DNA from: an uncultured Smithella sp. | GTDB lineage: Bacteria > Desulfobacterota > Syntrophia > Syntrophales > Smithellaceae | Reading direction: 5' to 3' | DNA length: 46,367 bases | Assembly (NCBI GenBank): GCA_964450075.1 | Contig: CAYVFA010000003.1 | Coordinates: 1-46,367, forward strand | Part shown: one piece after another, positions 1 through 46,367 of the stretch | How the letters are laid out: each line of letters begins with the position of its first letter | How positions within the stretch are numbered: position 1 is the stretch's first letter | Translations under genes and position numbers: made by a program | Notes under the pieces: generated by a model | Databases searched by the model: none | What the model saw: the letters and a program-made list of their open reading frames with translations, nothing else | Told to the model about the DNA's origin: nothing

Positions 1-43
1 GACCCTTGTGGTTGTGAGAGTTCAATTCTCTCCCCAGGTACCA
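1..43 (+). tRNA. 3' portion of a tRNA (variable region, T-arm, acceptor 3' strand, encoded CCA). The window starts inside the gene, so its identity is unresolved.
   Basis: T-arm GAGAG(16-20)-TTCAATT(21-27)-CTCTC(28-32), then the 7 nt acceptor strand CCCAGGT (33-39), discriminator A40 and CCA 41-43. The implied 5' end would start with A or form a G-U pair, which is unusual. It could therefore also be a duplicated tRNA 3' end (att-type). Confidence 0.5.
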
Positions 44-113
44 ATAATAAAAACAAATACTTATGCCGTAATTAAAAAGGATTTAGACGCTTAAAACCTA
101 AGTTTTTTTTCTT

Positions 114-332
114 TTGCAAGGTAAGTTTGTTCCCACCCTGTCCCCACTTTTTATTTTTCTAACAGATAAAAACGGCGTTTTCCGACGGTTCGGGTGTCTC
201 GAAGACAGCAGATCATTTTGCCAGAACTTTTTCAACTGGTACAATAATGATCATTACCATCCCGGAATCGGATTTCTCACGCCGGAAGATGTCCATTACG
301 GACGGGCTGAACAAATGTTATTACAAATTTAA
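114..332 (+). pseudogene. C-terminal remnant of an rve-type DDE transposase/integrase
   Basis: The translated tail RFGCLEDSRSFCQNFFNWYNNDHYHPGIGFLTPEDVHYGRAEQ matches the conserved C-terminal block of rve-superfamily transposases (WYN..H.HSGIG..TP..VH.G.A). No catalytic DDE core lies upstream. The N-terminal 20 or so codons of the ORF look like non-homologous AT-rich read-through. Confidence 0.6.
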
Positions 333-593
333 GGATGCATATTTGTTCTCAACTTGAACCTTTCATGCTTTGCTGATCAACTGGTTAATTGTCTAACTAT
401 AGGCTCAGGTTGTGCCCAGCATAGCTTCCTGAAATCAAGCATGTCAATTTTCCGACATTCATGCTACATTTTAAAAGAATATCATCACGTGCGCTCATGA
501 CAGTTTCAGTGTCTGGATGGCGGTCGTGCCGCATAATTCAGGTTATCTTTTTTTGTGGTTCATAATTATTACTACGACGAGGCAGGGGATAAT

Positions 594-3500
594 ATGGCCG
601 ACCATTCAAAGACCATTCAAGGGCTTACCGCAGAAAACGATGTACTGAAAAAGCGAATTCATGAATTGAACGCTATGGAAGTGGACCGCAAGCGGGAGGA
701 GGAAAAACTGCTGCTTATTCAAAAAGCGGTGGAAGATTCCGGCGATGCCATTGGATTAGCCGACGGGCAAGGCAATCATTTTTATCAAAACAAAGCATTC
801 ACCCGCCTTTTGGGATACACGGTCGATGAACTCAAGGTTAAGGGGTTAGCACAAACAGTTTACGCAGATCAGGAGGTTGCGCAAGACGTCTTTAAAACGA
901 TTATGCAGGGAGGTTCGTGGAGCGGAGAAGTAGAGGATATTGCAAAAGATGGCAGAAGATTAACGGTTATGCTCCGCGCAGATGCTATCAAAGATGAATC
1001 CGGCAAAATTATTGGACTTTTAGCAATCAACACCGATATTACCGAACATAAAAAAACGGAAGCGGCACTGCAGGCCAGCGAAGCCCGATTCAAATCCATT
1101 GTTGCCACCAGCCAGGAGTGGATTTGGGCCATAGATACCCAGGGCGTCCATACTTACAGTAATTCCACCATCGAGAAGATACTGGGGTTTACTCCTGATG
1201 AAATCGTTCGGCATGGCGCGGCTCGCTCTCTTGTCGCCGAAGAAGACATTCCCAAAATGACCGAAATGCTGGTTCGGGCTATTGAACAAAAAAAAGGCTG
1301 GTCGAACTTAGTTTTGCGCTGGAAGCATAAGGACGGAACATACCGTTATCTGGAAAGTAATGCTGTGCCCATTTTTGACAACGCAGGCGTTTTGAAGGGT
1401 TTTCAAGGTTCCGATCGCGACATTACACAACGGATTTACGCAGAACAATCTTTACGGGAAAGCGCAAATCAATACAGGCTTCTGACCGAAAAAATGTCCG
1501 ATATCATATGGACAACGGACATCCATTTACGGACCACCTACGTTAGTCCGTCTGTCAGAAATGTATTGGGATTTACTCAGGAAGAACGACTGAGCCAGGC
1601 GCTCGAAGAACAGCTGACGCCTGATTCGTTATCTTCCGCATGGGCAACTCTGAACAATGAACTTGCCGTTGAAAAAACAGGCAATGCCGATCCCCAAAGA
1701 AATATTACTGTCACGCTGGAATATTATCATAAGGACGGCTCGACCCGCTGGCTGGAAACGAACATTAGCTGGCTGCGCAATGATCAAGGCGTTGCAACCG
1801 GATTGCATGGGGTTGCACGAGATATTACCAATCGCAAACTGGTGGAGAATGCTCTTGAGGAGAGCGAACACGAGCTGAAAGCCCTTTTCAAAAGCATGCT
1901 CAACGCATTCGTGCTTTTCGAGTCGGTTTTTGACCGGGATGGAAATTTTGTCAGCTACCGGTTTGTCTATATCAATGATGCCTATGAACGCATCACAGGC
2001 GTCAAGAACGAAGAAGTCAAAGGAAAGACCGTGCATGAGGTCTGGCCCAACACGGAGGCAAACTGGGTCAAGGCATACGGCGACGTTGCAACCACAGGAG
2101 TGCCGAATAGCTTCGACATGTATCACGAACCGACCGGCAAACTTTATCACTGCAATGTCTATCGGCCCCGGGACACAAAGGATCGGTTTTGTGTTGTGTT
2201 TGAAGACATCACCGAACGCAAACAAGCCGAGGAGGAGCTGCGTTCCAGTGAGGAGCACCTGCGGAGCATCTTTGAAAACGCCGAGGAGATCATCCATTTA
2301 ATTGCCTGGGATGGAACCTTTCTCCATCTCTCACCGTCTTGGGAACGCTACACCGGTTTTCCCGTCTCCGAAACCGTGGGCAAGAGCTTTGTCCCCTATG
2401 TACACCCGGACGATCAGGCCGCCTGTCGTGAACTAGTGAAAAAGGTCTATGAAACCGGTCAACCGCATAAAATTTCAGAATTTCGCGTCAAGCACGCCTC
2501 GGGGAAATGGATATGGTTCATGAACAGCGGCACGTCCATCAAGGATGCCGGGGGAAACCCTCTTTACTTTTCGGGCGTAGCAACGGATATCACCGAGCGC
2601 AAACAGGTGGAGGAGGAAATTCAAAAGGCGAATACTTTACTGAACTCCATTGTCGAGAATATTCCAAACATGATCTTCCTCAAAGATGCCCGGGAACTCC
2701 GGTTCACTCAGATCAACCGGGCGGGAGAAGAACTGCTGGGTCATTCCAGAGGCGACTTGATGGGAAAGAACGATTACGACTTCTTTCCGAAGGAACAGGC
2801 GGACTTCTTTATACAGAAGGATCGGGAAGTTTTGTGCGGGAAGGAAATTGTGGACATCCTGGAAGAACCCATTCAGACCCGTGACAAGGGAGAGCGGATC
2901 CTGCACACTAAGAAAGTACCGATTCTGAACGCGAACGGAGAGCCCGAATACCTGATGGGCATCTCTGAAGACATCACTGACCGGAAGCAGTCGGAGGCGG
3001 AGAAGCGAAGACTGGAGGCGCGTTTGCGCCGGGCGGAGAAAATGGAGGCCCTGGGTCAACTGGCAGGCGGTGTGGCCCATGACCTGAACAACGTCCTGGG
3101 CGTCCTTTCCGGATATTCCGAGCTACTGCTTGCCGAAATCCCCGAAGGACAGAAAGCCAGAAAACACGTCGAAAAGATATTGCAGTCCACCGTGAAAGGC
3201 GCTGCCATCATTCAGGACCTGCTCACCCTGGCCCGGCGGGGCGTCATATCGGAGGAAGTAATTCAAGTCAATGATATCATCTCCGGTTTTATCAAAACCC
3301 CTGTTTTCGAGAACATTCGGGACTATCATCCGCGCGTTACCTTCCGGGCGGAATGCGACCCAAATCTCCTCAACATCAAAGGCTCTTCCGTCCATCTGGA
3401 GAAGACCCTGATGAATCTATTGACCAATGCGGCGGAAACCATCAGCGGCGAGGGAGAAGTGACCATTCGGACTGAGAACCGCTACCTGGACAAAGCCATT

Positions 3501-4178
3501 GTGGGCTATGACGAAGTTAAGGAGGGGGACTATGCCGTTTTGATCGTATCCGACACGGGAACAGGCATTGCCGACGAGCACCGGGAGAAGATTTTCGAGC
3601 CGTTTTACACGAAGAAGACCATGGGCAGAAGCGGGACGGGTCTGGGGCTGTCGATTGTCTGGGGGACGGTCAAGGACCATAACGGGTACATTGACGTAAA
3701 GACAAAGATCGGCGCGGGGACTTCCTTTACGCTTTATTTTCCAGCCACCCGTGAAGCGACGGGTCTGCCGATGCCCAGGACGCCAGTGGAGCAGTACATG
3801 GGCCAGGGGGAGTCGGTTCTGGTCGTGGATGACATTGCCGAGCAGAGGGAAGTGGCTTCCGGTCTGCTTCAGAAGTTGGGGTATAAGGTTCACAGTGTTT
3901 CCAGCGGGGAGGCGGCCCTGGAGTATCTCAAAGACAACCGGGCAGACATTCTGATTTTGGACATGATCATGGCGCCGGGGATGGACGGAATGGAAACATA
4001 CCGGAAAGTCCTTGAGATTCATCCAAAGCAGAAGGCGATTCTGGTGAGCGGTTTCTCGGAAACGGATCGTGTCCGCAAGGCTCAAATGCTCGGAGCGGGG
4101 GGTTATGTCAAGAAGCCCTATGTGATGGCAACGATCGGCCTGGCTATCCGGAAGGAACTGGAACGAAGCCGGGTGTAG
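594..4178 (+). CDS. Hybrid sensor histidine kinase with about six PAS/PAC domains, HisKA, HATPase_c and a C-terminal receiver
   Basis: Repeated PAS/PAC endings (DITEHK, DITQR, DITNRK, DITERK x2, DITDRK). H-box GGVAHDLNNVL; N/G boxes NLLTNAAE, DTGTGI, GTGLGLS. Receiver motifs VLVVDD ... ILDMIMPGMDG ... KKP. Soluble, with no obvious TM segment. The track ORF starts at GTG 555; the in-frame ATG at 594 is preferred. Confidence 0.9.
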   Translation: MADHSKTIQGLTAENDVLKKRIHELNAMEVDRKREEEKLLLIQKAVEDSGDAIGLADGQGNHFYQNKAFTRLLGYTVDELKVKGLAQTVYADQEVAQDVFKTIMQGGSWSGEVEDIAKDGRRLTVMLRADAIKDESGKIIGLLAINTDITEHKKTEAALQASEARFKSIVATSQEWIWAIDTQGVHTYSNSTIEKILGFTPDEIVRHGAARSLVAEEDIPKMTEMLVRAIEQKKGWSNLVLRWKHKDGTYRYLESNAVPIFDNAGVLKGFQGSDRDITQRIYAEQSLRESANQYRLLTEKMSDIIWTTDIHLRTTYVSPSVRNVLGFTQEERLSQALEEQLTPDSLSSAWATLNNELAVEKTGNADPQRNITVTLEYYHKDGSTRWLETNISWLRNDQGVATGLHGVARDITNRKLVENALEESEHELKALFKSMLNAFVLFESVFDRDGNFVSYRFVYINDAYERITGVKNEEVKGKTVHEVWPNTEANWVKAYGDVATTGVPNSFDMYHEPTGKLYHCNVYRPRDTKDRFCVVFEDITERKQAEEELRSSEEHLRSIFENAEEIIHLIAWDGTFLHLSPSWERYTGFPVSETVGKSFVPYVHPDDQAACRELVKKVYETGQPHKISEFRVKHASGKWIWFMNSGTSIKDAGGNPLYFSGVATDITERKQVEEEIQKANTLLNSIVENIPNMIFLKDARELRFTQINRAGEELLGHSRGDLMGKNDYDFFPKEQADFFIQKDREVLCGKEIVDILEEPIQTRDKGERILHTKKVPILNANGEPEYLMGISEDITDRKQSEAEKRRLEARLRRAEKMEALGQLAGGVAHDLNNVLGVLSGYSELLLAEIPEGQKARKHVEKILQSTVKGAAIIQDLLTLARRGVISEEVIQVNDIISGFIKTPVFENIRDYHPRVTFRAECDPNLLNIKGSSVHLEKTLMNLLTNAAETISGEGEVTIRTENRYLDKAIVGYDEVKEGDYAVLIVSDTGTGIADEHREKIFEPFYTKKTMGRSGTGLGLSIVWGTVKDHNGYIDVKTKIGAGTSFTLYFPATREATGLPMPRTPVEQYMGQGESVLVVDDIAEQREVASGLLQKLGYKVHSVSSGEAALEYLKDNRADILILDMIMAPGMDGMETYRKVLEIHPKQKAILVSGFSETDRVRKAQMLGAGGYVKKPYVMATIGLAIRKELERSRV

Positions 4179-4242
4179 GGTAGGTCGGCGGAAGTAGAAA
4201 ATCGTATAGTCAGGAATGCCAAACTCATGTATGCTATGATCC

Positions 4243-5715
4243 ATGAAAAGAGGAAGCGGCATATTGTTGGGCATATCTTCGCTGCCCGGTCGGTTTGGCA
4301 TCGGAACACTCGGGCAGGGTGCGCGTGAATTTGTAGATAGACTGCAAATGAGCGAGCAGACTTACTGGCAGGTTCTGCCCATTTCACCAACGGGATTCGG
4401 GGATTCACCGTATCAGACTTTCAGCACTTTTGCGGGCAACCCGTATTTTATCGATTTTGACGATTTGTATCATGAAGGCCTCCTCCCCCGGGATGCGCTC
4501 GACGTGTGTGACAATCTCTTCACGAGCGATCCGTGTTCGGTGGATTATTACGCGCAATATGTCGGCAAGACGCAAGGTTTGCGACTTGCATACCATCACA
4601 GTGCCGAAAGTCTTGCGGACCAGATCGATGAATTTAAAAAACGGAACGACGGCTGGATACACGACTATGCGCTGTATATGGCCTTGAAAAGCACGTATGA
4701 CATGAAGCCTTTTTATGAATGGCCGGAAGAACTCATGCAACAACGGTGCGACGCGCTTAAAGCCGCCGCGTCGCGTCTGGAAAAGGAGATCCATTATCAC
4801 ATATTTGTTCAATACCTTTTTTCCCGACAGTGGGACGCGTTACGGAAGTATGCAAACGGAAAAGGGATCAGTATAATCGGCGATATGCCCATCTACATGG
4901 CGCCGGACAGTGCGGATACCTGGATGAACCGCGACATCCTTGATAAACAAGGACGCGTTGCGGGTTGTCCGCCGGACTACTTTTCGGAAACGGGACAGCT
5001 TTGGGGAAATCCAATCTATGACTGGGATGCACTGAAAAAATCTGGTTATGCCTGGTGGATCAAGCGGATCGCCCACCACATAGCCCTGTTTGATTACCTG
5101 CGTATTGATCACTTCCGCGCTTTCGAAGCATTCTATGCAATACCAGCTGACGCAAAGAACGCCACAACAGGACAATGGCTTCCCGGTCCGGGCGCCGACT
5201 TTTTTTGCCGGCTCAAAAATGCGCTGGGCGAACTGCCGCTGATTGCCGAGGATTTGGGGTACCTGACGCCGGAGGTCTTTGAGCTGCTCCGGGCGACGGG
5301 TTTTCCGGGCTTAAAGGTGCTTCATTTCGCTTTTACTCCGGATGGCAGTAGCATCTATCTGCCGCACCGGTATGAGAAAAACTGCGTGGTTTATACTGGA
5401 ACGCATGACAATGATACGACGATGAGCTGGTACAAAGAACTTTCCCCGGTTGAACGTGCTTTTCTGGACGCCTACCTCGATGGTGTGGATGAGAAGCGTG
5501 TGCACTGGCAGTTGATCCGACTCGCTATGGGTTCGGTCGCGGATGTGTGCATTATCCCGATGCAGGATATTCTCGGACTGCCATCGTCGGCGCGCATGAA
5601 CCGGCCACAGACGTCGCAGGGAAACTGGCAATGGCGGCTGCTACCCGGCCAGTTTGACGAAAAAACAGTCCGGACGCTGGCAGATGTAACAAGGTTATTT
5701 GGCCGGTCGGGTTAA
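4243..5715 (+). CDS. malQ: 4-alpha-glucanotransferase (amylomaltase, GH77)
   Basis: N-terminus RGSGILLGISSLPG.FGIG.LG plus YWQVLPISPTG.GDSPY, GDMPIYMA.DSAD, WGNPIYDW, LRIDHFR and THDNDT are classic MalQ blocks. Confidence 0.92.
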   Translation: MKRGSGILLGISSLPGRFGIGTLGQGAREFVDRLQMSEQTYWQVLPISPTGFGDSPYQTFSTFAGNPYFIDFDDLYHEGLLPRDALDVCDNLFTSDPCSVDYYAQYVGKTQGLRLAYHHSAESLADQIDEFKKRNDGWIHDYALYMALKSTYDMKPFYEWPEELMQQRCDALKAAASRLEKEIHYHIFVQYLFSRQWDALRKYANGKGISIIGDMPIYMAPDSADTWMNRDILDKQGRVAGCPPDYFSETGQLWGNPIYDWDALKKSGYAWWIKRIAHHIALFDYLRIDHFRAFEAFYAIPADAKNATTGQWLPGPGADFFCRLKNALGELPLIAEDLGYLTPEVFELLRATGFPGLKVLHFAFTPDGSSIYLPHRYEKNCVVYTGTHDNDTTMSWYKELSPVERAFLDAYLDGVDEKRVHWQLIRLAMGSVADVCIIPMQDILGLPSSARMNRPQTSQGNWQWRLLPGQFDEKTVRTLADVTRLFGRSG

Positions 5716-5766
5716 AACAAACGGCAAAAAGCCGCGACAGAATCAACTGATGACTGTCAATAATGC

Positions 5767-7674
5767 GTGTGTGAAATGAAAGACTATCAACCTTACATCA
5801 ATACGGACGAGATTTATCTGTTCAACATCGGAGAAGCGCAGCAGGCATATGCCACCTTCGGTTGTCACCGCGTGGATGAACTGGATATGCACCGTTTTCT
5901 GCTGTGGGCGCCCAATGCCCGGGATGTCAGTGTTGTAGGGGATTTCAATGGTTGGGATGTTTCAAAAAACCGGATGGAACGGCAAAATTCCGGCGTGTTT
6001 GCCGCTTTTGTGCCGGGTCTTAGAGACGGAGACTGTTACAAATATCAGATCAACGGATACGATTCCCAAACCGTTCTCAAAGCGGACCCGTTTGCTTTTC
6101 ATGCCGAAGTTCGCCCGGCGACTGCCTCAAAGGTCTGGAGCCTCGGCGGTTACGTTTGGCGAGATTCGGAATTTCTCCGGCAACGGTCAAAACAAAATGC
6201 CCTGTGCCAGCCCATGGCCATATACGAAATGCACATCGGTTCATGGCGCACACGCGAAGGGTATGTCTTTGCCAATCTGCGGGATGTGGCTGACGAACTT
6301 TCTGAATATCTTGTAGAAATGGGCTTTACGCATGTGGAGATCATGCCCGTTACCGAATACCCGTTGGACGATTCATGGGGGTATCAGGTGACCGGCTATT
6401 ACGCGGTGACCAGCCGTTTCGGCACACCGCAGGATTTTATGTATTTTGTGGATACGATGCACGCAAAGGGCATTGGGGTCATTATGGACTGGGTTCCCGC
6501 CCATTTTCCTAAAGATGCGCATGGCCTTGCCCGGTTTGACGGTACGTGCCTCTATGAACATCAAAACCCGATGCAGGCCAATCACCCGCAATGGGGGACT
6601 CTGATCTTCAACTATGGTCGTCCCGAAGTGGTCAGTTTTCTGGTTTCCAGCGCGATGTTTTTCTTTGACGTTTATCACATCGACGGTATCCGTGTTGATG
6701 CGGTCACGTCGATGCTCTATCTGGATTATGCCCGCAACAAGGGTGAGTACGTACCCAACGAACACGGGGGCAATATTGACCATTCCGCGGCGGCTTTTTT
6801 GCAAAAGCTGAATTCCGTGATCTTGACCCGGTATCCCGGCACACTCACCATTGCAGAAGAATCGACAGCCTATCCACTCATGACCAGGCCGCCCTATGAC
6901 GGGGGACTCGGATTTGTGTTCAAGTGGAATATGGGCTTTATGCATGATACGCTCAACTATATGACGATGGATCCCTTTTTCCGTCATGATCATCATGATA
7001 AACTGACATTTTCGATGTGCTACGCTTTTACTGAAAATTTCATTCTGCCTTATTCCCACGACGAGGTTGTCCACGGCAAGAAATCTCTGCTCAACAAGAT
7101 GTATGGCAGTTATGATGAGAAGTTTTCGTCCATGCGTGCCTTGCTGGGTTTCATGTATGCGCATCCGGGAAAAAAGCTGCTGTTTATGGGCAGTGAGTTC
7201 GGGCAGTTCATCGAATGGGATCATCAAAAGCCACTCGACTGGTTTCTGCTTGCGTATGAAAGGCACAGCCAGATGCAGCAATATGTGAAGGCGCTCAACG
7301 CTTTTTACAGGGCGTGTCCTGCTTTTTATCAGATCGAAGACGGCTGGGACGGATTTACCTGGCTGAATGTGGAGAACGCTCAGCAAAGCGCAATCAGCTT
7401 TATGCGCCGCAGCAGGGAAGGCGACGTTTGTATCTGCGCTTTCAACTTCACGCCGGTGCCGGTGCAAGGTTTTGTCTTCGGGATGCCGCGCAAGGGAAGG
7501 CTGCAAGAAACGTTCAGCAGCGATCAGGTATTGTTTGGCGGAAGCGGTCATCATCAGGCGACCGTCACGGTATCTTGTGAAGGATTTGCCGGACAGCCTT
7601 ACAGCGCTGCGATTGATCTGCCGCCGTTTGCGGCCCTGTATTTTAATTACGATGAAAAGGGATCGGTTAAATGA
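5767..7674 (+). CDS. glgB: 1,4-alpha-glucan branching enzyme (GH13 with CBM48)
   Basis: Motifs YEMHIGSW, GFTHVEIMPV.EYP.D.SWGYQ, DWVPAHFPKD, DGIRVDAV.SMLY, AEESTA and SHDEVVHGK. The track start is GTG 5767; the alternative ATG at 5776 (MKDYQ) is equally plausible. Confidence 0.93.
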   Translation: MCEMKDYQPYINTDEIYLFNIGEAQQAYATFGCHRVDELDMHRFLLWAPNARDVSVVGDFNGWDVSKNRMERQNSGVFAAFVPGLRDGDCYKYQINGYDSQTVLKADPFAFHAEVRPATASKVWSLGGYVWRDSEFLRQRSKQNALCQPMAIYEMHIGSWRTREGYVFANLRDVADELSEYLVEMGFTHVEIMPVTEYPLDDSWGYQVTGYYAVTSRFGTPQDFMYFVDTMHAKGIGVIMDWVPAHFPKDAHGLARFDGTCLYEHQNPMQANHPQWGTLIFNYGRPEVVSFLVSSAMFFFDVYHIDGIRVDAVTSMLYLDYARNKGEYVPNEHGGNIDHSAAAFLQKLNSVILTRYPGTLTIAEESTAYPLMTRPPYDGGLGFVFKWNMGFMHDTLNYMTMDPFFRHDHHDKLTFSMCYAFTENFILPYSHDEVVHGKKSLLNKMYGSYDEKFSSMRALLGFMYAHPGKKLLFMGSEFGQFIEWDHQKPLDWFLLAYERHSQMQQYVKALNAFYRACPAFYQIEDGWDGFTWLNVENAQQSAISFMRRSREGDVCICAFNFTPVPVQGFVFGMPRKGRLQETFSSDQVLFGGSGHHQATVTVSCEGFAGQPYSAAIDLPPFAALYFNYDEKGSVK

Positions 7675-7675
7675 C

Positions 7676-9151
7676 ATGAACCAAGAATTGCAAAGCATCA
7701 TGGCTGCAAAAAACAAAGAAGTCTTGCCCGCGATTCTGATGACCGGCGCGGAATGCGCTCCTTTTGCCAAAACGGGAGGGCTGGCCGATGTGATCGGAAC
7801 GCTGGCAAGAGAACTCAAAGCACTGGGATTCGACATCCGTCTGATGCTGCCGTTTCACCGGGTCATCAAGGAACAATACCGGGAGCGTGTGCGGCATATG
7901 GTCAGCTTCAGCGTGGATATCGGATGGCATTCTGAATACGTAGGCGTTGAACGCTATGACTGGGACGGCATCCCGGTTTACTTTATCGACAATGAACATT
8001 ACTTCGGTCACACCATTTATTGCGGTGGAAAATTCGAGGGAGAACAATATGCCTATTTTACCCGGGCGGTGATCGAAGCAATGCCGGTCATCGATTTTAA
8101 TCCCGCTATCATCCATGTCAACGATTGGCACACGGCGATGATTCCCATGTTGTTAAAGACCCAATATGATTTGCATCCGCAGGGGCGGTGCAAGTCCGTT
8201 CTTTCGATTCATAATTTGGGCTATCAGGGGCGTTTTGACTTTGGTTATGCAGCGCATTTGCTCGGCATTGATGAGCAATATAATCATCCGGACTATATCG
8301 AATTTCACGGCGGGGCAAATTTTTTGAAGGGCGGCATCGTATTTGCCGACAAACTGGTTACCGTCAGTCCGACATACGCTCATGAAATACGGACGCCCCA
8401 TTATGGCGAGGGGCTGTATGGGGTGCTGGAAACACGCACGGACGACCTGATCGGCATTCTCAACGGTATTGATACCGAAGCTTTTAATCCGGCTGCCGAT
8501 CCGCTGATCCCCTATCCGTTTGACGTCGCATCGCTTTCAGAAAAGCAGAAAGACAAGCAGGCCCTGATTGATGAACTGGGACTCCAGATCGATCCAACCA
8601 TGCCGCTTATCGGAATGGTGACCCGATTGACAAAGCAAAAAGGGATTGATCTCGTGCTGGGCGTGTTCAACGAGATCATGGACGCGGGTCCGGGGTTTGT
8701 GTTGATCGGGACAGGCGACAGGGAATATGAACATTTCTTCCGGGGTGTGCCCCATCGGACGGGCAGTCGGGCGATCGGCCTGACGGAGTTTAACGATCCG
8801 CTGGCCCACAGGATATATGCGGGATGCGATTTCTTACTGATGCCCTCCATGTTTGAACCTTGCGGCCTGTCGCAGATGATCGCTCTGCGCTACGGCACGC
8901 TGCCGATTGTTCGCGCGACGGGCGGATTGAAGGATACGGTTGTTCCCTATAACGAATACACGGACGAGGGCAACGGTTTTTCTTTTGAAAACTACAACGC
9001 GCACGATATGCTCCATACCGTGCGGTATGCCCTGAAGATTTATCAGAACCGGGATCGCATGAACGCGCTTCGCAAGCGTGCCATGAGCCAGGATTGGAGT
9101 TTTCGAAAAAGCGCGCTGGCCTACGCGAAACTGTATCTATTGACGGCCTGA
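7676..9151 (+). CDS. glgA: Glycogen synthase (ADP-glucose type, GT5)
   Basis: AECAPFAKTGGLADV near the N-terminus, DWHTAM, SIHNL.YQG, VSPTYA.EI, LIGMV.RL..QKG and PS.FEPCGL.QM. The start was chosen at ATG 7676, 1 nt after the glgB stop. The 103-codon upstream extension in the track overlaps glgB and has no homology-like content. Confidence 0.92.
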   Translation: MNQELQSIMAAKNKEVLPAILMTGAECAPFAKTGGLADVIGTLARELKALGFDIRLMLPFHRVIKEQYRERVRHMVSFSVDIGWHSEYVGVERYDWDGIPVYFIDNEHYFGHTIYCGGKFEGEQYAYFTRAVIEAMPVIDFNPAIIHVNDWHTAMIPMLLKTQYDLHPQGRCKSVLSIHNLGYQGRFDFGYAAHLLGIDEQYNHPDYIEFHGGANFLKGGIVFADKLVTVSPTYAHEIRTPHYGEGLYGVLETRTDDLIGILNGIDTEAFNPAADPLIPYPFDVASLSEKQKDKQALIDELGLQIDPTMPLIGMVTRLTKQKGIDLVLGVFNEIMDAGPGFVLIGTGDREYEHFFRGVPHRTGSRAIGLTEFNDPLAHRIYAGCDFLLMPSMFEPCGLSQMIALRYGTLPIVRATGGLKDTVVPYNEYTDEGNGFSFENYNAHDMLHTVRYALKIYQNRDRMNALRKRAMSQDWSFRKSALAYAKLYLLTA

Positions 9152-9255
9152 AAATGGCCGGCATGTTTTTCGTTGACAGGCGTTTCATCGTCACATAAAG
9201 AGTCATCCATCGCAGGGGGGAGGATCTCCCCAATTTTGCAAACAAAGGCATAAGC

Positions 9256-11691
9256 GTGAAAAACAGGATTTCGAAAATTAAGGAAATCATCGAGGGGAAA
9301 TTAAAACGGTATTACGGCCGGGCGCTTGAGAATGCGTCAGATGAGGAAATGTTTCAGGCCGTGGCGATGAGTATTCGCGACGTCATCCTGGAGCGGGGCG
9401 TCAAGGCCAACGCCGCCATTGAAAAGAAGGGGCTCAAGAAACTCTGTTATCTGTCAGCTGAGTTTTTGATGGGGCGGGCGCTCGTCAATAATCTGATCAA
9501 TCTCGGCTTGCTTGCCGATTATCGGGCCGTCATGACTGAGATCGGTTATCCCTTTGAAAAGCTCGAAGAGCAGGAAAATGAAGCGGCGCTCGGCAACGGG
9601 GGCCTGGGAAGGCTGGCCGCTTGCTTTCTGGATTCCCTGGCGACGCTGAACCTGCCGGTTTCGGGATACGGCATCCGCTACGAATATGGCATGTTCTGCC
9701 AGCGGATCGTGGACGGGAAGCAGACGGAAGTGCCGGACGACTGGACCGCAAAAGGGGACATCTGGGAAATTGAGCGGCGCGAAGAACAGATTGAAGTGCG
9801 TTTTGAGGGCACGGTTGAAGAAGTCTGGACGGACGATGGCCTGACGGTCGCGCATAAAAACTGTCAGACGGTGGTCGCGGTGCCTTACGACATGCCGGTG
9901 ATTGGTTATGACAGTCATGCGCCGGCTAGACTCCGTCTATGGCGCGCGGAATGTCCCGCCACATTTGATCTTCAGTCTTTTAACAAGGGTGACTTTGTCT
10001 GCATGCTTAAGCAGAAAGAGCTTGCCGAATCGATATCCAAAGTGCTGTATCCCCGGGACAACCATATTACCGGGCGAATGCTGCGCCTCAGACAGTATTA
10101 TTTTCTGGCTTCCGCATCCATGCAGTCCATGGTGCGCGATCATAAAAAGCTACATGGCGACGTGCGCACGCTACCCGAAAAAGTCGTGATCCAGATCAAC
10201 GATATGCATCCAGCGCTGGCGATTCCCGAACTGATGCGCATCCTGATCGACGAAGAAAGCCTCGGTTGGGACGACGCCTACGGTATCGTGAGCCGCATGT
10301 TCAACTACACCAACCACACGGTCATGCAGGAGGCCCTGGCGGCCTGGCCCGAGCAGTTATTCAAGTCGATGCTGCCGCGTGTTTACGCAATTATTTTCGA
10401 AATCAACGAACGCTTCAAGCAAAAACTCTGTAAAGCATTTCCGGAAGACCGGGACAAAATATCTCATATGTCCATTATCGCTTACGATGAGATTCGCATG
10501 GCCAATATGTGTGTCGCGGTTTGTCGTATCGTCAACGGCGTTTCGCAGCTGCACGGCAAAATCCTGAAAACCCGAACCTTCCGCGATTTCTATGTGATGT
10601 TCCCCGGGAAGTTTACGGCCATTACCAACGGCATTACGCCCAGGCGTTGGCTTGCCGCGGCCAATCCGGCCCTGTGCGCGCTGATTGCCGATCATATCGG
10701 CGATAAATTCATCCGTGACTATCATGAACTGGAACGGTTGAAGCCGCTGGCGGAGGATCAGCGGTTTCTGGCCGATTTTGCGGCCGTCAAACAGCAAAAC
10801 AAGCGACGCCTGGCCGAACATGTTTATAAAACGCAGGGGATTATACTCGACGCCGACTCGGTCTTTGATGTGCAGGCAAAGCGGTTGCATGAGTATAAAC
10901 GGCAGCTTTTAAAAGTGTTGCACATTTTATATCTGTACAATCGTTTTACCGGAAGCGAGACGTATTCATTACCCCGGCCTGTGACGTTTTTGTTTGCCGC
11001 AAAAGCGTCGCCCGCGTATCGAAGAGCCAAGAGCATTATTCGTCTCATAAACGCAGTGGCTGACCTTGTGCAGTCGCATCCGCGAACACGGGACAACATC
11101 CGGGTTGCTTTTCTGGAAAACTACAACGTCTCGCTGGCCGAACTGCTGATTCCCGCGGCGGATATCAGCGAACAAATATCAACGGCGGGTTGCGAGGCCT
11201 CCGGAACAGGCAACATGAAATTCATGCTCAACGGCGCCGTGACGCTGGGAACGATGGACGGCGCAAACATAGAGATCTTTGACGCAGTGGGAGAAGAAAA
11301 TATCTTTATTTTCGGCGCTCGTGCGGAGGAGATTGCCTGCATGGAGACGGAAAATCTTTATCAGCCGATAAATTATTTCGACCGGAATGCGGATATTCGC
11401 GACGCCGTTTCACGCCTTGTGGATGGAACGCTGCCCGGGGTTGCCAAAGACCGGTTTGGGGAAATACACCAGTCGCTGTTGTTTGGCGACTATGACCGCG
11501 CGGACAAATACTTTCTCCTCTATGATTTTGACGCTTATCGCGCCGTGTTTGAAAACATAATGGCCGCTTACACCGATAAGCCTGCCTGGACGAGAAAGGC
11601 CGCGATCAACACAGCCAGCGCCGGATACTTCAGTGTTGACCGGACGATAGAAGATTACAATCGAACAATCTGGGGTCTGGATTCGATCTGA
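9256..11691 (+). CDS. glgP: Glycogen/maltodextrin phosphorylase (GT35)
   Basis: YLS.EFLMGR, LGNGGLGRLAACFLDS, INDMHPALAIPELMR, TNHTV..EALE-like, and the EASGTGNMKF pyridoxal-phosphate lysine block. 811 aa is a typical length. Confidence 0.93.
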   Translation: MKNRISKIKEIIEGKLKRYYGRALENASDEEMFQAVAMSIRDVILERGVKANAAIEKKGLKKLCYLSAEFLMGRALVNNLINLGLLADYRAVMTEIGYPFEKLEEQENEAALGNGGLGRLAACFLDSLATLNLPVSGYGIRYEYGMFCQRIVDGKQTEVPDDWTAKGDIWEIERREEQIEVRFEGTVEEVWTDDGLTVAHKNCQTVVAVPYDMPVIGYDSHAPARLRLWRAECPATFDLQSFNKGDFVCMLKQKELAESISKVLYPRDNHITGRMLRLRQYYFLASASMQSMVRDHKKLHGDVRTLPEKVVIQINDMHPALAIPELMRILIDEESLGWDDAYGIVSRMFNYTNHTVMQEALAAWPEQLFKSMLPRVYAIIFEINERFKQKLCKAFPEDRDKISHMSIIAYDEIRMANMCVAVCRIVNGVSQLHGKILKTRTFRDFYVMFPGKFTAITNGITPRRWLAAANPALCALIADHIGDKFIRDYHELERLKPLAEDQRFLADFAAVKQQNKRRLAEHVYKTQGIILDADSVFDVQAKRLHEYKRQLLKVLHILYLYNRFTGSETYSLPRPVTFLFAAKASPAYRRAKSIIRLINAVADLVQSHPRTRDNIRVAFLENYNVSLAELLIPAADISEQISTAGCEASGTGNMKFMLNGAVTLGTMDGANIEIFDAVGEENIFIFGARAEEIACMETENLYQPINYFDRNADIRDAVSRLVDGTLPGVAKDRFGEIHQSLLFGDYDRADKYFLLYDFDAYRAVFENIMAAYTDKPAWTRKAAINTASAGYFSVDRTIEDYNRTIWGLDSI

Positions 11692-11705
11692 AATCTCAAA
11701 GGTTT

Positions 11706-13712
11706 GTGGGGGCGATGCTGATGAATTACAGAAATGAAATGCTGCACGATTCGTCGCTGTTTTTGTTCCGCGATCCAGTGGGAGCTTTACCTGCCGGTAC
11801 CTCTGTTACCCTCCGCATCCGGGCGCGTTTGGAGAAGGTGGACAGTTTGTATCTGTGCCTGTTTGGCGAGGGATTTCGCGAGGACCATCTCATGCAGCCG
11901 TCAGGCGAATATTGGCAGATTGAGATCACCGCGCCCTTAGTTCCCGATGTGTACTGGTATTATTTTACGATCAATCTTGGCGGTACGCTTTACTATTACG
12001 GCGCCGGGGGAACACGCACCGGCGGCGTCGGTTGCGTCTATACCGACCCACCCCCTGCGTATCAACTGACGGTTTACGATGCCGGTTTTACGGCGCCTGA
12101 ATGGTTTCAGAAAAGCGTCATGTATCAAATATTCCCCGATCGTTTCCAACGCAGCGATGATCAAACGGCGGAAAAAGGCATGGCCTATCACCGCTCCAAA
12201 GGGCGCCGCGTCTATTATCACGAAAAGTGGGACGAAAAGCCGCTTTTCACCCCGCTGCAAGGCGATGCGGCCTATGAACCGTGCGACTACTTCGGCGGCA
12301 CGCTCAAGGGCATCGAGGCGTCTCTCGAATATCTGCAAAGCCTTGGTGTGAACGTGGTGTATTTGAATCCGATCTTTGAGGCGGCATCCAACCATCGTTA
12401 CAACACCGCCGACTACTTCCGCATCGATCCGGTGCTGGGTACAAAGGAGGATTTTGAATCATTGTGCCGCAAGGCGGACAGCCTGAATATCCGTATTATT
12501 CTGGACGGCGTGTTTTCGCACACCGGCTCCGACAGCATTTATTTTAACCGGGAGGGCGCTTATGAAAGCCCCGGCGCCGCAAACAGTCCGGCTTCTCCTT
12601 ATTACCCCTGGTACAAGTTTGAACGCTATCCCGACCAATACCAATGCTGGTGGGGATTCAAGTCGCTGCCGGAGATCAATGAGGAAGAACCGGGCTGGCA
12701 GCATTTTGCAATCACAGGCGAGGACAGCGTCATCCGGCACTGGCTCCGGGCAGGCGCGAAAGGGTACCGGCTCGATGTGGCCGACGAACTGCCGGACGAT
12801 GTGCTGGCGATGATCTATGCGGCGGCAAAACAGACACAACCCGAAGCGGTGGTGATGGGCGAGGTCTGGGAAGACGCGACAACGAAATACAGTTACGGCG
12901 TCAAGCGACGTTACGCGCTGGGGGGCATCCTTGACTCCGTGACGAATTACCCGCTGCGTGCGGCCGTGATCGGTTTTTTGAAGGGCATGTCCGACGCCTG
13001 CGACCTGAAATATTTTTTAGTGGATCAAGCGTCGAATTATCCACGCCCCATGTACTATGCGCTGACCAATCTGCTTTCGTCCCACGATGTAGAGCGCGTG
13101 CGCACCGCCTTGAGCGCGCGCATCGATCCACATGAAATGTCCCGGGAAAAGCAGGCTTCGTTTATCATCAGCGACAGCCAGAATAAAAAAGGCGCCAGAC
13201 GTCAGCGCCTGGCCGCAATTCTGCAATATAGCCTTCCCGGCGTACCTTGTGTTTATTACGGCGATGAAAGGGGCATGAACGGTTTTCTCGATCCCTTTAA
13301 CAGAGGGACTTTTACGGAAGTGCCGTATGATTTAACAGAGCATTACCGGCAATTGGCGCGGTTGCGGAAATCGGCCGACGCGCTCATGACGGGTCATGTG
13401 GTGTTCTTTGCTCCCGATGCCGATTGTCTCGGCGTCCTGCGCTACGTGGTCGGAGGCCATGATGGTCTGGGCAGGCCCGCGGCGGATGGCGTTTATTTTG
13501 TGGTGGTCAATCGATCGGAGAAGCGACGGCTTGTCGTGTTCGATTTTATGAGCAAAAATTCACTTTTTAACGAAGCCCATCAAAAGGCTCTGCGCCCGGT
13601 GTTCAACGGTGCGGTCACCTGTCAACTGAGTCTGAAACCATACGAACTGAGCGAAGCCCTGTTGGAAATGACGCTGGAGGGTTTGAGCGCTGTTTGGCTT
13701 AAAATTGGTTGA
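11706..13712 (+). CDS. GH13 alpha-glycosidase of the neopullulanase/cyclomaltodextrinase type
   Basis: YQIFPDRF, GG.L.GI...L.YL..LGVN..YLNPIF, ILDGVFSHTG, GYRLDVADE, GEVWED, LLSSHDVER and PCVYYGDE. An N-terminal E-set-like domain is present. The start is ambiguous (GTG 11706, ATG 11715 or ATG 11721). Confidence 0.85.
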   Translation: MGAMLMNYRNEMLHDSSLFLFRDPVGALPAGTSVTLRIRARLEKVDSLYLCLFGEGFREDHLMQPSGEYWQIEITAPLVPDVYWYYFTINLGGTLYYYGAGGTRTGGVGCVYTDPPPAYQLTVYDAGFTAPEWFQKSVMYQIFPDRFQRSDDQTAEKGMAYHRSKGRRVYYHEKWDEKPLFTPLQGDAAYEPCDYFGGTLKGIEASLEYLQSLGVNVVYLNPIFEAASNHRYNTADYFRIDPVLGTKEDFESLCRKADSLNIRIILDGVFSHTGSDSIYFNREGAYESPGAANSPASPYYPWYKFERYPDQYQCWWGFKSLPEINEEEPGWQHFAITGEDSVIRHWLRAGAKGYRLDVADELPDDVLAMIYAAAKQTQPEAVVMGEVWEDATTKYSYGVKRRYALGGILDSVTNYPLRAAVIGFLKGMSDACDLKYFLVDQASNYPRPMYYALTNLLSSHDVERVRTALSARIDPHEMSREKQASFIISDSQNKKGARRQRLAAILQYSLPGVPCVYYGDERGMNGFLDPFNRGTFTEVPYDLTEHYRQLARLRKSADALMTGHVVFFAPDADCLGVLRYVVGGHDGLGRPAADGVYFVVVNRSEKRRLVVFDFMSKNSLFNEAHQKALRPVFNGAVTCQLSLKPYELSEALLEMTLEGLSAVWLKIG

Positions 13713-13770
13713 CAAAACCGCAAAGCGCGCAGAATCGTAAAACAGAGCATAACCATAACGGGAGATCATC

Positions 13771-15465
13771 ATGACATACCAAGAAACCTATTTACGCTGG
13801 CGGGAATCGGTCCAGGAAGAATATCTGTTGTCCGAGCTTGCATCCATTCAAGGGGACGATACTCAGATTAAAGAACGTTTTATCAACGATCTGCACTTTG
13901 GGACGGCGGGGCTTCGCGGCATCCTTGGCGCAGGCACGGCCCGGATGAATCGCTACGTTGTGGGGCGTGCGACGCAGGGGCTGTCGGACTATCTGACCGC
14001 AGACGGCAAGGCTGCAAAGTGTATGGTCATCGCGTATGATTCCCGGCAGTATTCCCGCGAATTTGCCGTCGAGACGGCATGTGTCGTTGCGGGCAACGGC
14101 ATTAAAGCCTGCCTGTTTGAACAACTGACGAGCGTGCCCGAATTGTCCTTTGCCGTGCGGCATTTAAAAGCTGACGGCGGCATCGTTATCACGGCCAGCC
14201 ACAATCCCCGGCAATATAATGGGTACAAAGTCTATGCCGCTTACGGCGGGCAACTGGGCCCGGAGGCCAGCCGCGCGGTCATGGCCTGCATGCAAAAGCT
14301 GGATCCCTTTACGGACGTAAAAAGAATTGGTTACGCGGAGGGCGTCGCGCAAGGCTTGATCCTTGAAATCGGCACAGAAATCGACCAGCTTTATTATGAG
14401 AAAATGACAGCCCTTTGCGGAACCGAGAGAGCCGAAGACCTGAAGGTTGTTTACACACCGTTGCACGGTACGGGGCTGCGCACGGTCGAGTATGTATTCC
14501 CCGCCGCCGGAATCAGGAATCTTTCGGTCGTCGAAGAACAGAAAGCACCGGACGGACGCTTTCCGACAGTTGATTCTCCCAATCCAGAAGATCCGGGAGC
14601 GATGAAGATGGCGATCGAACTGGCTGGAAGGCAGGGTGCCGATCTGGCGATTGGCACGGACCCGGACGCCGACCGCATGGGCGCGGCCGTGCGCAGACCG
14701 GATGGTACATACGCGATGATGACTGGCAATCAGATCGGATGCCTGTTAATCCATTATCTGCTGGAAAAGCGCCGATCAGAAGGCATCCTCCGGCCGTCCG
14801 ATTACGTTGTCAAGTCTTTCGTTTCCACCGACATGGCCGACGCCATTGCCGGGCATGCCGGTATCACTTGTTATACCGTGATGACGGGGTTTCGTTTTAT
14901 TTCCGAACTCATTACAAAATATGAGCAAAAGGATGCTGATTTTATTTTTGGCTTTGAAGAAAGCTACGGTTTTCTGGCGGGCTCATTTGCCCGCGACAAA
15001 GACGGCGTGCTGGCGGCGCTGCTTTTATGCAAGGCGGCGCAATACTACAGGACCCGGGGGCAGAGTCTGCTTGAAGTATTGGAAACACTGTATGAGCGGC
15101 ACGGTTATTACCTGGAGGGTGTGAAGAATTTGTCGTTCACCGGTCTTGACGGGATGGATAAAATGAAAGCGATCATGACCCGGCTGCGTGAAAAACCGGT
15201 TGCCGTCATCGGTGATCTGGCCGTGAAATACACAGAGGACTATCTTTCGCGAATTCGCACCGATTCCGACGGCCTTCCTTCGGATATAGAACTGCCTGCC
15301 TCTGACGCTATCAAGCTGATCCTGGAGCGGTCAGCGTGGATTTGCATCCGTCCGTCAGGAACCGAACCAAAGATCAAAATATATTACGCGGTGCGTGAAG
15401 CCACCCGGGAATCGGCGGAAAGATTGCTCAAGAGTGTTGCCGCCGCCTTTGAAAAGATGATCTGA
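13771..15465 (+). CDS. Phospho-sugar mutase (alpha-phosphoglucomutase/phosphomannomutase family)
   Basis: FGTAGLRG, the catalytic-serine loop ITASHNP..YNG.KVY, the metal loop GTDPDADR, GFEESYG and IRPSGTEPKIK. Its position inside the glycogen locus supports a Glc-1-P/Glc-6-P role. Confidence 0.88.
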   Translation: MTYQETYLRWRESVQEEYLLSELASIQGDDTQIKERFINDLHFGTAGLRGILGAGTARMNRYVVGRATQGLSDYLTADGKAAKCMVIAYDSRQYSREFAVETACVVAGNGIKACLFEQLTSVPELSFAVRHLKADGGIVITASHNPRQYNGYKVYAAYGGQLGPEASRAVMACMQKLDPFTDVKRIGYAEGVAQGLILEIGTEIDQLYYEKMTALCGTERAEDLKVVYTPLHGTGLRTVEYVFPAAGIRNLSVVEEQKAPDGRFPTVDSPNPEDPGAMKMAIELAGRQGADLAIGTDPDADRMGAAVRRPDGTYAMMTGNQIGCLLIHYLLEKRRSEGILRPSDYVVKSFVSTDMADAIAGHAGITCYTVMTGFRFISELITKYEQKDADFIFGFEESYGFLAGSFARDKDGVLAALLLCKAAQYYRTRGQSLLEVLETLYERHGYYLEGVKNLSFTGLDGMDKMKAIMTRLREKPVAVIGDLAVKYTEDYLSRIRTDSDGLPSDIELPASDAIKLILERSAWICIRPSGTEPKIKIYYAVREATRESAERLLKSVAAAFEKMI

Positions 15466-15507
15466 TGCCTCAGTGTTTGTCCTTTACGGGAAACGGGCGA
15501 AATGATT

Positions 15508-16827
15508 TTATGAAAGGGGCGTCCCATCCAGCATAATGCTTTGCCCCATCATCTCCGGCGTTACCAGAACGACCCCTTGATCACTCACATGGAAACGCGC
15601 GGCGTCTTCAGCAGGGTTTTCACCAATGACTGTATGGTCGGGAATTCGGGTTCCTTTGTCGATAACAGCGCGAGCAATGCGGCAGTTCTTCCCGATATAA
15701 ACGTCGGGCAGCACAACGCTATCCTTCACGATACTGCAGGTTTCAATACGGGTTCCATAAAAAATAACCGAGCGTTTGACACGCGCTCCGGCAATGATGC
15801 TGCCGCCGCTGACCAGTGAATTGATGGCTTCACCGCGCCGGCCTTCATCGTCAAAGACAAACTTCGCCGGTGGAAGCTGTACCTGGTAAGTCCAGATCGG
15901 CCAGTTTTTGTCATAGAGGTTGAGTTCCGGTTTAATGGAACACAATTCCATGTTTGCTTTCCAGTAGGCATCAATGGTGCCGACGTCACGCCAGTAGGCT
16001 ATCTCACCCTTATCGTCGCGATAAGGATAAGCCATTGCGACGCTGTTGTGAATGATCTGGGGAATGATGCTTTTGCCGAAATCGTGGGCGGAGGCTTCAT
16101 CTTTAGCATCGGCAATCAGCGTATCGTACAGGAAACTGGTTGAGAAGACATAAATACCCATGGAAGCGAGGGCTGTATCCGGCATGCCGGGCATGGGTTC
16201 GGGATCCGCCGGTTTCTCGGTAAAGCGTGAGATGCGCATATTTTGATCGACCGACATGACGCCGAAATCACATGCTTCCATGCGGGGCACCTCGATGCAG
16301 GCCACCGTCATATCCGCCTTGGAGTTGACATGCTTCATCAGCATCTTCGAGTAATCCATGGTATAGATGTGATCGCCCCCAAGCACCAGCACATATTGCG
16401 GAGCATGGCGGTGAATGATGTCGATGTTCTGGTACAATGCATCGGCCGTCCCGCGATACCATTCTTTGCTCATGCGCTGCTGGGCCGGAATAATATCGAC
16501 AAACTCACCGATCTCGGCTCGCATAAAATTCCAGGCGTGCTGAAGGTGGCGAATCAGAGAATGAGACTTGTACTGCGTCAAAACACCGATACGACGCAGG
16601 CCGGAGTTAACGCAGTTCGACAGTGTGAAATCGATCATCCGGTATTTGCCGCCGAAGGGGACCGCCGGCTTGGCGCGCCATTTGGTCAGCTCTCCCAAAC
16701 GGGAACCCTCACCGCCTGCCAGAATCAGCACCAGCGTCTGGCGCGTCACCTCGGTTGCAATTTTGGTTTCAACGTAATTATAATGAACCAGAAGATCAGG
16801 GTTTGTTTTATTGCTGCTCGTCATCAT
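15508..16827 (-). CDS. glgC: Glucose-1-phosphate adenylyltransferase (ADP-glucose pyrophosphorylase)
   Basis: [55 protein letters not shown], and a C-terminal left-handed beta-helix region. Confidence 0.93.
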
Positions 16828-16894
16828 TCTTCACCACCGGGCAAGATTTGTTATGAATATGATTTTTACTGAATTCAGTAAAATGAGCAAAAAC

Positions 16895-17119
16895 CTATAA
16901 TTGATACTTTTCCTTGACTTCTTTTTCAGCTTGGAACCAATCGGAGATGTCATCGCCGGCAACGCCTGATTTTATCCTTCCCTGATAAAGTTCGTAAGCC
17001 CTTTTTTCAACTTCTTCCAAAAAAACTTTCAAGTCAGGTTTTTTTGTTTTTTTTGCGGCCGGTGCAACTTTTTTTGCGATGCTTTTTCGTGTGGATTCCT
17101 TTTTTACGGGCATAATCAT
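16895..17119 (-). CDS. Small basic protein with a Lys/Ala-rich N-terminal tail and a DUF2934-like C-terminal helix
   Basis: AYELYQGR....GDDISDWFQAEKE resembles the DUF2934 signature (AYELW..RG...G.D..DW..AE.E). It is preceded by KKESTRKSIAKKVAPAAKKTKKPDLK. Confidence 0.55.
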   Translation of the reverse strand: MIMPVKKESTRKSIAKKVAPAAKKTKKPDLKVFLEEVEKRAYELYQGRIKSGVAGDDISDWFQAEKEVKEKYQL

Positions 17120-17228
17120 CTCCCTCGTTATTTAATATTTGTAAATGTGGTTTATCAATAACATTTTTATAAGCAAGCCGTCAATGCGTTTTACTTCTTG
17201 TCATTTCGTTCCGTCCTGTTATAGATCT

Positions 17229-17549
17229 ATGGTTATGAACAAGGAGAAATTTCAATCAGACGAAAATGTCGCCGAAAAGGAGAGGCTGGAGATTAAGGAG
17301 CCTTCACTTTATCGGGTCATCATTCTAAACGATGATTATACCACCATGGAATTTGTCATCCAGGTGTTGGAGACTGTTTTCCACAAATCGCCTGCCGAGG
17401 CCACCCAGATCATGCTGAGCGTGCATAAAAAGGGATCAGGCCTTTGCGGCATTTATACGCGTGAGATTGCCGAAACAAAAGTGGCATTGGTTCATGAAAT
17501 GGCGGCCGATAATCAATTCCCGCTGAAATGTATGATGGAGAAAGAATGA
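17229..17549 (+). CDS. clpS: ATP-dependent Clp protease adaptor ClpS
   Basis: The core [18 protein letters not shown]...F.KS..EA..IML.VH..G....G.Y..EIAETK is the ClpS signature. The start is trimmed from the track ORF (17145) to ATG 17229 or 17235. The stop overlaps the clpA start (ATGA). Confidence 0.88.
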
Positions 17550-19825
17550 TTAATAAAGAGTTGAGTCTGGCGTTGGATGCGATTATCAAAGATGCCAAAA
17601 ACCGCCGGCATGAGTATCTGACGGCCGAGCATATCCTTTATGCGCTCATCCATGACGAGCTGGGGGGCGATATTATAACGGGCTGTGGCGGCAATGTCGG
17701 CAGTATAAAGGAAAGAATCGAGGCATTCTTTACCAAGAACATTACGGTGCTGCCTCCCGGCAAAAGATCCAATCCGGTACCTTCCATTGGATTCCATAGG
17801 GTTATTCAGCGGGCCTTAATCCATGTTCAGTCCGCTGAAAAGTCAGAGGTGGAGGCAGGCGACCTGCTGGCGGCGCTTTTTGAAGAACCCGATTCCTTTG
17901 CTGTACATTTCCTTGAACAGGAAGGCATCTCACGTCTTGATGTGCTCAATTATATATCCCACGGCGACGCAGGTTTTGACGGGGACGACCAAAGCGGAGC
18001 GCCGCTTGCAGACCCGGTGCGCAACGCAGACGAAGGCCAGACAGAACCGCAGCGGCCTGTTGCCAAAGATCCTTTAAAACTTTATACCGTTAACCTGATT
18101 GAAAAAGCTGCCGCGGGTGAGATTGACCCGCTGGTCGGTCGCAAAGATGAGCTGACACGCACCATCCAAGTGCTGTGCCGGCGGCGGAAAAACAATATTG
18201 TGTTTGTCGGCGAACCGGGCGTCGGCAAGACCGCACTCGTTGAGGGTCTTGCGCTGAATATCCACCAAGGCGTAGTTCCTGATCCGATTAAAGACACGAT
18301 CATTTACTCGCTCGACATGGGAGCGCTGCTTGCCGGCACAAAATACCGGGGCGATTTCGAGGCGCGCCTGAAGGCCACGATCAAGGAACTCGAAAAGATT
18401 CCCGGCTGCATCCTTTTCATCGATGAGATTCATACAATTGTCGGAGCAGGAGCGACAAGCGGCGGTTCGATGGATGCGTCGAATATATTGAAGCCCGCGC
18501 TGAATTCCGGAAAATTGCGCTGCATCGGCGCCAGTACATATGAAGAATTTAAAAATCATTTTGACAAAGACCGCGCCCTTTCGAGGCGCTTCCAGAAGAT
18601 CGAAATATTTGAACCCAGCATAGAAGAAACGATTGATATATTAAAAGGTTTGCGTTCCTATTACGAGGATTTCCACGGCGTCGGTTATACAGACGCTGCG
18701 ATCAAGGCTGCGGCCGTTCTCTCTGCAAAATATATCAACGATAAATTCATGCCGGACAAGGCCATTGACGTGATCGACGAGGCAGGTGCGACAAGAAAGC
18801 TGCAACCCTCCGGCGGGAGCAAACCGGTCGTCGGCGTAAAGGAAATCGAACGCATCATCGCCCATATCGCCAAGATTCCTTCCATCAGCGTATCCGCGTC
18901 CGACACGGAAAAATTGAAGGATCTTGAACCGGAACTCAAAGCTTCGGTCTTTGGGCAAGACCTCGCCATTCATTCGCTTGTATCGGCCATTAAGCGATCG
19001 CGCGCAGGACTTGGCGCTCCCGAGAAGCCGATTGGCTCCTTTCTTTTTACGGGGCCTACGGGTGTTGGTAAGACCGAAGTCGCAAAGCAGATGGCATGCG
19101 TGCTCGGGGTGCAATTCACCCGTTTCGACATGAGTGAATATATGGAAAAGCATGCAGTGGCAAGGCTGATCGGGGCGCCTCCGGGCTATGTCGGTTTTGA
19201 CCAGGGCGGCATGCTGACCGATGCGATAAGAAAGCACCCATACTCTGTGCTGCTGCTCGATGAGATCGAAAAAGCACACCCGGATATCTTCAGCATCTTG
19301 CTGCAAGTGATGGATTACGCCACACTGACGGACAACAACGGGAAAAAAGCTGACTTCCGGAATGTCATTCTCATCATGACCTCCAATGCGGGGGCAAAGG
19401 AGATGGACATGGGGACCATCGGATTTGGAGACAGAAAAGACGACGCCAGATCGAAGGGCGGCGATGCGATCAAAAAACTTTTTAATCCGGAATTCAGAAA
19501 CCGTCTGGACGCGATCATCACCTTCAACCCGCTCACCTCCGAAGTCATGAAAATGGTCGTCGACAAGTTTATCCATGACTTGACAAGACAACTGGGCGGC
19601 AAAAAAGTAAAAATGGACTTAACCAGTGCTGCCAGAGACTGGCTGGCCGAAAAGGGGTACGATGACAAATTCGGCGCAAGGCCTCTGGCCAGACTTATTC
19701 AGGCCGAGATCAAGGATGCGCTCGCAGAAGAGCTGCTCTTCGGCAGATTGAAAAAGGGCGGCAGCGTAAAGATTGACCTCCATCAAGGACGGCTCGAATT
19801 CGAGTATCGTCAGTCCTCACTATGA
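17546..19825 (+). CDS. clpA: ATP-dependent Clp protease ATP-binding subunit ClpA
   Basis: Clp N-domain, two AAA+ modules (Walker [10 protein letters not shown] and GPTGVGKTE; Walker B ILFIDEIH and [11 protein letters not shown]), no ClpB middle coiled-coil, about 760 aa. Confidence 0.93.
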
Positions 19826-20481
19826 CCGTTTTTAGATTGACCCAAAAACTTGTTTTTCCACAACCCGAGCTGGCCGACGACGACGGCCTGTTGGCAATTG
19901 GCGGCGACCTTAGCGTTGACCGTCTATTGCTTGCCTATTCCATGGGGATCTTCCCGTGGTATTCAGACAAGAATCCCATCCTCTGGTGGTCGCCTGACCC
20001 AAGACTCATCTTATTTCCCCTGGAACTGAAGGTCTCACGAAGTCTGCGGCAGACCATGAAGAAAGGCATTTACCGCGTCACCACCAATATGGCCTTTGAA
20101 GCAGTGATCAGAAGTTGCGCCACAATCACCAGAAAGGGAGAAAAAGGCACCTGGATCACCGATGCGATGATTAAGGCATATATCCGGCTGCATAAGGCCG
20201 GTTATGCCCATTCTGTCGAGGCATGGGACGGCGTTGAGCTTGCCGGTGGTTTCTATGGCGTTATGATGGGCAAGGCTTTTTTCGGAGAATCGATGTTTGC
20301 AAAAAAGAGCGACGCATCAAAAGTCGCTTTTGCGTCATACGCGGCTGATCTTGCCGCAAAGGGGTGTGAACTGATCGACTGCCAGGTTTCAACAGAGCAT
20401 CTGAAAAGATTCGGCGCGAGGGAAATCTCACGCGCCAAGTTTATGATGCATCTTAAACAAAGCACAAAATGCCATGACTAG
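19822..20481 (+). CDS. aat: Leucyl/phenylalanyl-tRNA--protein transferase
   Basis: FP.P.LAD.DGLLA.GGDLS...LL.AY..GIFPWY....PILWWSPDPR, HSVE.W....L.GG.YG and GESMF. The start overlaps the clpA stop (ATGA). Confidence 0.9.
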   Translation: MTVFRLTQKLVFPQPELADDDGLLAIGGDLSVDRLLLAYSMGIFPWYSDKNPILWWSPDPRLILFPLELKVSRSLRQTMKKGIYRVTTNMAFEAVIRSCATITRKGEKGTWITDAMIKAYIRLHKAGYAHSVEAWDGVELAGGFYGVMMGKAFFGESMFAKKSDASKVAFASYAADLAAKGCELIDCQVSTEHLKRFGAREISRAKFMMHLKQSTKCHD

Positions 20482-20521
20482 ACCGAGCATTTGCGGCTGC
20501 TTTAATGAGTAAAAGCAAAAA

Positions 20522-20550
20522 TTGACATCAATAGACATTTTTTGTATAAA
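20522..20550 (+). promoter_or_regulatory. Sigma70-type promoter upstream of the serine hydrolase gene
   Basis: TTGACA (20522-20527), an exact 17 nt spacer, then TATAAA (20545-20550). AGGAG lies 6-10 nt upstream of ATG 20599. Confidence 0.55.
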
Positions 20551-20598
20551 TACTTAAATTCAAAGAATTAAATAAAGAATATCCTGAAAGGAGCAGCC

Positions 20599-22152
20599 AT
20601 GAAAAGGATTATTGCCGTTTTGCTGGTATGGTTTATTTTTATTGCAGGCGTCGCTTTTGCACAAGACGAAATCACCAAACCAAGCGATGAAAATCTTAAA
20701 AAAATATTGGCTGATTTCGATCAGTATGCCGCTAAAGCAAGGGCCGACTGGAAAATTCCCGGCATGGCCATCGGAATTGTCCAGGATGGCAAGCTTATAT
20801 TTGCCAGGGGCTTTGGTGTTAAGACCGTGGGCGGCAACGATCCCGTTACCCCAAAAACGGTTTTCCAGATCGGTTCAACCTCCAAAGCATTTACAGCGAC
20901 GCTTGCCGCGATGATGGTGGATGAAGGGAAATTAAAATGGGACGATAAGGTGATCGATCATCTGTCCGATTTCAGAATGTATGACCCCTGGGTGACCCGG
21001 GAATTTCAAGTTTTCGATTTAATGTCTCAACACAGCGGGATGCCGGCCTATGCCGCAGATACCCTTTATTTAACAGGCTTTGACCGCTCGTATATTAAAC
21101 GGGCGATCCGCCACATTAAACCGGTGACCAGCTTCCGCGCTCAGTATGCTTATCAAAACGGCCTGTGGCTTGTGGCGGCGGACCTTGTTGAAAAATATTC
21201 AGGCAAAACCTGGGAGCAGACGCTTCAGGAGCGCCTTTTCAATCCTCTGGGAATGTCGAATTCCTCTGCGGATAAGCAGTCTTTTCTGCTGGCCAAAGAT
21301 GTTTCGTCATTGCATGCGCTGGAAAACGATCAGGTCGTCGCTTTGCCGAAGAATTGGGAATTTATGGACTGGAGCTATACAGCCGGCCCGGCAGGCGCCA
21401 TCAATTCCAATATTGTCGATATGGCAAAGTGGCTCTCGTTTCAGATGAATAACGGCAAGGTAAGCGATAAACAATTAGTGTCTCCGTTTAACATGCAGGT
21501 TCTCCGTTCACCGAAAACCATCGTCAATTTAGCCAGCGATGTACACAAAAACATATTTTATTGTTTAGGCTGGTTATACATGGAGCATTCGCCGTACCCG
21601 GTGATTTGGCATAATGGCGGAACGTCTATGAAAACCATGGTGGCCTATGTTCCGGAACAAAAAATCGGGATCGTCATCCTTTCCAATTATGTGACGCAGC
21701 TGCCCGAGTTGCTGACCTTCAGGTTTTTCGACCAGTATGCGGGAAAACCTGCCAAGGATTTGAGCGCGGAAGCATTGGCTGAGCTGGAAAGAATGAAGCA
21801 GGAAGAAAAAACCAGAAAACCCGTGCCGCCCAAAAAATCTACGGCTGCCATGCCACTGGACAAATATGCCGGTGATTATTACAATGATGTTTACGACAGG
21901 ATAAACATTTCTATCGTGAATGGGAAATTGACGGTTATGATGGGACCCAAAAAAGTCAAAATGGCACTTCATCATCGGGATAAAGATATTTTTGCACTGC
22001 AATGGCTGGGTGTCGGTCTTGGGTCTGAGTCCGGATTTGCAGCTTTTCAGGTTGACCCGCAAGGCAAAGTAACAGGGGTGACGCTTGATTTTCTAAACCA
22101 GGATGATGATTTGGGCGTCTTTAAGCGGATAGAAGATTCTGCCCAAAGATGA
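20599..22152 (+). CDS. Secreted serine hydrolase (class C beta-lactamase / penicillin-binding-protein family) with a C-terminal beta-domain
   Basis: Signal peptide MKRIIAVLLVWFIFIAGVAFA-QDE. S-x-x-K motif in FQIGSTSKAFTA, a YxN-like YAYQNG, and a late HNGGT block. Confidence 0.8.
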   Translation: MKRIIAVLLVWFIFIAGVAFAQDEITKPSDENLKKILADFDQYAAKARADWKIPGMAIGIVQDGKLIFARGFGVKTVGGNDPVTPKTVFQIGSTSKAFTATLAAMMVDEGKLKWDDKVIDHLSDFRMYDPWVTREFQVFDLMSQHSGMPAYAADTLYLTGFDRSYIKRAIRHIKPVTSFRAQYAYQNGLWLVAADLVEKYSGKTWEQTLQERLFNPLGMSNSSADKQSFLLAKDVSSLHALENDQVVALPKNWEFMDWSYTAGPAGAINSNIVDMAKWLSFQMNNGKVSDKQLVSPFNMQVLRSPKTIVNLASDVHKNIFYCLGWLYMEHSPYPVIWHNGGTSMKTMVAYVPEQKIGIVILSNYVTQLPELLTFRFFDQYAGKPAKDLSAEALAELERMKQEEKTRKPVPPKKSTAAMPLDKYAGDYYNDVYDRINISIVNGKLTVMMGPKKVKMALHHRDKDIFALQWLGVGLGSESGFAAFQVDPQGKVTGVTLDFLNQDDDLGVFKRIEDSAQR

Positions 22153-22201
22153 GATTCGTCGGCAACAAGGAATACTGAAGATTGGCAAGATGTGCTTTCC
22201 G

Positions 22202-24529
22202 TTAAGCATATTGACGGTGCTGGATGGATTCTATATATCCGACGGTTCCCGTGGTAATCTGGGCGGCATTGGCTTCATCCGTATCCAGATGCATATCCAG
22301 TCGATATTTAGGATTGACACGAACCAGCACGTCGCCAAAAATCAGTTCTCTCACACCCTTGACTTTGACCATGACCACGTCTTGATCCCGCAGACCGAGG
22401 TTTAAAGCTTCTTCGGGAGAGATGTGGATATGGCGCTTGGCGCAGATCACCCCTTTGTCCAGTTTTACCGTGCCTGATTCCCCTTCAAGAATGATTCCCG
22501 GAGTTCCCTCTGTGTCGCCGGAGTTCCGAATGGGCGGGTCAATGCCCAGTTTGAAGCGCTCGGTGCAGGAGATTTCCACCTGAGACTCTTTACGTGCGGG
22601 ACCCAAAATCCGGACACGTTCAATTTTCCCTTTCGGTCCAATCAGATTAACCGTTTCGATGGCTGCAAACTGATCCGGCTGGCTCAGCTCGGAACGCGGG
22701 GTCATGGTTTTCCCCACGCCAAAAAGTATCTCAAAATGCTCCTGTGTCAAATGAACATGATGCGCCGAGGTGGATATGGCAATCGGCCGCGAACGGAATT
22801 TCTCAATGTCGGATTTGGAACGCGTGCGGCCCAGCGCGTGAACCGTTTCCCGGGCAATCATTTTTTCTTCATCCGCCGGAACAACCAGAATTCTAGTTTT
22901 GGAGGCGGGCTCTGAAATGTCGGTTATCCGGCCGCGCTGTGCTTTCATTTTGGTGTTAATGTCATCAAACACCATAATGCCAATTGGTTGCATGCCATGA
23001 CAGATTCGGGCACGTATGTCGATGGAATTTTCGCCAATGCCGCCGGTGAAGATCAGCGCGTCGAGTCCACCCATGACTGCCAAGTAGGCGCCGATATATT
23101 TTCTGATCCGATAGCAGAAAGCACTGATCGCCTTTTCACATCGGACATCTCCACATTCCGCCTCCTGCAAAAGCGTGCGCATGTCGTTGCTCTTGCCGGA
23201 AATTCCCAACAGGCCGCTTTTCTTGTTGAGCATCTGATCAATCTGGTCGGGCGTCATGCCCCGCTGGCGCAGCAAATGCAGGATCACACCCGGATCAATG
23301 TCTCCGGCGCGCGTGCCCATGATCAGGCCTTCCAGGGGCGTCATGCCCATGCTGGTATCGACACTTCTGCCGTGATCAATTGCGCAAACCGAAGCGCCGC
23401 TTCCCAAATGACAGGAAATAATCTTAAGCTCACCCAGCGGGCGTTTCAGAAAAGTCGCCGCGCTCAGTGCGACAAACTTGTGATTGGTGCCGTGAAAGCC
23501 ATAGCGGCGAATTTGTTCTTCGTCGCTGACGGCGTAGGGCAGCGCATAAGTGTAGGCATCTTCCGGCATGCCCACGTGAAAGGAGGTGTCAAAGACAGCA
23601 ACCTGCGGAACGTCGGGAATCAGTTTTTGCATCAACTCGATTCCCGCCAGATTGAAGGGATTATGAAGTGGCGCCAGAGGAATCAGATCTTTAATGGCTG
23701 CGGATACGTCAGCGCTTACCATAATGGAATTGGGAAATTGCACACCGCCATGGACGACCCGGTGCCCGACCGCTCTGATTTCTCCCAGATCGTTCATGCC
23801 TGTATAAGCCTTGTCGGTGATCGTGGAAACCATCAGGGTAAAGGCATTTTCAACAGCCGCGACATCCGGGACGGGGAACTCTTTTTTCGCATCGGGTGTT
23901 CTGATGACATGGGAGGCGTCTCCTGAACCGATTTTTTCGATGAGTCCTTCAATGACCGGCGCGGTTGTTGTTGTATCAAACAACGTATATTTCAGGGATG
24001 AACTGCCACAGTTCACGGTCAGGATCTTCATGGGCTCATCAACGGAAGAAAAATTCAGATCGTAAGGATCATCATTTTCCTTATAAACATTTTTCAAACG
24101 TTTTCGAGCATCATCCTGTTCATTGCGCAAGAGCCTTTTGGTTACGAGGCGGGTGAATTTGACAAGAGTCTGGGGATTTCTGGCAATCATTCCAGAAAAT
24201 ATTTCACGTGGAATTTTGATAATTCTGGCGGCACGAAAGGCTACAACGTCCAGAACTGCAGGCTCTCCTGTTAACAGGGCCATTTCACCAAATATTTGTT
24301 CACGCTCCAGTGTGGCAACGGTTCGCTGACTGCCGTCATCCTCTGTGAGCAGGACTTCTACTTCACCGTCATAAACCACCCACAGGAAACGGCCGGGCTC
24401 TCCCCGTTTGATAATTGGGCTGCCATCCGGAAAATCAATCCGTTGTGCGTTTTCGGCAATGAGATGAATGTCCGCGTCCGGCAAATCAGCAAAAATATCA
24501 ATTTTTTTCAAAAACAAGGGAAGTTCCAT
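22202..24529 (-). CDS. Tri-domain fusion: cyclic-nucleotide-binding-like domain, acetate/propionate kinase, and PduL-type phosphate acyltransferase
   Basis: aa 1-125 form a cNMP-binding fold (IF..L......L........F..G..I...GE......V..G.V.V ... FGEMALL). aa 167-567 form acetate kinase (KILTVNCGSSSLKYTLFD, GHRVVHGG, FDT.FH..MP, YGFHGT.H, HLG.GAS, ILVVPADEE.MIA). aa 582-775 form PduL (SAHHVHLTQEHFE.LFG, LSQP.QFAA.ETV.L.GPKG, RHIHISPEEA, DTDEANAA). There are no in-frame stops. Confidence 0.88.
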   Translation of the reverse strand: MELPLFLKKIDIFADLPDADIHLIAENAQRIDFPDGSPIIKRGEPGRFLWVVYDGEVEVLLTEDDGSQRTVATLEREQIFGEMALLTGEPAVLDVVAFRAARIIKIPREIFSGMIARNPQTLVKFTRLVTKRLLRNEQDDARKRLKNVYKENDDPYDLNFSSVDEPMKILTVNCGSSSLKYTLFDTTTTAPVIEGLIEKIGSGDASHVIRTPDAKKEFPVPDVAAVENAFTLMVSTITDKAYTGMNDLGEIRAVGHRVVHGGVQFPNSIMVSADVSAAIKDLIPLAPLHNPFNLAGIELMQKLIPDVPQVAVFDTSFHVGMPEDAYTYALPYAVSDEEQIRRYGFHGTNHKFVALSAATFLKRPLGELKIISCHLGSGASVCAIDHGRSVDTSMGMTPLEGLIMGTRAGDIDPGVILHLLRQRGMTPDQIDQMLNKKSGLLGISGKSNDMRTLLQEAECGDVRCEKAISAFCYRIRKYIGAYLAVMGGLDALIFTGGIGENSIDIRARICHGMQPIGIMVFDDINTKMKAQRGRITDISEPASKTRILVVPADEEKMIARETVHALGRTRSKSDIEKFRSRPIAISTSAHHVHLTQEHFEILFGVGKTMTPRSELSQPDQFAAIETVNLIGPKGKIERVRILGPARKESQVEISCTERFKLGIDPPIRNSGDTEGTPGIILEGESGTVKLDKGVICAKRHIHISPEEALNLGLRDQDVVMVKVKGVRELIFGDVLVRVNPKYRLDMHLDTDEANAAQITTGTVGYIESIQHRQYA

Positions 24530-24760
24530 TTTGACTCACTCCTTCCGCCAGCGAAAGCGTTGGTAACTAAAGATAATAAAAAAGCAACAAGACAAGTAAA
24601 TCTTATGAATAACTTCATCCCCTCCTGAAAGCAGTAATAAGATGATAGGGTGGTTGTTAATAGCATAATCAGGGTTGTTCTGCATCTCTTTTTGTGTCAG
24701 AAGATGTCGGCAGATGCGGCTTACTTGTGCATCTTAATGGACACAATACCCAAAATATCC

Positions 24761-24789
24761 TTGACAGACATGATCGTGTTCCCTATAGT
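24761..24789 (+). promoter_or_regulatory. Sigma70-type promoter for the chemosensory operon
   Basis: TTGACA (24761-24766), a 17 nt spacer, then TATAGT (24784-24789). AAGGA follows about 10 nt before ATG 24815. Confidence 0.55.
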
Positions 24790-24814
24790 TTGCCAACAAA
24801 AAGGACAGTTTGCC

Positions 24815-27019
24815 ATGATAAAACCAACACTCACACTCAAAAGAAAGATTATCGGCCTTGCCATACTGGCTGCGGTTTTACCAGTCGTGGTGATGATGAT
24901 TCTCATGGGATCGTTTCAATCCTCCGTCTCCAAACTGGCCTCGAAAGAGTTGAGCGATGTCGCCATGACGAATATGGCCCAGATTGCCAGGGACGTCTAT
25001 GGGCTTTGCGAAACCTCCAACGATCTGATTCAGAAAAAAATCAACAACGGTTTGAATGTGGCCAGGAACATCCTGAAGCAGCACAAAGGCATAGAAGCAG
25101 GAAAAGAGACGGTTGTCTGGGATGCCGTTAATCAATTGACCAAGCAAACGCAGAAAGTCGAGCTGCCCAAACTGATGGCGGGTGGCGTCTGGCTCGGCCA
25201 GAACCGCAACCCCGCGGTCCCGACACCCATTGTCGATGAAGTGAAACAACTGGTCGGCATCACCTGCACCATCTTTCAGCGGATGAACGAAAACGGCGAC
25301 ATGCTACGCGTGGCAACCAATGTTCAGGACGTGGAAAACCGCAGGGCGATCGGCACCTATATCCCGAACCTCCTGCCGGACGGCACGGCAAATCCGGTTA
25401 CAGATGCGGTTATGAAAGGCCAGCCTTATCGCGGGCTCGCCTATGTGGTCAACACCTGGTACCTGACTGCCTATGAACCCATCAAGGACAGGACGGGAAA
25501 AGTTATCGGCATGCTCTATGTCGGAGAGAGATTGGAAGCCGTTTCCTCGCTCCGGAAGGCCATTCAGAGCATGAAAGTGGGAAAGCTGGGGTATGTGGGT
25601 GTTGTCGGCGGCAAGGGTGAACACAGGGGCCGGTACATTATTTCAAAAGACGGCTCCCGTGACGGCGAAAATATATGGGATCAAAAGGATGTCCATGGCA
25701 ACACAACGATCAAGACCCTGATCGCCACTGCCCTGAAACAGCCCAAAGGCGAGTCTTTCTATCATGAATACATCTGGCAGAATCCCGGCGAGCCGGAACC
25801 CCGGAAAAAGATTTCTTCCGTTATATATTTTGAACCGTTTGACTGGGTCATAGTGGCGGGAACTTATGAGGATGACTTCTTCAGACCCGTAGGTCACGTC
25901 AATGAAATGATCAAATCCCTTTTTCTGAAAGTCGTTGTGACGGGGGGGCTGATCATCCTGCTGTCGGTGTTCCTGGCTGTATTTCTGGCACGTCGCCTGA
26001 CACAGCCGCTGGAGCTGACCACCAGCCTGGCCCAGAAAATCGCCACAGGAGATATCCAGCAGACTCGCGAGGAATTGGCGGGAGCTGAATCGGTGAGGAT
26101 TATTCAGTCGGGAGACGAAACGGGAGAACTTCTGCGGACATTCCAGACCATGACGGATAATCTGGATTCCCTGATCGGCCAGGTCCACAGGTCCGGGATT
26201 CAGGTGACGACCTCAGCAACTGAGATTGCCGCTTCGGCGCGTGAACTGGAAGCAACCGTGGCCCAGCAGGCGGCGTCCACAACGGAAGTGACAGCCACCA
26301 GCCGTGAAATATCCGCCACGGCAGACGATCTTGCACAAACCATGGACGGGGTTAATGTTTCGCTCAATGAAACCATCGGCATGGCTGAATCAGGCCGTGA
26401 TGACCTCACCCATATGGAAGCCGCCATGCGTGAACTGGTCAAAGCCACGACATCGATTTCTTCCAAGCTGGCCGTCATCAACGACCGGGCGAACAAAATC
26501 TCCCATGTGGTCACCACGATCAACAAGATTTCCGATCAAACCAATTTGCTGTCTTTGAATGCTGCCATCGAGGCGGAAAAAGCCGGCGAATTCGGACGGG
26601 GCTTTTCTGTTGTCGCCCGTGAGATCAGCCGTCTGGCCGATCAAACGGCCATCGCTACACAGGACATTCAACAGGTGGTGGCTGAAATGCAGACTTCCGT
26701 TTCAACCGGTGTGATGGAGATGGACAAGTTTACCGACGAGGTGAGGCGCGGTGTGGAAACCGTCTCTACCCAGAGCGGCCAGCTTGCCCGGATCATCGAT
26801 CAGGTGCGCATTCACGGTCCGCAGTTTACAGCCGTGAAGGACGGCATGTACGGCCAGTCCCAGGGAGCACAGCAGATCAGTGAAGCCATGGGTCAATTAT
26901 CCATGGCGGCGGGGCAGACCAAGGAATCGCTGCATGAATTTAAACTGGCGACGGAGCAGCTCAACGAGGCCATAGGCGGGCTTCAGTCAGAGGTCTCCCG
27001 GTTCAAAATCAGCTCCTGA
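24815..27019 (+). CDS. Methyl-accepting chemotaxis protein (WspA position) with a periplasmic Cache-type sensor, HAMP and an MCP signalling domain
   Basis: TM1 IIGLAILAAVLPVVVMMILM. A Cache_3-Cache_2-like block (RVATNV...RAIGTYIP...G.PY.G.AYVVN.WYLTAYEPI.D..GKVIGMLYVG). TM2, HAMP, and the tip NLLSLNAAIEAEKAGEFGRGFSVVAREI. The start is set at ATG 24815, downstream of the promoter; the track ORF begins at 24650. Confidence 0.9.
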   Translation: MIKPTLTLKRKIIGLAILAAVLPVVVMMILMGSFQSSVSKLASKELSDVAMTNMAQIARDVYGLCETSNDLIQKKINNGLNVARNILKQHKGIEAGKETVVWDAVNQLTKQTQKVELPKLMAGGVWLGQNRNPAVPTPIVDEVKQLVGITCTIFQRMNENGDMLRVATNVQDVENRRAIGTYIPNLLPDGTANPVTDAVMKGQPYRGLAYVVNTWYLTAYEPIKDRTGKVIGMLYVGERLEAVSSLRKAIQSMKVGKLGYVGVVGGKGEHRGRYIISKDGSRDGENIWDQKDVHGNTTIKTLIATALKQPKGESFYHEYIWQNPGEPEPRKKISSVIYFEPFDWVIVAGTYEDDFFRPVGHVNEMIKSLFLKVVVTGGLIILLSVFLAVFLARRLTQPLELTTSLAQKIATGDIQQTREELAGAESVRIIQSGDETGELLRTFQTMTDNLDSLIGQVHRSGIQVTTSATEIAASARELEATVAQQAASTTEVTATSREISATADDLAQTMDGVNVSLNETIGMAESGRDDLTHMEAAMRELVKATTSISSKLAVINDRANKISHVVTTINKISDQTNLLSLNAAIEAEKAGEFGRGFSVVAREISRLADQTAIATQDIQQVVAEMQTSVSTGVMEMDKFTDEVRRGVETVSTQSGQLARIIDQVRIHGPQFTAVKDGMYGQSQGAQQISEAMGQLSMAAGQTKESLHEFKLATEQLNEAIGGLQSEVSRFKISS

Positions 27020-27032
27020 TCGGATAACCATC

Positions 27033-27497
27033 ATGTTGCTACTTCAGTTTCAAGCCGGTACCGATCGTTACGGTCTCGATATTGGGCAGATTATCGAAGT
27101 GTCCTCTCTTGTATCGCTGCGGGCCATTCCTCACGCGCCCCCGGAAGTTGCGGGCACCTTCAACTATCGGGGCACCCTCACGCCGGTTGTCGATCTAACA
27201 GCTTTACTGACCTCGGTTCCTTCACGCCTCCGGATGAGCACGCGCATCATTTTGGTAAACTATGTGGGAGAGGACGGACGTTCTCACATTCTGGGTCTGC
27301 TGGCGGAAGCGGTAACGGAAATGGTTCAATGCAAAAAAGAAGACCTTCAGCAGCCGGTTGTGTCGGTCAGCGGTTCAGCCTACCTGGGAGACATGATTTA
27401 CGATGAGCAGGGCTCCCTTCAGGTTTTGGATATGGAGCGGCTTTTGACCCGCGACCTGCTCTTTACTCTTTTTCCGCCGGAGGTCAGTAGCGGATGA
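27033..27497 (+). CDS. cheW: CheW-like coupling protein (WspB position)
   Basis: A single 154 aa CheW domain, with ...RYGLD...I.EV........IP.AP..V.G..N.RG...PV.DL. Confidence 0.85.
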   Translation: MLLLQFQAGTDRYGLDIGQIIEVSSLVSLRAIPHAPPEVAGTFNYRGTLTPVVDLTALLTSVPSRLRMSTRIILVNYVGEDGRSHILGLLAEAVTEMVQCKKEDLQQPVVSVSGSAYLGDMIYDEQGSLQVLDMERLLTRDLLFTLFPPEVSSG

Positions 27498-28762
27498 ATA
27501 CGCTTCCGGCCATTTCACGATTCCTGACGGTTAACCTTGGCATGGCTGCGGATGCTCTCGGCCAAGGGGCTGTCAGCCGGGCCATTACCGCGGCCATGCA
27601 TCAGGAAGGCATCTCTGATCAAAAGGCGTATGAACGTTTGTTTGTTTCATCCGAAGCCGTACGGCAAAGACTAACGGATGCCGTCGTTGTCGGGGAAACC
27701 TGGTTTTTTCGAGATCGGGGTCCATTCACCTGTCTTGCCTCCCATGTTCGAGAATTACGTGAGACAAAGCTTCTGAAAATTCTGTCTGCTCCCTGTGCAA
27801 CAGGAGAGGAGCCTTATTCCATTGCCATGACACTGCTTGCCGCAGGTTTGCCGCCCGCGGCCTTTGTCGTCGATGGGGTGGACATCAGTATCGAAGCCCT
27901 GAATAAGGCCCGGCTTGCCTGTTATGGCAGCGGCTCATTCCGGGGACACATCGGAGCGGATGTCGCCCGGTATTTTCTGGAAACACCTCAGGGACGAAAA
28001 GTATCGGATCAGGTGCGCGGGCAGGTCACCTTTCATCATGACAATCTGGTGAAACCGGACAGTCTTACAGGGCAAGGGCCTTACGACATCATCTTTTGCA
28101 GAAATCTGCTTATTTACCTGACGCCCGAAGCGCGCCGCAGCGTCTTCGAGCGACTGGACCATCTTCTTCTGCCCGGAGGCCTGCTTTTTACCGGTCACAC
28201 GGAAACGATTTTCTGGCATCAGCAGGGCTATCTTCCCCGCAAGTGGGATCGGGCTTTTGCTTTAACAAAACCCGTTTTGCAGCCGATACAGAAAAATACT
28301 GCTAACGCAAGACTGAAATCTGCGTCGCCTCCAGATGCAAAACAGCAGGTAAAGACCTTGACGGGGCACAGCCAGGCATCCGGCAACAAACCGCCGGTCA
28401 AGCCTGTCAGCGCAGATGAGGAACCGCTCCCGGACGGGCAGATTCAGGAAGCCAGGCTTCTGGCCGATCGGGGGGACCTGGAGGGCGCTTTGCGTCTTTG
28501 TCAGGAATATACACGGAAGGTTGGACCGTCCGTTGAAGCATATTGTCTCATGGGTGTCATCCAGATGGCCAGACACGACATGAACGCTGCCCTGGATTTT
28601 TTTCTGAAAGCCATCTATCTTGATCCCGGACACTATGAAAGCCTCATCCATGCCAGTCTTCTCTATCGTCAAAAAGGGGAGAAACAAAAAGAGGCTCTTT
28701 ATCGCGAATGGGCTGAAAGAAAAGCGGGTACTGAAGCAAAGACGGATGAGAAGAGAGCTTAA
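27494..28762 (+). CDS. cheR: CheR-type MCP methyltransferase with a C-terminal TPR region (WspC position)
   Basis: ETWFFRD, ILSAPCATGEEPYSIAM, the SAM-binding region and IFCRNLLIYL. A Pro/Lys-rich linker is followed by TPR-like repeats (EAYCLMGVIQMARHDMNAALDFFLKAIYLDPGHYESL). The start overlaps the cheW stop. Confidence 0.88.
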   Translation: MNTLPAISRFLTVNLGMAADALGQGAVSRAITAAMHQEGISDQKAYERLFVSSEAVRQRLTDAVVVGETWFFRDRGPFTCLASHVRELRETKLLKILSAPCATGEEPYSIAMTLLAAGLPPAAFVVDGVDISIEALNKARLACYGSGSFRGHIGADVARYFLETPQGRKVSDQVRGQVTFHHDNLVKPDSLTGQGPYDIIFCRNLLIYLTPEARRSVFERLDHLLLPGGLLFTGHTETIFWHQQGYLPRKWDRAFALTKPVLQPIQKNTANARLKSASPPDAKQQVKTLTGHSQASGNKPPVKPVSADEEPLPDGQIQEARLLADRGDLEGALRLCQEYTRKVGPSVEAYCLMGVIQMARHDMNAALDFFLKAIYLDPGHYESLIHASLLYRQKGEKQKEALYREWAERKAGTEAKTDEKRA

Positions 28763-28776
28763 CAAAACTTCCCGGT

Positions 28777-29451
28777 ATGGATAGAAATATGGAAAGCGCA
28801 AATAAATATTGCTGGAAAGAAAAGGGAATCTTCGGCGACGGGTCGTGTCTGGAACTGGCCCGTCTGATCCATTGCCGACGTTGTCCCGTCTATGCCACTG
28901 CGGGAAGGCGGCATCTCGATCGGGAATTACCGGTAAAGTATCTGGAGGATCGGGCAAAAGTCATGGCCATGCCCAAGGAGATTGCCAGAATGGGAACTTT
29001 GTCCGTCATGGTCTTTCGCCTGGCGGGTGAGCGGTTTGCCATCAAAACCATTTTTTTTCAGGAAGCAGCCGAGCCGTCCCCGATTCATACGCTGCCGCTC
29101 AAAGTCAACCGTATTTTCCGGGGAATTGCCAACATTAATGGAGAACTTTTGCTTTGCGTTTCCATCGCGGATCTTCTCGAATTGACGATGGAAGAGGCTG
29201 GTGACGAACTGCCTGTGGTTCAGGCCAGAATGCTGGTGGTTGAAAGGGAAGGGCAGCGTTTCGTATTTCCAGTAGAACAGATTCTGGGCGTTCATCGAGT
29301 TGCCCCGGAGGATCTGGGAGAAGTCCCGGCTACGTTGTCCCGTTCGGCAAAATCCCTGACGCGCGGTATTTTTCAACTGGATGGCCGTCATGTGGGACTT
29401 CTGGACGAAGAGCGGCTTTTTCCAGCCATGACGAGGAGCCTTAATCAATGA
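28777..29451 (+). CDS. cheW: CheW-like protein with an N-terminal Cys-rich extension (WspD position)
   Basis: The N-terminus has C12-x11-C24-x7-H32-C33-x2-C36 (YCWKEKGIFGDGSCLELARLIHCRRCPVY). A CheW domain follows (LSVMVFRLAGERFAI ... GIANINGELL). Confidence 0.85.
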   Translation: MDRNMESANKYCWKEKGIFGDGSCLELARLIHCRRCPVYATAGRRHLDRELPVKYLEDRAKVMAMPKEIARMGTLSVMVFRLAGERFAIKTIFFQEAAEPSPIHTLPLKVNRIFRGIANINGELLLCVSIADLLELTMEEAGDELPVVQARMLVVEREGQRFVFPVEQILGVHRVAPEDLGEVPATLSRSAKSLTRGIFQLDGRHVGLLDEERLFPAMTRSLNQ

Positions 29452-31832
29452 CCGCCGCATCTGCCAATACCCCCATTGATCCTCTCATGCTGGATTTGTT
29501 CCGCGTAGAGCTGGAAACCAACACCCGGACGCTGGAGTCCGGGCTGGTGACGGCAGAACGGGACCAAACACCGGAAAGAATTGAACCGCTTATGCGGGCC
29601 GCTCACTCCATCAAGGGGGCTGCCCGGATTGTTGGCTTAAATACGGCCGTTACCCTAGCGCATGCCATGGAGGACGTGCTTTCAGCGGCTCAACACGGGA
29701 AACGATCCCTGACGCCCGATGCGGTGGACCGGCTCTTGAAGGGAAACGATTTTTTTGCAGCTCTTGCCAGCCTGGATATCAGTGAACTGCCGGCTGCTCT
29801 GGAAAAAGGGACTGATGAAATTCAGGCAATGGCGGATCAACTGCGGGCATTCCTGTCCGCGCCGCCGGAAACCGCCCAAGCGGTGATTCCCGAAACAACA
29901 ACCGTCCCGGCGGAGCCGAAACCTGTCGCCCCCATCACCCAAACAGCGCCGGTGCTCTCCACTGCCGTTACCCCTGCCGAGCTTTCTGAAAAACCTGCTT
30001 TGCAACCCCCGACCGATTCTTCCAGTCAGGACGGGACGTGTGCGGGGCCGACAACCGCGCCGGCTGTTCGCTCCCGACGCACACAAGATAAAGGCGAAGG
30101 CGGTCTGGTGCGCGTCAGAGCGGAAAACATGAATCGTCTCATGGCCTTGGCTGGAGAATGTCTTGTCCAGGCCCAATCCGTCAAATCAGTCTATCAAAGC
30201 CTGTTGACTTTAAAGAAGGGCATTGCAGAGCTGGAGAAGCCCCTGCAACTCTCGCTGGAATCGCAAGTGAAAAACGGGGAGGGTGTCCAGGATGCAGGCA
30301 TTCAGGAAAGTCTGCTTCGCGTTGCTGACGTTCAGCAAACGGTTTCACAGGATATTGTGCGGTTTGAACGTTTCTCCCGCCGCCTAGAGCATCTGGCCCA
30401 TCGTCTGTATAACGAAGTGATCAGCAGCCGGATGGTGCCTTTTTCCGATGGTCTGCACGGTTTTTCCCGAATGGTCAGAGACCTGGCCAGGGAAACGGGA
30501 AAACAGGTCAATTTCGAAATTGCCGGGTCCGCTACGCCGGTTGATCGGGACATCCTGGAGAGATTGGAAGCGCCTCTGTCCCACCTGATTCGCAATGCCA
30601 TCGATCATGGCATGGAAACCCCTTCGGAAAGACAGCAGGCAGGCAAACCCGCAGAAGGAACCATCATTCTGGAAGCCCGGCACGTAGCCGGAATGCTGAA
30701 CATCACGCTTGCCGATGACGGTCGGGGAATCAATCCGGAAGACCTCCGGGGCAAGGTGGTCGAAAAGGGGTATGTCACACCCGAAATGGCTGGGAGCCTG
30801 ACCCGTGCTGAACTGTTCGAATTCCTGTTTCTGCCGGGATTCTCGACCGCCAAAGCCGTAACGGAAATTTCCGGTCGGGGCGTCGGTCTGGATGTTGTTT
30901 TCAATATGGCCCATGAAGTGGGTGGTACCGTGCGCGTTGATGCCGAAGCCGGTCGGGGCGCCCGTTTTCATCTCCAGTTGCCGCTGACCCTGTCGGTTTT
31001 ACGAACCCTCCTGCTTTCGATTGCCGATGAGCCCTATGCGCTGCCACTATCGCGCATTGATCGGGTTTTGTCTCTGACCCACACTGATATCAAAGAAATT
31101 GAAGATCGCCCATACTGTACTCTGGATGGAGAGCATGTGGGCATCCTTGACGCCCGTCAGCTTTTTCAACTGCCACCTGTATCCGTCCCGGCAGGACGAT
31201 TTTCAGTGGTTATCATCAGCGACCGGCTGAATCGCTATGGCCTGGTCGTTGACCATGTTATCGGTGAAGAAAACCTTGTTGTGCGCCCCATCGACAGCCG
31301 TCTGGGAAAAATTCCCAACGTCAGCGCCGGCGCTATTCTGGACGATGGTTCTCCGGTCGTCATCTTCGATGTGGACGACCTGGTCCGGTCCATTCACCAG
31401 CTATTGACGACCGGCAAGCTCCAGAAAATCGGTAAGGGCAGCCAGGCCTTGCTGGCAGGAAAGAAGCGGGTCCTGATTGTCGATGATTCTTTGACTGTGC
31501 GCGAAGTGGAACGCAGGCTTCTGGATCATGCGGGCTACGAAGTCACAACCGCCGTGGACGGCGTGGACGGCTGGAATACCTTAAAAACACAAGCCTTTGA
31601 TTTACTCATTTCCGACGTCGATATGCCCCGCATGAATGGTATCGATCTGGTCCGCACCGTCAAGACCGATCCGCTCCTGAAGGAAATGCCCGTCATGATC
31701 GTCTCGTACAAGGACCGCGAAGAGGATCGCTTGAGAGGTTTGGAAGCGGGAGCCAACTATTACCTGACGAAAGGCAGCTTTCATGACGAAAGCCTGCTGA
31801 CCGCCGTACGCGACCTGATCGGAGGCCCCTGA
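29448..31832 (+). CDS. cheA: Hybrid CheA histidine kinase with a C-terminal receiver (WspE position)
   Basis: Hpt (RAAHSIKGAARIVGL) and a long Pro/Thr-rich linker without a P2 domain. Then dimerisation, HATPase (HLIRNAIDHG, DDGRGI, GRGVGLD), a CheW-like P5 domain, and REC (VLIVDDS ... ISDVDMPRMNG ... YLTK). Confidence 0.92.
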   Translation: MTAASANTPIDPLMLDLFRVELETNTRTLESGLVTAERDQTPERIEPLMRAAHSIKGAARIVGLNTAVTLAHAMEDVLSAAQHGKRSLTPDAVDRLLKGNDFFAALASLDISELPAALEKGTDEIQAMADQLRAFLSAPPETAQAVIPETTTVPAEPKPVAPITQTAPVLSTAVTPAELSEKPALQPPTDSSSQDGTCAGPTTAPAVRSRRTQDKGEGGLVRVRAENMNRLMALAGECLVQAQSVKSVYQSLLTLKKGIAELEKPLQLSLESQVKNGEGVQDAGIQESLLRVADVQQTVSQDIVRFERFSRRLEHLAHRLYNEVISSRMVPFSDGLHGFSRMVRDLARETGKQVNFEIAGSATPVDRDILERLEAPLSHLIRNAIDHGMETPSERQQAGKPAEGTIILEARHVAGMLNITLADDGRGINPEDLRGKVVEKGYVTPEMAGSLTRAELFEFLFLPGFSTAKAVTEISGRGVGLDVVFNMAHEVGGTVRVDAEAGRGARFHLQLPLTLSVLRTLLLSIADEPYALPLSRIDRVLSLTHTDIKEIEDRPYCTLDGEHVGILDARQLFQLPPVSVPAGRFSVVIISDRLNRYGLVVDHVIGEENLVVRPIDSRLGKIPNVSAGAILDDGSPVVIFDVDDLVRSIHQLLTTGKLQKIGKGSQALLAGKKRVLIVDDSLTVREVERRLLDHAGYEVTTAVDGVDGWNTLKTQAFDLLISDVDMPRMNGIDLVRTVKTDPLLKEMPVMIVSYKDREEDRLRGLEAGANYYLTKGSFHDESLLTAVRDLIGGP

Positions 31833-32869
31833 TGATCCTGAAAATTGCCGTCGCGCATCATGACGCTATTGCTCTGAAAACAATGCAACAGATCATTACG
31901 CAGGAAACGGACTACAAGATCGTCTGGTCAACTGACAACGCGGGTGACGTGATCCGGAAATGCCGGCGCAACCCCCCGGACATGCTGCTGGTTGATCTGG
32001 CGCTGGCCAACATGAATGGCGACAAGCTGATTTGTGACGTCATGGGTGAAACCCCCTGTCCCATCCTGATTCTATCCGATTCCATCGTGAAACAGGCGGG
32101 AAAAGTTTTTGAAGCGATGGGATGCGGTGCGCTGGATGCCATTGCAACGCCGGTCATCCATCCCAACGGTCTTATGGAAGGCGCGGATGCCCTGCACAAG
32201 AAAATAACAACGATGGCCAAACTTCTGGGAAACGTGACGCAACCGGCGCCAGTGGCTGCACCCGGCACAAGGTCACCTGCGGATCACCTGCCACCTCTGG
32301 TTGCCATCGGTTCTTCAACGGGAGGCCCCAAGGCGCTGGCGAAAATCCTGTCGGGATTTCCTGAAGGTCTGGAAGCGTCCTTCATAATCTGCCAGCACGT
32401 TGATCTCCAGTTTGCGCAGGGTTTGGCTCAATGGCTGGATTCTCAAACACCGCTAAAAGTGGTCCTTGCCCGGGACGGGATGAAGCCCGAAACCGGTGTT
32501 GTGTTGGTTGCGGGGACTAACGATCACCTGGTGCTGGGAGAAGATCGTATTTTCCACTACACAGCCGACCCGCGGGATTACCCTTATCGTCCATCCGTCA
32601 ACACTTTCTTTGAAAGTTTGAAGAAATACTGGCCCCGGAAGGATGTGGCAGTTCTCCTGACGGGCATGGGACGGGACGGCGGGGAAGGCCTGACGGCATT
32701 GCGCAAGGCGGGCTGGCATACGATTGTTCAGGATGAAAAAACGTCCATTGTTTATGGCATGCCGGCGGCGGCAGTGGAACTGGGGGGCGCGGTGGAAATT
32801 CTGCCTCTGGAAATGATTGCCGGAGCAATATTTAAAAAAATAACGGTCAGTAAAGGAATTGTTCTATGA
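31832..32869 (+). CDS. cheB: CheB-type methylesterase with an N-terminal receiver (WspF position)
   Basis: Catalytic blocks AIGSSTGGP (Ser), ICQHV (His) and LTGMGRDG (Asp). The receiver has the acceptor context MLLVDLALANMNG. The start overlaps the cheA stop by 1 nt. Confidence 0.9.
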   Translation: MILKIAVAHHDAIALKTMQQIITQETDYKIVWSTDNAGDVIRKCRRNPPDMLLVDLALANMNGDKLICDVMGETPCPILILSDSIVKQAGKVFEAMGCGALDAIATPVIHPNGLMEGADALHKKITTMAKLLGNVTQPAPVAAPGTRSPADHLPPLVAIGSSTGGPKALAKILSGFPEGLEASFIICQHVDLQFAQGLAQWLDSQTPLKVVLARDGMKPETGVVLVAGTNDHLVLGEDRIFHYTADPRDYPYRPSVNTFFESLKKYWPRKDVAVLLTGMGRDGGEGLTALRKAGWHTIVQDEKTSIVYGMPAAAVELGGAVEILPLEMIAGAIFKKITVSKGIVL

Positions 32870-34089
32870 CGGAAAATGAAACACAAAACACACCCCGGTC
32901 CGCAGGTAAGGCGCCTGCGACAGACCTCACGGCGCATAAAATCAAAGTTCTGCTGATTGATGATCAGGCGATTGTCGGCGTCGCGGTAAAAAGGATGCTT
33001 GAACCGGAAACAGACATTGTTTTTGAATATTGCCAGGATCCCACAAAAGCCATCCCGACCGCCGCTGAATACGGACCGACGGTAATCCTCCAGGACCTTG
33101 TCATGCCGGACATCGACGGTCTGACTCTGGTAAAATTCTTCCGGGTTCATCCCCAGCTTAAGGATGTGCCCCTGATCGTCCTGTCTTCCAAAGAAGAGGC
33201 CGAAACCAAGGCGGACGCGTTTGCCCTGGGTGCAAATGATTATATGGTCAAGCTGCCCGACCGGATAGAACTGATTGCCCGAATCCGCTACCATTCGCAA
33301 GGCTATATCAACCTTCTCCAGAGAAACGAGGCTTACGCCGCTCTTTTAGCCAGCCGGCAGGCGCTGGCCACGGAACTTTCGCAAGCAGCGGATTACGTGG
33401 TTTCGCTCATTCCAGAAGCCATCCCTGAGGGAACCATCAAAACAGCCTGGCGCTTTTTCCCGAGTGCCCAGTTGGGCGGCGACAGCTTTGGCTACCACTG
33501 GATTGACGAGGACCATTTTGCGGTGTATCTTCTGGACGTTTGCGGTCACGGGGTCGGCTCTGCCCTGTTGTCTGTATCGGCCTTCAATGCTATCCGCTCC
33601 CAGACGCTTCCGAACACGGATTTCAGGATTCCCGAAAAGGTTCTGGCGACGCTAAACGACGCTTTTCTGATGGAGCACCACAACAACCTTTACTTCACGA
33701 TCTGGTATGGCGTTTTCAATCGAAGCACACGCGAGCTTCGCTTTGCCAGCGGCGGTCATCCACCGGCTTTTCTGGTGACGAAAGAAGGGAACTTGACCCA
33801 CCTGTTTACGAACAATATGTTCATCGGCGGCCTTCCCGAGAGTCTCTACAAAGGAGATACCGTTAACGTTCCACCCGGAGCCCATCTTTATGTTTTTTCC
33901 GACGGTGTTTACGAAGTGGACGCCCCCGGCGTCAAGATGTGGACACTGGAAGAACTGGGAGGCTACTTGCTGGAAAACAGATTGAATCAAGGCGAAGATA
34001 TAGATGCCCTCTATCGGAAGATGCAGGCCTATCACGGCCAGGACATCCTCGAGGACGACTTCTCCATGATGGCCATTCACTTTGCATGA
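32866..34089 (+). CDS. Response regulator fused to a PP2C/SpoIIE-family serine phosphatase (occupies the WspR output position)
   Basis: REC: VLLIDDQ, LQDLVMPDIDG, VLSS, YMVKLP. PP2C: GGDSFGYHWIDEDHFAVYLLDVCGHGVGSALLS, GGHPP, FSDGVYE, and a terminal DD-containing strand. The start overlaps the cheB stop (ATGA). Confidence 0.9.
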   Translation: MTENETQNTPRSAGKAPATDLTAHKIKVLLIDDQAIVGVAVKRMLEPETDIVFEYCQDPTKAIPTAAEYGPTVILQDLVMPDIDGLTLVKFFRVHPQLKDVPLIVLSSKEEAETKADAFALGANDYMVKLPDRIELIARIRYHSQGYINLLQRNEAYAALLASRQALATELSQAADYVVSLIPEAIPEGTIKTAWRFFPSAQLGGDSFGYHWIDEDHFAVYLLDVCGHGVGSALLSVSAFNAIRSQTLPNTDFRIPEKVLATLNDAFLMEHHNNLYFTIWYGVFNRSTRELRFASGGHPPAFLVTKEGNLTHLFTNNMFIGGLPESLYKGDTVNVPPGAHLYVFSDGVYEVDAPGVKMWTLEELGGYLLENRLNQGEDIDALYRKMQAYHGQDILEDDFSMMAIHFA

Positions 34090-34107
34090 AGCCGAATGAG
34101 GATATTT

Positions 34108-34584
34108 ATGGAAAAGAATTTCACGGATTCAGCGGCTATCACCATACCACCGCCGATATTTTTCTTTGTCTGTCTGGGATGCGGACTTCTGCTGGAATAT
34201 TTATTTCCCATTGCTCTCATCAATCTTCCGCACGTTCCTCGCGTTATTTTCGGCGGGATATTCATCGTGATTGCCGTCTGTTTTGCCGCCAGTGGATTTT
34301 TCATGCTGATCAGAAATAAAACAACTTTTAATACGTCAAAATCGACCAGCAAAATAGTAACAAATGGGGTCTATCGGTTTTCCCGGAACCCACTTTATTT
34401 CTCGCTGATGCTTCTCTTATCCGGTTTTGCTGTCTTGCTGTCTTCGCTTTGGCTATTCATGGCGATCCCGGTTTTGTATGTCCTCTTTTTATTTAAAGCC
34501 GTGAAACCTGAAGAGCAATATCTTTTGCGAAAATTTGGGGAAGAATATTTACATTATTCGGAAAAAGTAAGGCGATGGATTTAG
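34108..34584 (+). CDS. Membrane methyltransferase of the isoprenylcysteine carboxyl methyltransferase / phospholipid methyltransferase (ICMT/PEMT) family
   Basis: Four or five TM segments and the C-terminal signature GVYRFSRNPLYFS......G.......W ... EE..L...FGEEY..Y...V.RWI. ATG 34108 is preferred because GAGGA lies 5 nt upstream; the track start is 34096. Confidence 0.75.
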   Translation: MEKNFTDSAAITIPPPIFFFVCLGCGLLLEYLFPIALINLPHVPRVIFGGIFIVIAVCFAASGFFMLIRNKTTFNTSKSTSKIVTNGVYRFSRNPLYFSLMLLLSGFAVLLSSLWLFMAIPVLYVLFLFKAVKPEEQYLLRKFGEEYLHYSEKVRRWI

Positions 34585-34638
34585 CAAAACCAGTCCGTAG
34601 GAATCAAAAAAAAATACCCGATTTTGGAGATATAACTC

Positions 34639-34956
34639 ATGTGGGAATGGGCTGTCATTATTGTATCAGGGGTTTGTTCCTTATTGAGTTTCTATATGAG
34701 CTTTCTGGCCTTTACAGTTGGCGACCATGGCGTTTTTCTTTTTGCGGCTTTCGGATTGTTTGCCGGCGCTTTTTTCATAGTTTCCGTGATGAGAGTTCTT
34801 GCCGCGAAGAGCATGTTTATGAAACGGATCAATGATGAAATATCCGGAGAATCCAAACCTGTTTCTTTTGTGCCTCACCGGTTTATCATGCTGGCATTCA
34901 TTATCACGGGAATAGCAATTGTGGCTACCATGGTTATCCCCCTGTTTTTTCGATAA
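34639..34956 (+). CDS. Small hypothetical membrane protein (about 3 TM)
   Basis: Three hydrophobic stretches (WAVIIVSGVCSLLSFYMSFLAF; VFLFAAFGLFAGAFFIVSVM; FIMLAFIITGIAIVATMVIPLFF). GGAG lies 9 nt upstream. No recognisable family. Confidence 0.4.
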   Translation: MWEWAVIIVSGVCSLLSFYMSFLAFTVGDHGVFLFAAFGLFAGAFFIVSVMRVLAAKSMFMKRINDEISGESKPVSFVPHRFIMLAFIITGIAIVATMVIPLFFR

Positions 34957-35020
34957 GGGTGGCAGGGAAGCGGAGGGCTTTCAGCTGCCGCTGATCCTGA
35001 GGCTTAACAGAACATCAACA

Positions 35021-36328
35021 CTACATCAGCGCCATATTTTCGGCTTCTCGCATGAGGTCATCCCGGAATTTGGGATGGGCGATGCTGATCAGAGCAAGCG
35101 CTCGTGCCCGCGTTGATTTCCCCTTCAGGTTGACGATGCCGTATTCCGTCGCAATATAATGCACGTCCGTTCGGGGTGTCGTGATCATGGTCCCCGCCGG
35201 AAACTGGCTGACAATACAAGATACTTCTTCGTTTTTTGCCGTGGAGTATAAGACGAGGATGGCTTTGCCTTCGGGCGAATCGTAAGCGCCCCTCACAAAA
35301 TCGAGTTGTCCTCCGGTTCCGCTGTACTGGTGTCCTTCCAGATATTCTGCGTTGCATTGCCCCAGTAAGTCAATTTGCAGGATGGCATTGATGGCTGTCA
35401 TCCGGTGGTTCTGGGCAATGACGCCGGGGTTCATGACATACGAACTGGGAAAATTTTCAAAGCTTTTGTCTTTATCCATATATTGAAAAGTTTCTTTACC
35501 GCCATAAGCAAGAGAAAAAATATGTTTGCCTTGATGGACATTCTTATGCCGTCCCGTAATGACACCTTTTTTAATGAGATCAACCATGCCGGGACAGAGC
35601 AGCTCCGTATGAATGCCCAGATCCTTGTGTCCGTCCAGATAAGGCGCGATCGCATTAGGCAGGTTGCCAAGACCGAGTTGAATCACCGCCCGGTCCGGCA
35701 CATATTCGGCAACGATCTTTCCAATGACCGGCGCCAGCGGATTGGGTTGCATGGGTAATAATTCCAGCAGGGGGACGGTGTTCTCCACAATCATCTCGAT
35801 ATCGGAAATATGAATCATGGCGTCGCCGTAAACGAAGGGCATGTTCTCATTCACTTCGACAATTAATGTTTTGCACAGTGTTGCCATCACGGATAAGTAT
35901 CCATTGCAGGGGCCAAAACTGAAGTAGCCATCTTCATTCATCGGGGCGACGGTGGTGACGGCAACATTGACATCCATGGTTTCCATAACGATTTTCGGCA
36001 CCTGATGGAGATAGGCGGGAACAAATTGTGTCAATCCGACTTGCACCATATTCCGGGATGCTTTACTCACAAACCAGGTATAGGAATCGATGACATCGGC
36101 AATATCAGGACTGCCCAGCGTCTCGGCAAAATGTTTTTGGGCGTTGAATGTGTAAACTTTGATGCGGCTCAGGTAACCGGTTCTTGCCCGTTCAGCGATA
36201 GCAGCCAGCATGCCTGGTGGTTCGGAAATGGTTACGCCATGGATTAGCGTGTCCCCATCTTTAACAATGGCCGCAGCATTTTCAAATGATGTCAGTTTTG
36301 CTTTGTATTGCTCAGAATATTCAATCAT
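35021..36328 (-). CDS. Acetyl-CoA hydrolase/transferase family CoA-transferase (4-hydroxybutyrate / butyryl-CoA:acetate CoA-transferase type)
   Basis: Family hallmarks GIHTELL (catalytic Glu region), INA.LQIDL.GQ, and SG.GGQLDFVRGA; about 435 aa. Confidence 0.85.
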   Translation of the reverse strand: MIEYSEQYKAKLTSFENAAAIVKDGDTLIHGVTISEPPGMLAAIAERARTGYLSRIKVYTFNAQKHFAETLGSPDIADVIDSYTWFVSKASRNMVQVGLTQFVPAYLHQVPKIVMETMDVNVAVTTVAPMNEDGYFSFGPCNGYLSVMATLCKTLIVEVNENMPFVYGDAMIHISDIEMIVENTVPLLELLPMQPNPLAPVIGKIVAEYVPDRAVIQLGLGNLPNAIAPYLDGHKDLGIHTELLCPGMVDLIKKGVITGRHKNVHQGKHIFSLAYGGKETFQYMDKDKSFENFPSSYVMNPGVIAQNHRMTAINAILQIDLLGQCNAEYLEGHQYSGTGGQLDFVRGAYDSPEGKAILVLYSTAKNEEVSCIVSQFPAGTMITTPRTDVHYIATEYGIVNLKGKSTRARALALISIAHPKFRDDLMREAENMALM

Positions 36329-36531
36329 TTTGGAAGGTCTCCTGTTAAAACTGAAGTATGCTATCGCGCCCAGTTAATCCTTTCAAGTAAAATAATGAGG
36401 CAGGCTGCATGCCTGTGGACGACGGGTGATATTTTATGGTTCAGTTTGTCGAAATAGTTGATTTATTATTGGTAATAAGGTATCGAAAGAAAAAGACGGG
36501 CAACAAAATAACTACATGTGGATGAATCAAT

Positions 36532-38556
36532 ATGTCGGTGTTGGACTCAGTAATCAAGAAATACCATTCATATAAAATATCCACGCAATATCTTCTTTTG
36601 CTCATTCCCGCAATTTCCCTGCTTTTCATAACTTTCGCCATTGCCGTGTATCATCTGGGTAAACCGGAAGCTATGAAAACCAACCTTGAAATATCTGAAA
36701 TCATCGCAAAAAAAACGAATCAGGCATTGATCCGATGGCTTGAAGAGCAGATTCGCACCGCCCAGACTATTGCCCGGGACCCGCGCATTGTTGATGTATG
36801 CGCGACACCTGCGGACACACAAAAAAGATCGGCCGCGCAAAAATTCCTGTCGGAGATGCACGCGCGTTATCCCTATTATGAAAATATTCCTCTGGCGATC
36901 AAACTTGCCGAAGGTCAGACGATCCTGATAGAGGCAGGGAATGAAAAAAAGTTGATTGGCAACGGGAATTTCTTTATCGATACGGTGGATGGCAAAACGA
37001 TCGGGAAATGCGGTCCCGATTTCAGCTATATTAAAGCGGTATTTTCCGGGAAACCTTATTATATCAGTGAGGTCTATCCCAGTCTCCTGAGGGGTAACCC
37101 CATCTTTGTCGTTGCCGTTCCCATTGTTCAAAACGGCGCCATCATTGGCGCAACCATCGTTGCACCGAGAATGGACTATTTCACGGAGTTCTTTGTGGAA
37201 AAGTCGGTTATCGGTGTCACAGGCTATCTGTCGATGATCGATCATGATGGTATGATTATTTCGCATCCCCAAAAAAAATTGATACTGAATTCAAAAGGCC
37301 AGGATTTAATCAAACCGGTGATGGAAAGAATCGGCGGAGGCGAATCCTACTTTGTGTCGTCCTTTGAGGGAACTAAAAAAGTTTATTATGTAGAAAAATT
37401 AACAACAACACAGTTTCATATGGAGGATAGCTGGTACATTATTTTTTCCCGTGGATACGATGAGGTTCTGGAAGGAATATACGCCTTCCTGAAAAAGACA
37501 TTTATCAGTATGCTGCTGATCGCCATTTTGGTAACCCTGCTTGTATATTTATTGACAAGAACCCTGATCACCAAACCAATGGATAACGTTACGGAGGCGA
37601 CCAACAGCATTGCCCATGGCGATCTTCGCGTTAAAATAAACTCGGGTGAAAGCCTGAACGAAGTGGGAATTTTGAGTCGGGCCATCAACAACATGACGGG
37701 CAACATTCGTGAACAAACGATAAAAATTAAAGAGGCTGTCGATACCCTTAATGAAATTGCCGCATCCATTGTGACGGCTTCCAGTCAGCAGGAAGAGGCG
37801 ATGAAAGGTTTTGAAGGAAACGTGGCACAGGTGGGCGTTTCCGCAACTCAGATCTCCGCGACGTCTCAAGAACTGGCTAGAACCATGGACGGTGTAAAGA
37901 ATGCCGCCTTGGAGGCGTCCCGTCTGGCCAATGCCGGGCAGGCAAGCCTTTCCGGTTTACAGGGCGCCATGCAAACGCTGTCGAATGGAACGGATGTTAT
38001 TTCGGAAAAGCTTGCGTTGATGCACCAGAAGGCCGAAAGTGTGGACAGTATTATTGCAACGATTACAAAAATATCGGATCAGACAAATCTCCTGTCGCTC
38101 AATGCCGCAATCGAAGCGGAAAAAGCAGGCGAGTACGGCAGAGGCTTTTCCGTTGTCGCCCGGGAAATCGGACGTCTGGCCAATGAAACAGCGATCTCGA
38201 CACTGGATATTTCCGATATCATCAATGAAATGCAGGCATCTGTCGAAGATGGCGTCAAAGAGATGGATCGTTTCCGGGAAGGGGTGACCCACGGGGTCCG
38301 GTCGGCAGGTGACGCCACGATGCAACTCTCACAGGTTATTGCCAAGGTCGCCAATCTCAGCCCGGAATTTGATAAAGTGAATGAAGGCATGCATTTCCAA
38401 TCCCTGGGTTCCCGGCAGATCAGCGATGCGATGGCGGATCTGAATCATGGCGCAGGCCAGCTGTCCAGTGCGCTTTCACAGTTCAAGGCCGTCACGGATC
38501 AGCTCAATTCAGCCGCAAGCCAGCTCATGCATACCGTTTCCCGCGCCAAAGTATAA
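36532..38556 (+). CDS. Methyl-accepting chemotaxis protein with a dCache-like periplasmic domain and HAMP
   Basis: TM1 [20 protein letters not shown], a Cache-like region (YYISEVYPS...[11 protein letters not shown] ... [16 protein letters not shown]), TM2, HAMP (AHGDLRVKI), and the tip [28 protein letters not shown]. Confidence 0.9.
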   Translation: [674 protein letters not shown]

Positions 38557-38590
38557 AAAAATGGCATCGGAATTGTTATCAAAAATAAAA

Positions 38591-39826
38591 TCAATTTTCT
38601 AAGCAGTATTTCTCGATTTCATCGGCAACCTTCCTGGCAAAGGCCACCGCTTCAACAACCGTTTTCGGGCCTGTGACGATATCACCCGCCGCGAACACGC
38701 CCGGTGAAGAGGTATGGCCGTTGGCATCGGCGTTTACCAGACCGCTTTTTGTTTTTGAAACATTGCTGTCGGTCATCACCGCTCCCTGCGGCCCCTGGCC
38801 AATCGCAAGGATAATCGAATCGGCGGGAATTTTCCGGATGCGGGTAAAATCTTCTTCGCAGATGAATCCATTCTCCGTTTTTTCTGCCGTGACGGTAACA
38901 CATTTCACGCCGTCCTCTTCGAGCTTAATAGCCTGCAGAAGATGGATAAACAGGACGCCTTCCTCAACCGCTTCGGCAATTTCGCGCTTGTTACCCGTCA
39001 TGGCTTCTTCCGGAAGGCTGTTGATAACCGTAACATGGCTGTCGGGGCCGATATGACGGATCGCAATTCTCGAGGCGTCCAGTGCCACATTTCCCGCTCC
39101 CACCACCACAACGTTTTTGCCCAAACGGTAAGCTTCGGGGCTTTTGAGATAGTCGATGGCGTAATAAACATTGCCGAGGGTTTCACCCAGCAGGCCAAGC
39201 TTGTTGGGCTTTGCCGTACCGACAGCGATAAAGATGGCTTTGTAGCCGTCGATAAACATATCATCAAGCGTTATGGATGATCCGATAAAGCTGTTCGGCT
39301 TGAACCGGACGCCTAGTGCCTTTAAAATGGGTTCGTATCTTGAAACAATTTCTCTGGGGAGACGAAATTCCGGAATACCGTATCTTAAAACGCCGCCCAT
39401 CTTGTCGCGGGCTTCCATTAACGTGACCTGAAAGCCCTTCAGGGAGAGAAGAATGCTCATGGTTATTCCCGCGGGACCGGAACCGATAACGGCAACATGA
39501 ATATTCTTCTTATCGATAACCGGTGGGGTGTATTCGTTGAGATATTTCCCCGAAAGATATTGTTCGATCTTGAAGAATTCCACCGGATCGGATTTTTTGC
39601 CCAGTACGCAATGGCCATAGCAGTTACGCTCATGCGGGCAGACGATGGAACATATAGCGGAAAGCGGATTATTCCCAAACAGCATTTCCGAAGCTTCTTG
39701 CTCCTTCTCTTCCTCAAAGAGCCTTATGACGTCGGGGATCGGCGTGGACACAGGGCAGCTTTTCCGGCACTGGGGGACCTTACATTTTAAACAACGCGAT
39801 GATATCTGATGAAGCAATGTGATCAA
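38591..39826 (-). CDS. GltD/SudA/NfnB-like NAD(P)H-dependent Fe-S flavoprotein oxidoreductase
   Basis: N-terminal Cys clusters (RCLKCKVPQCRKSCPVSTPIP; ICSIVCPHERNCYGHC). FAD fold VAVIGSGPAGI, GG.LRYGIPEFRLP, NAD fold VVVVGAGNVALD, and GVFAAGD. The start codon is TTG (39826 or 39817). Confidence 0.82.
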   Translation of the reverse strand: MITLLHQISSRCLKCKVPQCRKSCPVSTPIPDVIRLFEEEKEQEASEMLFGNNPLSAICSIVCPHERNCYGHCVLGKKSDPVEFFKIEQYLSGKYLNEYTPPVIDKKNIHVAVIGSGPAGITMSILLSLKGFQVTLMEARDKMGGVLRYGIPEFRLPREIVSRYEPILKALGVRFKPNSFIGSSITLDDMFIDGYKAIFIAVGTAKPNKLGLLGETLGNVYYAIDYLKSPEAYRLGKNVVVVGAGNVALDASRIAIRHIGPDSHVTVINSLPEEAMTGNKREIAEAVEEGVLFIHLLQAIKLEEDGVKCVTVTAEKTENGFICEEDFTRIRKIPADSIILAIGQGPQGAVMTDSNVSKTKSGLVNADANGHTSSPGVFAAGDIVTGPKTVVEAVAFARKVADEIEKYCLEN

Positions 39827-39830
39827 ATCC

Positions 39831-39850
39831 TTTCAGTTCATTTCAGTTCA
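39831..39850. repeat. Perfect 10 bp tandem duplication, TTTCAGTTCA x2
   Basis: Read directly at 39831-39840 and 39841-39850. It spans the MOSC stop codon and the 21 nt spacer before the GltD-like start. Confidence 0.9.
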
Positions 39851-40282
39851 TTCGACAACTTTTATTTCATCTCCGACGGAAATGGCGCCTTCCGATAAAA
39901 CGCGGACAAAAATTCCTTCCTTGGGCATGACGCAATCACCCACAGCATGATAGATCGCGCAGGGCGTCAGGCAGGTCTTGCCGATTTGCGTAACTTCCAA
40001 GAGCACATCTTGGCCTGCTTGAAGTTTTGTCCCCACAGGCAAGGTGTAAAGTTCGATACCCTGCGTGGTCAGATTTTCGGCAAAGTCTCCAAAATTGACA
40101 TTCAATCCCTTTTGCCAGATTTTTTCGATGCTTTCCTGCGCAAGCAGGCTGATCTGGCGAATGACCATGCCGATATGGGCGTCGTTTTCCAATCCCTGGT
40201 TGATGATGGCGCGGCAGATCGAGACGTTGTGCTTTTTCTCGCCTTTTTTCTCGCTGAGATTAACCGATAGAATCTTGCCCAT
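39848..40282 (-). CDS. Stand-alone MOSC domain protein
   Basis: G.I.SVN.S..KG..K......A.....GL..D.H, FGENL.T.G..L..L.VG..L......LEVTQIGK.C..PC.I and G.F..VL..G.I.VGD.I match the MOSC beta-barrel pattern with its conserved Cys. Confidence 0.75.
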   Translation of the reverse strand: MGKILSVNLSEKKGEKKHNVSICRAIINQGLENDAHIGMVIRQISLLAQESIEKIWQKGLNVNFGDFAENLTTQGIELYTLPVGTKLQAGQDVLLEVTQIGKTCLTPCAIYHAVGDCVMPKEGIFVRVLSEGAISVGDEIKVVE

Positions 40283-40284
40283 GG

Positions 40285-40665
40285 TTATGAATTCCTCATC
40301 GCGACGGCCTCAATTTCCAACGGCACGCCTTTGGGTAAAGCCGATACTTCAATAGTTGAGCGGGCAGGGGGGGAAGCGGTGAAAAAGCCCGCATAAATTT
40401 CATTAACAGCGGTGAAGTCGTTCATGTCTTTTAAAAAGATAGTTGTCTTTACAATATTATTCATGGACAAACCGTTTTCTTCAAGCAGGGTTTGAAGATT
40501 GGTTAATGCCTGGCGGGTAGCCTGCCGGATGTCCATAACGATTTCACCGGTCGCGGGATTAATCGGCAGTTGCCCGGATATGAAAATAAGCCCGTTTGCT
40601 TCCACAGCCAGTGAATAGGGTCCGGCGACAGGCAGTTTGTTTGATGTGAGTATTTTCTTTTCCAT
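40285..40665 (-). CDS. ridA: RidA/YjgF-family reactive enamine/imine deaminase
   Basis: AP...GPYS.AV...G.IFISGQLP..P.TGE, Q..Q.L.NL..LL, V.KTTIFL.DM.DF..VNE.Y..FF....PARS..EV..LP.G, 126 aa. Confidence 0.88.
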   Translation of the reverse strand: MEKKILTSNKLPVAGPYSLAVEANGLIFISGQLPINPATGEIVMDIRQATRQALTNLQTLLEENGLSMNNIVKTTIFLKDMNDFTAVNEIYAGFFTASPPARSTIEVSALPKGVPLEIEAVAMRNS

Positions 40666-40679
40666 GGGGCTCTCCTTCG

Positions 40680-41270
40680 TTATTTGGTCAGGACAAAAAT
40701 GGCATTTTGCGCCAGCAGATTAGGCAGAAAAGAAATCCGGCCTTTTTTGCCGAGATAATACCGCTGCTCAATATGAATGTTCTTCTTGTCGCAGTAGTCG
40801 ATAAAATCACTGATGGTCAGGAAACGGATGTTGGGTGTTTCAAACCAGTAATAGGGCAGGGCTTCATTGATCGGCGTCTTACCGGTGAAAAAAAGGGTCC
40901 AGCGCGCCGAAAGATGCGCGAAGTTGGGAAAACCCACAATGACCTTATGTCCCAGACGAAGGGATTCCTGAATCACATAATCCGCTTTTTTGATTTCCTG
41001 CATGATCTGATTGAGAATGACATAATCAAAAGACTGGTCGGGATAATCCGCCAGACCGCTTTCAATATCGCCCTGTAAGACGGTCAATCCATTTTCCACA
41101 CAGGTGTGCATCTGCTCTTCATCAAGCTCGATGCCCTGCACCAGGGCCTTTTTATGCTGCCGTAAAAGAGAAAGCAGTTCTCCGTTACCGCAGCCCAGAT
41201 CTAAAACATGTGCGCCTTCATGGATAATATCCGCAATGATTTGATGGTCAGGTTTCATGGGTTTTGTCAT
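40680..41270 (-). CDS. metW: Methionine biosynthesis protein MetW
   Basis: VLDLGCGNGELL..L.......GIE.D......C...GL.V.QGD...GL, then IL.Q.....K ... VSFPNF-like VGFPNFAH and W. It lies directly downstream of metX. Confidence 0.85.
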   Translation of the reverse strand: MTKPMKPDHQIIADIIHEGAHVLDLGCGNGELLSLLRQHKKALVQGIELDEEQMHTCVENGLTVLQGDIESGLADYPDQSFDYVILNQIMQEIKKADYVIQESLRLGHKVIVGFPNFAHLSARWTLFFTGKTPINEALPYYWFETPNIRFLTISDFIDYCDKKNIHIEQRYYLGKKGRISFLPNLLAQNAIFVLTK

Positions 41271-41275
41271 TTCTT

Positions 41276-42424
41276 TCAGACTTGATGAATATTGGCCAGA
41301 AAATTTTTAATCAATCTTGCTTCATCTTCTATCTCAATCAAAAACGCATCGTGGCCGTATGTCGATATCAGATCAAAATAAGTGGTGAAGGCGTGTTTTC
41401 GCTTTAATGCGCGAACGATATCCTGCGACTGATAAGAAGGATAAAGCCAGTCGGTTTTAAAGGAAAGAACCAGAAACCGGACGGTTGTTTTTTTGACGTC
41501 CGGAATAAAATGCGCGCCGGAAAGATCAAAATAGTCAAGCGCCTTGGTGATGTAGAGATAAGAATTCGCGTCAAAGCGTTTGACAAAATTGTAGCCCCGA
41601 TATCGCAGATAACCTTCCACTTCGAAGTCGTCGGTAAACTGAAAACTTAGGTTATCGTTTTTAAGACGGCGCGAAAATTTTTCTTCCATGGATTGATCGC
41701 TCATGAAGGTGATGTGACCGATCATACGCGCAACGGCCAGACCGTTTTCCGGCTGTCCGTGTTCATAATAGAAACCCTTGCGCCAGGCCGGGTCGGCCAT
41801 GATCGACTGCCGGATCACTTCATTAAAGGCAATCTGCTGCGGAGAATGCTTGAGAGCCGTGGCAATCGGAATGGCGGCGAGCAAGCGGTCAGGGTATGCT
41901 GACGCCCATTGCAGGGTCTGCATGCCGCCCATCGAGCCGCCGATGACGCACAGGAGTTTTTCAATGCCGAATGCGTCGATTAAATATCTCTGGGCTTCCA
42001 CCATGTCAGCAATCGTAATCATGGGAAAATCCAGTGCGTAAGGTTTGCCCGTTTCGGGATTGATCGAAGAAGGCCCCGTGCTACCCTTGCAGCCGCCGAT
42101 AACATTGGAGCAGATGACAAAATATTGATCGGTGTCGAGTGCTTTTCCCGGGCCGATCAGGCCATCCCACCAGCCGGGGGTTTTGTCATCGGCGGAAATT
42201 CCCGCCGCGTGCGCGTCGCCGGAAAGGGCGTGGCACACCAGAATGGCATTTGATTTGGCCGCGTTGAGCTTGCCGTATGTTTCATAAGCAATCGTAACGG
42301 GACCGATGCTGCGTCCCGACTTGAGCTGCAACGAATGGGGCGGTTCGGCAAAAGTTAAATATTGGGTATGGATAATACCTGGAGAATCTATTTTTGACTT
42401 TTGTGTTTTATGGGTGATGTCCAT
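41276..42424 (-). CDS. metX: Homoserine O-acetyltransferase
   Basis: L..G......I.YETYG.LN....NA.L.CHAL.GD.H, GWWD..IGPGKA.DT..YF..C.N..G.C.GSTGP, the nucleophile-elbow GGSMGGMQ.LQW, and a late HDAFL. Confidence 0.92.
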   Translation of the reverse strand: MDITHKTQKSKIDSPGIIHTQYLTFAEPPHSLQLKSGRSIGPVTIAYETYGKLNAAKSNAILVCHALSGDAHAAGISADDKTPGWWDGLIGPGKALDTDQYFVICSNVIGGCKGSTGPSSINPETGKPYALDFPMITIADMVEAQRYLIDAFGIEKLLCVIGGSMGGMQTLQWASAYPDRLLAAIPIATALKHSPQQIAFNEVIRQSIMADPAWRKGFYYEHGQPENGLAVARMIGHITFMSDQSMEEKFSRRLKNDNLSFQFTDDFEVEGYLRYRGYNFVKRFDANSYLYITKALDYFDLSGAHFIPDVKKTTVRFLVLSFKTDWLYPSYQSQDIVRALKRKHAFTTYFDLISTYGHDAFLIEIEDEARLIKNFLANIHQV

Positions 42425-42433
42425 GTGTTTCTC

Positions 42434-42892
42434 TTATCCGCTTTTTTTGATGGATCTGGAGACGGGCCGGGCAAGGTCTTTTTTAGCTTCACGGCCGGAA
42501 ACCAATTGTGCAAGCGTTACGGCAGCCATCGCTTCTTTAATCGTATTGCTGAGCTGTGCCCAGGTATCTCTGGTCGGGCAGACAAGTGTTCTCGGGCAGA
42601 TAGCAGGATCCTTGACACAGTTGACCAAGCATGTTTCTCCTTCCACCGCCTCCACAATATCGCATAATGAAATATCTTTCGGTTCTCTGGCCAGGATATA
42701 ACCGCCGCGGGCGCCCCGGATGGATCGAAGGAGTCCGGCTGCTCTTAAAGGGATGACGATCAAACTCAGGTATTTTTCCGATATGTCTTCACTGGCGGCG
42801 ATGTCCTTGAGAAGGACGGACTTACCACCTTCGGCTGCAGCCAAAGCAATCATTAGCCGGACGCCATATCTTGAACGAGTCGATAGTTTCAT
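42434..42892 (-). CDS. Rrf2-family transcriptional regulator with a C-terminal Cys cluster
   Basis: Canonical N-terminus MKLSTRSRYGVRLMIALA and wHTH (ISEKYLSLIVIPLRAAGLLRSIRGARGGY.LA). The Cys cluster is C-x3-C-x6-C-x5-C (CLVNCVKDPAICPRTLVC). The start is trimmed to ATG 42892; the track uses TTG 42949. Confidence 0.88.
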   Translation of the reverse strand: MKLSTRSRYGVRLMIALAAAEGGKSVLLKDIAASEDISEKYLSLIVIPLRAAGLLRSIRGARGGYILAREPKDISLCDIVEAVEGETCLVNCVKDPAICPRTLVCPTRDTWAQLSNTIKEAMAAVTLAQLVSGREAKKDLARPVSRSIKKSG

Positions 42893-42926
42893 AAGCACAT
42901 ACTCATTAAAACGCTTGATATTATTC

Positions 42927-42949
42927 TTGATCAGGAAGTGACTGATCAA
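42927..42949 (-). promoter_or_regulatory. Perfect inverted repeat TTGATCAG-N7-CTGATCAA in the leader of the Rrf2-metX operon; candidate operator
   Basis: An 8 bp perfect arms palindrome read directly. It lies 35-57 nt upstream of the Rrf2 ATG and downstream of a minus-strand TTGACA (complement of 42991-42996) that has imperfect -10 candidates. Confidence 0.4.
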
Positions 42950-43062
42950 ACACTATTCTATTGCTAGTCATTATGGTAGAAACTGAAATTTGTCAAGAAT
43001 TATACAAAGGACAAGTAGATCAGCAAAAAATTGGAGCAGGTTTTGATGCCAGACGGCAACGG

Positions 43063-44289
43063 CTAATCGACGCTCTCTGATTTGTTGGCTGATTTTAAAG
43101 TATCCGAAAAAATATAAAGTTTATCGCCGGCCGTAATTTTTCTGTCGCTGCCGATCTTGTTCCAAATCACCAGAGCTTTATAGGGTACCTTGAAGCGGGC
43201 GGCAATGCCTGCAAGAGTGTCTCCTTTTTTAACGGTATAAACAGAGTTACTTTGCAGGGCAAGCCATTCGGTCATGAGTTTATGATAGCGTTCGGCAAAA
43301 CCGTTTGCCGTCCCTTTGGGAATGTGGATCTGATGGGAGCCTGCCGGCAGATGATAATACTTAATGTGCGGGTTGAGATCTTTAATGACTTTGAAATATG
43401 TGTTGGCCGCTTGTGCGATAATGTGCAGCGGAACCGGTTGACTGGCTTTTATTTCTACCGGATCAAATGGTCTTGGTAAATACAGATCATCTTCGGACAG
43501 GACATAACCGAATTTTGCCGGATTGGACATGATGATCTTTGCCGCCAGTATCCGGAAAACATATCGCTGTGTTTCCTGATTTAAGTAAAGTTGGTAATAG
43601 TTATTGACCTTCTGAACCAGAATTTCGGATTTCAGACCGTCTTCACCCATGTTATAAGCGGCTGCGGCAAGCGTCCAGGAATCAAAGAGAGCGTGAAGTT
43701 TTTTGAGATATTTTACGGCTGCCGACGTTGCTTTGTAAACATTTCTTCTTTCGTCAATGTCATTCGAGATTTCCAGACCGTATCTTGCGCCTGTGCTTTC
43801 GATAAACTGCCAGTATCCCGCCGCTCCCTTGTTGGAGAAAGCCAGCGGCCGAAGAGAACTTTCCGCGATGGCGATGTACTTGAGATCATCAGGCAGCCCA
43901 TTGGCTTTCAATACTTTCTCAATTTCTGGAAAATAGCGGTTAGCACGCTTCAACCAGAGAATGGTGTCGTCGCTGTTATCCAGTGACAACAGCATCTCCC
44001 GTTCGAGTCGTTCTTTCACATCGGGGTTGGCAAGCGGGACCGGCTCACCGCAGAAGCTGAGCGGTTCCGTAATTCTGATGGCTTCCAGGATGGTCTGTCC
44101 GGCGGATCGCGGTTCTTTAATTTGAGGATAATTTGTCGGTTGATCAGTCTGTGGCGCTTTAATCTGAGGTTGGAGAGCCCCTCCGGCGGATTGTGGTGCT
44201 TTATTCAGCGTGTCACCCGTTGGCGCACAGGAAAGAATGATCATGAAGAATATGAATAATGCCAGCAGCCTGTGAAGTAAAGTCCTCAA
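43063..44289 (-). CDS. MltD-like lytic transglycosylase lipoprotein with a C-terminal LysM domain
   Basis: Lipobox-like FFMIILSC. SLT catalytic block AIAESSL.P.A.S..GAAGYWQF...TG. LysM YTVKKGDTLAGIAARF.V....L..WN. TTG start with GGAGGA 6 nt upstream. Confidence 0.82.
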   Translation of the reverse strand: MRTLLHRLLALFIFFMIILSCAPTGDTLNKAPQSAGGALQPQIKAPQTDQPTNYPQIKEPRSAGQTILEAIRITEPLSFCGEPVPLANPDVKERLEREMLLSLDNSDDTILWLKRANRYFPEIEKVLKANGLPDDLKYIAIAESSLRPLAFSNKGAAGYWQFIESTGARYGLEISNDIDERRNVYKATSAAVKYLKKLHALFDSWTLAAAAYNMGEDGLKSEILVQKVNNYYQLYLNQETQRYVFRILAAKIIMSNPAKFGYVLSEDDLYLPRPFDPVEIKASQPVPLHIIAQAANTYFKVIKDLNPHIKYYHLPAGSHQIHIPKGTANGFAERYHKLMTEWLALQSNSVYTVKKGDTLAGIAARFKVPYKALVIWNKIGSDRKITAGDKLYIFSDTLKSANKSESVD

Positions 44290-44322
44290 AACAAATCCTC
44301 CCCGGGAAAATATTGCGGTTAT

Positions 44323-44700
44323 TTACTTGCTTTCCGGTTTTAATTTCGAACCGGGATTGGATACGGTATCTTTGAGTTCTTTGACGCCTTGCTTCGTGCC
44401 TTCTTTGATTTCTTTAAATTCCTTTTTGGCGCTTTCTTTGATTTCCCTGGACTGTTGAACAGTCGCGTCTTTTGCTTCTTTTAAGCCTTTGGGGATATCT
44501 TCTTTCATGGCCTTGGCATCCCGGACAATGGCGTCCTTATAGCCTTTAACCGTTCCGTCTTTCACGTCTTTGGCCGTGCCTTTGGCAGAGTCGGTGACAC
44601 TTTTATCTGATGATACCTTGGTTTCTTCAGCGACGGATGTTATCAGGCCGAAGCCGAGAAGGAAATAAACAGTAAACATGCAAATGATGGCTCTTTTCAT
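44323..44700 (-). CDS. Secreted or anchored Lys-rich protein built from 11-residue repeats
   Basis: N-terminal hydrophobic signal/anchor (AIICMFTVYFLLGFGLITSVA). Seven 11-mers follow, with K at repeat position 8 and D/E at position 9. Confidence 0.6.
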   Translation of the reverse strand: MKRAIICMFTVYFLLGFGLITSVAEETKVSSDKSVTDSAKGTAKDVKDGTVKGYKDAIVRDAKAMKEDIPKGLKEAKDATVQQSREIKESAKKEFKEIKEGTKQGVKELKDTVSNPGSKLKPESK

Positions 44701-44893
44701 TTTATTGTCTCCTTAAAAATTCTTTCAAGATGAAGTTATTTTTGTTGAAAGAGTATAGGCAAAAAGGAAAACAATTGTCAATAAAAGGAATCGGAAATGT
44801 ACATATTATAACTTGACGGATCGGTTCATCTCATAATAAGCAGGCACTTAACTGCCAAGTCCAGGCAGTAAAAAACATAAACAGGAGAAGATT

Positions 44894-46189
44894 GTGATCC
44901 CGAGATATTCAAGAGAAAAAATGACGGCGATCTGGAGCCAGGAAAATAAGTATCAGAAATGGCTGGATGTGGAAGTGGCGGCTTGTGAAGCGATGGTGAA
45001 GCTCGGTAAGGTTCCGGCTGCGGCTGTTGAGACGATTAAAGCGAAGGCAGTTATTAACGTTGCCCGGATCGATGAAATTGAAAAAATCACCAAGCATGAC
45101 GTCATCGCTTTTGTAACATCACTCACGGAAAAAATAGGTGAGGACGGCCGTTTTATTCACATGGGCCTCACGTCATCCGATGTTCTGGATACAGCGCTGG
45201 CCATACAGCTCAAAGAAGCGGCGGAAATTTTGCTTGACGATCTTGATCTGCTACTGCCCGTATTGAAAAATAAAGCCTTTGAACATAAAAATACTTTAAT
45301 GATCGGCCGATCGCACGGCATTCATGCCGAACCGATTACGTTTGGTTTGAAAATGGCTCTTTGGTATCAGGAAATGGAGCGCAACCGCGAGCGTCTTGTC
45401 CGAGCCAAAGAAACCGTCAGCTACGGAAAAATCGCGGGAGCCGTCGGAACTTTTTCATTTATCGATCCGTTTGTCGAAGGGTATGTTTGTGAAAAGCTGG
45501 GTTTGAAACCGGCGCCAGTGTCCTCGCAGATTGTTCAGCGCGACCGTCACGCGGAGTTCTTTGCCACACTGGCGATTATCGCATCCTCACTGGATAAGTT
45601 TGCTCAGGAAATTCGCCTGCTGCAAAGAACGGAAGTGCGGGAAGCGGAGGAATATTTTTCTCCCGGCCAGAAAGGCTCTTCGGCCATGCCGCACAAACGC
45701 AATCCGGTGCTTTCGGAAAATATCTCAGGTCTGGCCCGGCTGGTGCGTTCTTATGCTGTCGCGGCTCTGGAGGATGTTGCACTGTGGCATGAACGGGATA
45801 TCAGCCACTCTTCAGTCGAAAGAGTTATCGGACCGGACGCGACCATTGTTCTGGATTTCATGCTGGGGCGGTTTACCGGAATGATTGATAAACTGGTTGT
45901 TTATCCGAAACGCATGTTGGCGAATCTGAATATGACGCATGGTGTGATTTTCTCGCAAATGGTACTGCTGTCGCTCATCGAAAAAGGGACGACGCGAGAA
46001 GACGCATACGCCATTGTCCAGAAAAACGCGATGAAATCCTGGACGGAAGGCATCGAATTCAGAAAACTCCTGGCTGCAGACGAGATGGTTCAAAAATTCC
46101 TGAATGAAAAAGATCTGGATGGTATTTTCAACGTCAATAATTTCTTAAAGAACCTGGATTTCATCTTTAACCGGGTTTTCGGAAAATAA
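44894..46189 (+). CDS. purB: Adenylosuccinate lyase
   Basis: IPRYSR..M..IWS...K...WL.VE.A...A, HDV.AF, GLTSSD..DTA, GR.HG.HAEP.TFG, and the signature SSAMPHKRNP; 431 aa. GTG start. Confidence 0.92.
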   Translation: MIPRYSREKMTAIWSQENKYQKWLDVEVAACEAMVKLGKVPAAAVETIKAKAVINVARIDEIEKITKHDVIAFVTSLTEKIGEDGRFIHMGLTSSDVLDTALAIQLKEAAEILLDDLDLLLPVLKNKAFEHKNTLMIGRSHGIHAEPITFGLKMALWYQEMERNRERLVRAKETVSYGKIAGAVGTFSFIDPFVEGYVCEKLGLKPAPVSSQIVQRDRHAEFFATLAIIASSLDKFAQEIRLLQRTEVREAEEYFSPGQKGSSAMPHKRNPVLSENISGLARLVRSYAVAALEDVALWHERDISHSSVERVIGPDATIVLDFMLGRFTGMIDKLVVYPKRMLANLNMTHGVIFSQMVLLSLIEKGTTREDAYAIVQKNAMKSWTEGIEFRKLLAADEMVQKFLNEKDLDGIFNVNNFLKNLDFIFNRVFGK

Positions 46190-46197
46190 AGAGAATC

Positions 46198-46227
46198 ATC
46201 AGGCCGGGTCAAAAGACCCGGCCTGAT
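46198..46227. terminator. Hairpin between convergent purB and nadB, likely a bidirectional intrinsic terminator
   Basis: ATCAGGCCGGGTC-AAAA-GACCCGGCCTGAT: a perfect 13 bp GC-rich stem with a 4 nt loop, 9 nt after the purB stop. The T-runs are not immediately adjacent, so its efficiency is uncertain. Confidence 0.6.
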
Positions 46228-46245
46228 GGCAAAGTTTTTCAGAAA

Positions 46246-46367
46246 TTATTTTTTAACCAGAATCGTATCCTTCAGGAAAGAATCCTTTGACTCCGGATAG
46301 TCAATGGTAAAGTGCAGGCCGCGGCTTTCTTTTCTGGCCAGAGCGCTCTGCACGATCAGTTTGGCCA
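46246..46367 (-). CDS. nadB: L-aspartate oxidase, C-terminal 40 codons (gene continues beyond the window)
   Basis: The reverse strand reads [39 protein letters not shown]-stop. The [12 protein letters not shown] block is the conserved C-terminal motif of NadB and related flavoproteins. It is too short to appear in the ORF track. Confidence 0.6.

Follow-up and report, generated by a model that had tools for sequence, protein, structure and literature searches.

The window analysed here, a 46,367-nucleotide stretch of DNA from an uncultured Smithella sp. (contig CAYVFA010000003.1), encodes a 775-aa protein in which a sensor domain with the cyclic-nucleotide-binding (CNB) fold, an acetate/propionate kinase (Ack) and a complete PduL-type phosphotransacylase follow one another in a single reading frame. 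On sequence grounds, the protein is probably a free cytosolic, bifunctional PduL–Ack enzyme of substrate-level phosphorylation (SLP), gated by its sensor, with a non-cyclic effector likelier than cAMP or cGMP. Both enzyme domains retain their catalytic and metal-binding residues, the sensor lacks the Arg of the canonical phosphate-binding cassette, and the architecture is widespread among bacteria.

The gene is a complete ORF of 775 codons, with an ATG start and a stop at 22202–22204. Its features, numbered in the window, are as follows.

22202..24529, reverse strand: fusion gene, seemingly monocistronic
24573..24600, reverse strand: sigma-70-like promoter match TTTACT-16-TATTAT, a consensus match only
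24539..24546, reverse strand: Shine-Dalgarno sequence GGAAGGAG, read from the sequence, 9 nt 5' of the ATG
24074..24529, reverse strand: CNB-like sensor domain, aa 1–152 (PF00027, PDB phmmer, AF2, Foldseek)
22829..24031, reverse strand: acetate/propionate kinase domain, aa 167–567 (PF00871, 1TUU alignment, Foldseek)
22784..22828, reverse strand: Ack–PduL linker, aa 568–582 (15 aa), containing a short helix predicted at aa 572–580
22205..22783, reverse strand: PduL-type phosphotransacylase domain, aa 583–775 (PF06130, 5CUO alignment)

The gene is convergent with a beta-lactamase-family gene (20599–22152, forward strand) and divergent from an MCP/che operon that begins at 24650 on the forward strand. 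An Rfam E-value scan of 22000–24900 for RNA elements and riboswitches returned a sub-threshold snoRNA match alone. Partner genes were sought by all-versus-all BLAST clustering of the four genes on each side at 19 related loci and the window, and no neighbour cluster was common to more than two loci.

Profile-HMM scans with Pfam and NCBIfam supported all three modules in the series proposed by a previous sequence-only reading, whose nucleotide spans for aa 167–567 (22829–24031) and aa 582–775 (22205–22786) are arithmetically right. Pfam gave three strong matches, all well above their cut-offs: cNMP_binding (PF00027; aa 32–118, E=2e-18, 66.5 bits versus a cut-off of 27.5), Acetate_kinase (PF00871; aa 168–560, E=8e-143, 476 bits versus 22, profile positions 1–392 of 392) and PTAC (PF06130; aa 585–758, E=9e-75, 250.8 bits versus 25, profile positions 2–175 of 176), in that order, the last spanning both beta-barrel repeats of the PduL domain. 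The NCBIfam models TIGR00016 (ackA; 473.5 bits versus 293.4) and PRK15070/NF011652 (phosphate propanoyltransferase; 251 bits versus 209) also matched. The AF2 model was confident within each domain (overall pTM 0.60); its confidence was low over the linker at aa 148–165, and the prediction established no interdomain interface.

A long ORF of this kind could arise falsely if a frameshift or mis-assembly had joined two or three neighbouring genes, but we give this explanation a negligible probability. The ORF listing agrees with the uninterrupted 775-codon frame of the sequence-only reading. We took the best 120 homologue clusters, formed at 90% identity from NCBI, JGI, ENA and Logan assemblies. 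In 119 of them all three domains are present at 771–789 aa (mostly 773–777) and 58–83% identity, so the same length and architecture recur across four independent data sources. Full copies that run through all three parts in a single frame also occur in 22 GTDB species-representative genomes, and the linkers hold invariant residues. The clusters and species genomes together rule out a joining of separate genes.

The architecture recurs in 119 or more clusters at 90% identity and in ~13 clusters at 50% identity; it spans about seven phyla and extends to the non-fermentative Rhodocyclaceae, Sulfurisoma and magnetotactic Nitrospirota. The copies in the 22 genomes carry no annotation other than 'acetate/propionate family kinase'. 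Ack–PduL proteins that have no CNB domain also exist; most of these begin right at the Ack motif 'MxILxxNxGSSS', and a crude NJ tree places three-domain proteins together with two-domain fusions by their Ack domains. Because some Ack–PduL proteins do without it, the sensor appears dispensable for the chemistry.

The existence of Ack–PduL fusions, which the sequence-only reading had thought possible, is on record in one sentence of Erbilgin et al. 2016, PLoS Biol (PMC4784909), where PduL fused to Ack was proposed to replace Pta and to channel substrate, here the acyl-phosphate. Our literature search found only this sentence on such fusions, nothing on the sensor domain and no biochemical characterisation of two- or three-domain fusions. 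The window protein resembles the two-domain fusions in having Ack N-terminal to a full PduL, with neither an encapsulation peptide nor a bacterial microcompartment (BMC) context, and differs from them by an additional 152-aa CNB-fold domain and an invariant DPYDLNFSS linker. Literature searches found no characterised enzyme with such an N-terminal domain, as the sequence-only reading had surmised; of its two-part proviso, that the architecture might prove common and already characterised, only the first part was borne out. The three-domain protein is thus an unstudied family, not a rarity. The fusion idea was known; what appears new, judging from the alignments, is the family-wide absence of the cassette Arg in the sensor.

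The kinase domain aligned with Methanosarcina thermophila Ack (1TUU, E=8e-120) and keeps residues N7, S10–12, K14, R91, H123, D148, H180, R241, R285 and E384 (M. thermophila numbering), the acetate pocket V93, L122, F179 and P232, and the adenosine pocket G331–I332. Nearly all of these are invariant or near-invariant in the 120 homologues, V93 being V102/A10/T8. The sole difference among the residues checked is N211, which is Ser in the window protein and varies across the homologues (S84/N34). Foldseek against 1g99 (TMt 0.90, E=8e-42, 48% identity) recovered the two-domain ASKHA fold. The closest known systems are M. thermophila Ack (1G99/1TUY), whose catalytic residues and V93/L122/F179/P232 pocket the domain keeps, and the propionate kinases TdcD and PduW; the Ser at N211 and the fusions at both the N and C terminus set the window domain apart.

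The PduL domain, the best conserved of the three across the family, aligned with Rhodopseudomonas palustris PduL (5CUO, E=2e-46; 44% identity in structural alignment; Foldseek TMt 0.69). All six metal ligands (H48, H50, E109, H157, H159 and H204, R. palustris numbering) are kept and are invariant in 23/23 family members across phyla; the acyl-pocket residues S45 and A154 are also kept. Both enzyme domains therefore look catalytically competent from their residues. Fold, metal ligands and acyl pocket are those of microcompartment PduL (Salmonella PduL and 5CUO). Unlike those standalone proteins, the window PduL is fused behind a kinase; it is internal, following Ack and the 15-aa linker, and carries no encapsulation peptide. 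No ORF scanned in the window matched the shell-protein families PF00936 or PF03319, in agreement with the sequence-only reading, which had noted the missing shell genes and placed this PduL outside its usual context. With neither shell or vertex proteins among the window ORFs nor an encapsulation peptide on PduL, we rejected an association with a BMC.

The two enzymes catalyse consecutive steps, as the sequence-only reading had stated. The C-terminal PduL domain would convert acetyl-CoA, possibly also propionyl-CoA, and Pi to acyl-phosphate and CoA, and the adjacent Ack domain would transfer the phosphoryl group from the acyl-phosphate onto ADP, yielding ATP and the free acid. The overall reaction should be reversible, and a tentative alternative, which concerns direction only and fits either view of the sensor, is that the enzyme runs mainly in reverse. 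It would then spend ATP to form the CoA ester of acetate or propionate, with the sensor preventing futile ATP use. Both reactions are reversible, and Pta–Ack activates acetate in Methanosarcina (PMC4784909). The non-fermentative lineages named above, and an acetyl-CoA hydrolase/transferase-family gene within the window (35021–36328) that suggests active CoA-ester traffic, are consistent with this direction. The sequence itself does not fix the direction, however, and the closest relatives of the window are Smithella and other Smithellaceae, that is, syntrophs. For syntrophs like Smithella, turning acetyl-CoA into acetate is expected to be the main source of ATP, which speaks for the ATP-forming direction.

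The sensor comprises a beta-barrel and a phosphate-binding-cassette helix (aa 1–118), followed by a long C-helix (aa 119–151/152). Its best PDB matches by phmmer were PKG, PKA and CRP; Foldseek matched it to M. tuberculosis CRP (3mzh, E=6e-11), and the NCBIfam model NF058543 ('acetyltransferase Pat') matched aa 10–133 (E=1.3e-8). The AF2 pLDDT was ~80–92 over the barrel (aa 1–130), dropping to 73 and then 52 as the C-helix nears its end. The NCBIfam models for CRP, FtrB and NtcA cover only the CNB part, with scores far under their cut-offs. Unlike in CRP/FNR transcription factors, the C-helix leads into Ack, and Pfam found no HTH match after the CNB domain. The cassette itself is non-canonical.

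24239..24295, reverse strand: non-canonical phosphate-binding cassette, aa 79–97, IFGEMALLTGEPAVLDVVA (HMMER alignment to PKG 'FGERALLYDEPRSAT')

Within the cassette (FGEMALLTGEPAVLD), the canonical Arg is missing, and Arg-Ser/Thr-Ala is replaced by A91-V92-L93. Position 91 reads A100/T12/V4/S/G/I across the 120 homologues, with Arg in 0/120, and Arg is likewise found there in 0/34 family representatives. By contrast, the nearest CNB proteins outside the family, with an otherwise near-identical cassette, keep ...GEPR[ST]A in 9/10 cases. The Gly-Glu pair of the cassette, G81 and E82, which contacts the ribose 2'-OH in cyclic-nucleotide-binding domains, is retained in 119/120 close homologues (the remaining one is gapped), and among the family representatives G81 is present in 34/34 and E82 in 33/34. 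R132 of the C-helix is kept in 30/34 representatives, across phyla. Of the three domains, the CNB domain shows the least conservation (29–81% identity); although it is only ~30% identical overall across phyla, G81-E82-M83...T87-G88 and R132 stand out as its most conserved positions. Such conservation speaks for a pocket and lid that still function rather than for decay.

These observations bear on the model implied by the sequence-only reading, in which the N-terminal domain is a genuine receptor for cAMP or cGMP (or c-di-NMP) and the ATP-yielding branch is under second-messenger control. The Pfam cNMP_binding score, the kinship with cGMP- and cAMP-dependent kinase domains and with CRP, and the retained Gly-Glu all fit such a receptor. 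So would R47 in the beta2–beta3 loop, conserved in 119/120 close homologues (the remaining one gapped), which might contact a phosphate and could substitute for the lost Arg; in a clade of Proteobacteria, Binatia and Acidobacteriota, the cassette residue immediately before the site of that Arg is itself Arg or Lys ('GD[RK]T'). Against it, no member examined has kept either the Arg or the Ser/Thr-Ala that comes after it, whereas the nearest non-family domains do so in 9/10 cases. In PKA and CAP, losing the cassette Arg generally cuts cNMP affinity by orders of magnitude. Because the Arg is missing family-wide, control by cAMP or cGMP is doubtful and the sensor does not appear to be a canonical cNMP binder; we consider the receptor model quite unlikely.

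A precedent for a ligand switch after such a loss is the PKA-R of Trypanosoma brucei, whose structure was among the Foldseek matches of the window protein. T. brucei PKA-R is cNMP-independent after the same loss of Arg and binds nucleosides instead of cAMP (PMC10959531). Trypanosomatid PKA-R shares with the window protein the CNB fold, the replacement of the cassette Arg by a small or polar residue, the change of the next Ala to Val and the ribose-binding Gly-Glu (PMC10959531). It differs in being eukaryotic, in its output, and in the residue at the A202 position, a Glu that clashes with the cyclic phosphate; the window family has Ala or Ser there, with which a cyclic phosphate may be compatible. 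Since the cassette has lost the Arg-Ser/Thr pair for a cyclic phosphate yet keeps the ribose-contacting Gly-Glu, we infer that cAMP or cGMP is a less likely effector than a non-cyclic ligand such as a nucleoside, a nucleotide or some other metabolite.

A further explanation dispenses with a ligand: the CNB-like domain would be a dimerisation or scaffolding module, its CRP-like C-helix bringing dimers of Ack and of PduL together in a higher-order complex. The predicted C-helix of 33 residues (aa 119–151) resembles the dimerisation helices of the CRP family, the cassette is non-canonical and the domain varies more than its neighbours. Ack enzymes are oligomeric. PduL is oligomeric too (PMC4784909). 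A scaffold, however, would not need a specific, family-wide substitution within an otherwise intact cassette, and the concentration of conserved positions in the pocket and at R132 is the pattern expected of a ligand site. We therefore consider a ligand-free scaffold unlikely.

In the preferred reading, the CNB-fold domain would act as an allosteric sensor whose signal passes through the long C-helix and an invariant segment into the kinase.

24044..24070, reverse strand: invariant motif after the C-helix, D154-P-Y-D-L-N-F-S-S162, in the linker to Ack

D154, P155, Y156, D157, L158 and S162 are invariant in 120/120 homologues, and most of the distant family members retain DPYxL. We considered whether DPYDLNF might be an intrinsic ligand that plugs a degenerate pocket, as in KCNH channels, and found this unsupported by AF2 and by an Ack–PduL protein that has no CNB domain (P0125). 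AF2 confidence was low over the motif, and in a model of aa 1–166 residues 157–166 were coil with pLDDT <50 (mean 49 for the 151–160 block). P0125 carries DPYQL at its N-terminus, and no CNB ORF lies upstream. The motif more likely belongs to the kinase side.

Two other known systems resemble the proposed arrangement. Mycobacterial Pat is a cAMP-regulated protein lysine acetyltransferase in which an N-terminal CNB domain is the allosteric switch on a GNAT enzyme. Like the window protein, it places a bacterial CNB domain N-terminal to an enzyme that uses acetyl-CoA, but its cassette is canonical and its catalytic domain is different, whereas the window protein lacks the Arg and has a kinase/phosphotransacylase pair as its output. 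Class II phosphotransacetylase (E. coli and Salmonella Pta) carries an N-terminal allosteric domain on the step from acetyl-CoA to acetyl-phosphate. By analogy, the logic of an N-terminal regulatory domain may be the same; neither the catalytic fold (PTA_PTB versus PduL) nor the regulatory fold is related, and Pta has no kinase fusion.

Turning acetyl-CoA into acetate by way of acetyl-phosphate is the main ATP-yielding step in many anaerobes. Syntrophus, of the same order, lacks Pta and Ack and uses another route (PMC4992975). Our results suggest that in the Smithella-type lineage a single polypeptide, with PduL in place of Pta and fused to Ack and a sensor, provides a third, directly regulated solution to SLP in syntrophs. 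The specific, family-wide loss of Arg in an otherwise intact cassette offers a clean case in which a change of ligand specificity in a bacterial CNB domain can be tested. Because the fusion enzyme is annotated only as a kinase, MAG pathway surveys that score 'Pta' will overlook it. We also raise, as a speculative extension, that the CNB domain has been re-tuned to a non-cyclic metabolite (for example nucleosides, adenine nucleotides, CoA species or an acyl-phosphate) that gates a channelled acyl-CoA-to-ATP machine, and that in several lineages the kinase has decayed to a pseudokinase solely regulating PduL. One member whose kinase domain is degenerate belongs to the cultured Sulfurisoma sediminicola BSN1. 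If this extension is true, the family would be the first counterpart in bacteria of the trypanosomatid switch that responds to nucleosides instead of cAMP, and the first Ack/phosphotransacylase fusion under allosteric gating. For syntrophs, whose life is close to the thermodynamic limit, the enzyme would serve as the valve controlling when acetyl-CoA is spent to make ATP.

The Ack–PduL (acetate kinase–phosphotransacylase) gene is a single 775-codon open reading frame (ORF) with an ATG start (22202..24529, minus strand), with GGAAGGAG upstream of the ATG at a spacing of 9 nt. Three non-overlapping, essentially full-length Pfam domains were identified in its product:

aa 32-118, cNMP_binding, E = 2e-18
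aa 168-560, Acetate_kinase, profile positions 392/392, E = 8e-143
aa 585-758, PTAC/PduL, E = 9e-75

According to NCBIfam, the middle part belongs to the ackA subfamily and the C-terminal part to that of phosphate propanoyltransferase, with both scores exceeding the curated cut-offs. The sequence-only reading had described an uninterrupted 775-codon frame with three modules in series; the ORF listing, Pfam (which matched all three profiles) and NCBIfam bear this out, and its module coordinates were correct. Among 5.8 billion protein clusters searched, the best 120 matches were 58–83% identical to the window protein, and all three Pfam domains occur in 119 of them, at lengths of 771–789 aa, mostly 773–777. 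These clusters derive from NCBI, JGI, ENA and Logan assemblies; the named homologues among them come from Smithella, Smithellaceae, Syntrophaceae or Syntrophales metagenome-assembled genomes and are labelled only 'acetate/propionate family kinase'. The sole exception, P0093, is a truncated protein of 691 aa and comes from a contig of 2.2 kb. Together with the invariant residues that the homologue alignment reveals in the linkers between domains, the shared architecture of the 119 clusters rules out an artefact, and the three-domain ORF is real.

The gene appears monocistronic and is flanked by:

20599-22152, beta-lactamase-family gene, convergent with the Ack–PduL gene
from 24650, MCP/CheW/CheR/CheW/CheA/CheB operon, divergent from the Ack–PduL gene

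Clustering of the neighbours at 19 related loci and in the window revealed no conserved neighbours, the MCP gene being common to only one related locus (L003), and no Rfam element was found in the leader of the Ack–PduL gene. As anticipated from the sequence, no shell-protein gene of a microcompartment occurs anywhere in the 46,367-nt window. The chemotaxis-type operon (24650-34089, plus strand) encodes a Cache3–Cache2 MCP, CheW, CheR-TPR, CheW, a CheA–CheW–receiver hybrid, CheB and a response regulator fused to a PP2C/SpoIIE phosphatase, a make-up that suggests chemosensory signalling to an output other than motility. The product of an acetyl-CoA hydrolase/transferase-family gene (35021-36328, minus strand), ~10 kb away from the Ack–PduL gene, could draw on the acetyl-CoA pool in competition with Ack–PduL, for CoA transfer rather than ATP formation. 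The window also holds a complete glycogen metabolism cluster (4243-16827) with 4-alpha-glucanotransferase, branching enzyme, glycogen synthase, glycogen phosphorylase, an alpha-amylase-family enzyme, phosphoglucomutase and, on the minus strand, glucose-1-phosphate adenylyltransferase. The synthase start probably lies further downstream, given the ~300-nt overlap between the mechanical ORFs 5767-7674 and 7367-9151. Consecutive clpS, clpA and aat (leucyl/phenylalanyl-tRNA-protein transferase) genes (17145-20481, plus strand) form a complete N-degron pathway set. The 1207-aa hybrid histidine kinase encoded at 555-4178 (plus strand) has a receiver domain and five PAS domains; a weak integrase-core (rve_3) fragment (114-332, plus strand; E = 3e-4, under the Pfam cut-off) lies shortly upstream of it, by the edge of the contig.

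To trace the family, an alignment of the first 166 aa was used to scan one genome per GTDB species, and tblastn with the individual domains and ORF extraction came next. Intact cNMP–Ack–PduL genes were present in at least 22 species representatives, whose record titles give:

Smithella/Syntrophaceae/Syntrophales, Desulfarculaceae, Ca. Magnetominusculus and Magnetocorallium (Nitrospirota), Dehalococcoidales
Planctomycetota, Ca. Binatia, Acidobacteriota, Rhodospirillaceae, Rhodocyclaceae, a gammaproteobacterium and the cultured Sulfurisoma sediminicola BSN1

Among 1.84 billion representatives clustered at 50% identity, an exhaustive HMMER search yielded ~13 full three-domain clusters, about a dozen two-domain Ack–PduL clusters and a few proteins joining the cNMP-binding-like (CNB) domain to Ack. 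The CNB–Ack representatives P0131, P0144 and P0147 (570–580 aa) end right after the kinase, without PduL, and may be either whole genes or ORFs truncated by the end of a contig. In a crude neighbour-joining tree of Ack domains, which carries no support values, one 48-leaf split contains all 34 three-domain sequences and is itself nested in a larger split with 11 of 12 Ack–PduL fusions. This is compatible with an Ack–PduL fusion first and a later addition of the CNB domain.

The CNB domain departs from the canonical type in its phosphate-binding cassette. HMMER alignment places FGEMALLTGEPAVLD of the window protein opposite PKG FGERALLYDEPRSAT; therefore, A91 occupies the position of the cyclic-phosphate Arg, and V92-L93 that of the following Ser/Thr-Ala. 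Position 91 is A, T, V, S, G or I, and never Arg, in the best 120 homologues, and the canonical Arg is likewise missing from all 34 three-domain representatives, which span the whole family. Three cassette types are distinguished by lineage:

GEPA, Syntrophales
GEP[TS], Nitrospirota, Desulfarculaceae, Chloroflexota and Planctomycetota
GD[RK]T, with the basic residue one position early, Proteobacteria, Binatia and Acidobacteriota

As controls we used ten CNB proteins outside the family, picked up in the same genome scan through a near-identical cassette pattern, in which CNB is joined to Ser/Thr kinases, MscS channels, sigma-54 activators or patatins. Because nine of the ten keep ...TGEPR[ST]A, the Arg substitution is specific to the Ack–PduL family; this family-specific loss is new. 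The pocket of the putative sensor does not appear to have decayed: G81-E82 and the C-helix residue R132 (30/34) are conserved across phyla, with the CNB domain overall only ~30% identical. In trypanosomatid PKA-R, the same Arg is gone and the ligands are nucleosides in place of cAMP (PMC10959531). The parallel is incomplete, as the A202-equivalent is Ala/Ser in our family and Glu in PKA-R. Control by cAMP or cGMP is doubtful.

After the 33-residue C-helix comes D154-P-Y-D-L-N-F-S-S162, of which D154, P155, Y156, D157, L158 and S162 are invariant in the best 120 homologues; DPYxL is kept in most of the distant family members. We asked whether this motif might occupy the degenerate pocket as an intrinsic ligand. 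In an AlphaFold2 prediction restricted to aa 1-166, the segment stays disordered, and P0125, a 624-aa Ack–PduL protein (L081:3001-4875), lacks CNB and still has DPYQL at its N-terminus, both of which argue against that role. We infer that the motif more likely lies against the kinase and transmits movements of the C-helix. P0125 probably represents a secondary loss of the sensor; a divergent, CdhD-like gene lies immediately upstream, and an acyl-CoA dehydrogenase gene is also nearby.

The Ack domain aligns end to end with Methanosarcina thermophila acetate kinase 1TUU (E = 8e-120), retaining N7, S10-S12, K14, R91, V93, L122, H123, D148, F179, H180, P232, R241, R285, G331-I332 and E384. The only change among the residues checked is N211, which is Ser in the window protein (Ser in 84 and Asn in 34 of the best 120 homologues). 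An acetate-type pocket (V93/L122/F179/P232) suggests acetate as first-choice and propionate as second-choice substrate, and the open G-I adenosine pocket presumably points to ATP/ADP, not PPi. The PduL domain matches Rhodopseudomonas palustris PduL 5CUO (E = 2e-46), keeping all six metal ligands (H48, H50, E109, H157, H159 and H204) and the pocket residues S45 and A154. In an AlphaFold2 model from 76 homologues (mean pLDDT 80, pTM 0.60), each domain is confident by itself and the linker (aa 148-165) is poorly defined; Foldseek recovered Ack (TMt 0.90), PduL (TMt 0.69) and CNB domains of CRP/PKA-R type. The predicted Ack and PduL functions are well supported by sequence and modelled structure.

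Many non-Syntrophales members have lost core catalytic residues from Ack (L013, L015, L027, L029, L032 and L043; representatives P0122, P0123, P0127-P0130, P0134 and P0145). Their PHOSPHATE-1 motif NxGSSSxK is degenerate, R285 is replaced by His, G331 by D/Q/R and E384 by D/T; at L013, R241 is Glu. All six PduL metal ligands remain invariant in members with a decayed Ack, PduL being the best-conserved domain. Such proteins may be PduL enzymes bearing a pseudokinase, and the degenerate kinase beside a fully conserved PduL in several lineages is a second finding of the analysis.

Erbilgin et al. (2016, PMC4784909) already noted the PduL signature in proteins of several domains, for the most part with an Ack annotation; by their account, these proteins have no encapsulation peptides and may channel substrate. 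The novelty suggested by the sequence-only reading thus holds in part: the Ack–PduL fusion is already a published remark (PMC4784909) and the full architecture is widespread, but the three-domain protein is unstudied, and we found nothing on it in the literature on PduL, acetate kinase, cyclic nucleotides, Smithella and syntrophs. Since Syntrophus aciditrophicus lacks Pta/Ack and instead uses Acs with PPi (James et al. 2016, PMC4992975), the Smithella-type Ack–PduL gene and the Syntrophus route represent different solutions within one order.

Follow-up and report, generated by a model that had tools for sequence, protein, structure and literature searches.

A Wsp-type chemosensory operon with a receiver-PP2C phosphatase in place of the c-di-GMP synthase in an uncultured Smithella

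INTRODUCTION

Chemosensory gene clusters devoted to alternative cellular functions (ACF) are marked by CheR proteins with a TPR region (CheR-TPR) (PMC3447774). In Table S2 of the same study, Munoz-Martinez et al. (2012) listed CheR-TPR clusters accompanied by regulators that combine a receiver (REC) with a Ser/Thr phosphatase, in Methylococcus capsulatus and Desulfovibrio salexigens. Receiver-phosphatase proteins of the PP2C type are known from two further settings. The Bacillus cereus RsbK-RsbM-RsbY system controls sigma-B: a kinase tuned by a CheR-like methyltransferase phosphorylates the REC-PP2C protein RsbY, which in turn drives a STAS/RsbW partner switch (PMC4574943). In Shewanella oneidensis, the Che1 cluster of the F7 class is associated with CrsR and CrsA, and anti-sigma antagonists together with a serine phosphatase accompany F7 'stage 1' clusters (PMC9855816, PMC7184735). 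At the level of protein architecture, coiled-coil linkers control the dimers of PPM phosphatases, and sensor modules are swapped among PPM, GGDEF and histidine kinase outputs (PMC12143880).

Here we analyze a chemosensory locus in a 46,367-nt stretch of DNA (the window) from an uncultured Smithella sp. The lineage is close to 'Deltaproteobacteria bacterium HGW-Deltaproteobacteria-6' and to Syntrophales MAGs; one relative (GCA_002840435.1) is 93% identical.

RESULTS AND DISCUSSION

Organization of the locus

Open reading frame calls and Pfam domain searches delineated a Che operon of seven co-oriented, closely packed genes (24815..34089, + strand). These genes and the features flanking them are as follows:

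24761..24789, +: sigma-70-like promoter site (predicted; TTGACA, 17-nt spacer, TATAGT)
24815..27019, +: WspA-position MCP, 734 aa (Cache_3-Cache_2, HAMP, MCPsignal)
27033..27497, +: CheW, WspB position, 154 aa (Pfam CheW, E 2.5e-24)
27494..28762, +: CheR with C-terminal TPR, WspC position, 422 aa (Pfam CheR, 2.1e-39; TPR 318-380)
28777..29451, +: second CheW, WspD position, 224 aa (CheW domain 77-215)
29448..31832, +: CheA-REC hybrid kinase, WspE position, 794 aa (Pfam domains)
31832..32869, +: CheB methylesterase, WspF position, 345 aa (CheB_methylest, 5.9e-54, plus REC)
32866..34089, +: REC-SpoIIE/PP2C output response regulator, 407 aa (REC, 8.9e-18; SpoIIE, 1e-39)
34096..34584, +: PEMT/ICMT-like membrane methyltransferase, 162 aa (PEMT, 1.3e-13; ICMT, 5.3e-07)

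The gene calls and domains agree with the Wsp order A-B-C-D-E-F-R, with REC-PP2C last, that had been read in the initial annotation. The junctions, almost all described there as start/stop overlaps or at most 14 nt long, were measured as overlaps at 27494, 29448, 31832 and 32866 (-4, -4, -1 and -4 nt, respectively) and gaps of 13 and 14 nt. Likewise, the reported lack of CheY, CheZ/CheC/CheD, flagellar and pilus genes holds throughout the 46-kb window, and neither CheX nor CheV was found there. The window also contains a second MCP (dCache_1, 36532..38556), syntenic in the closest relative. Other neighbors are metabolic (a cNMP-AckA-PduL fusion, an acetyl-CoA hydrolase/transferase and glycogen genes); at a distance of 13-16 kb upstream there are clpS, clpA and aat.

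Both ends of the originally assigned span (24761 to 34584) had to be reinterpreted. Position 24761 does mark a promoter-like site, at its -35 box, but not a gene start. The site matches the consensus at 11 of 12 positions, the best in 24300..36700, and is located in a 285-nt divergent intergenic region, ~26 nt 5' of the MCP start; it is a predicted promoter, identified by consensus match alone. For the MCP, the most probable start codon is ATG 24815, which is preceded by an AAGGA Shine-Dalgarno motif and yields 734 aa, compared with 732 aa in homologs. At the other end, 34584 is the last position of a further, eighth gene that had gone unmentioned and codes for the PEMT/ICMT-like methyltransferase. 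This gene begins 6 nt past the PP2C stop and is probably co-transcribed with the Che operon here. It is nevertheless outside the conserved Che system: it is absent in 83 related loci (phmmer) and in the gene tables of three further loci, among them the 93%-identical relative, in which its slot is occupied by a MazE/PIN pair.

Core components are of the Wsp type

We used the Wsp operons of Ralstonia solanacearum and Cupriavidus metallidurans as references and the E. coli (F7) Che proteins as a contrast set. The kinship with Wsp, previously claimed from gene order, extends to sequence. All seven proteins have their positional counterparts in these two operons as best matches, and each of those matches outscores the E. 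coli counterpart.

The MCP consists of TM1, a periplasmic Cache_3-Cache_2 domain of ~325 aa (Pfam E 3e-92), TM2, HAMP and the signaling hairpin (MCPsignal, 2.5e-31). Its cytoplasmic part is 44-47% identical to WspA versus 28% to Tar, and the C-terminal arm beyond the hairpin tip (143 aa) is equal in length to that of Ralstonia WspA. The first CheW is 34-35% identical to WspB (76-84 bits, versus 47 bits for E. coli CheW), and CheR-TPR shows 34-35% identity with WspC in alignments of about 420-435 positions that take in the TPR region. The second CheW matches WspD over its full length (33-34% identity). Its N-terminal extension bears a four-cysteine motif, CW..G..GD.SC(x8)C..C, which is kept in 29 of 42 homologs and also in the Ralstonia and Cupriavidus WspD proteins.

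CheA comprises P1/Hpt (14-113), a Pro/Ala/Thr-rich linker, P3-P4 (HATPase_c, 374-514), P5/CheW (521-648) and REC (675-787). Consistent with the initial description of a P2-less CheA-REC hybrid, the Pfam search found no P2, that is, CheY-binding, domain. The protein aligns with WspE over residues 11-792 (43-45% identity, 589-591 bits), while E. coli CheA (224 bits) aligns over P3-P5 only. CheB is 43% identical to Cupriavidus WspF (241 bits) versus 29% to E. coli CheB (144 bits), and its score against NF009206 (377.7 bits) exceeds the cutoff of 342. The ACF pathway proposed earlier is thus supported by components that all resemble Wsp more than E. coli Che and by the CheR-TPR marker; based on this homology and this marker, we tentatively place the system in the ACF class.

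The output protein joins a WspR-type receiver to a PP2C domain

The output protein has a receiver (about 25-145), a helical stalk (about 133-180) and a SpoIIE/PP2C domain (about 190-407). Its top PDB match is P. aeruginosa WspR (3BRE, 3I5A; 172 bits). Receiver and stalk align to 3BRE with E 1.3e-49 and 84 of 143 identical residues (59%). PleD, the next match confined to the receiver, reaches 56 bits, and P. aeruginosa RssB, which matches the PP2C half as well, scores 101 bits. BLASTP alignments with Ralstonia and Cupriavidus WspR (213-256 aa; 45-49% identity) cover REC, the stalk and beyond. Chromid-borne response regulators annotated as diguanylate cyclases match at 62-64% identity. Residues D32/D33, D77, S107 and K129 of the receiver do not vary across an alignment of 17 family members. 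Since receivers of the WspR type also occur in fusions with adenylate/guanylate-type cyclase, GGDEF, histidine-kinase and HD outputs, REC-PP2C represents one member of an already known plug-and-play set.

As for the phosphatase half, the metal-binding Asp residues described initially as intact are indeed in place. All four motifs are present (GGD, 204-206; DVCGHG, 224-229; FSDG, 344-347; DD, 397-398), D206, D224, D346 and D397/D398 are invariant in the same alignment, and the motif Asp residues align to those of P. aeruginosa RssB. An AF2 model (pLDDT 77.7; mostly 80-97 over the PP2C domain) matches SiaA-PP2C, RssB, RsbX and SpoIIE with target-normalized TM scores of 0.67-0.83, and in this model an unbroken helix (155-180) crosses the receiver/PP2C fusion point. 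The PP2C domain therefore looks catalytically competent as far as sequence and predicted fold can tell. The best NCBIfam match is RssB_Pseudo; its score of 109.9 bits against a cutoff of 700 indicates that the protein is not an RssB ortholog.

Distribution and gene neighborhoods

We found over 7,998 homologs. This operon turns up again in dozens of genomes that span at least eight phyla, with occurrences in Desulfobacterota, Planctomycetota, Verrucomicrobiota, Methylococcaceae, Acidobacteriota, Ignavibacteria, Elusimicrobia and Parachlamydiaceae. An identical gene order ending in REC-PP2C is shared by 47 of 84 related loci, so the arrangement is not due to chance; 18 more have the Che cluster elsewhere in the locus. 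Between relatives the flanking genes vary, and only the seven Che genes are conserved.

The only recurrent signaling neighbors across phyla are RsbW-like and STAS genes. An RsbW-like HATPase_c_2 gene lies within 500 nt of REC-PP2C or the Che cluster in 19 of the 84 loci, and a STAS gene within 1 kb in nine; most RsbW-linked loci have no STAS gene nearby. Some of these genes are directly 3' of the PP2C gene and others head the operon. No sigma-factor family is among the 25 most frequent of the 68 downstream families found. In the 46-kb window, neither a STAS nor an RsbW-like gene was detected. The earlier suggestion of a partner-switching target encoded elsewhere gains comparative support from the RsbW-like and STAS genes near related loci.

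Proposed pathway and alternatives

We favor, with a probability of about 0.6, an ACF-class Wsp-type pathway that ends in a fusion of the WspR receiver and stalk with a SpoIIE/RsbU-type PP2C domain, the likely substrate of which is a STAS protein of a partner switch. A small ligand bound by the periplasmic Cache_3-Cache_2 receptor would modulate the WspE-like CheA, with the two CheW paralogs holding receptor and kinase in an array. By homology, CheR-TPR and the WspF-like CheB would adapt the receptor through methylation. Phosphate from CheA may then pass to the conserved Asp77 of REC-PP2C, as the orthology of its receiver to WspR suggests. Phosphorylation could switch the phosphatase through a dimeric helical stalk entering the first PP2C helix, as proposed for RsbU/RssB-type linkers. 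The phosphatase would dephosphorylate a phospho-Ser/Thr protein, most likely a STAS anti-sigma-antagonist that an RsbW-like kinase has phosphorylated, and judging from neighborhoods in other lineages the partner switch may be encoded outside the contig. With PP2C instead of GGDEF, the pathway cannot make c-di-GMP.

It is conceivable, if rather unlikely, that the substrate is another pSer/pThr protein (a metabolic enzyme, a Hanks-kinase substrate or a transporter) and that the array controls metabolism. RsbW/STAS genes are absent in cis not only from the window but also from five of its six close relatives (at least 81% identity). In the sixth (L001), the RsbW-like gene adjoining the operon encodes an unusual 509-aa fusion with a 360-aa extra region that has a faint GNAT match. 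In Opitutales, a REC-PP2C/RsbW pair adjoins ABC-transporter ATPase genes rather than sigma factors. The metabolic neighbors in the window point the same way, although they carry little weight because flanking genes are not conserved among relatives. Against such a substrate stand the recurrence of RsbW-like and STAS genes as the sole signaling neighbors across phyla and the established fact that SpoIIE-family PP2C phosphatases with characterized substrates (RsbU, RsbP, RsbY, SpoIIE, SiaA, CrsR) act on STAS-type proteins (see also PMC12143880).

Even less probable is a non-enzymatic role, in which phosphorylation would control the output protein as a binding partner or adaptor that might, for instance, hand a sigma factor over to a Clp protease. 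E. coli RssB is such an adaptor, and its PPM domain is truncated and inactive (PMC12143880). P. aeruginosa RssB is the closest solved full-length structure, RssB_Pseudo leads the NCBIfam matches and clp genes occur upstream; however, the PP2C domain here is full length, the invariance of its metal-binding Asp residues across phyla argues for selection on catalysis, and the clp genes are unlinked to the operon in relatives. We find it hardly credible that the array serves flagellar or type IV pilus motility through a CheY encoded elsewhere, with REC-PP2C as an accessory phosphate sink. Phosphate-sink receivers do occur in other systems, and the nearby second MCP would fit. Yet the 46 kb are devoid of the motility and cheY-type genes listed above, CheA lacks P2 and has its own REC, CheR-TPR and the closer similarity to Wsp than to E. 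coli Che point to ACF, and REC-PP2C is the conserved last gene of the operon across phyla.

Comparison with known systems

The reading of the locus as a seven-gene Wsp relative with a phosphatase in place of the c-di-GMP synthase is confirmed. This Wsp/REC-PP2C type is widespread and has been catalogued since 2012, yet it is experimentally uncharacterized. The clusters listed in PMC3447774 show the same combination of CheR-TPR gene cluster and REC-PP2C regulator, in lineages different from that of the window, and the orthologous loci that we found include Methylococcus sp. and Maridesulfovibrio sp. Those entries are confined to a table, without analysis of gene order, receiver homology, distribution or target and without experiment.

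P. aeruginosa RssB (PDB 3EQ2, 3F7A, 3F79), the best structural match, likewise has two domains, REC and PP2C, joined by a helical linker. It is only 22-26% identical to the output protein in Foldseek alignments. Unlike RssB, the output protein has a receiver of the WspR type and is encoded inside a Che operon. In Shewanella Che1, a chemosensory cluster with a presumed role in controlling the sigma factor RpoS has genetic links to both a receiver-PP2C protein and its STAS partner. However, Che1 is of the F7 class with CheY, CheD and Aer2/McpA receptors, whereas the locus studied here combines Wsp-type core genes with a two-domain regulator. The nearest characterized logic to the proposed pathway is that of B. 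cereus RsbK-RsbM-RsbY. There, RsbK is a hybrid sensor histidine kinase with no MCP/CheW/CheA array, CheB and CheW are lacking, and genes for RsbV, RsbW and sigB accompany the system, in contrast to the window.

With the surface-sensing Wsp system of Pseudomonas, compared through the Ralstonia and Cupriavidus operons, the locus shares the identical seven-gene order, CheR-TPR, two CheWs (the second with N-terminal Cys4), a P2-less CheA-REC, a WspF-like CheB and a receptor signaling arm of equal length. The two differ in the receptor, where the large Cache_3-Cache_2 periplasmic domain leaves only the cytoplasmic part alignable to WspA, and in the output, which is PP2C/SpoIIE here and GGDEF in Wsp.

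Organization of the operon

Non-motility chemosensory arrays are common and poorly understood, the textbook example being Wsp, which makes c-di-GMP and promotes biofilm formation. ORF calling combined with Pfam searches revealed eight co-oriented ORFs in the operon region:

from ATG 24815, + strand, MCP (Cache_3-Cache_2, E 3e-92; HAMP; MCPsignal)
27033..27497, + strand, first CheW
27494..28762, + strand, CheR with TPR repeats (CheR at residues 68-244, TPR at 318-380)
28777..29451, + strand, second CheW, longer than the first
29448..31832, + strand, CheA with a C-terminal receiver and without P2 (Hpt, HATPase_c, CheW and REC only)
31832..32869, + strand, CheB
32866..34089, + strand, REC-SpoIIE/PP2C output regulator (SpoIIE, E 1e-39)
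34096..34584, + strand, PEMT/ICMT-like membrane methyltransferase, 162 aa

The gene order MCP-CheW-CheR-CheW-CheA-CheB-output regulator, proposed in the initial annotation, is borne out by the ORFs and their domains, all running in one direction, and the junctions are as tight as had been claimed (overlaps of 4, 4, 1 and 4 nt; remaining gaps of 13, 14 and 6 nt). The boundaries of the unit had to be revised. Position 24761, previously given as the operon start, is indeed a promoter-like site, namely the −35 hexamer of TTGACA-17-TATAGT (11/12 matches, the top such site of the region), but it is not the start of a gene. The MCP most likely starts at ATG 24815, which has an AAGGA Shine-Dalgarno sequence upstream. 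The resulting 734-aa protein fits its 732-aa homologs; counted along the longest ORF, their alignment sets in near residue 61, five residues past the proposed start. Position 34584, taken earlier as the end of the seven-gene unit, belongs to the eighth, previously unmentioned, gene. No convincing intrinsic terminator was found after either 34089 or 34584. Between the operon and the two contig ends there are 24.8 and 11.8 kb.

Elsewhere, the window codes for glycogen metabolism, ClpS/ClpA/Aat, a PAS-rich hybrid kinase and housekeeping functions. Searches with HMMs and Pfam agreed with the earlier statement that the 46-kb window contains no CheY, CheZ/C/D, flagellar or pilus genes; among its ORFs of 50 aa or more none is a stand-alone REC, and its Rfam and tRNA scans were empty. 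Three genes near the operon are listed as observations in their own right:

22202..24529, − strand, fusion of a cyclic-nucleotide-binding domain, full acetate kinase and PTAC/PduL, 775 aa
35021..36328, − strand, acetyl-CoA hydrolase/transferase
36532..38556, + strand, second MCP (dCache_1-HAMP-MCPsignal)

The first of these is divergent from the Che operon and combines the whole acetyl-CoA-to-acetate branch in one cNMP-regulated polypeptide; according to the gene tables of four relatives, it is not next to the operon there. The other two keep their synteny in L086, the 93% identical relative. At the contig edge, a short ORF (114..332, + strand) has a weak match to an integrase core (rve_3, E 2.7e-4) and is possibly a transposase remnant.

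Homology of the array proteins to Wsp

We compared the array proteins with two Wsp operons whose last gene encodes a diguanylate-cyclase response regulator, one on the R. solanacearum megaplasmid (L084) and one on the C. metallidurans CH34 chromid (L089), using the E. coli che genes (L085) as the flagellar (F7) control.

BLASTP comparison of array proteins with their Wsp and E. coli counterparts
MCP, cytoplasmic part; WspA, 44-47% identity, 269-289 bits; E. coli Tar, 87 bits
CheW1; WspB, 34-35% identity, 76-84 bits; E. coli CheW, 47 bits
CheR-TPR, aligned through the TPR; WspC, 34-35% identity, 186-209 bits; E. coli CheR, 104 bits
CheW2, full length; WspD, 33-34% identity, 110-115 bits; E. coli, 30 bits (marginal, to the CheA P5 domain; no match to E. 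coli CheW)
CheA, residues 11-792; WspE, 43-45% identity, 589-591 bits; E. coli CheA, 224 bits
CheB; WspF, 43% identity, 241 bits; E. coli CheB, 144 bits

For all seven proteins of the operon the top match is the positional counterpart in the Ralstonia and Cupriavidus operons, and the Wsp proteins score 1.7- to 3.3-fold higher in bits than the E. coli F7 proteins. The CheA, described earlier as a receiver hybrid without P2, matches WspE along its full length. The C-terminal arm of the MCP past the hairpin tip has the same length as in Ralstonia WspA (143 aa). Its Cache_3-Cache_2 domain does not align with WspA, unlike the cytoplasmic part. Hydropathy analysis places one transmembrane segment on either side of the ~325-aa Cache region, indicating that the sensor is periplasmic. 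The output is a multidomain regulator, and there is no single-domain CheY in the cluster or in the conserved operons of relatives. Judged by homology, the system is a true Wsp homolog, Wsp-like (ACF) rather than flagellar, so that the resemblance first noted from gene order extends to the proteins themselves.

Two further observations concern individual Wsp proteins. The WspD-position CheW carries an N-terminal four-cysteine motif, CWKEKGIFGDGSCLELARLIHCRRCPVY (window 28810..28893, residues 12-39). A regular expression detects it in 29 of 42 homologs from related loci, with near-variants in several others, and it is also present in WspD of both Ralstonia (L084:6804-7508) and Cupriavidus (L089:4852-5604). 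The region has no Pfam match, and a literature search (WspD and cysteine) returned no description of it; a metal or redox site here might set WspD apart from WspB. Separately, the wspF-position gene of R. solanacearum SL3022 is split into ORFs of 201 and 181 aa (L084:9820-10859) and has no entry in the PLSDB gene table. The split is probably a frameshift; if wspF mutants are a guide, it would leave the Wsp pathway of this strain locked on.

A WspR-type receiver joined to a PP2C phosphatase

In the PDB as a whole, the 407-aa output regulator matches WspR best (3BRE, P. aeruginosa PA3702, E 1.3e-49; also 3I5A from P. syringae). The alignment covers the receiver and the helical stalk (residues 25-167), with 84 of 143 residues identical, and reaches 172 bits versus 56 bits for the next receiver-only match, PleD. 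Chromid genes annotated as ‘diguanylate cyclase response regulator’ are 62-64% identical over the same 140-142 residues. The WspR homology ends within the stalk at about residue 167, and from about residue 170 on the sequence is that of PP2C. There is no GGDEF match in the protein, and Pfam confirms the earlier reading of its C-terminal domain as SpoIIE/PP2C in place of GGDEF. As far as sequence can tell, the regulator is a WspR receiver carrying a swapped effector.

Both halves appear intact. Across 17 sequences (63-93% identity), the receiver residues D32/D33, the phospho-acceptor D77, S107 and K129 are invariant, as are the PP2C residues D206 (GGD), D224 (DVCGHG), D346 (FSDG) and D397/D398. 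The SpoIIE domain scores 136.9 bits (cutoff 25). Past residue ~170, P. aeruginosa RssB is the closest solved structure, at E 8e-28 with the full-length protein and 2.4e-16 with the domain by itself, and the PP2C motifs of the two line up. The AlphaFold2 model (mean pLDDT 77.7; PP2C domain mostly 80-97) matches RssB, SiaA-PP2C, RsbX, SpoIIE and Rv1364c with a target-normalized TM-score of about 0.5-0.83 (0.67-0.83 for SiaA-PP2C, RssB-PP2C, RsbX and SpoIIE). In the same model one unbroken helix (residues 155-180) crosses the junction between receiver and PP2C. Sequence and predicted fold therefore agree with the initial annotation that the metal-binding Asp residues are in place, and the domain, which that annotation had allowed might prove dead, shows no sign of degeneration. 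Orthology to RssB was considered and rejected (NF045505, 109.9 bits against a cutoff of 700; NF007969, 50 against 329).

We then used just the receiver and stalk to query 1.84 billion representatives, obtaining 410 clusters at E ≤ 1e-30. According to Pfam, the outputs in 70 full-length single-receiver representatives are Guanylate_cyc (16), SpoIIE (15), GGDEF (10), histidine kinase (8-10), HD (5), EAL (1) and TIR (1). Receivers are ~57% identical whether they share an output type or not, and the neighbor-joining tree of 72 receiver-stalk sequences is star-like; the number of PP2C/GGDEF swaps is therefore not resolvable. The occurrence of several outputs on one receiver, at ~57% identity throughout, indicates that PP2C is one of several effectors on a strongly constrained receiver. 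Among the receiver-stalk representatives (P0121-P0270), fusions to adenylate/guanylate-type cyclases are at least as frequent as those to the textbook GGDEF. Very high scores with this query also come from multi-receiver proteins, which contain as many as five matched stretches.

Distribution and the conserved unit

Homologs of the REC-PP2C regulator number more than 7998 (E ≤ 1e-10), and the best 120 cluster representatives among them all have the REC+SpoIIE architecture at 63-94% identity. When each GTDB species was represented by a single genome, scanning yielded at least 562 relatives, of which 80 loci were kept. They represent Desulfobacterota/Syntrophales, Planctomycetota (Gemmata, Zavarzinella, Pirellula, Isosphaera), Verrucomicrobiota, Methylococcaceae, other Gammaproteobacteria, Alphaproteobacteria, Acidobacteriota, Ignavibacteria, Elusimicrobia and Parachlamydiaceae.

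The ORFs of 84 related loci were labeled by phmmer with the window proteins as queries. CheB is directly upstream of REC-PP2C in 47 loci, usually with the full MCP-CheW-CheR-CheW-CheA-CheB series. In 18 more the Che cluster lies elsewhere in the locus, the REC-PP2C gene coming first in Gemmataceae; the other 19 are mostly either short contigs or members of an Opitutales subgroup. Where contigs are long, their gene tables bear out the operon. In other genomes it ends with REC-PP2C and has no neighboring CheY or GGDEF gene; the initial annotation had named a canonical output for this CheA immediately outside the window as possible counter-evidence. As the flanking genes vary even among close relatives while the seven genes travel together, we consider these seven to be the conserved unit.

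Two sets of candidate partners were discarded. The flanking metabolic genes are not retained in relatives. The PEMT/ICMT-like gene, which starts 6 nt past the REC-PP2C stop and whose best NCBIfam match (isoprenylcysteine O-methyltransferase) is far below cutoff, is absent from 83 phmmer-scanned loci and three more gene tables. The 93% identical relative has a MazE/PIN toxin-antitoxin pair behind its PP2C gene and no PEMT-like gene, which makes this slot a variable insertion point.

Putative target of the phosphatase

Same-strand genes just downstream of REC-PP2C were gathered from all loci, and 60 were scanned with Pfam. Eight contain HATPase_c_2, the RsbW/SpoIIAB-type serine kinase domain, and four contain STAS. 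HMMs built from these genes found further copies, including some at the operon head in Methylococcaceae, Acidobacteriota and Alphaproteobacteria. Overall, 19 of the 84 loci have an RsbW-like gene within 500 nt of REC-PP2C or the Che cluster, and 9 have a STAS gene within 1 kb, a linkage far above what background gene density would give. We read the sequences of the four STAS proteins encoded directly downstream of REC-PP2C: each has two adjacent serines (as DSSG in one protein and as ISS or LSS in the other three) at the position where, by comparison with SpoIIAA, the phosphorylated serine should lie. Most kinase-linked loci have no STAS gene nearby, and no sigma-factor family is among the 25 most frequent of 68 downstream families.

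In the window itself, HMMs from the neighbors of related loci, together with Pfam searches of small intergenic ORFs, detected no STAS, RsbW or CheY genes. Among six close relatives an RsbW-like gene is near the operon in one, the 81% identical L001, where the gene right after REC-PP2C (L001:11238-12767) codes for an atypical 509-aa fusion of an N-terminal RsbW-like HATPase_c_2 and ~360 further residues. The latter gave a faint GNAT match alone (E 0.057). This serine kinase fusion might be the partner or the substrate of the phosphatase. The earlier suggestion of a partner-switch target encoded outside the window is thus supported at the family level, through guilt by association in the gene neighborhoods of relatives, and finds no counterpart among the genes of the window.

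Proposed pathway and alternatives

From what is known of the individual families, a ligand bound by the Cache domain would modulate CheA, with CheR-TPR and CheB adapting the receptor. CheA would then phosphorylate D77 of REC-PP2C, because the receiver is an ortholog of the WspR receiver phosphorylated by WspE. Work on RsbU and RssB by Ho and Bradshaw, in which crossing coiled-coil linkers are proposed to switch PPM phosphatases (PMC12143880), suggests that the stalk could switch the phosphatase in the same manner. This coiled-coil architecture has also been proposed to allow exchange of sensor modules among PPM, GGDEF and kinase outputs (PMC12143880); by its sequence, REC-PP2C is a natural instance of such exchange, with the receiver and stalk of WspR joined to a PPM domain. 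The gene neighborhoods suggest that the likely substrate is the phosphorylated STAS protein of a partner switch whose gene would lie elsewhere in the genome.

The most serious alternative is that the substrate is something other than a STAS protein. The lack of RsbW and STAS genes in the window and beside the operon in five of six close relatives speaks for it and the recurrence of RsbW-like and STAS neighbors across phyla speaks for a partner switch; we regard it as unlikely. A bolder version, to which we give slightly less credence still, is that in this Syntrophales-like lineage, which has no RsbW or STAS gene beside the operon, the array controls some substrate outside any partner switch through Ser/Thr dephosphorylation; more generally, the WspR-type receiver and stalk would act as a universal adaptor. 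That substrate would be, for example, a metabolic enzyme or a transporter answering a carboxylate sensed by Cache. If true, it would wire a chemosensory pathway straight to metabolism and have one type of array driving at least five output chemistries. An adaptor role like that of RssB, the closest structure for the PP2C half, seems improbable for a protein with every motif Asp in place. Still harder to credit is a motility system with a distant CheY, given a Wsp-like array whose conserved operons end in the phosphatase. A phospho-STAS protein thus remains the preferred target.

What emerges is a Wsp array, down to a ~60% identical WspR receiver, that at least eight phyla have coupled to a protein phosphatase, including Planctomycetota, Verrucomicrobiota and environmental Chlamydiae, with recurrent neighbors pointing to partner switching (STAS/RsbW-like) as the output. 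Three results taken together open the pathway to experimental test: the direct homology to the WspR receiver, the broad distribution and the linkage to RsbW/STAS genes. Since no member has been characterized, the family offers a clean case both of methylation-adapted chemoreception feeding a Ser/Thr phospho-switch and of the predicted modular swap between PPM and GGDEF outputs attached to a single coiled-coil linker. The window itself is a well-annotated example and not the discovery of a new kind.

Relation to known systems

CheR-TPR genes mark ACF-class clusters, for which the listed outputs include ‘Ser/Thr phosphatase’ (Munoz-Martinez et al. 2012, PMC3447774). Table S2 of that study contains exactly a CheR-TPR cluster with REC-Ser/Thr phosphatase in Methylococcus capsulatus and Desulfovibrio salexigens, and both lineages are represented among our orthologous loci (Methylococcus sp., L059; Maridesulfovibrio sp., L078). 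The locus is therefore a member of a catalogued kind. Literature searches for experiments on Che systems that feed a REC-PP2C returned such catalogs and the F7/CrsR case, and the searchable literature yielded no experimental study of a Wsp-type system with a PP2C output.

Anti-sigma antagonists and a serine phosphatase are also found in F7 ‘stage 1’ clusters, the Shewanella case being CrsR/CrsA, which controls RpoS; these clusters have CheY and CheD, Aer2/McpA receptors and an adjacent STAS gene (Ortega et al. 2020; PMC7184735, PMC9855816). Our locus falls outside that group: it belongs to another chemosensory class, has a Cache receptor and a two-domain regulator, and lacks CheY, CheD and STAS. 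The CrsR regulator, in contrast, is reportedly a three-domain protein (REC-PP2C-HATPase_c_2). The closest characterized logic is that of B. cereus RsbK-RsbM-RsbY, in which a methylation-tuned kinase acts through a REC-PP2C protein on a partner switch (PMC4574943).
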